From Octopus sinensis (lineage: Eukaryota): a DNA stretch of 28,673 bases. Position 1 is the stretch's first letter, and the number at the start of each line of letters is the position of its first letter. Positions 1 to 28,673 of this stretch are shown in pieces. The notes beneath the pieces were generated by a model that was not told the origin of the DNA, did not search any database, and saw only the letters and a list, made by a program, of their open reading frames with translations. The stretch covers positions 1-28,673 of the forward strand of contig NW_021833315.1 in the NCBI RefSeq assembly GCF_006345805.1. Direction: 5' to 3'. The position numbers and the translations under genes were made by a program.

Positions 1-94
1 GACCAGTGTATCCAGTCTTCACGTCATTTACCTTTGTGTGCCAGTAGCGCAGGGCCTGGAACTTACCTGCATTAAACTGCATGTTGTTGTCCTC
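1..94 (-). mobile_element. Fragment of CR1/L2-group LINE reverse transcriptase, cut by window edge
   Basis: Minus strand translates as [31 protein letters not shown], resembling the W..xNxMxFNxxKF motif after the RT core of CR1/L2-type LINEs; ends at a (TA)n tract. Confidence 0.6.
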
Positions 95-120
95 ATATAT
101 ATATGTATATATATATATGT

Positions 121-173
<53 letters not shown>

Positions 174-396
174 GTTTATATGTATATATGTATAGATATA
201 TGGATGTATGTGTATGTAGGTATGTATATGACTGGTGTAGGTATATATGTGTATATATATGTATATATATGTATATATATATATCTATATATATATATAT
301 GTATATATGTATATATATGTATATTATATGTATATATGTATATATATGTATATATGTATATATGTATATATATATATCTATATATATATATATATA

Positions 397-491
<95 letters not shown>
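95..491. repeat. (TA)n/(TG)n microsatellite containing one 70-bp complex motif (185-254)
   Basis: Direct reading; source of the spurious IYIY ORFs. Confidence 0.95.
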
Positions 492-493
<2 letters not shown>

Positions 494-585
494 GCATCGA
501 ACTCCCTTGATGATCAAGTGCCACGTATCAGAGGTGGGTTCACAAATTAGTGTAGCTCATTCAGTGGTGGTGCCCCAGCATGGCC

Positions 586-1938
586 CCATATCGGAGAGCC
601 TGCTGATCGACGCGATTAACTTCGCTAGGACGTTCTCCACCATCACCGAGGCCGAGCAAGATGTGATCCTCCATGCACGTAAGACTTTTCTTTTCCACGA
701 CGGATCCCACTGGATCAACAAAAAATCTGTGAGCCCCTTCGACGTCAGCATGGGTGCTAGCGACTCGGCTGAAATAAATGACCTTGTGGGCCTTTTCATC
801 CTCCATAGGCTGAAAACCCTATTCACAGGCCTCTCCGGTGGTCTTTACCGCGATGATGGCCTTTTTGCCCTCCACAAAATAAACCCCATGACCACGGATG
901 GGTTCTGGAAAAACCTTTACACTTTTTTTAAAAACTTAGGCCTTAGGATTACCTTAGAATCCAACTTAACCAAAGCTAACTTCCTTGACGTTACCCTCGA
1001 CTTAAAAACCTCACTTTATTACACGTACCATAAACCAAATGAATCCCTTAGATATATAGACATTAATTCTAACCACCCCAAAAATATATTAGACAACCTA
1101 GTGAAAAGTGTCTCAATTAGAATATCTAGCCTGTCCGCTACTGAAGATATCTTTAACGCCGCAGCCCCCTATTACAACGAGGCCCTGGCCCGCAGTGGCT
1201 TTAAAGATAAGATCACCTACAGTAGCATAGCCCCTAGCCAACCCAGGAAAAATAGGCGAAGACACATTAGCTGGTACAACCCCCCCCCCCCTTCAACCGT
1301 GAGGTCGCTACACCTGTAGCTAAAATTTTCTTCACTCTCCTACAAAAACACTTCCCCACCCAACATAAGTACTATACAATCCTAAATAAGAACACCATTA
1401 GACTCTCCTACTCCACCACGCCCAATCTAGCCAGGAACCTAGCCAACAATAACGTGAAAAAACTTAATAAATCTACTTTTTCCGAGGCCCATCCAACATC
1501 CGAAAGCAATTGCAACTGCCCTGATAAAACCACTTGCCCCCTCAACAACAACTCGTCTACACATGCGAGGTACGATCAGGCCCCGATGATGAAAGAAAAT
1601 CGTACATCGGAATGACGTCAAACAGCTTTAAGACTCGTTGGTACGCCCACACACATTCGTTCCGGCGACCTGACAAATCTAACCAAACTACTCTCGCCGC
1701 CCACATCTGGTACCTTAAAAGGAACTCCATCCCCTTCAAGATCACGTGGAGACTACTACAGAGGGCGCGTTCGTACACAGGAGGCCATACCTGCTGTGAC
1801 CTTTGCATTTCTGAGAGCCTGGAGATCTTGTTCGCCAAAGGCCCTCTCCTCAACAAGATCTCGGAACACTCCCCAAATTGTATGCACAAAATTTATGCAA
1901 ACTACAAAAACTACAGACCCACCCGGCAACCCGATTGA
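586..1938 (+). pseudogene. Penelope RT + GIY-YIG endonuclease ORF, two frameshifts
   Basis: ORFs 507..1319 and 1534..1938 plus the bridging frame 1292-1550. Homology starts at PISESLL (~586); the N-terminal part of ORF 507 is unrelated flank. Confidence 0.85.
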
Positions 1939-2153
1939 CGACACCCCACCCACAACCCCCACCCCACCGTTCCCTCAACACCCCCAATTACCTTCTCTCC
2001 TAAGACTATTCACATATTGTATGTGTACACATGTATATATGTATAGATATGTATGGGTGTAGGTATGGATATACGTATGTATGTGTGTGCGTGTATTTAC
2101 ATACGTGTGTGTATGTATGTATGTATATGTGTATATATATGTGTATGTATATG

Positions 2154-2198
<45 letters not shown>

Positions 2199-2482
2199 GC
2201 TTGTGTGTTTATGTATATGTAGGTATGTAGATTTATGTGTATGTGTATGTATGTAGGTATATATGTGTAAATAGGTATACATGTGTATGTTTATATGTAT
2301 GTATCCGTCTGTATGATGGGTAATTGCACATATATATATTTATTATTTATTATTTGAGTATGCATGTATGTATATATGTATATGTTTGTATGCATGTATG
2401 TATTTATGTATATATAGATGCGCGTGTGTGTATGCGTATGTGTATTGGTATATATATGTGTATTTGTGTGCGTTCGCGTGTG

Positions 2483-2538
<56 letters not shown>

Positions 2539-2926
2539 TATATGCCTGTATACCTCTGTGTGGATGTATGTATGTATATGGGTGTGCGTACGGATGTATA
2601 TGTATGTGTATGTAGATGTGTGTGTATGTATATGTATGTGTATATATATATATATACATGTGTGTATATATGTGTGTGTGTATATATGTGTGTATATATG
2701 TATGGGTATATATGTGTATATGTATGTATGTGTATGTGTGTATATGTATGGACTTGTTGGGTTTCTTTTTTATATATGTAGATAGATGTGTGTGCGTGTA
2801 TGTGCGTAGATATGCGTATGTGTATTAGTATGTGCATGTGTATATATATGTGTATGTATATGTATAGATATATGGATGTATGTGTATGTAGGTATGTATA
2901 TGACTGGTGTAGGTATATATGTGTAT
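586..2926 (+). mobile_element. Penelope-like retroelement, Naiad/Chlamys-type, 5'-truncated, with TG/TA-rich 3' region
   Basis: RT motifs FDVSMGASDSAEINDLVG, YRDDGL, NFLDVTLDL, WYNPP(F). After a frameshift in the poly-C at 1280-1291 the frame continues FNREVATPVAKIFFTLLQKHFP...IRLSYSTTPNL...CNCPDKTTCPLN. A second frameshift near 1550 leads to GIY-YIG (LVYTC...SYIGMT...FKTRW...H...CCDLCISE), stop at 1936-1938. Confidence 0.9.
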
Positions 2927-3506
2927 GTATATGTAGGTATATGCGTGCGTGTATGTATATATATATATATATATATAGTTTACTCATTTGATAAATATAA
3001 TGTGTAATAAGAGGCAAAGTTCATTCCATTTACATCCTAGATTTGGAAATATTTTGTGACTTCTGATCTATGTCCCTGCCATAGAACAGATTACATGATG
3101 TTGAGATTCCATGTGTGACATCCAACTCTGTAGGATACAAGATTCAGGTTTAATTCTGTTTTCAGAACCATAAAGAGATAGGTGAAAAGGGAAAATAAAA
3201 AATCCAAAACTAGATGGGAAATGGGGAGTATATGATATGCTAGAGAAATAAGCTGTAAAGGTAGTGCTCAAGGTTACATATCAGGAGATAGTAGGATTAT
3301 GGTGAAAGGAGAAAATACATGAAGATGGAGAACATGATGTTGGACATCATGCAGGCTTACCATTTGACCTCCATTTTTTGCATTGCTGTTCTTATCCAAC
3401 AAAGGGTAAAATTAATTAATTAAGAAGTAATCAATAATTTCACCAAGTAGATTTCAGCATGAAAAAGGACCATTTCACGGTAAACTTAAGTAATACTTTA
3501 TAATTA

Positions 3507-3653
3507 GGGTTCAGCAAAGATATGCTTTACCACATACCGAAGTTTGGAAATAGTTTTTCTGGGAGTTCTTTTTAAAGTAGAAGAAATAGCTAAGGTTTTT
3601 TGGCTGCTATTTCTAAACTTTGGTATGTGGTAAGGCATATCTTTGCTGAACCC
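3507..3653. repeat. 47-bp inverted repeat with 53-nt spacer
   Basis: Arms 3507-3553 and 3607-3653, 44/47 Watson-Crick; the three mismatches are G-T type on the + strand. Confidence 0.9.
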
Positions 3654-4358
3654 GAATTCAAACTGTTGCTGACTTCCTACGAAAAATGAATCCAAGTTAA
3701 GCAATCTAAATTTAATTTCATCCCGTACCTACCTACTTATCTATCTGCAATTGATCTGATCTTTTAGTTAGCCCTGTTTTATCTCTATTATTATTGTTAT
3801 GACTTGTGTAATGCAGCCTCACGCCTCGTGTTTTTTAATGTGTACATATAATTCTATAGTTCATCTTAATTATATATCGTTGTCTCATGTCTTGTGTTAA
3901 ATATATATTTAATCTTATAGCTTGCCCCTAATTTTATCGATCCGTCTCACGCCTCGTAGATATAGAATAAATGTATTTATAATTTATAGCTCTTTATCAC
4001 TCACGCTTCTCCCATAGATTAGGCAAAATTTAGGTATTTATACCAACTAATAACTATTTCTCTCCTAAGAAAGGAATGGCTGCCGGTTTTCGCGGTGCAC
4101 CCGCCCTCCCACCCCCTCCACCGGTACAGGAAGTCCTGAATTTTCCATCCTTGTCTCCCTTGTACACTTCAAAGTCTTACGCCACCCCACCTCCTTCCAT
4201 AAAAGGTAGTGGTCATTCATTGCAAGATATGTTTAGTGTTGTGTACGCGGTTTGAACTTAAGTTCTATTGTTTGTCTATGAATCCTGCCAAACGCGAGTT
4301 TTCTTTTCAGGTCCATGACGCTACTAGGGCCAATACCACCCCCACCCCCACCCCCACC

Positions 4359-7300
4359 CTCAGGGTTGGCACCCTCAACGTTGGCACACTGAAAGGCAGA
4401 TCTGGCGAGATCGTTGAATTGCTTGAACGGAGGTGTGTTGATATATGCTGCATTCAAGAAGTGAGGTGGAGAGGAGGTTCTGCTAGGTTCCTCACAGGCA
4501 AAGGACAGAGGTACAAGATTTTCTGGGCTGGGAATACTGACGGGGTCGGGGGTGTGTGGCATGCTTATCGCCGAAAAATGGGTAGATAGGGTAATCGAGG
4601 TAGTCAGAGTATGTGACAGAATAATTAAGATTAGTAGTGCTCCATCATAGTTTAGCAACTATTATATCGGCCTATGCCCCTCAGCCAGGGCTACCTGATG
4701 GACAGAAAGACTGTTTCTATGACACCCTACTGCAGACACATCATTGACGAACGACAGGACCTTCTCTTTGTAGCTGGTGACTTCAATGGGCATGTTGGAC
4801 GATGTGCTGGGGGATTCCATGGCGTGCATGGAGGCTACGGTTATGGTTCCCGCAACGAGGAGGGAACCAGGCTGCTGGAGTTCTGCGATGCGAATAGTCT
4901 TATGGTTTGCAACACTAACTTCAGGAAACCGACAAGCCACCTGGTCACCTAGCGATCGGGCCGGCATACTAGCCAAATCGACTACATCCTTGCCAGAAAA
5001 AGGGAAAGGTGGCTGCTTATAAATGCCAAAACCTTCCCAGGCGAAGAATGCACCCCACAACATAGACTGGTAGTTAGTGACTTTAGGATCAGGACTAAGA
5101 GGGTGACTAGAAGACGACCAACATGGAGAAGAAGGGTCTGGAAGCTTAAAGACCCTGCGAATGGACAGAGATTTAGAGACATGTTACTTGAAGCCTTTGA
5201 CGAAATGGAAGGGGGTATAGCTACGCATGGGGTAGAAGACAACTGGACGCTTCTGAGGGACAACCTGCTGAAAGCCACTGACCAGATCTGTGGCTGGTGC
5301 AAAGTCCCCTTAAGACCCAAAATAACGTGGTGGTGGAACATATTGTTGACAGGGCTATTAGACAAAAGAAACAGGCTTGGAAGGCCTGGAAGAACGGTGG
5401 TAGCAGGGAAGTGTATCAGACTGCCAGAAGGGAAGCTAGGAGACAGGTCTATCTAGCCAGAGGGGAGGCAGATAAGGAAAAATTTGCCAATGTCCTGCGC
5501 CGTGAGGATGAAAGACTTGAGGTATTTCGTGTTGCAAGACAGTGTGTGAGAGAGAATCGTGACGTGGTAGGAGAGAAATGTGTTCGCAAGGATGACGGTT
5601 CACTTGCGCTAAATGAGGATGCAAAGAGAGAGGCTTGGAGACGCCACTATGAAAGGTTGCTGAATGAGGAAAATGAATAGGATAAAGAGAGTCTGCCGAA
5701 TGTCGACCCAACAGAGGGACCAGCAATCCGAGTTAACAGTTCCTTAGTAGATAAGGCAATTAGAAGCATGAAAACAGGGAAAGCCCCAGGCCCATCAGGA
5801 ATTACTGCAGAGATGCTCAAAATATCTGGTAGTGTCGGCTATAGCTTAGTCACCCGTATAGTTAACCAGGTGATACACGAAGGAGTCATACCCAATGACT
5901 GGTGTAGCAGCATAATAGTCAACTGCTACAAAGGTAAAGGCGACGCCCTAGATACAAATAACTACAGGGGCATCAAGCTGCTGGATCAGGTAATGAAGGT
6001 TACGGAGAGGGTTATAGCCCAATTAATTAGAGAGAGAGTTAGCTTAGATGATATGCAGTTTGGGTTCGTGCCAGGGAAAAGTACTACTGATGCTATATTC
6101 CTGGTAAGACAGCTGCAGGAGAAATACCTAGCCAAAGATAAGCCCTTGTACCTGGCTTTTGTTGACTTGGAGAAAGCCTTTGACAGGGTCCCCCGATCCC
6201 TTATCTGGTGGTCAATGAGGAAACTAGGGATAGATGAATGGTTAGTGAGAGCTGTGCAAGCCATGTACAGAGACGCAGCTAGTAAGGTGAGGGTTGGCAA
6301 CGAGTACAGTGAAGAATTCCGGGTAGAGGTTGGGGTCCACCAAGGTTCAGTCCTCAGTCCCCTCCTATTTATCATAGTCCTCCAGGCAATAACGGAGGAA
6401 TTCAAGACAGGATGCCCCTGGGAGCTCCTCTATGCTGATGACCTTGCTCTAATTGCTGAGTCACTATCAGAACTGGAGGAGAAGTTTCAGGTGTGGAAAC
6501 AAGGATTAGAATCGAAGGGCCTTAGAATCAACCTAGCCAAAACCAAAGTCCTAATAAGTAGGAAGGTGGACCAATCACAAACGACTTCAGGTAGATGGCC
6601 CTGCTCGATCTGTAAAAAAGGTGTAGGTAGAAATTCTATAAGGTGCACCAAGTGTAAGCTATGGACACATAAGAGGTGCAGCAATGTCAAAGGAAGGCTA
6701 ACTAGGAAAATAGTTTGTGGCAGATGCTCAGGAGCAATAAACACTGGAAATGTGCAGAGACCAACTTCTACCACGTTCCAGGTAGACAAACTAGAAGTAG
6801 TTGATAGCTTCCGCTACCTAGGAGACAAAGTCAGTAGCGGGGGTGGGTGTGCTGAAAGTGTAACTGCGAGAGTAAGAATAGCCTGGGCAAAGTTTAGAGA
6901 GCTCTTACCCCTGCTGGTGACAAAAGGCCTCTCGCTCAGAGTAAAAGGCAGACTGTATGATGCATGTGTACATACAGCCATGCTACATGGTAGTGAAACA
7001 TGGGCCGTGACTGCTGCGGATATGCGGAAGCTCACAAGAAATGAAGCCAGTATGCTCCGATGGATGTGTAATGTCAGTGTTCATAATCGTCAGAGTGTAA
7101 GTACCTTGAGAGAAAAGTTGAACCTAAGAAGCGTCAGTTGTGGTGTGCAAGAGAGACGGCTGCGCTGGTATGGTCATGTGACAAGAATGGCTGAAGATAG
7201 TTGTGTGCAAAAGTGCTACACCCTAGCAGTTGAGGGAACCTGTGGAAGAGGTAGACCCGGGAAAACCTGGGTCGAGGTGGTGAAGCACGACCTTCGAACT

Positions 7301-7378
7301 TTAGGTCTCACCAAGGAAATGACTAGAGACCGAGACCTATGGAAGTATGCTGTGCGTGAGAAGACCCGGCAAGACTAG
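4359..7378 (+). pseudogene. RTE EN-RT ORF with lesions; 3' part (5681-7378) is open
   Basis: Frameshifts around 4560-4700 and ~5340; in-frame TAG at 4950-4952 and 5678-5680; ORF 5768..7378 is uninterrupted. Confidence 0.9.
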
Positions 7379-8460
7379 TCAGGCCATAACCCGTGGCCCC
7401 TACCAGGGACGTAGTCAGTCCACCTGTGCATACCTTCCTTCTTGTTACACTTGTGAAGACCTGTTGAGGCAAGTGAAAATCAAAACAAATCAAAATAGAT
7501 GAACATCAATGGAATTTGTATCTTTGTGGTACCAGTGCCGGTGGCACACAAGAAAACCATCCGAACGTGGCTGTAGCCAGTACCGCATTGACTGGCTCCG
7601 TGCTGTGGGCACATAACAAACACCATCCGATCGTGGCCGTTCGCCAGCCTCATCTGGCACCTGTGTCGGTGACACATAAAAATACCATCCGAAGACCCGG
7701 CAAGACTAGTCAGGCCATAACTCGTGGCCCCTACCTGGGACGTAGTCAGTCCACCTGTGCATACCTTCCTTCTTGTGACACTTGTGAAGACCTGTGAGGT
7801 AAGTGAAAATCAAATCAAATCAAACAAAATAGATGAACATCAATGGAATTTGTATCTTTGTGGTACCAGTGCCGGTGGCACACAAGAAAACCATCCGAAC
7901 GTGGCCGTAGCCAGTACCGCATCAACTGGCCTCCTTGCTGTGGGCACGTAACAAACACCATCCGATCGTGGCCGTTCGCCAGCCTCATCTGGCACCTGTG
8001 TCGGTGGCACATAAAAACACCATCCGAAGACCCGGCAAGACTAGTCAGGCCATAACCCGTGGCCCCTACCTGGGACGTAGTCAGTCCACCTGTGCATACC
8101 TTCCTTCTTGTGACACTTGTGAAGACCTGTTGAGGCAAGTGAAAATCAAATCAAATCAAAACAAATCGAAATAGATGAACATCAATGGAATTTGTATCTT
8201 TGTGGTACAAGAAAACCATCCGAACGTGGCCGTAGCCAGTACCGCATCAACTGGCCTCCTTGCTGTGGGCACGTAACAAACACCATCCGATCGTGGCCGT
8301 TCGCCAGCCTCATCTGGCACCTGTGTCGGTGGCACATAAAAACACCATCCGAGCGTGGCCGTCTGCCAGCCTCGTCTGGCACCTGTGTCGGTGGCACATA
8401 AAAAACACCATCTGAGCGTGGCCGTTTGCCAGCCTCATCTGGCACCTGTGTCGGTGGCAC
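7363..8460 (+). repeat. Tandem amplification of the RTE 3' end: three ~330-bp units, then ~58-bp subrepeats
   Basis: AGACCCGGCAAGACTAGTCAGGCCATAAC recurs at ~7363, 7693 and 8028; GCCAGCCTCATCTGGCACCTGTGTCGGTGGCACATAAAA recurs three times in 8300-8465. Confidence 0.93.
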
Positions 8461-8829
8461 ATAAAATCACCCACTACACTCTTGGAGTGGTTGGCGTTAG
8501 GAAGGGCATCCAGCTGTAGAAACTCTGCCAGATCTGACTGGCCTGGTGCAGCCTTCGGGCTCCCCAGACCCCAGTTGAACCGTCCAACCCATGCTAGCAT
8601 GGAAAGTGGACGTTAAATGATGATGTATGTTATATGTGTTTGTAAGTCCTGGTGTTTTTGTTATGTATTTGTCTGAATATTTTTTTGTTGTTGTTATTAG
8701 TATTATTATATCATTGTTATTATTATGTTGTTGTTGTTGTTGTTGTTATTATTATTATTATTGTTTATTATATTATAATTGATATTATTATTTATCATTA
8801 AATTGTTGTTGTTGTTATTATTATTATTA

Positions 8830-9019
8830 GGGCAGCAAGCTGGCAGAATCGTTAGCCCGGCAGGCAAGATGCTTTGGGGTATTTTGTCTGCTACATTCTG
8901 AGTTCCACTGAGCTTGACTTTGCCTTTCGTCCTTTCGGGGTCAATAAAATGAGTACCAGTGAAACACTGTGAAACCTCTCCCCACCAAATTTCAGGTCTT
9001 GTGCCTGTAGTAGAAAGGG
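8830..9019 (+). mobile_element. tRNA-derived SINE, diverged copy of the family with a Deu/Nin-like core
   Basis: Head GGCAGCAAGCTGGCAGAATCGTTAGC, core TTTGCCTTTCGTCCTTTCGGGGTCAATAAAATGAGTACCAG; the superfamily label is recalled, not searched. Confidence 0.75.
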
Positions 9020-9104
9020 TATTGATACTGTTTCTATTGCCAATTGCAAAAAAAAAAAAATTATAAAAAAAACTGGATATAGGTAAATTAAGTAAATGTG
9101 ATTG

Positions 9105-9480
9105 GAGGAGAGATAGAAAAGAATAGAAAAAAAGAGAGAGAAGGACAAAGAGCGAGAGGAGATAGAGAGGGGAGAAAGAAAGAGAGGAGTGACAGGAGGA
9201 GATAGAAAGCGAAAGACAAGAGAGGAAAGAGAAGATAGAGAGGGGGAGAGAGAGAAGATAGAGAAGGGGAGAGAAAAGATAGAGAGGGGGAGAGAGGAGA
9301 TAGAGAAGGGGAGAGAGAATGGGAGGAGATAGAAAGCGAAAGACAAGAGGGGAAAGAGATAGAGAGGGGGAGAGAGGAGATAGAGAAGGGGAGAAAGAAA
9401 GATGAGTGACAGGAGGAGGAGATAGAAAGCGAAAGACAAGAGGGGAGAGGAAGACAGAGAGGGGGAGAGAGAGAAGAGAA
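9105..9480. repeat. GA-rich polypurine low-complexity tract
   Basis: Direct reading; source of ORF 8891..9496. Confidence 0.9.
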
Positions 9481-9550
9481 GCAGTTGAGTTAGCAAGAAA
9501 GTACCTGAGAAAGGTGTGTCAATGAAGCCTCATTCACTTCCTTGAAACTG

Positions 9551-9556
9551 TATAAA
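9551..9556 (+). promoter_or_regulatory. Candidate TATA box of TNF-like copy A
   Basis: TATAAA about 40 nt before the ATG at 9590; conserved in the paralogue at 23020-23025. Confidence 0.5.
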
Positions 9557-9865
9557 GCCGACTTAAATTAAATCTCAAAATACATTACAATGATGCCTTG
9601 TGGAGGTACTGAAGCAGCTGATCAAGGGACTGATCAAAAAAGAAAACATTAGAACTATACTAAAATGCCATTAACAAAAAAGGAAGTACTAATAGTATTA
9701 TGTGTACTAATAGTATTATGTATAGTGATCATGTTGCAGCAGTAACTCAGGTAAATTCTTTTTATTTACTTTCGACAAAGGTGCCGAGTAGGCAGAACGG
9801 TCAGAACTCCACCAACGACTTTTGTTTCCTCATAACTTGCAGTCAAATGGATTTGTTTTACTCTC

Positions 9866-10202
9866 TTTTTTTTTACTCTTTTTTTACTCTTTTACTTGTT
9901 TCAGTCATTTGACTGCGGCCATGCTGAAGCACCACCTTTTTTAGTCGAGCAAATCGACCCCGGGACTTATTCTTTGTAAGTCCAGGACTTATTCTATCAG
10001 TCTCTAAGTGACAGGAGACGTAAACACACCAGCATTGGTTGACAAGCAATGCTAGGGGGACAGACACACACACACATATATATATATACATATATACGAC
10101 AGGCTTCTCTCAGTTTCCATCTACCAAATCTACTCACAAGGCATTGGTCAGCCTGGGGCTATAGCAGAAGACACTTTCCCAAGATGCCATGCAGTGGGAC
10201 TG
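9866..10202 (-). mobile_element. tRNA-derived SINE (octopus-type, family 2), 5' head missing
   Basis: Matches the complete copies at 13597-13959 and 19123-19518; (TTTTACTC)n tail at left. Confidence 0.85.
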
Positions 10203-11100
10203 TTTTTTCCCATTAAGTACTGATAGTCTTTTATTTATTTTCATTTATATATTTGTTTCAGTCATTTAGTATATTACTAAAAGAAAACTAGTCAACAAGC
10301 ACACACACACATACAGTCATATAACACAATTTCTCTTTTACCTGCTTTTGAAATTTCAACTTCTATTCTGTAGTTATATGTAATGTGTACAAGTCCACCA
10401 AAAGTTTATTCCCATTAAGTACTGATAGTCTTTTATTTATTTTCATTTATATATTTGTTTCAGTCATTTAATATATTACTAAAAGAAAACTAGTCAACAA
10501 GCACACACACACATACAGTCATATAACACAATTTCTCTTTTACCTGCTTTTGAAATTTCAACTTCTATTCTGTAGTTATATGTAATGTGTACAAGTCCAC
10601 CAAAAGTTTATTCCCATTAAGTACTGATAGTCTTTTATTTATTTTCATTTATATTGTTTCAGTCATTTAATAAATTACTAAAAGAAAACTAGTCAACAAG
10701 CACACACACACATACAGTCATATAACACAATTTCTCTTTTACCTGCTTTTGAAATTTCAACTTCTATTCTGTAGATATATGTAATGTGTACAAGTCCACC
10801 ACAGTTTTTTTCCCATTAAATACTGATAGTCTTTTTATTATTTTCATTTATATATTTGTTTCAGTCATTTAGTATATTACTAAAAGAAAACTAGTCAACA
10901 AGCACACACACATACAGTAATATGTCACAAACTTCTATTCTGTACATATATGTAATGTGTACGAGTCCTCCAAAGTTTTTTCCCATTAAGTACCAAAAGT
11001 CTGTATTTATTTTCATTTATATATTTGTTTCAGTCATTTAGTATATTACTAAAAGAAAACTAGTCAGCAAGCACACACACATACTGTCATTGTCACAATT
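10203..11100. repeat. ~200-bp tandem repeat, about 4.5 units
   Basis: CCCATTAAGTACTGATAGTC-type marker at ~10209, 10411, 10613, 10812 and 10982. Confidence 0.93.
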
Positions 11101-11519
11101 TGATGTCGATGTCACTTATTTTGGTTTGAAATAAAGCGCTTGATCACTTAATAATCCTAACTTAATCCTGAGCAATGCTGGGCTATACTGATATTATATA
11201 TATATTATATATATTATATATATATATATATATAAAAAACACAGGGAAGATAATCACCTCCACAGCAAATATAACCAGTGTCTTATAGATATCAGAATTA
11301 CACAAAACCATACTAGAATAGTTATAATGTGTCAGGTGGTCTATATTTAATCCCCACTAAGATTATTTTATAAAAGGTGGACACAAAGAAAAAATCCCTT
11401 CTCTGTAATTTTTACAGTCATTGGAGGTTCTTAAATTTTAAAAGATCCCGTTTTTCAAGGGAACATAAACAAACATCTTATATAGTTTTTTGTCTTAGGA
11501 TCTTTCTTCTGATGTTACT

Positions 11520-11750
11520 ACTAAGACCAAGTATTCTATTGAATCAGTAGATAAAAAATTTAATCCAGATACAACAAACATCTTTCAGCCTTCAGACACC
11601 ACAAGAAGAGACATGCAACAACCTTCTCCACATTAATCTGGAAGCTAAAGGATGACAACATCAGCTACAACATTAAATGTATTGGTACAAATATCAAGTC
11701 TGATCCAAGATTATAACAAGACAGTGTCAGTCTTGATACAATCATTAAAA
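11520..11750 (+). mobile_element. Degenerate Penelope (Naiad-type) GIY-YIG remnant
   Basis: One frame reads RYNKHLSAFRHHKKRHATTFSTLIWKLKDDNISYNIK, aligning with RWYAHTHSFRRPDKSNQTTLAAHIWYLKRNSIPFKIT of the element at 1534-1938. Confidence 0.65.
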
Positions 11751-12200
11751 AGGACAGCAATGTGATGTAATTAATACAAACAACAGCTAACACCATCTTA
11801 TCTTAATTTTCTTTTTCTCTCTACTCTAGACACAAAGTAAAGTACCAGATCAGACAACAGATCAGACAACAGATCAGACACCAGATTCTAAATGTAAGTA
11901 CATATTTTGCCATTATTTTGCTTTTTGCATGTTCATAATATCATGACACTGTAACATATTGTAACGTCAATGAAATCACTGAACATCTCCTTAATACACT
12001 ACAGTCTTAAAATAGATAGCAATACCTTCAACATGAAAAAAAACAGACATACTACTAAAGAAATAAATGGCAAAAATACACCATCATTAAATATATGAAA
12101 GAGATGCTGCACAATATTTGACTGGACAATGGCTTTAGATGACCATGTTAAGGCTCACGAAACTACTGTGCGATGTGTGAAATATATGGATGCTTATATA

Positions 12201-12863
12201 TTTCTATACTACCCACAAGGGGCTAAACATACAGGAGACAAAGAAGGACAGATAACAGATTAAGCCAATTACATCGACCCCAATGCAAAACTGGTACTTA
12301 ATTTATCGACCCCAAAAGGATGAAAGGCAAGTCGACCTCAGTGGAATTTGAACTCAGAACGTAACGACAGACGAAATAAACACAAAGCATTTCGCCCGGC
12401 GTGCTAATATTTCTTATTTCTTTACGGCCCACAAGGGGCTAAACATAGAGGGAACAAACAAGGACAGACAAAGGTATTAGTAAGTCGATTACTCGACCCC
12501 AGTGCGAAATTGGTACTTTATTTATCGCCCCGAATGGATGAAAGGCAAAGTCGACCTCGGCAGAATTTGAACTCAGAACGTAACGACAGACGAAATACCA
12601 CAAAGCATTTCGCCCGGCGTGCTAATGTTTCTTATTTCTTTACTGCCACAAGGGGCTAAACATAGAGGGAACACAAAAGACAGACAAAGTATTAATTTGA
12701 TTACATCGACCCCAGTGCGAAATTGGTACTTTATTTATGGACCCCGAAAGGATGAAAGGCAAAGTCGACCTCAGCAGAATTTGAACTCAGAACGTAACGA
12801 CAGACGAAATACCACAAATCATTTCGCCTGGTGTGCTAACGTTTCTGCCACCTCGCCGCCTTA
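12201..12863 (-). mobile_element. Head-to-tail trimer of the Deu/Nin-like SINE (~215-bp units)
   Basis: Three units with a complete head only on the rightmost; direct repeat ATGGATGCTTA at 12186-12196 and 12864-12874 flanks the whole array. Confidence 0.88.
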
Positions 12864-13007
12864 ATGGATGCTTAGTCTTGGCACTCTTTCATTAATGGTT
12901 AATACTTGTTCTCCATATAGATCATTTTCATTATGGTTAATGATGATTGTAAAACAGTTAATATGTTGTATAATTGTTTATTAGATGCTAATCTGAAGTA
13001 TTCAATA

Positions 13008-13314
13008 TCTTTATATATAAAACTGTAGTTGTGTGTGTGTCTGTCTACTCCGATTTAGATTCCTAACTACTCCCACATTTTGCAGTGCAGTTTAAAACCA
13101 AAAGCGGGTATCTTATAGTTGTGATTCATATCGAGCTCTTCTAGGTATTAGTGCGCGTCTACAATGAGTCTACGATTTAAAAAAAAAATTTACCATCATT
13201 TTTTCCCCGTTTTTAGTCCATTTTTCACTCGGTTTTATATAAGGGAAAAAAACTCTAAAATGCTTATATAGTTACTTCCCTACAAACCCAAGCACCGCGG
13301 GGCGATAATGCTAG
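13008..13314 (+). mobile_element. Non-autonomous Helitron
   Basis: A|TC start (ATCTTTATATATAAAA), GC-rich subterminal segment, CTAG|T end; inverted homologue at 18714-19111. Confidence 0.75.
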
Positions 13315-13596
13315 TATGAAATACATCAGGAGGTACTCTTCCTTGAATAGTCTTCTGTTGATATTGAACCTATATTAAAATATATCCTTCTCACTGTCTG
13401 CTTTCTCTCCTTCTTAATTTTCAGTTCACCATTTTCAGTTCTTTTACCTAAACCAAGGGTTCAAAGAGTTGGGTAAGTTTATTTTATACAGATTTATTGC
13501 ACATTTTTTCTCATAATTTGCATTATGCCCATTAAATAACTGAAATTACAGATTTAAGGGTACTTTGCAAGCAAACAAGCATGCAAGCCTCCAACA

Positions 13597-13959
13597 TGCG
13601 GCCATGCTGGAGCACCGCCTTTAGTCGAGGAAATTGACCCCCAGGAGTTATTCTTTGTAAGCCTAGTACTTATTCTATCAGTCTCTTTTGCTGAACCGCT
13701 AAGTTACGGGGACGTAAACACACAAGCATTGGTTGTCAAGCGATGTTGGGGGGACAAACACAGACACAAACATACATGCCACATATATAATATACATATA
13801 TACGACGGGCTTCTTTCAGTTTCCATCTACCAAATCCACTCACAAGGCTTTGGTCGGCCCAAGGCTATAGTAGAAGACACTTGCCCAAGGTGCCACACAG
13901 TGGACTGAACCCGAACTATGTGGTTGGTAAGCGAGCTATTTTACCACACAGCCACTCCT
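13597..13959 (-). mobile_element. tRNA-derived SINE (family 2), nearly complete
   Basis: Minus-strand head AGTGGCTGTGTGGTAA...GGGTTCAGTCC with A/B-box-like motifs; matches 19123-19518. Confidence 0.88.
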
Positions 13960-14383
13960 GCGCCTATATTGCTGTGTGAAAAAAATTAAAATGTATTTAT
14001 TGTTGTTGTTATTATTAATTTCCATTCAGAGGAAATTACTTATTTGCAGTGGATGAAAGATGAGAACCAGCAAGAAGGCGACATAGAATTGATCAATGGA
14101 CCTATATTACTATACCACAAGATGGAGTTTATGACATAAATGTGTAGTGCAACTTTATATTCCAGAAAATACACCTGACTTTCATTTATTCCTAACTTTG
14201 TACACAAGAATGAACAAAGATTGAATCTAAGAAAAAGACTTTACATTCCTCACATATAACAAAACATGAGCCAATAGAATTATCAGTTACACACAAATTG
14301 AAAGCTAATGACAGAATCTTTCTGAAGAGGAACAGGGTAAAATTCATCAGTCCTGACAAGCACAGAAGCCACCTGTCTATCAC

Positions 14384-14543
14384 CGTTTTGAACTAAAATC
14401 TTCCACCAAACCTTAGTCCCAATTTATGTTCCTAACACTAGTTTAATGATAATTAAGTTATTTTACTAAATTCTTTGTTATATTTAAAATAATTGAAAGA
14501 AATATGGAGCATCTCAAACTAAATACAGTAACGAAAGGGTTAA
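14384..14543 (-). mobile_element. Possible piggyBac-like MITE end; left boundary uncertain
   Basis: Minus strand begins TTAA|CCCTTTCGTTAC at 14543, the TTAA/CCC signature; no partner TIR found. Confidence 0.4.
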
Positions 14544-15107
14544 ATCCAATTACCATGAAATACCACTGTGCAGTAAATAATGACAACGCTCGTTCAGTGC
14601 GAGTATCTTCATGTTCAAGGTTTTTTCAGACACAACGACAAATGAATGTATACAGTGAGTATACAGGATTCATAAAGATTTCTGGGAAGAAGAAAGGGTT
14701 TTGAACAACTTGCCATGTTCCATGATAACTTTGAGTTATAGAAATAAATAAAGTCACGAGATTTGCTTCCCACAATACTATGATGAGCTACTGGTGGGAA
14801 ATTAGATATCGAATTCATGTGGCTGGCTCCCTTGTGGTTGCAGTGGATCTTGAATGTATAATGGGGATCTTTCCTAACAGCAGTGATGTTTTTTTTTTGT
14901 TTTGTTTTTGTCATCAAGTTTCTAATACCTGAGGAAATACCACAATCATCATATCATTAATGCAGAAACTTTGAGTTTTGTTTGTGAGTTTCTATAACTA
15001 TACCATGCAATGTATATATAAATTAGTATTGCATGTTGCATGTAAATATATATATATATATATGTATATGTATATGTATATGTATATATATATATGTATG
15101 TATGTGT

Positions 15108-15398
15108 GGAAGCACAATGGCCAAGTGGTTAGGGCAGCGGACTCGCGGTCGTAGGATCGCGGTTTCAATTCCCAGACTGGGCGTTATGAGTGTTCATTGA
15201 GTGAAAACACCTAAATACTCCATGAAGCTCCGGCAGGGGGTGGTGATCCCTGCTGTACTCTTTCGCCACAACTTTCTCCCACTCTTTCTTCTGTTGGCCT
15301 GCTCGCTTAGCAAGTGGGGTGGCGTCATTCAAAGGCTAAAACAATGCGAACGCATTGTGACCAGCGATGTGTAACAACATCTGATGGACTGGTCGGTC
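15108..15398 (+). mobile_element. tRNA-derived SINE (family 3)
   Basis: A box TGGCCAAGTGG and B-box-like GGTTTCAATTCCC with tRNA-like spacing; non-tRNA body follows. Confidence 0.75.
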
Positions 15399-15636
15399 TG
15401 TTTCTTTATTAGCCACACAGGGCTGCACACAGACAGGACAAATTACAAGGTAGAGCTTTTCTTTTGGGGATAAAAAAGGGGGTTTGGTTTTCGATTAAAT
15501 GGGATCGTAAAAGGAAAGAAAGAGGACAAAAAAAGGGGGGGGGATAAAAAAAAAGGAAGAGGAAACAAAATTGATCAATAGGGATCGTTATCACAGAAAT
15601 GTCAATATACACACACAAACATATATATATATGTAT

Positions 15637-15738
15637 GAGCCTGGTGCAGCCATCTGTCTTGCCATTCACAGTCAAACCATCCAACCCATGCCAGCATGGA
15701 ACGTGGATGTTAAACGATGATGATAATGATGATGATGA
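15637..15738 (+). mobile_element. Short RTE-type 3' tail (heavily truncated LINE or RTE-dependent SINE)
   Basis: GCCTGGTGCAGCC...CCAACCCATGCCAGCATGGA...GTTAAACGATGATGA matches 8540-8625. Confidence 0.75.
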
Positions 15739-16030
15739 CACACACACATAATGTTTATTGTATTTTTTTTATTTTTTTTTTTTACTATTATTTTATTATG
15801 AAATTTTGAAATAAAGAGAAATCAAAATGAATTAATGATTTGCCTTATGGAATTTGATGCATCAAATGTGTGATGTGTATACTATGCATGCACACACACA
15901 CACACACACACACATATCTAGAGTAATAAAGTAGTCAGATGTTGGATGATTATATCTATATTTATTTATTTACATCTCATTTAAATTGTTAGCGCTTTAT
16001 ATAGATAGATAGAGATACATACATATATAT

Positions 16031-16121
16031 ACTCTTACTCTTTTACTTGTTTCAGTCATTTGACTGTGGCCATGCTGGAGCACCACCTTTTTAGTCGAGG
16101 AAATCGACCCCAGGACTTATT
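16031..16121 (-). mobile_element. 3' fragment of family 2 SINE, fused to the mariner
   Basis: TTGTTTCAGTCATTTGACTGTGGCCATGCTGGAGCACC matches the SINE 3' ends at ~9897 and (reverse) ~19500. Confidence 0.8.
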
Positions 16122-16913
16122 CATCACTACTCCGTCCTGGTCCCAGAAGACTGTGAGCATGACCTTGCCAGCGGAGGGCTGTACCCTTGCCTTCTTTGGA
16201 GGGGGTGAGTCACGGTGCTTCCACTGCATTGACTGGGCTTTGGCCTCTGGATCATCGTGATGGACCCAGGTTTCATCCTGTGTAATCAGTCTTTTGAAAA
16301 ATTTTGACTCATCTTCTTGGCACATCTCCAAATTCACCCTCGAGCACTCGACGCGTTCTTGCTTCTGGAAAGGCGTGAGCAACCTGGAAATCTATCTGGC
16401 AGACACCTTTTGCATATGCAAATGGTCATGAATGATAGCTTCCACAGACCCGGTACTAATCTTGACCTCATGGGCTATTTGGCGAATAATTATGCGTTGA
16501 TCTTCCAAAATGGCAGCCTCAACTTGACGGACAGATGCCTCATCAATGGCAGAAGGGGCGACCAGATCTGGGAGCTGTTTCCACAGAGTTCTGACCATGT
16601 TTGAATTCACGATGCCAGCGTTTTACAAGGTCATATGATGGGGCATCATCACCATAAGTTACTTTCATTTCATCAAAAGTCTCACGTGGTGTGCGTCCTT
16701 TCAAATACAAAAACCGGATCACTGCTCGACACTCAACAGGCTCCATTTCACACTTGACTCGGTTCAAACACCTGTAAATCAGAAACCACAATTAATTCAG
16801 AGCTGTAATTTGCCACTTACTCTATAGAGATATAAATAATTGCACATGCAAAATTTCAGCTAGATCAAACAACTGCAAGTGGGTCAGAGGCATTACTTAT
16901 TGAACGTCCCTCG
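16122..16913 (-). mobile_element. Mariner transposon, 5' half, pseudogenised
   Basis: TA|CGAGGGACGTTCAATAAG TIR at 16915-16895; ATG at 16746; MEPVECRAVIRFL..GRP, KVSARW, LITQDETWVHH..KVMLTVFWD across three frames; the second and third catalytic Asp and the other TIR are absent. Confidence 0.9.
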
Positions 16914-17046
16914 TATATAAAGATAAAACTCACTTGGAAAAGGGTGCACGGCGTTCGATTATATACTATAAATAATGTATAAATATATGCATATATATAC
17001 ATACATATATGTACATACCTACATATATATGTATATATACATGCAT

Positions 17047-17248
17047 ATATGGGTACAGGACATCAACAAAAAAAATTACCTTTGAAGCGCGGAGTAGATG
17101 AAACAGGGACAACTGATGAAGGGGAATACTCTTTATGGTGCATGTCGCATTTCTCTGTTTAGTTTTTTTGTTGTTTGAAAAAAAGTTCGTTTTCTATGTT
17201 TTCGTTTCTCATTGTGTTCAACGTTATTTTTATGTCCTGTACTCATAT
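17047..17248. repeat. ~200-bp element with 17-bp imperfect terminal inverted repeats in a (TA)n context
   Basis: ATATGGGTACAGGACAT at 17047-17063 versus ATGTCCTGTACTCATAT at 17232-17248. Confidence 0.6.
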
Positions 17249-17351
17249 GTGCTTGTATATATGTGTAGGTATATAAATATATGTATGTATATATGCATAT
17301 ATTTATGAATATATATATATGCATATACTTATATTATTATCATATATATAT

Positions 17352-17385
<34 letters not shown>

Positions 17386-17438
17386 GTGAATCTATATGTA
17401 TGTATGTATATATATATATAGATGATGATGATATATAT

Positions 17439-17550
17439 ATATAAGAGAGCGACCACTATGAGCACTAAAAATAGACCATTGGGCTTCAGCCACATAAAAA
17501 ATGTCTCCAGTGAATATTAGCACAACTACATAGTGGTCGCTCTCTTATAT
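17439..17550. repeat. 112-bp hairpin/MITE with perfect 22-bp inverted ends
   Basis: ATATAAGAGAGCGACCACTATG versus CATAGTGGTCGCTCTCTTATAT. Confidence 0.8.
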
Positions 17551-17658
17551 TTATATATAAAATGTATGAAAATCCGGGTTTCTTATATGCACTAAGTCAC
17601 TAGGTGTTAAATGGATGTACTATTAAATTAGTATAAAAATTTCTCACCCTTATTGGTT

Positions 17659-17695
<37 letters not shown>

Positions 17696-18029
17696 CATAC
17701 ACACACACATACACACACATGTACACACCCAATAATCCCAACAATATAGGAAGGTTCGTTTTAATTTTGATAAGTATATAAAATACAAGTAATTTTCAAA
17801 CCATGATGGACTCGTTTTAGGGTTTCGATGACAGTTTTGAACCCTTTCTTTTCTATTTGGTACCACACACCCTTGCACTTTCTTTTCCATTTTTCCATTG
17901 CCCTTTTGACAATTTTTCTATGCAGCTCAGATCTTTACGCAGAGTTAGAATGTCACCTTCAGTTCCCCACTTCCATCATGGCTCCTACTGTCCACCTATA
18001 TTCCTCTCTTTCTTTCCAACCAGTTCACC

Positions 18030-18445
18030 GGATCTTTTCGGTTTGAACGGCAGTTTTTTAAAATAATGTCCACGTAACGAAACACTTTTAAACTTCATAT
18101 ACTGGTAGAATGTGTTTATAAAACATCTTTTTCTCTTGGCTTTATTGAGAAAATTCTATAGTTTGTAAGATATTTGTTGTTGTTTTTTCTTCAATTTCTG
18201 CAATTTCAACCAATCACTGACGTCTATTGAGGTAAAAAAACATTCTGTGCTGCATGAATATGTCCCTCGTTTAAGAAACAGATTGAGTTTATTTACATTT
18301 GTGAAGAAAAAAAAGATACCCTTCTCCCCCACCCCTAACCCTAAAACAGATTGAAATGCAATAGATCGATACTAGGGTCATAATTATGGGTGACAATTTC
18401 ATATGACACCGCTAGAAAAAACTGCCGTTCAAACCGAAAAGATCC
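18030..18445. mobile_element. MITE with 30-bp perfect TIRs and an 8-bp TSD
   Basis: TIR GGATCTTTTCGGTTTGAACGGCAGTTTTTT; TSD AGTTCACC at 18022-18029 and 18446-18453. Confidence 0.9.
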
Positions 18446-18713
18446 AGTTCACCTACTAAAATTGAAGTGGGTCTGATCAAGTCCCTTGTTTCTGTTTGAT
18501 CTTTTGTCACACTGTGTTTCATAAAATGTTCAGCCAACTTGTGGTAGAGTCAATTGTAGATTCTAACCTTTTTTCTCTTCCCTACCGTATATCTGTGGCA
18601 TTTTTATATGCTCGCCGCAAATACTGTCAGATTTATTCATCCAGCTTTTCCCTTATGTTTAAGTAGTGTATGGTTTTGCCATCAGACCATGTCGGTCATT
18701 TTTTTATATAATA

Positions 18714-19111
18714 CTAGCAGTATCGCCCGTTGTTGCTCGGGTTTGTAAGGGAAATAACTAAATAAGCATTTTTAGAGAGTTATAGCCAAAAAATAGCAAA
18801 AAAATGCATTAGAAATGGAAAAAAAAAATGATGGTAAATTTTTTTTTAAATTGTTGACTCATCGTAGACATTTTTAAAGTTACTTCCCTTATATAATTGC
18901 GATAAAAATGCATTAAAATGGAAAAAAATGATGGTAACTTTTTTTTAAATCATAGACTCATTGTAGATGTGCGCTAATACCCAGAAGGGCTCGATATGAA
19001 TCACGACTATAAGATACCCGGTTTTGGTAAAACTGCACTGCAAAATGTGGGAGTAGTTAGGAATCTAAATCGTAGGAGACAGACACACAACTTCTCTTTT
19101 ATATATAAAGA
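18714..19111 (-). mobile_element. Non-autonomous Helitron
   Basis: Minus strand A|TCTTTATATATAAAAG start, subterminal CCCGAGCAACAACGGG hairpin, CTAG|T end; internal duplication of the ATGGAAAAAAA..ATGATGGTAA segment. Confidence 0.78.
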
Positions 19112-19122
19112 TTTATTTATTG

Positions 19123-19518
19123 AGTGGCTGTGTGGTAAGTAGCTTGCTAACCAACCACATTGTTCCGGGTTCAGTCCCACTGCGTGGCATCTTGGGCAAG
19201 TGTCTTCTGCTATAGCCCCGGGCCAACCAATGCCTTGTGAGTGGATTTGGTTGACGGAAACTGAAAGAAGCCTGTCGTATATATGTATATATATATATAT
19301 ATATGTATGTGTGTTTGTGTGTCTGTGTTTATCCCCCTAGCATTGCTTGATAACCGATGCTGGTGAGTTTACGTCCCCGTCACTTAGCGGTTCGGCAAAA
19401 GAGACCGATAGAATAAGTACTGGGCTTACAAGAATAAGTCCGGGGTCCATTTGCTCGACTAAAAAAGGCGGTGCTCCAGCATGGCCGCAGTCAAATGACT
19501 GAAAGAAGTAAAAGAGAG
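19123..19518 (+). mobile_element. tRNA-derived SINE (family 2), complete
   Basis: tRNA-like head, internal (TA/TG)n, 3' end GCTCCAGCATGGCCGCAGTCAAATGACTGAAA with a purine-rich tail. Confidence 0.9.
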
Positions 19519-19523
19519 TATGC

Positions 19524-19564
<41 letters not shown>

Positions 19565-19704
19565 ATACACATACTTATACACGTGTTTCACATGTTACTT
19601 AAATTCACCGACTTGGTCTCTGTTCATGCAATTCTTACGTCCATGAGTCTTTTCCTGAGATTTCTCTGTTCCTCAGTCATATCATTATTGTTGTTAGGAT
19701 GTTG

Positions 19705-20663
19705 AGCTGGCAGAATCATTAGCATGCCGTGTGAAATGCTTGGCAGTATTTCGTATGCCGTTACGTTCTGAGATCAAATTCCGTCGAGGTCGACTTAGTC
19801 TTTCATCCTTTCGGGGTCGATAAATTAAGTACCAGTTACGTACTGGGATCAATGTAATCAACTTAATCCCTTTGTCTGTCCTTGTTTGTCCCCTCTATGT
19901 TTAGCCCCTTGTGGGCAATAAAGAAATAGGTATTTCGTCTGCCGTTACGTTCTGAGTTCAAATTCCGCCGAGGTCGACTTTGCCTTTCATCCTTTCGGAG
20001 TCGATAAATTAAGTACCTGTTACGCACTGGGGGCGATGTAATCGACTTAATCCCTTTGTCTGTTCTTGTTTGTCCCCTCTGTGTTTAGCCCCTTGTGGGC
20101 AATAAAGAAATAGGTATTTCGTCTGTTGTTACGTTCTGAGTTCAAATTCCGCCGAGGTCGACTTTGCCTTTCATCCTTTCGGAGTCGATAAATTAAGTAC
20201 CTGTTACGCACTGGGATCAATGTAATCAACTTAATCCCTTTGTCTGTCCTTGTTTGTCCCCTCTATGTTTAGCCCCTGTGGGCAATAAAGAAATAGGTAT
20301 TTCGTCTGTTGTTACATTCTGAGTTCAAATTCTGCCGAGGTCGACTTTGCCTTTCATCCTTTCGGAGTCGATAAATTAAGTACCTGTTACGCACTGGGAT
20401 CAATGTAATCAACTTAATCCCTTTGTCTGTCCTTGTTTGTCCCCTCTATGTTTAGCCCCTTGTGGGCAATAAAGAAATAGGTATTTCGTCTGTTGTTACA
20501 TTCTGAGTTCAAATTCCGCCGAGGTCGACTTTGCCTTTCATCCTTTCGGGGTCGATAAAATAAGTACCTGTTATGCACTGGGGGCGATGTAATCGACTTA
20601 ATCCGTTTGTCTGTCCTTGTTTGTCCCCTCTATGTTTAGCCCCTTGTGGGCAATAAAGAAATA
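19705..20663 (+). mobile_element. Pentameric array of the Deu/Nin-like SINE (~183-bp headless units after one head)
   Basis: GTATTTCGT marker at ~19746, 19930, 20113, 20297 and 20481. Confidence 0.9.
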
Positions 20664-20862
20664 AGAAACGTTAGCAGGCCAGGCGAAATGCTTAGCAATA
20701 TTTCATCCATCTTTACATTCTGAGTTCAAATTCCGCTCAAGTCTACTTTGCCTTACATTCTTCTGGGGTTGATAAATGAAATACAAGTGAATGATCAGGG
20801 TCAATGTCATAAACTGGTTCCCTCCCTACAAATTTCAGACCTTGTGCCTTTGGTAGAAAGCA
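20664..20862 (+). mobile_element. Diverged SINE copy abutting the array
   Basis: AAACGTTAGCAGGCCAGGCGAAATGC head; AAATTTCAGACCTTGTGCC..AGAAAG tail like 8830-9019. Confidence 0.7.
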
Positions 20863-20905
20863 TTATCATCATCATCATCATCATCATCATTATTATTATC
20901 ATTAT

Positions 20906-21456
20906 TGAGTGAGAGAGCAATGCCTGCCATCAAAGTGACACCGGGGTAAAATATACGAAGCCCAATATACCCATCATGACTACCCGTCTGATAAGGGTAC
21001 ACCAGGCACATGCATCACAACCATATGTGCACGACATGATGATCTCATATCAAGATAAACAACACATGACCTTGCAAGTGGGGCCCAGTTAGAATTTTCT
21101 GCTGGTCGAGTAACCCATCCTGCTCAAAAGGTCCCTGAGTAAGGGTTGTTTAAGGATGTTGAACGAAACACCCATGTTTCCTGAGGTGAATTATTCAAAC
21201 CCCAAAGAATCCCTCTCAACACATGGCTATGATGCTCCCCCACTACTTCTGCTCGTGATCAGAGACGCACATATCGTCACCAACTAGAAAACTTGGTCAA
21301 GTGGTTAAAGTCAACAACTGATAAGCAAATCTGGTATTGAGCAGAATATTTGCTGTAGCCCATCCTTTATACCAAGACAAAACAATGTACTGATAACACT
21401 TCCAATCAGTTAAGATCAGAAACCATGAGAACCACTGCCTGGTACTGCATCAGGGC
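20906..21456 (-). mobile_element. Unclassified ~550-bp non-coding repeat between (TAA)n tracts, copy 1
   Basis: Closely similar to 21481-21906; orientation inferred from the shared left end and the right-side truncation of copy 2. Confidence 0.7.
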
Positions 21457-21480
21457 ATTATTATTATATTATTATTATTA

Positions 21481-21906
21481 TTGAGTGAGTGAGCAGAGCA
21501 TGCCATCAAAGTGACACTGGGGTAAAATATACGAAGCCCAGTATACCCATCCATGACTACCCGTCTGATAAGGGTACACCAGGCACATGCATCACAACCA
21601 TAATGTGCGCGACATGGTGATCTCATATCAAGATAAACAGCACATGACCTTGCAGGTGGAGCCCAGTTAGAATTTTCTTCAGATCGAGTAACCCATCCCG
21701 CTCAAAAGGTCCTGAATAAGGTTTGTTTAAGGACGTTGAACGAAACACCCATGTTTCCAGAGGTGAATTATTCAAACCCCAAAGAATCCTTCTCAACACG
21801 TGGCTATAATGCTCCCCCACTACTTCTGCTCGTGATCAGAGATGCACATATCGTCAGCCACTAAGGGACATGCTCAACTGGTTAAGGTCAAACAACTGAC
21901 AAGCTT
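21481..21906 (-). mobile_element. Same unclassified repeat, copy 2, truncated
   Basis: Aligns with 20906-21325 and stops at a (TTA)n tract. Confidence 0.7.
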
Positions 21907-22046
21907 ATCATTGTTATTATTATTATTATTATTATTATCATTATTATTATTATTATCATTTTTATTATGATTATTATTGTTGTTGTTGTTATTATTATTA
22001 TTATCATTATTATTGTTGTTGCTGTTATTATTATTATTATTATTAT

Positions 22047-22268
22047 TCAGTAGTTTTATTTTTATAGCGTGCTTTCACTTCACTACCGAGCACAGCTCTG
22101 TGTGCCTTGGGTATGTGCTGTGATTTGTTGTGATGCTCTGATGGTTATTGTATGGAAAGTGTTCTGCGTAGGATGTGTGCAGTGCCTACTAGTGCAATTT
22201 TCTGTATGTTATATGTGTTTGTAAGTCCTGGTGTTTTTGTTATGTATTTGTCTGAATATTTTTTTTGT
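22047..22268 (-). mobile_element. 3' end of an R4/Dong-like (RLE-clade) non-LTR retrotransposon
   Basis: Minus strand YSDKYITKTPGLTNTYNIQKIALVGTAHILRRTLSIQ* (stop at 22147-22145), ~100-nt 3' UTR, (AAT)n tail; clade assignment from the recalled QKxALxGTAxILR C-terminus. Confidence 0.7.
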
Positions 22269-23017
22269 TGTTGTTATTAGTATTATTATTATCATTGTTA
22301 TTATTATTATTGTTGTTGTTGTTGTTGTTGTTGTTGTTATTATTATTATTGTTATTATTATTATAATTGTTATTATTATTTATCATTATAATTGTTGTTG
22401 TTGTTATTATTATTATTAGGGCAGCAAGCTGGCAGAATCGTTAGCCCGGCAGGCAAGATGCTTTGGGGTATTTTGTCTGCTACGTTCTGAGTTCCACTGA
22501 GCTTGACTTTGCCTTTCGTCCTTTCGGGCTCAATAAAATGAGTACCAGTGAAACACTGTGAAACCTCTCCCCACCAAATTCCAGGTCTTGCGCCTATAGT
22601 AGAAAGGGTATTGATACTGTTTCTATTGCCAATTGCAAAAAAAAAAAAAATTATAAAAAAACTGGATATAAGTAAATTAAGTAAATGTGATTGGAGGAGA
22701 GATAGAAAAGAATAGAAAAGAAAGAGAGAGAAGGACAAAGAGCGAGAGGAGATAGAGAGGGGAGAAAGAAAGAGAGGAGTGACAGGAAGAGATAGAAGCG
22801 AAAGATTAAGAGAGGAAAGAGAAGATAGAGAGGGGGAGAGAGGAGATAGAAAGGGAGAGAGAAAGAGAGGAGTGACGAGAAGAGATAGAAAGTGAAAGAC
22901 AAGAGGGGAGAGAGAAGATAGAGACGGGGAGAGAGCGCAGTTGAGTTAGTAAGAAAGTACTAGAAAGAGAGGAGTGACAGGAGGTGTGTCAATGAAGTCT
23001 CATTCATGTCATTGCAC

Positions 23018-23025
23018 TATATAAA
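23018..23025 (+). promoter_or_regulatory. Candidate TATA box of TNF-like copy B
   Basis: TATATAAA about 60 nt before the ATG at 23082; conserved with copy A. Confidence 0.5.
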
Positions 23026-23081
23026 GCTGACTAAACTTAATCTCGCTTCATTCGACAAGCTATTGTGAATGATACATTACA

Positions 23082-23251
23082 ATGATGCCTTGTGGAGGTA
23101 CTGGAGGAGCTGATCAAGAGGCTGATGAAAAAAGAAAAGATCGGAAAAAGTCATTAACATCGAAGATAAAGAAAACAAATTATCTATCATCGGTGTACTA
23201 ATAGCAATATTATGTGCAGTGATCATTACTATTGTTGTAGCAGTAACTCAG
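23082..23251 (+). CDS. Exon 1 of a second TNF-like/type II membrane paralogue (one frameshift in an A-run)
   Basis: MMPCGGTGGADQEADEKRKDRKKSLTSKIK(K)/NKLSIIGVLIAILCAVIITIVVAVTQ|GTACAT; adding one A in the run at 23172-23175 opens the frame to a phase-0 donor equivalent to copy A. Confidence 0.62.
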
Positions 23252-23558
23252 GTACATTTTTTTATTTACTTTCGACAAAGGTGCCAAGTAGGCAGAACGG
23301 TCAGCACGCCGGACAAAATGTCTAACAACATTTTGTCCATCCTTATTTTCTGAGTCCAAATGCTTCTGAGGTTGCCTTTACATTCCATCTTTCCGGGGTT
23401 GATAAAACCAGTACCAGTGAAGCGCTGAGTTGATTTAATCGACTATTTCCCTCACCAAAAAATTTCAGGCCTTGTACCAATAATAGAAAAAGGATTATGC
23501 ATTCTTACATATGATAACTCCACCAACTACTTTGTTTCCTCATAACTGGCAGATAAAT

Positions 23559-24287
<729 letters not shown>

Positions 24288-24289
24288 AT

Positions 24290-25582
24290 AATATTATTAG
24301 AGACAAAACCACTATTTTGCAAAACAAACAAGGAAAGACTTAATCAATACATAAAATTTTAATAAATAGTCAAAAAAACCGCCACTACAATCGTTTCTTG
24401 TCTTGATCGACAATCTTCAGGTGGACTTCCAATCTAAAATATCAATATTTTAAAATATAAAAATAATAATTTTAAATAATTAAAGTATGAATGAAAAATA
24501 TAAATATATAATCCATATATAACCTATATATAATCCATATATAATCAATATATAAACAATATATAAACTAAAAAAAACCTATCAACAATTAAATATAAAA
24601 TATAAAATATAAAATATAAAACAAAACAAAAAAATAATAATAATATAATAATAAACTATATATACACCCATCACATATACCTATTATATATAACCATATC
24701 TAACTACATACACTAAATCACACACCTATATATATATCCCTATACATACACATAAAAACGTCTAGGCAACTATAAAACACAATACTTATTCATACTCCCA
24801 CACACACACATACAACCCCCATTCACGCTCTAGAAAACGGACATCACTCAAAACTATGAACGGAGAAATGGAATAAATGGAATTAAAAATTATATTCACT
24901 TGGTAAACGAACACTACTTAAAAATTATGAATGAAACAATGCAATAAAACAACAGACATCGCAAATAGACACAAATTACTACGAATTCCTTAACAAACCT
25001 ACCATGATAAACCAAAACTCATAAAACATATAATGATAAAATCTCCCTTTACTAAACTCTATAACAACCTATATAGCAATCCCCTAACTTAAACATTCAC
25101 ACACAAATACAGACACGTAAACCACACACCCACGACATATACAAATACCCAACCACTTACACATACCAATACATACATATAAACCTCAACATATACTCCA
25201 AAAAACCCACTCACCCCACACAGACAAATAAACACAAAATTATGAATGGATTCTTTTATAAACTACCATGATAAGCTAAAACTCACAAAACAGAAATGAT
25301 AAAACCTCCTTTACTAAACACTATAACATACTTATATAGCAATCCCTTTAACCTATACATTCACACACAATACACACACTAAACCACACACCCATAACAA
25401 ATACAAACACCCACCCCACTCACACACACCCACAAGTACATATAAGCCTCAACATATACACCAAACAAAATTACTTTACCAAGGAACTTAACATATGTAT
25501 AAAAAGTATAACCGCTCTGGAAACGAACATCTTTAAATTAATTAATGGAGAAATGGAATAAATGGAATTAAAAATAATATTC
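24290..25582 (-). mobile_element. Putative Penelope-like terminal region (pseudo-LTR) with diverged subrepeats
   Basis: The minus strand is TG-rich like the 3' region of the element at 586-2926, carries the hammerhead, and ends in (TA)n; no ORF seen. Confidence 0.5.
24382..24424 (-). ncRNA. Minimal type I hammerhead ribozyme, Penelope-type
   Basis: Minus strand CCAC-CUGAAGA-UUGUC(GAUCAA)GACAA-GAAAC-GAUU-GUA|GUGG: both conserved cores, 4-bp stem I, 5-bp stem II, short near-palindromic stem III, GUA cleavage triplet. Confidence 0.78.
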
Positions 25583-28500
25583 ACGTGGCAAAACGAACAC
25601 CACTCAAAAATTATGAATGAAACAATGTAATAAAACAACCAACATCGAAAATAGACAAATTACCACAAATTCCCTAAAAAAACCATGATAAACCAAAACT
25701 CTTAAAAACATATAACGATAAAATCTCCCTTTGCTAAACTCTATAATAAACCTATATAGCAATCCCCCTAACCAAAACATTCACACACAAATACCACACA
25801 CGTAAACCACAGACCCACGACTTATACACATACCTATACTAACTTATAACCCTCAATATACACCAATACCCACCCCTCCCCCACACAGACAAATTAACAC
25901 ATACATCCCAAAACCTAAATAACAAACCCATATACACATTCACACACAAACACACACACACGCAAAACACACACACACAACAGATACATATACTCCCTCA
26001 CATATACGCATATACATACTCACTAAACTCGATATATACAACAATATTTACACACCCACACTCACAGATAAATAAATCATACAACTAAAAACTCACACAC
26101 AATCTCATATACATAACACTCCTATGAAAACAACATTAAATACATCGTAATTAACCAGAATATCAAAAATAACAATATGACATAAGGATAAATAAAATAC
26201 ATACTTACAAGTCAGTTTCAAATTATGAAGTGAAATTAAATTCTTAGCCGTTAAAAAAATCAAACCAAAATTACGTTACCATAGAAATAACTTATGTAAA
26301 AAAAAAAAAAAAAAAGAATACGCGCCATGGAAAGTAAACGTCATTTAAATTATGAATGGAGAAATAGAATAAATAGAACTAAAAACTATATCCACGTGGC
26401 AAACCAACACTACTTAAAAAATTTATTATGAATGGATTCTTTAAAAAACTACCATGAAAAATCATTATATACAATTATGAGCTTTAGCTCACCTAAGCAG
26501 CTTATACAAACAACTTGCAGTAACCCAAACCTATTCTCGATGCCTATCTCACTACTACACTATTCCATTCACAATTCCAAGCAACGCTAGTCCACCACCG
26601 GTTATTCACGTGGCAAAACGAACACCACTCAAAAATTATGAATGAAACAATGCAATAAAACAACCACATCGAAAGTAGACAAATTACCACGAATTCCCTA
26701 AAAAAACCATGATAAACCAAAACTCTTAAAAACATATAACGATAAAATCTCCCTTTGCTAAACTCTATAACAAACCTATATAGCAATCCCCCTAACCTAA
26801 ACATTCACACACAAATACACACACGTAAACCACAGACCCACGATTATACACATACCTATACTAACTTATAAACCTCATATACACCAAAACCCACTCCCTC
26901 CCCACACAGACATATTAACACATACATCCCAAAACCTAAATAACAAACCCATATACACATCACACACAACCACACACACACGCAAAACACACAAACACAA
27001 CAAATACATATACTCCCTCACATATACGCATATACATACTCACTAAACTCGATATATACAACAATTTACACACACCCCACTCATACAGATAAATAAATTA
27101 TACAACTAAAAACTCACACACAATCTCATATACATAAACACTCCTATGAAAACAACATTAAATACATCGTAATTAACCAGAATATCAAAAATAACAATAT
27201 GACATAAGGATAAATAAAATACATACTTACAAGTCATTTCAAATTATGAAGTGAAATTAAATTCTTAGCCGTTAAAAAAATCAAACCAAAATTACGTTAC
27301 CATAGAAATAACTTATGTAAAAAAAAAAAAAAAAAGAATACGCGCCATGGAAAGTAAACGTCATTTAAATTATGATGAGAAATAGAATAAATAGAACTAA
27401 AAACTATATCCACGTGGCAAACCAACACTACTTAAAAAAAATTTATTATGAATGGATTCTTTAAAAAACTACCATGAAAAATCATTATATACAATTATGA
27501 GCTTTAGCTCACCTAAGCAGCTCTACAACAACTTGCAGTAACCCAAACCTATTCTCGATGCCTATCTCCACTACTACACTATTCCATTCACAATTCCAAG
27601 CAACGCTAGTCCACCACCCGGTATTCACGTGGCAAAACGAACACCACTCAAAAATTATGAATGAAACAATGCAATAAAAAACAAATCGAAAGTAGACAAA
27701 TTACCACGAATTCCTAAAAAACCATGATAAACCAAAACTCTTAAAAACATATAACGATAAAATCTCCCTTTGCTAAACTCTATAACAAACCTATATAGCA
27801 ATCCCCCTAACCTAAACATTCACACACAAATACACACACGTAAACCACAGACCCACGATTATACACATACCTATACTAACTTATAAACCTCAATATACAC
27901 CAAAACCCACTCCCTCCCCACACAGACATATTAACACATACATCCAAACCTAAATAACAAACCCATATACACATTCACACACCCACACACACACACGCAA
28001 AACACACAAACACAACAAATACATATACTCCCTCACATATACGCATATACATACTCACTAAACTCGATATATACAACAATTTTACACACCCACACTCATA
28101 CAGATAAATAAATATACAACTAAAAACTCACACACAATCTCATATACATAAACACTCCTATGAAAACAATAAATACATCGTAATATAACCAGAATATCAA
28201 AAATAACATATGACATAAGGATAAATAAAAACATACTTACAAGTCAGTTTCAAATTATGAAGTGAAATTAAATTCTTAGCCGTTAAAAAAATCAAACCAA
28301 AATTACGTTACCATAGAAATAACTTATGTAAAAAAAAAAAAAAAAAAGAATACGCGCCATGGAAAGTAAACGTCATTTAAATTATGAATGGAGAAATAGA
28401 ATAAATAGAACTAAAAACTATATCCACGTGGCAAACCAACACTACTTAAAAAAATTTATTATGAATGGATTCTTTAAAAAACTACCATGAAAAATCATTA

Positions 28501-28673
28501 TATACAATTATGAGCTTTAGCTCACCTAAGCAGCTCTAACAAACAACTTGCAGTAACCCAAACCTATTCTCGATGCCTATCTCACTACTACACTATTCCA
28601 TTCACAATTCCAAGCAACGCTAGTCCACCACCCGGTTATTCACGTGGCAAAACGAACACCACTCAAAAAAATT
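25583..28673. repeat. ~1.02-kb tandem repeat, three units plus, running off the window
   Basis: CACGTGGCAAAACGAACACCACTCAAAAA at ~25583, 26607, 27626 and 28641; poly-A + GAATACGCGCCATGG at ~26316, 27336 and 28348. Confidence 0.95.

Follow-up and report, generated by a model that had tools for sequence, protein, structure and literature searches.

A probable disabled member of an Octopus-specific array of TNF-superfamily-like ligand genes in Octopus sinensis

A four-exon locus and its relatives

The forward strand of a 28,673-nucleotide stretch of Octopus sinensis DNA (contig NW_021833315.1, positions 1 to 28,673; hereafter the window) carries a four-exon locus, together with the beginning of a second, related unit further downstream. 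The features discussed below are the following:

9552..9559, + strand: TATA-like box TATAAAGC, read directly, with the first ATG following after about 30 bp; putative promoter element
9590..9750, + strand: exon 1 (cytoplasmic tail and TM anchor, disabled), with an alignable counterpart in the intact paralogues P0008 and P0009
9650..9652, + strand: in-frame TAG in the tail-coding part, common to contig VCDQ01008637.1
9686..9721, + strand: perfect in-frame tandem duplication of 18 bp within the TM-coding stretch (period 18, 2.0 copies, 100% matches)
9700..9750, + strand: alternative start, MCTNSIMYSDHVAAVTQ, whose product would lack the TM anchor
9732..9733, + strand: 7-nt deletion by alignment with copy B and the P0009 gene, or of 4 nt when the P0008 gene is the reference; common to VCDQ01008637.1
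11830..11893, + strand: exon 2 (stalk), DQTT DQTT DQTP encoded by a 12-bp repeat (x3.4); 100% identical in VCDQ01008637.1 and present in XP_029655647.1
13409..14212, no strand: burst of differences from the other assembly, all of the roughly 16 being window-derived (15 1-nt indels, one substitution)
13425..13472, + strand: exon 3 (first part of the TNF homology domain, THD; FHHFQFFYLN...), whose three 1-nt deletions, private to the window, are jointly in frame
14030..14396, + strand: exon 4 (most of the THD), stop TAA 14394-14396; window-private 1-nt deletions at about 14099, 14137, 14207 and 14212
22203..23561, + strand: next array unit (upstream region, exon 1 and start of intron 1), a duplicate in a region without differences from VCDQ01008637.1
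23082-23250, + strand: second exon 1, with a 1-nt frameshift at about 23168, 13.5 kb downstream of the first

Exon 1 opens on ATG 9590 and ends on a CAG/GT donor at 9750/9751. In translation, the hydrophobic stretch from 9665 to 9742 lies in the same frame as ATG 9590 and TAG 9650-9652, which differs from the ...AAVTQ frame in which the exon ends. Exon 2 is preceded by a polypyrimidine-AG acceptor and followed by an AAAT/GTAAGT donor, and the junctions 9750/11830, 11893/13425 and 13472/14030 chain in phases 0, 1 and 1. An earlier note on this DNA had placed four exons, their junctions and phases, and every stop codon at these positions, and all were located as it claimed; the intact O. sinensis paralogue LOC115227685 has an equal structure, with four exons, phases 0/1/1 and GT/AG at every junction checked. 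The exon coordinates and this intact gene also bear out its description of a four-exon gene with the domain mostly in the last exon. By alignment, the TATA-like box recurs in the second copy, where it lies at about 23019, and is likewise kept at paralogue loci in O. vulgaris and around LOC115227685. A tRNA scan of the window, run to type the intron repeats, found none.

Window positions 1-24310 align to the O. sinensis contig VCDQ01008637.1 (GCA_006345805.1) with 99.24% DNA identity over 24.3 kb (86 gap openings and 44 mismatches over the whole alignment); the O. vulgaris copies on a fetched chromosome stretch are only 94-97% identical to the window. On sequence grounds, the locus at 9590-14396 (+) corresponds to O. 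sinensis LOC115229433, whose RefSeq model XP_029655647.1 ("uncharacterized protein", 146 aa) reads across all three window junctions and begins at the equivalent of window ATG 9700. The two copies have identical exons 1 and 2, equal junctions and equal exon 1 lesions, but the VCDQ01008637.1 copy lacks seven 1-nt deletions found in the window and carries 1-nt and 3-nt deletions of its own near the 3' end, cutting the model to 146 aa. The gene, which the earlier note took to have been missed by the ORF track, was thus already in RefSeq, albeit shortened, labelled only as uncharacterized and without TNF-like annotation.

The closest intact paralogues are LOC115227685 (XP_029654294.1, 209 aa), LOC118761074 (XP_036354635.1, 210 aa) and O. 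vulgaris P0009 (221 aa). Their exon 4 DNA is about 94% identical to that of the window, and they share its four exons, phases and tail-TM-stalk-THD layout; unlike the window copy, they have open frames, a shorter stalk without the DQTT repeat and a C-terminus six residues longer. They also keep residues A69, K74, D129 and M183 (P0008 numbering), which are invariant in a nine-sequence family alignment and are all replaced in the window copy, pointing, as far as sequence can tell, to relaxed constraint. An N-terminal tail and a hydrophobic anchor open every one of the nine aligned sequences. Homology over the whole THD extends to Octopus bimaculoides LOC106873363 (XP_014776179.1, P0007; UniRef 'THD domain-containing protein'), with 43% identity to P0008 and a profile E-value of 1.8e-108; this protein differs from the window copy in belonging to another subfamily, in its longer cytoplasmic tail and in being recognised by Pfam, which the window's subfamily is not. 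The family search returned only Octopus proteins, the clade being Octopus-restricted within reach of the searches, and homologous exons are present in VCDQ01008637.1, in the O. vulgaris copies and around LOC115227685.

The second promoter and exon 1 at 22203-23561 show that the locus belongs to a tandem array. When all pieces were searched by tblastn against the rest of the window, exon 1 alone had a second copy, and exons 2-4 had none. The fetched O. vulgaris stretch holds multiple copies of the family gene, likewise in a tandem array; this array is on chromosome OX597837.1, at about 29.8-29.95 Mb.

Shared and private lesions

The apparent damage falls into two groups. In exon 1, which is 100% identical between the window and VCDQ01008637.1 and lies in a difference-free stretch, the in-frame TAG and the 7-nt deletion are the same in both assemblies, and this damage is therefore probably real on the sequence comparison, although a common error could account for it if both assemblies share raw data. 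The TAG at 9650 is not necessarily disabling by itself, since an in-frame ATG follows at 9665, and the lesion that matters is therefore the frameshift before the donor: as a result of the deletion at 9732/9733, the TM anchor is no longer read in the frame of the exon 1 donor and of exons 2-4.

The second group consists of the seven 1-nt deletions in exons 3 and 4, which are private to the window and absent from VCDQ01008637.1, from both O. vulgaris copies and from the LOC115227685 locus. TAG 14145, TAA 14193 and TGA 14211 all lie in frame 14001 and are out-of-frame consequences of these deletions. The reading of TAG 14145 as a nonsense mutation accordingly falls, whereas the compensated frameshift suspected around 14193 and 14211 was correctly surmised, the relatives reading ...DIKCVVQLYIPENTPDFHLFLTLYTKNE... 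there; the same comparison shows that the 'V..NF' motif quoted for the domain had been read in the wrong frame. With each assembly's private changes set aside, exons 2-4 carry no lesion common to both.

The deletions sit in the burst of some 800 bp at 13409-14212, which spans intron 3 as well and looks like unpolished long-read consensus. Since they are window-private and closely surrounded by other window-derived 1-nt indels, the exon 3-4 frameshifts and stops are most likely consensus errors rather than decay, and about half of the apparent damage at the locus is probably assembly error. The assignment of pseudogene status in the earlier note consequently holds, with good probability, for the exon 1 damage common to two assemblies, but probably not for the window-private damage in exons 3 and 4.

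We considered an explanation by homopolymer A-deletion errors in the strict sense and dropped it in favour of a locally poor consensus, as two of the three exon 3 deletions lie outside runs. On the coding strand, the deletions in the window relative to the other assembly comprise 19 A and 5 T, an excess that departs from the expectation for symmetric sequencing error and counts against an origin in consensus error.

The foremost alternative is a truly decayed pseudogene, the exon 3-4 frameshifts being real mutations added to those of exon 1. Two assemblies have a broken exon 1, and exon 4 lesions of other kinds occur in other copies (-1 nt and -3 nt in VCDQ01008637.1; +4 and +1 nt in the O. 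vulgaris copy M), as would suit copies that lost their function and then decayed independently. Against this stand the privacy of all seven deletions and the composition of the burst, in which 15 indels accompany a single substitution and the intron is covered too, whereas in real divergence substitutions greatly outnumber indels; in other stretches, such as 4500-7000, the two assemblies show no differences at all. We hold decay of this extent to be unlikely.

What the copy could still encode

Intact members of the family, about 210-260 aa long, are membrane proteins of type II, in which a short N-terminal tail is followed by a single TM helix, a stalk of low complexity and, at the C-terminus, the THD; judging from the fold, they would trimerise and engage cysteine-rich receptors of the TNF-receptor type. 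In the window copy, the 7-nt deletion before the exon 1 donor uncouples the anchor-coding stretch from the exons for stalk and THD, with the in-frame TAG lying upstream, and at best the locus could yield an anchor-less THD protein from ATG 9700. The type II topology present in the paralogues is not encodable here, the stretch 9665-9742 being out of frame with exons 2-4, and we therefore call the copy a pseudogene of the family rather than a functional member; that no canonical protein can be made from the window as written had been stated in the earlier note and is upheld. Three GT/AG introns are retained, the TATA-like box is conserved and a paralogue unit lies nearby, so that the pseudogene would be of the duplicated, non-processed type. 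A young pseudogene or crippled duplicate is the most likely description.

Two observations touch on this status. In exon 4, dN/dS is about 1 for all pairs, including the intact P0008/P0009 pair (0 synonymous and 10 non-synonymous changes), so that this ratio, based on small counts, does not set the window copy apart as a pseudogene. The RefSeq pipeline built a model at the locus, so that a measure of expression or coding potential may remain.

The gene could instead be functional, either because assembly errors account for all the lesions or because the THD protein that starts at ATG 9700, though anchor-less, has a role of its own. The start of the RefSeq coding model, the intact splice sites and TATA-like box, and the lack of any exon 2-4 lesion common to both assemblies speak for such a gene, which we nevertheless consider improbable: the exon 1 lesions recur identically in a difference-free stretch, the tail and anchor that the copy forfeits are universal in the family alignment and form a TM helix in the P0008 model, a THD cannot reach the cell surface when its signal anchor is missing, and the four family-invariant residues are replaced. 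Moreover, a collection of 5.8 billion proteins contained no transcript-derived (Logan) protein of the window's subfamily, whereas the P0007 subfamily has one.

A particular form of the same idea, which we rate as very improbable, is that the locus is transcribed, as the RefSeq model would imply, and that translation from ATG 9700 gives a THD protein without an anchor, which could act as a dominant-negative or decoy subunit. Such a protein could enter into mixed trimers together with membrane-bound paralogues from the array and, if it existed, would mean that a 'decapitated' TNF ligand has been put to regulatory use within a fast-evolving cluster of cephalopod immune genes.

The ligand class and its known counterparts

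The piece at 14214-14393 (60 aa) matches O. sinensis XP_036354635.1 with 86% identity and E=1.3e-20 in a search of 1.84 billion proteins, which rules out chance ORF fragments. Against Pfam, the longest open piece had TNF as its sole match, covering profile positions 74-122 of 127 at 12.6 bits (E=0.14), below the curated threshold of 23 bits for PF00229; the shorter pieces (14029-14100, 14064-14144, 14135-14221, the spliced exon 3/4 start and the TM piece) are too short and gave nothing useful. Among the paralogues, P0007 passes the threshold with 26.7 bits, the more distant P0005 and P0004 score 19.9 and 14.1 bits, and the nearest intact paralogue, P0001 (and by similarity P0008), has no Pfam TNF match on its own. 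UniRef labels two paralogues as THD or TNF-family-profile proteins, and the top PDB match of the family profile is lymphotoxin-alpha (7dov, E=0.001).

Structure was assessed on the AlphaFold model of P0008, the closest intact paralogue, rather than on the broken window product. The model has a THD with pLDDT 78-95 and a TM helix at residues 30-52, and TNFSF ligands, with TL1A, RANKL, TNF, TRAIL, FasL and CD40L among them, account for every one of the best 50 matches that Foldseek listed for it from the PDB (E from about 2e-9 to 3.5e-8, probability 1.00, TM-score normalised to the target 0.65-0.81). Transitive homology to P0007, the profile match and a predicted structure built from nine sequences only together support a TNF-class assignment. 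Pfam, Foldseek and the family profile agree with the earlier note's proposal of a divergent molluscan, here octopus, TNF-family ligand gene of type II layout, and its suggested comparison of PF00229 with C1q (PF00386) by Pfam and structure prediction came out for TNF. That the domain might be a C1q-type globular head, as the jelly-roll fold common to C1q and TNF and the weak Pfam TNF matches of most members might suggest, is scarcely credible and was rejected, given that no window piece or paralogue scanned had a C1q match at E<=1, that C1q does not appear among the best 50 listed Foldseek matches, that the profile finds lymphotoxin-alpha, and that the type II TM layout comes without a Gly-X-Y collagen-like stalk in the family sequences.

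Taken together, the window copy is probably one disabled member of a tandem array of Octopus-specific, fast-evolving TNF-superfamily-like ligand genes. The gain is one of annotation: LOC115229433, LOC115227685 and LOC118761074, so far 'uncharacterized' and without a Pfam domain in RefSeq and UniRef, become assignable to the TNF ligand superfamily. The TNFSF paralogues of O. vulgaris are reported to form a monophyletic, lineage-specific cluster (preprint, bioRxiv 10.1101/2024.07.27.603686). Our results extend this expansion by further members, at least one of them disabled; the window copy is an ordinary member of it, involving no new mechanism or fold. They also call for caution with pseudogene calls in long-read cephalopod assemblies, as more than half of the apparently disabling lesions were here private to one assembly and clustered with other 1-nt indels.

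The family shares its type II topology and C-terminal jelly-roll THD with the vertebrate TNFSF ligands (TL1A, RANKL, TNF-alpha, lymphotoxin-alpha, TRAIL, FasL and CD40L) and with the invertebrate Eiger-type ligands. Sequence identity to the vertebrate ligands is only 12-20%, and most octopus members fall below the Pfam threshold, but the octopus motif region around ...L.W....G.L....I.IP.DGIY.....V.L can be aligned with lymphotoxin-alpha. The vertebrate TNF and LTA genes have four exons, the last one holding most of the THD, and the window gene has the same layout.

Gene structure and identity of the locus

Re-reading and translating 9551-14396 (+) reproduced all the coordinates that an earlier note had proposed, from the sequence alone, for a TNF-ligand-like gene of four exons pseudogenised by stops and frameshifts:

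9552 (+), TATAAAG box, read in the sequence
9590 (+), first ATG, from sequence and translation
9650 (+), TAG in the frame of ATG 9590, from sequence and translation
9665-9742 (+), hydrophobic stretch in the same frame as ATG 9590, from translation
9750/9751 (+), exon 1 donor CAG/GT; the homologous reading ...AAVTQ sits in a different frame from the hydrophobic stretch
11830-11893 (+), exon 2, from sequence and translation
13425-13472 (+), exon 3, from sequence and translation
14030-14396 (+), exon 4 with TAA at 14394, from sequence and translation

Pyrimidine tracts precede the acceptors, the donors read GTAAGT or GTAAAT and the phases run 0/1/1, the same exons and phases being found in the intact paralogue gene of XP_029654294.1 (LOC115227685, O. 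sinensis), where every tested peptide segment matched the genomic translation exactly, all junctions are flanked by GT/AG and intron 1 measures 6.1 kb. Intron 1 of the window gene carries about 3.6 copies of a 202-bp repeat unit (10202-11098) and intron 2 three copies of a 214-bp unit (12199-12846), the 214-bp unit recurring in an inverted, longer array downstream of the gene (19704-20788); a search of the intron repeats for a tRNA-like part detected none.

Window pieces were searched separately, and profile construction and fold prediction were performed with intact paralogues. When the longest open piece, 60 aa from 14214-14393, was searched on its own against 1.84 billion proteins, it matched XP_036354635.1 from Octopus sinensis (E=1.3e-20, 86% identity) as well as remoter Octopus paralogues; judged from these sequences, the window gene is a genuine relic and not a product of chance. 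XP_036354635.1 as query returned three relatives, including XP_029655647.1 (LOC115229433, 146 aa, ‘uncharacterized protein’), which reads MCTNSIMYSDHVAAVTQ / TQSKVPDQTTDQTTDQTPDSK / FHHFQFFYLN...KEL / EEITYLQW... and corresponds to the window’s ATG 9700 ORF followed by exons 2, 3 and 4 with identical junctions. The contig carrying this gene model, VCDQ01008637.1 (GCA_006345805.1), shows 99.24% aligned identity to window 1-24310 and therefore represents the same locus in a second assembly. The locus is thus already in RefSeq as LOC115229433, with a truncated model and an uninformative name. A family profile search collected 14 proteins, all from Octopus (13 with Octopus species names and one unnamed Logan contig).

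Lesions in exon 1 and in exons 3-4

Over 9560-9760 the window and VCDQ01008637.1 are 100% identical, with zero differences between the two assemblies across 9500-10500. Between 9732 and 9733, immediately ahead of the conserved end ...GTAGCAGTAACTCAG that abuts the donor GT, 7 nt are missing relative to both copy B (a second exon 1 in the window) and the O. vulgaris counterpart of LOC115227685, or 4 nt relative to LOC115227685 itself, and either length shifts the frame. This deletion therefore places the transmembrane (TM) anchor out of frame with all downstream exons, and by uncoupling the anchor frame it accounts for the fallback of the RefSeq pipeline to ATG 9700 and an anchor-less product. 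The TM-coding stretch also contains an in-frame 18-bp tandem duplication. Pseudogenisation through exon 1, as first proposed, probably holds insofar as TAG 9650 and the frameshift near the donor occur in both assemblies, with the reservation that TAG 9650 by itself might be tolerable because ATG 9665 is next in frame.

Further downstream, seven 1-nt deletions, each of a coding-strand A, occur in the window only, by comparison with VCDQ01008637.1, both copies in the O. vulgaris locus (L002, OX597837.1 29865452-29914185) and the gene at the O. sinensis LOC115227685 locus (L003). Three lie in exon 3 and jointly keep the frame, turning ...LNTKGYKEL into ...LNQGFKEL. The other four lie in exon 4, at about 14099, 14137, 14207 and 14212, and since the last three total -3, the homologous reading runs through the frame containing position 14000 (KCVVQLYIPENTPDFHLFLTLYT), briefly that of 14002 (KNE), and back to that of 14001. 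TAG 14145, TAA 14193 and TGA 14211 are accordingly out-of-frame by-products of the deletions, not nonsense mutations. This reading confirms the earlier half-suspicion of a compensated frameshift around 14193 and 14211 and removes TAG 14145 from the disabling mutations; the frameshifts of exons 3-4, the one claimed near 14101 included, are private to the window and probably not real decay.

The exon 3-4 deletions are probably not genuine, given the gap excess, clumping and polarity of the differences between the assemblies. Over 24.3 kb there are 86 gap openings against 44 mismatches, the opposite of the ratio expected from real divergence, and the differences are clumped along the alignment. 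When the differences are polarised against the O. vulgaris copy, those in 13409-14212 (about 16) are all window-derived, 15 being 1-nt insertions or deletions that affect intron 3 and exons alike, a burst that looks like unpolished consensus. The region is multi-copy, with paralogous units 94-97% identical and a SINE within intron 3; short-read polishing of long-read consensus is prone to fail in such multi-copy or repeat regions. The public assemblies derive from PacBio (O. sinensis) and Nanopore (O. vulgaris) reads (PMC10700109). VCDQ01008637.1 has private lesions of its own, affecting 1 nt and 3 nt at the sites corresponding to 14293 and 14369 respectively, so that the RefSeq model ends early, at 146 aa; the window stays open past these sites and ends in a C-terminus typical of the family, ...LKANDRIFLKRNRVKFISPDKHRSHLSITVLN. 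Over the window as a whole, 1-nt deletions show a strand bias (19 A versus 5 T), which poor consensus leaves unaccounted for; that all decay is genuine, exons 3-4 included, is nevertheless unlikely in view of the gap excess and polarity.

We consider it probable that the window copy is a pseudogene of the duplicated, non-processed type, or else a crippled copy, and that its exon 3-4 damage here is largely technical; the original observation is confirmed and its interpretation supported in part. A functional gene, or an expressed anchor-less product such as the RefSeq model depicts, seems more doubtful still. As written, the copy is unable to couple the anchor to the TNF homology domain (THD).

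Predicted TNF-type fold of the family

The sole Pfam match of the longest open window piece was to the C-terminal part of the TNF profile (PF00229; 12.6 bits, E=0.14, below threshold). The O. bimaculoides protein XP_014776179.1 passes (26.7 bits for a curated cut-off of 23, profile positions 1-124 of 127); two other intact relatives scored sub-threshold for TNF, and the closest paralogue scanned with Pfam gave no match. Two paralogues bear the UniRef names ‘THD domain-containing’ and ‘TNF family profile domain-containing’. Searched against PDB sequences, a nine-member family profile best matched lymphotoxin-alpha (7dov, E=0.001), the alignment spanning ...L.W...G.L.LV...I.IP.DGIY...V.L.I. In an AlphaFold model of XP_029654294.1, made from the nine-member alignment, residues 30-52 form a TM helix, the stalk is disordered and an all-beta domain has pLDDT 78-95. 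The best 50 Foldseek matches listed for it in the PDB are TNF-superfamily ligand entries throughout, including TL1A, RANKL, TNF-alpha, TRAIL, FasL and CD40L (E about 2e-9 to 3.5e-8, TM-score normalised to target 0.65-0.81).

The TNF-family assignment is thus borne out via paralogues and predicted structure rather than the broken product itself. Pfam and structure prediction, the latter on XP_029654294.1, returned TNF without C1q, which appeared in no sequence search (window pieces, paralogues) nor among the 50 listed structural matches, making a C1q-type domain extremely improbable. From fold and architecture, intact members would be type II, membrane-anchored ligands whose THD would trimerise and bind TNFR-type receptors.

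Surroundings, tandem copies and family expansion

The octopus DNA of the window is rich in SINE-like and tandem repeats. Upstream of the gene, ORFs from 4209 include an intact 536-aa LINE-type reverse transcriptase (5768-7378, +; RVT_1, E=8e-33), perhaps a young insertion because 4500-7000 shows zero differences between the two assemblies. A GC-richer block contains two further ORFs, 507-1319 (270 aa) and 1534-1938 (134 aa), both on the + strand and without Pfam match at E<=0.001, which probably belong to another mobile element. Interrupted Mos1/mariner transposase fragments (HTH_48 and a partial DDE domain) lie at 16059-16791 (-). In the AT-rich segment 25000-28673, beyond the end of the VCDQ01008637.1 alignment, GC skew is strongly negative and repeats recur at intervals of about 1 kb, translation giving similar segments at 26284, 27305 and 28316.

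The copy B unit (22203-23561), 13.5 kb downstream of its equivalent in the studied gene and 74-89% identical to it, comprises a GA-rich repeat, a TATA-like box and exon 1, and extends 100 bp into intron 1; its exons 2-4 are absent within the window. Copy B exon 1 (23082-23250) more closely resembles the intact paralogues; at about 23168 it is shifted in frame by 1 nt, and around that site the two assemblies show no differences. The O. vulgaris array (OX597837.1, about 29.87-29.91 Mb) is more complex: in each of five tandem 2.27-kb units (L002 12798-17471 and 31172-34041), exon 1 is represented by its TM half alone, together with the beginning of intron 1; the middle gene copy is broken, its exon 4 (22691-23096) carrying +4 and +1 nt; and the annotated gene model, 28.7 kb long, bypasses this middle copy by linking an exon 1 at 10001 with exons in 36155-38715.

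Exon 4 dN/dS is about 1 in all pairs, which, with small counts, fits a fast-evolving immune-type family. Between the intact LOC115227685 genes (L003 18669-19051 versus L002 38333-38715), exon 4 shows 0 synonymous and 10 non-synonymous changes, an excess for which positive selection or mispairing of paralogues may be responsible. In O. vulgaris, six TNFSF paralogues are reported to form a monophyletic, lineage-specific cluster (preprint 10.1101/2024.07.27.603686). The window gene is a disabled member of a known TNF-ligand family with lineage-specific expansion.

Follow-up and report, generated by a model that had tools for sequence, protein, structure and literature searches.

A frame-broken first-exon copy in a tandem cluster of a probable TNF-fold gene family of Octopus sinensis

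The stretch of Octopus sinensis DNA analyzed here (28,673 nucleotides, in the following called the window) contains between 23018 and 23253 a copy of the first exon of a protein-coding gene together with its upstream region. This copy, termed copy B, is certainly a genuine and young paralogue of the first exon of a gene family within a tandem cluster. Structure models suggest that the family quite probably consists of TNF-fold ligands. Copy B has lost a single nucleotide which breaks its reading frame, and on balance we favor the reading that it is an orphan or recently decayed first exon, which would make it non-functional.

Results

Copy B and its surroundings

The elements of unit B are given below in window coordinates.

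22203 to 22935, plus strand: upstream block of unit B, duplicated from 8624-9480
22936 to 23081, plus strand: putative promoter and 5′UTR of exon 1B, from similarity to the stretch upstream of annotated first exons
23018 to 23026, plus strand: TATA box TATATAAAG, read from the sequence
23069, plus strand: upstream ATG, out of frame with the start of exon 1B
23082 to 23251, plus strand: exon 1B (170 nt) with start codons, basic cytoplasmic tail and signal-anchor segment
23082 to 23087, plus strand: ATGATG start of exon 1B
23180 to 23245, plus strand: hydrophobic run LSIIGVLIAILCAVIITIVVAV (22 residues, mean Kyte-Doolittle value 3.18)
23249 to 23251 / 23252 to 23253, plus strand: CAG/GT donor
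23252 to 23561, plus strand: start of intron 1 with the donor GTACAT and then a SINE from about 23275 to 23490; last homology to the gene unit
23559 to 28673, no strand: satellite-rich DNA 3′ of unit B, from Tandem Repeats Finder and repeat families

A sequence-only reading of this DNA had named a TATA box, an ATGATG start, a basic patch, a hydrophobic stretch and a CAG/GT donor, and all of them are present, the hydrophobic segment comprising 22 residues. Promoter activity of the region upstream of copy B is putative. The upstream block is composed of a TTA/TTG microsatellite, a SINE, an A-run and a GA-rich satellite. For comparison we used two further O. sinensis loci (L001 and L004), a chromosome-level O. 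vulgaris locus (L002) and the public O. sinensis contig VCDQ01008637.1 (L003); the same upstream block is found 5′ of exon 1 in L001, L004 and L002. On the other side of the unit the DNA from 23559 to 28673 holds a 37-nt satellite, (AT)n and three copies of a unit of about 1020 nt and contains no exons of the family; it may belong to intron 1 or mark where the array ends. Rfam and tRNA scans gave no matches.

Translation of copy B in frame 0 yields the lysine/arginine-rich tail MMPCGGTGGADQEADEKRKDRKKSLTSKIKK..., then TNYLSSVY and a TAA stop codon at 23199-23201. The frame one base further ends in ...ENKLSIIGVLIAILCAVIITIVVAVTQ and carries the hydrophobic run. The basic tail and the hydrophobic segment sit in different frames, and tblastn with the annotated O. 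sinensis protein P0121 (XP_036354635.1, "uncharacterized protein LOC118761074", 210 residues) likewise finds copy B as two pieces in two frames. As the sequence is written the TAA precedes the hydrophobic segment and the reading ends at codon 40; owing to the deletion of one nucleotide there is no open reading frame through exon 1.

The window is rich in stop-free runs of around 40 codons and in hydrophobic runs encoded by repeats, so that copy B could be thought to be an open reading frame which arose by chance in AT-rich repeats. The homology evidence rules this out, and we see practically no likelihood left for it. When the two frames were joined to a peptide of 58 amino acids and compared exhaustively (HMMER/phmmer) with 1.84 billion proteins, the sole match was P0121 with an E value of 8.9e-12 and 83% identity over residues 1-57. 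At the nucleotide level copy B is 94-95% identical to annotated first exons, with promoter and donor matching as well. In addition, none of 100 Markov-1 simulations of 28.7 kb, run for each of three compositions, produced a hydrophobic run as strong as that of copy B. We also do not favor a transposon-borne fragment, as every copy seen at the cluster loci sits in a collinear tandem cluster in two species.

A word-indexed protein search with the joined peptide returned no candidate, which is a false negative, as P0121 shares many 5-mers with it; negative results of this search carry little weight. Exact look-ups showed that neither the shortened open reading frame of copy B (39 amino acids) nor the LINE open reading frame of the window is on record, and the frameshift site had no match in either form among the scanned metagenome contigs. 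When the RT open reading frame was searched against the protein database, in which metazoan proteins are present, the top match was never from a cephalopod.

Comparison of copy B with other first exons

We aligned 11 copies of exon 1 with MAFFT. Seven of them come from L002 and two from the window, and L001 and L004 contribute one apiece. Four of these copies are intact (those of L001 and L004 and two in O. vulgaris), and copy B groups with them. Its coding sequence is 94-95.5% identical to L001, L004 and one O. vulgaris copy, and its promoter and 5′UTR are 90-94% identical to those of LOC118761074, LOC115227685 and two O. vulgaris copies. The motif TATAAAG is invariant across the six copies which have a start codon. 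Copy B is thus homologous to the first exon of the family in its promoter, its coding part and its phase-0 donor.

Relative to the intact copies, copy B has gained 9 nt and 3 nt in frame and has lost 1 nt, which breaks the frame. The 9-nt insertion is shared with copy A, the other first exon of the window. The deletion is located between 23171 and 23172, where one G of a GG is gone (intact AAAGGAAAAC, copy B AAAGAAAAC, that is AAAG.AAAAC). The earlier suggestion of a single frame-breaking 1-nt loss is therefore correct, but the lost base is a G of a dinucleotide and not an A of a homopolymer. Similarly, the donor supposed to be common to both copies is indeed CAG/GT at the same phase-0 position, but it continues as GTACAT, with C at +4, whereas all ten other copies have GTAAAT. 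In the 5′UTR copy B has one A fewer (TTACAAATG changed to TTACAATG); copy A shares this change, and in copy B it lengthens the out-of-frame upstream open reading frame over the start codon.

Copy B and copy A are only 72.5% identical in the coding sequence, which agrees with the divergence from copy A noticed before; the identity is 93% in the initial 60 nt of the intron and 81% in promoter and 5′UTR. The intron start of copy B is 95-96.5% identical to seven post-donor stretches of L002 and 90% identical to those of L001 and L004.

The Octopus gene family

P0121 has an N-terminus like that of copy B; behind it come a membrane helix, a short stalk and, at the C-terminus, a domain of about 130 residues. 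A search with this protein found only three further proteins, all from Octopus:

LOC115227685, O. sinensis: 94% identical to P0121
family member of 221 residues, O. vulgaris: found by the P0121 search
LOC115229433, O. sinensis: 146 residues

In the databases searched the relatives are confined to O. sinensis and O. vulgaris, and together with the tandem arrangement this is in line with the lineage-specific expansion that had been proposed. By tblastn and inspection of the junctions the family gene has four exons, as had been guessed, and all junctions are canonical AG/GT:

exon 1: start codon to ...AVTQ, with a phase-0 GT donor
exon 2: 40 nt, KQSKVQVQTPASK
exon 3: 48 nt
exon 4: about 128 codons up to the stop codon

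P0121 to P0123 have a K/R-rich tail, a hydrophobic helix of about 22 residues (helix 19-54 in the model) and then a predicted beta domain, which is a type II topology. The N-terminus is a signal anchor behind a basic tail of 30 residues, and there are no Gly-X-Y repeats. An intact family member would be a type II membrane ligand, presumably trimeric. Exon 1 would provide the basic cytoplasmic tail and the signal-anchor helix, exons 2 and 3 the short stalk, and exon 4 an all-beta domain of about 128 residues, most probably a TNF/C1q jelly-roll. We found no paper in the literature in which these loci are named or in which a TNF-like cluster is described for a cephalopod.

Relationship to TNF ligands

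In P0121 the Pfam TNF profile (PF00229) was not matched in an hmmscan against Pfam-A at E values up to 10, and a Pfam search of the concatenated plus-strand open reading frames of 11100-19400, which include exon 4 of unit A, returned neither TNF nor any other domain. The ectodomain was not recognized as a THD by a sequence profile above the gathering score. With a profile of the four family proteins the sole non-membrane match among the PDB sequences was lymphotoxin-alpha, which at an E value of 1.5 is not significant; this alignment spans the motif LQW...G..L..G...IP.DG.Y on the canonical strands.

We then relied on two AlphaFold2 models, the first of the full-length protein and the second limited to the ectodomain. 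Their mean pLDDT is 53 and 59.5, with 65-84 in core blocks, and the alignment behind them holds only 4 close sequences. Both models display an all-beta domain with eight long strands in the order expected for the THD strands A to H. Foldseek comparison of both models with the PDB placed TNF-superfamily ligands at the top (TL1A, 4-1BBL, RANKL, TNF-alpha, EDA, CD40L and TRAIL), and the top 50 are mostly TNFSF chains with E values of 2e-5 to 3e-4 and TM scores of 0.36-0.62, figures which derive from low-confidence models. C1q/cerebellin domains and a few unrelated sandwiches follow at lower ranks. The vertebrate TNF and LTA genes have four exons, the last of which codes for most of the domain.

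According to these models the family quite probably encodes a TNF-fold ligand, a reading which agrees with the type II topology, with the lack of a collagen-like part and with the four-exon layout resembling TNF and LTA. The term TNF-like used in the sequence-only reading would accordingly apply at the level of the fold only (Foldseek E about 2e-5 with low-confidence AlphaFold models), as the Pfam TNF profile did not confirm it. Formal membership in the TNF superfamily is unproven, because the profile test failed and the fold models are weak. Rather unlikely in our view is an ectodomain outside the TNF superfamily, that is another jelly-roll (C1q-like or a lineage-specific fold) or an unconstrained family. 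The failure of the Pfam profile even at E values up to 10, the low confidence of the models, the C1q, cerebellin and unrelated beta-sandwich structures among the Foldseek matches and an exon 4 dN/dS of about 0.6-4, which gives no sign of purifying selection, would fit such an ectodomain. It is disfavored by both Foldseek lists being dominated by TNF ligands, by the strand order, by lymphotoxin-alpha as the only sequence match of the ectodomain, located on the canonical LxW...IPxDGxY strands, and by the topology and exon layout just mentioned.

We compared the family with known TNF-superfamily ligands, namely vertebrate TNF, LTA, TL1A, 4-1BBL, RANKL, EDA and CD40L, Drosophila Eiger and the bivalve PmTNF (PMC12367993). 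The Octopus proteins resemble them in the short basic N-terminal tail with one signal-anchor helix, in the predicted C-terminal all-beta domain of about 145 residues whose models match THD structures best, in the motif aligned to lymphotoxin-alpha and in the tandem arrangement of the genes. They differ in being only 12-20% identical to solved THDs, in lacking a PF00229 match, in their restriction to O. sinensis and O. vulgaris and in dN/dS values of around 1 or above; copy B differs further in carrying exon 1 alone. C1q-domain proteins such as C1QL2 and the cerebellins have the jelly-roll superfold that is predicted for the family, and several of them appear among the Foldseek matches (E about 1e-4). 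These proteins, however, are secreted via a cleaved signal peptide and usually have a collagen-like or cysteine-rich N-terminal part; in the Octopus proteins a signal anchor and a short stalk take its place.

Unit A and the tandem layout

Positions 1-24310 of the window align to VCDQ01008637.1 at 99.24%, and from this we identify the window as a different version of the LOC115229433 locus of O. sinensis. It contains the following exons of a unit A:

9590 to 9752, plus strand: exon 1A (copy A), degenerate; 20 codons are followed by a TAG, the hydrophobic segment carries indels, and start and donor are in different frames
11830 to 11893, plus strand: exon 2A (stalk), expanded by DQTT repeats, located by tblastn of P0124, with AG and GTAAGT junctions
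13425 to 13472, plus strand: exon 3A, located by tblastn and junctions
14030 to 14396, plus strand: exon 4A, most of the predicted TNF-like domain, in three frames in the window, located by tblastn

In the window exon 3A has three A residues fewer than the public contig. Exon 4A has five 1-nt deletions relative to this contig, in which the frame is restored; conversely one 1-nt deletion of the contig in exon 4A is absent from the window. The RefSeq model of LOC115229433 starts with MCTNSIMYSDHVAAVTQ at an internal ATG (window position 9700) inside the degenerate exon 1A and therefore has no membrane anchor.

A blastn comparison of the window with itself revealed the duplication of 8624-9334 at 22203-22916 (93.4%) and of 9251-9804 at 22714-23304 (75.9%). 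Besides the exon-like piece, the duplicated block holds a microsatellite, a GA-rich satellite and two SINEs, one on either side of the exon-like piece. Unit A comprises exons 1 to 4 (9590-14396), and copy B begins 8.7 kb after its stop codon; since unit A is complete and is followed by copy B, the tandem arrangement is real. The head-to-tail order of unit A and copy B, together with the likewise multi-copy O. vulgaris locus L002, bears out the tandem cluster suspected earlier.

Copy A is a chimera of a 5′ end similar to copy B and a middle part which we call A-type. Five further copies of the A-type variant are present in O. vulgaris, all of them without TATA box and ATG. As this variant occurs in O. 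vulgaris too, it is older than the split of the two species. Copy A therefore does not serve as the better reference, as its sequence characterizes it as an old, degenerate variant of exon 1.

Comparison with the O. vulgaris locus

Within the 5.4 kb of the window downstream of copy B, tblastn with P0121 and P0124 detected no exons 2-4 after position 23260, and the check for downstream exons proposed in the sequence-only reading thus came out negative for this range. When 23251-28673 was compared by blastn with L001, L002 and L004, the homology ended at 23561, 310 nt into the intron, and the 37-nt satellite, the (AT)n and the tandem repeat of about 1 kb located 3′ of this position are found in no related unit. 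No gene is annotated at copy B in the public contig.

In O. vulgaris L002 two intact exons 1 are followed by three A-type exons 1, a frame-broken set of exons 2-4, two A-type exons 1 and an intact set of exons 2-4. Altogether there are seven copies of exon 1 for two sets of exons 2-4, and five of the seven lack TATA box and ATG. Together with its 3′ flank, unit A of the window is collinear with the proximal unit of O. vulgaris (96.7-97.5% identity). This collinearity makes the dead A-type copy at L002 31145-31297 the positional orthologue of copy B, and on the intron side it is also the copy most similar to copy B (96.5%). The O. vulgaris gene model has an intron 1 of 26 kb containing pseudo-exons, and since such an intron is so long, exons 2-4 of copy B could lie past the end of the window. 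Judged by its synteny with O. vulgaris, the locus should have another set of exons 2-4 further downstream.

The family units are arranged head to tail, and the exon-1 block (SINE, GA-rich satellite, promoter, exon 1 and SINE) has been multiplied to a greater extent than exons 2-4, presumably by unequal crossing-over.

Sequence accuracy at the frameshift

The public contig VCDQ01008637.1 is 100% identical to the window over 22940-23320 and has the same deletion. Over 24.3 kb the two sequences differ by 44 mismatches and 86 gap openings, a proportion which points to noise in the sequencing and not to polymorphism. Missing from the window are 39 stretches of the public contig, 19 of them a single A. 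At least eight of these stretches belong to exons 3A and 4A, in which the contig stays in frame, and on the other hand a 1-nt deletion of the contig cuts its model off at ...SVTPN, a point through which the window remains open. Nine or more of the 1-nt indel errors are counted in exons 3A and 4A of the window against one in the contig. Errors by 1-nt indels are real and frequent at the LOC115229433 locus in both versions. Over 22700-24310, microsatellites and satellites included, there is not a single difference between window and contig. The public contig is therefore no independent witness of the frameshift in copy B, and we rejected it as confirmation.

Selection

Pairwise Nei-Gojobori dN/dS values of exon 4 range from about 0.6 to 4, based on very few changes. 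By eye, the differences in exon 1 between copies B and A (first 19 codons) and between copy B and L004 are almost all amino-acid-changing. L001 and L004, with an identity of 99.4% over 19.8 kb, are probably haplotigs. Differences between them are found at 12 of 633 coding positions and at 61 of 19175 non-coding ones, a six-fold enrichment in coding sequence (Fisher p 3e-6), and in exon 4 eight of these differences are non-synonymous and one is synonymous. This pattern would fit diversifying selection or patchy gene conversion and not strong purifying selection. Without strong purifying selection, sequence conservation is no argument for a function of copy B.

Discussion

Among the spare copies of exon 1, copy B looks the youngest and would have been inactivated recently or orphaned. 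The 1-nt deletion would stop its translation at codon 40 before the membrane segment, and its donor would be weakened. Our preference for an orphan or recently decayed exon is founded on this frameshift, the GTACAT donor, the lack of exons 2-4 in the window, the end of the homology at 23561 and the dead orthologue, and also on the excess of exon-1 copies over sets of exons 2-4 in O. vulgaris (7:2). The comparative evidence leans towards an orphan duplicated exon, which the sequence-only reading had named as the outcome that would refute its view, but it does not amount to proof.

That view was that copy B is a working first exon, the missing base (a G, as we now find) being an assembly error and exons 2-4 lying beyond the window behind an intron 1 inflated by satellites. 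We regard this as possible but doubtful. It gains from the fact that copy B has a single frame-breaking lesion with otherwise in-frame indels (+9 and +3) and a conserved TATA box and 5′UTR, and the assembly is rich in 1-nt deletions, some of them located in exons 3A and 4A. That the public contig has the same deletion speaks against an error, yet with 22700-24310 identical the shared frameshift has no independent confirmation; the deletion moreover affects a GG dinucleotide and no long homopolymer. Likewise, the 26-kb first intron with pseudo-exons in the O. vulgaris model and the second set of exons 2-4 predicted by synteny would accommodate distant exons, but the homology of the unit already breaks off at 23561, the donor is weakened at +4, there is neither a gene model nor a B-type protein in the protein collection, and the positional orthologue in O. 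vulgaris is dead. Compared with LOC118761074 and LOC115227685, copy B has the same phase-0 donor position, 94-95.5% identity in the coding sequence and 91-94% in promoter and 5′UTR, and differs by the +9, +3 and -1 nt changes, the C at donor position +4 and the lack of exons 2-4 in the window.

Another possibility, to which we assign very little weight, is that the copies of exon 1 including copy B are alternative first exons with promoters of their own which are spliced to shared exons 2-4. The idea is prompted by the six-fold coding enrichment of mismatches between the 99.4% identical O. sinensis contigs and by the O. vulgaris gene model. The two intact O. vulgaris copies, 1.5 kb apart (L002 8500 and 10022), each have a TATA box, and the O. 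vulgaris model joins the second of them across 26 kb, past the whole proximal unit, to the distal exons 2-4; this long model may, however, be an annotation artefact. Most of the extra copies are plainly dead, having no TATA box, no ATG and internal stop codons, and copy B itself is frame-broken. The arrangement in L002 resembles the protocadherin alpha/gamma and UGT1A loci, in which promoter-bearing first exons are repeated upstream of common exons. In Octopus, by contrast, the use of more than one first exon is hypothetical, most copies are degenerate, and the variable part would be the cytoplasmic tail and the anchor rather than the ectodomain. If it were true, one TNF-fold ectodomain would be combined at this locus with a choice of cytoplasmic tails and anchors, and diversifying selection would act on the coding exons.

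Copy B alone is of minor importance, being a further first-exon copy whose function is uncertain. Since genes as short as these can be made or broken by the 1-nt indel noise of the available O. sinensis sequence, pseudogene calls at this locus need read-level support. The family as a whole is of wider interest, as cephalopod immune signalling is poorly charted and these proteins are annotated only as "uncharacterized protein" and are invisible to Pfam. If recognized as a probable TNF-fold type II family, they would supply candidate cytokine-like ligands specific to the O. vulgaris/O. sinensis lineage. With its tandem duplication, the over-replication of the first exon and the excess of amino-acid-changing differences, the family is a small and tractable case in which birth and death of genes can be followed in an array of immune type.

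Two versions of the O. sinensis locus

Positions 1-24310 of the window were compared with a public contig of the same O. sinensis locus (VCDQ01008637.1, 315-24616), and 44 mismatches and 86 gap openings were found. Relative to the contig, 39 stretches are absent from the window, including 19 single A residues, and 47 stretches of the window are absent from the contig. The differences are concentrated at 13-15 kb and 17-19 kb, and there are none at all at 5-7 kb and at 22.7-24.3 kb. This pattern looks like uneven polishing of a long-read consensus, and calling pseudogenes from frameshifts is therefore unsafe at this locus.

Copy A and the upstream reading frame of exon 1B

9590-14396, forward strand: complete copy A gene, LOC115229433
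23069-23113, forward strand: upstream ORF of B, the spare first-exon copy

The frame breaks in exons 3A and 4A of the window are only 1-nt deletions which are absent from the public contig, and exon 4A stays in frame through ...SITVLN* once both versions are combined. Exon 2A is enlarged by DQTT repeats. The first exon of copy A is degenerate; the RefSeq model of the gene takes an internal ATG at 9700 as its start and has no membrane anchor. Intact copies of the first exon carry a 5-codon upstream ORF terminating on the start codon. A 1-nt deletion in the 5′UTR of B, also present in copy A, lengthens this ORF in B to 14 codons, so that it runs across the start.

A word-indexed protein search with the B peptide, the joined two-frame translation of exon 1B, gave no candidates with three 5-residue words in common. 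The same search missed XP_036354635.1, the LOC118761074 protein, despite about ten 5-residue words in common with the B peptide (e.g., KDRKK to TSKIK), and thus its negatives do not amount to absence.

The family at other loci

The O. vulgaris cluster (L002 8479-38731, chromosome OX597837.1) contains seven exon-1 copies and two sets of exons 2-4. Five of the seven are of the degenerate type seen in the middle of copy A, spaced about 2.3-2.7 kb apart and lacking both TATA and ATG. The frame of the proximal exon 4 is broken; the annotated gene model of 28.7 kb joins an upstream intact first exon to the distal exons, skipping the entire proximal unit.

Two further O. sinensis contigs, L001 (VCDQ01004704.1) and L004 (VCDQ01004715.1), are probably haplotigs, with 99.4% identity across 19.8 kb, yet their encoded proteins share only 94% identity. 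Mismatches affect 12 of 633 coding versus 61 of 19175 non-coding positions (Fisher p 3e-6), and those in exon 4 are almost all non-synonymous. This coding excess suggests that a putative immune ligand is under diversifying selection or subject to patchy gene conversion.

Repetitive elements

4209-7378, forward strand: non-LTR retrotransposon with a reverse transcriptase domain and a weak endonuclease-type match
16056-16791, reverse strand: mariner/Mos1-type transposase remnants (HTH_48, E 4e-10; Transposase_1, E 2e-11)

Positions 4209-4589 of the retrotransposon match endonuclease/exonuclease/phosphatase weakly. The reverse transcriptase domain (E 8e-33) lies in a 536-aa ORF, which also gives a weak PHD/C1-type zinc-finger match, below the cut-off (E about 0.008). 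The closest relatives are unnamed metagenome ORFs (73-75% identity), and named matches come from cnidarians, bivalves and amphioxus (51-58%). A relative of the element is inserted in L001 at 19784-21387; this copy is found neither in L004 nor in the window. The mariner remnants are broken across several frames.

Long-unit tandem arrays in the window (interval: unit)
7360-8352: 335 nt x3
10202-11098: 202 nt x3.6
12199-12846: 214 nt x3
19746-20663: 184 nt x5
23559-24249: 37 nt x18
25677-28456: ~1020 nt x3

The 184-nt units look like SINE copies placed head-to-tail, and the 37-nt satellite borders an (AT)n tract. The ~1020-nt array extends to the end of the window, and the public contig appears to end within it.
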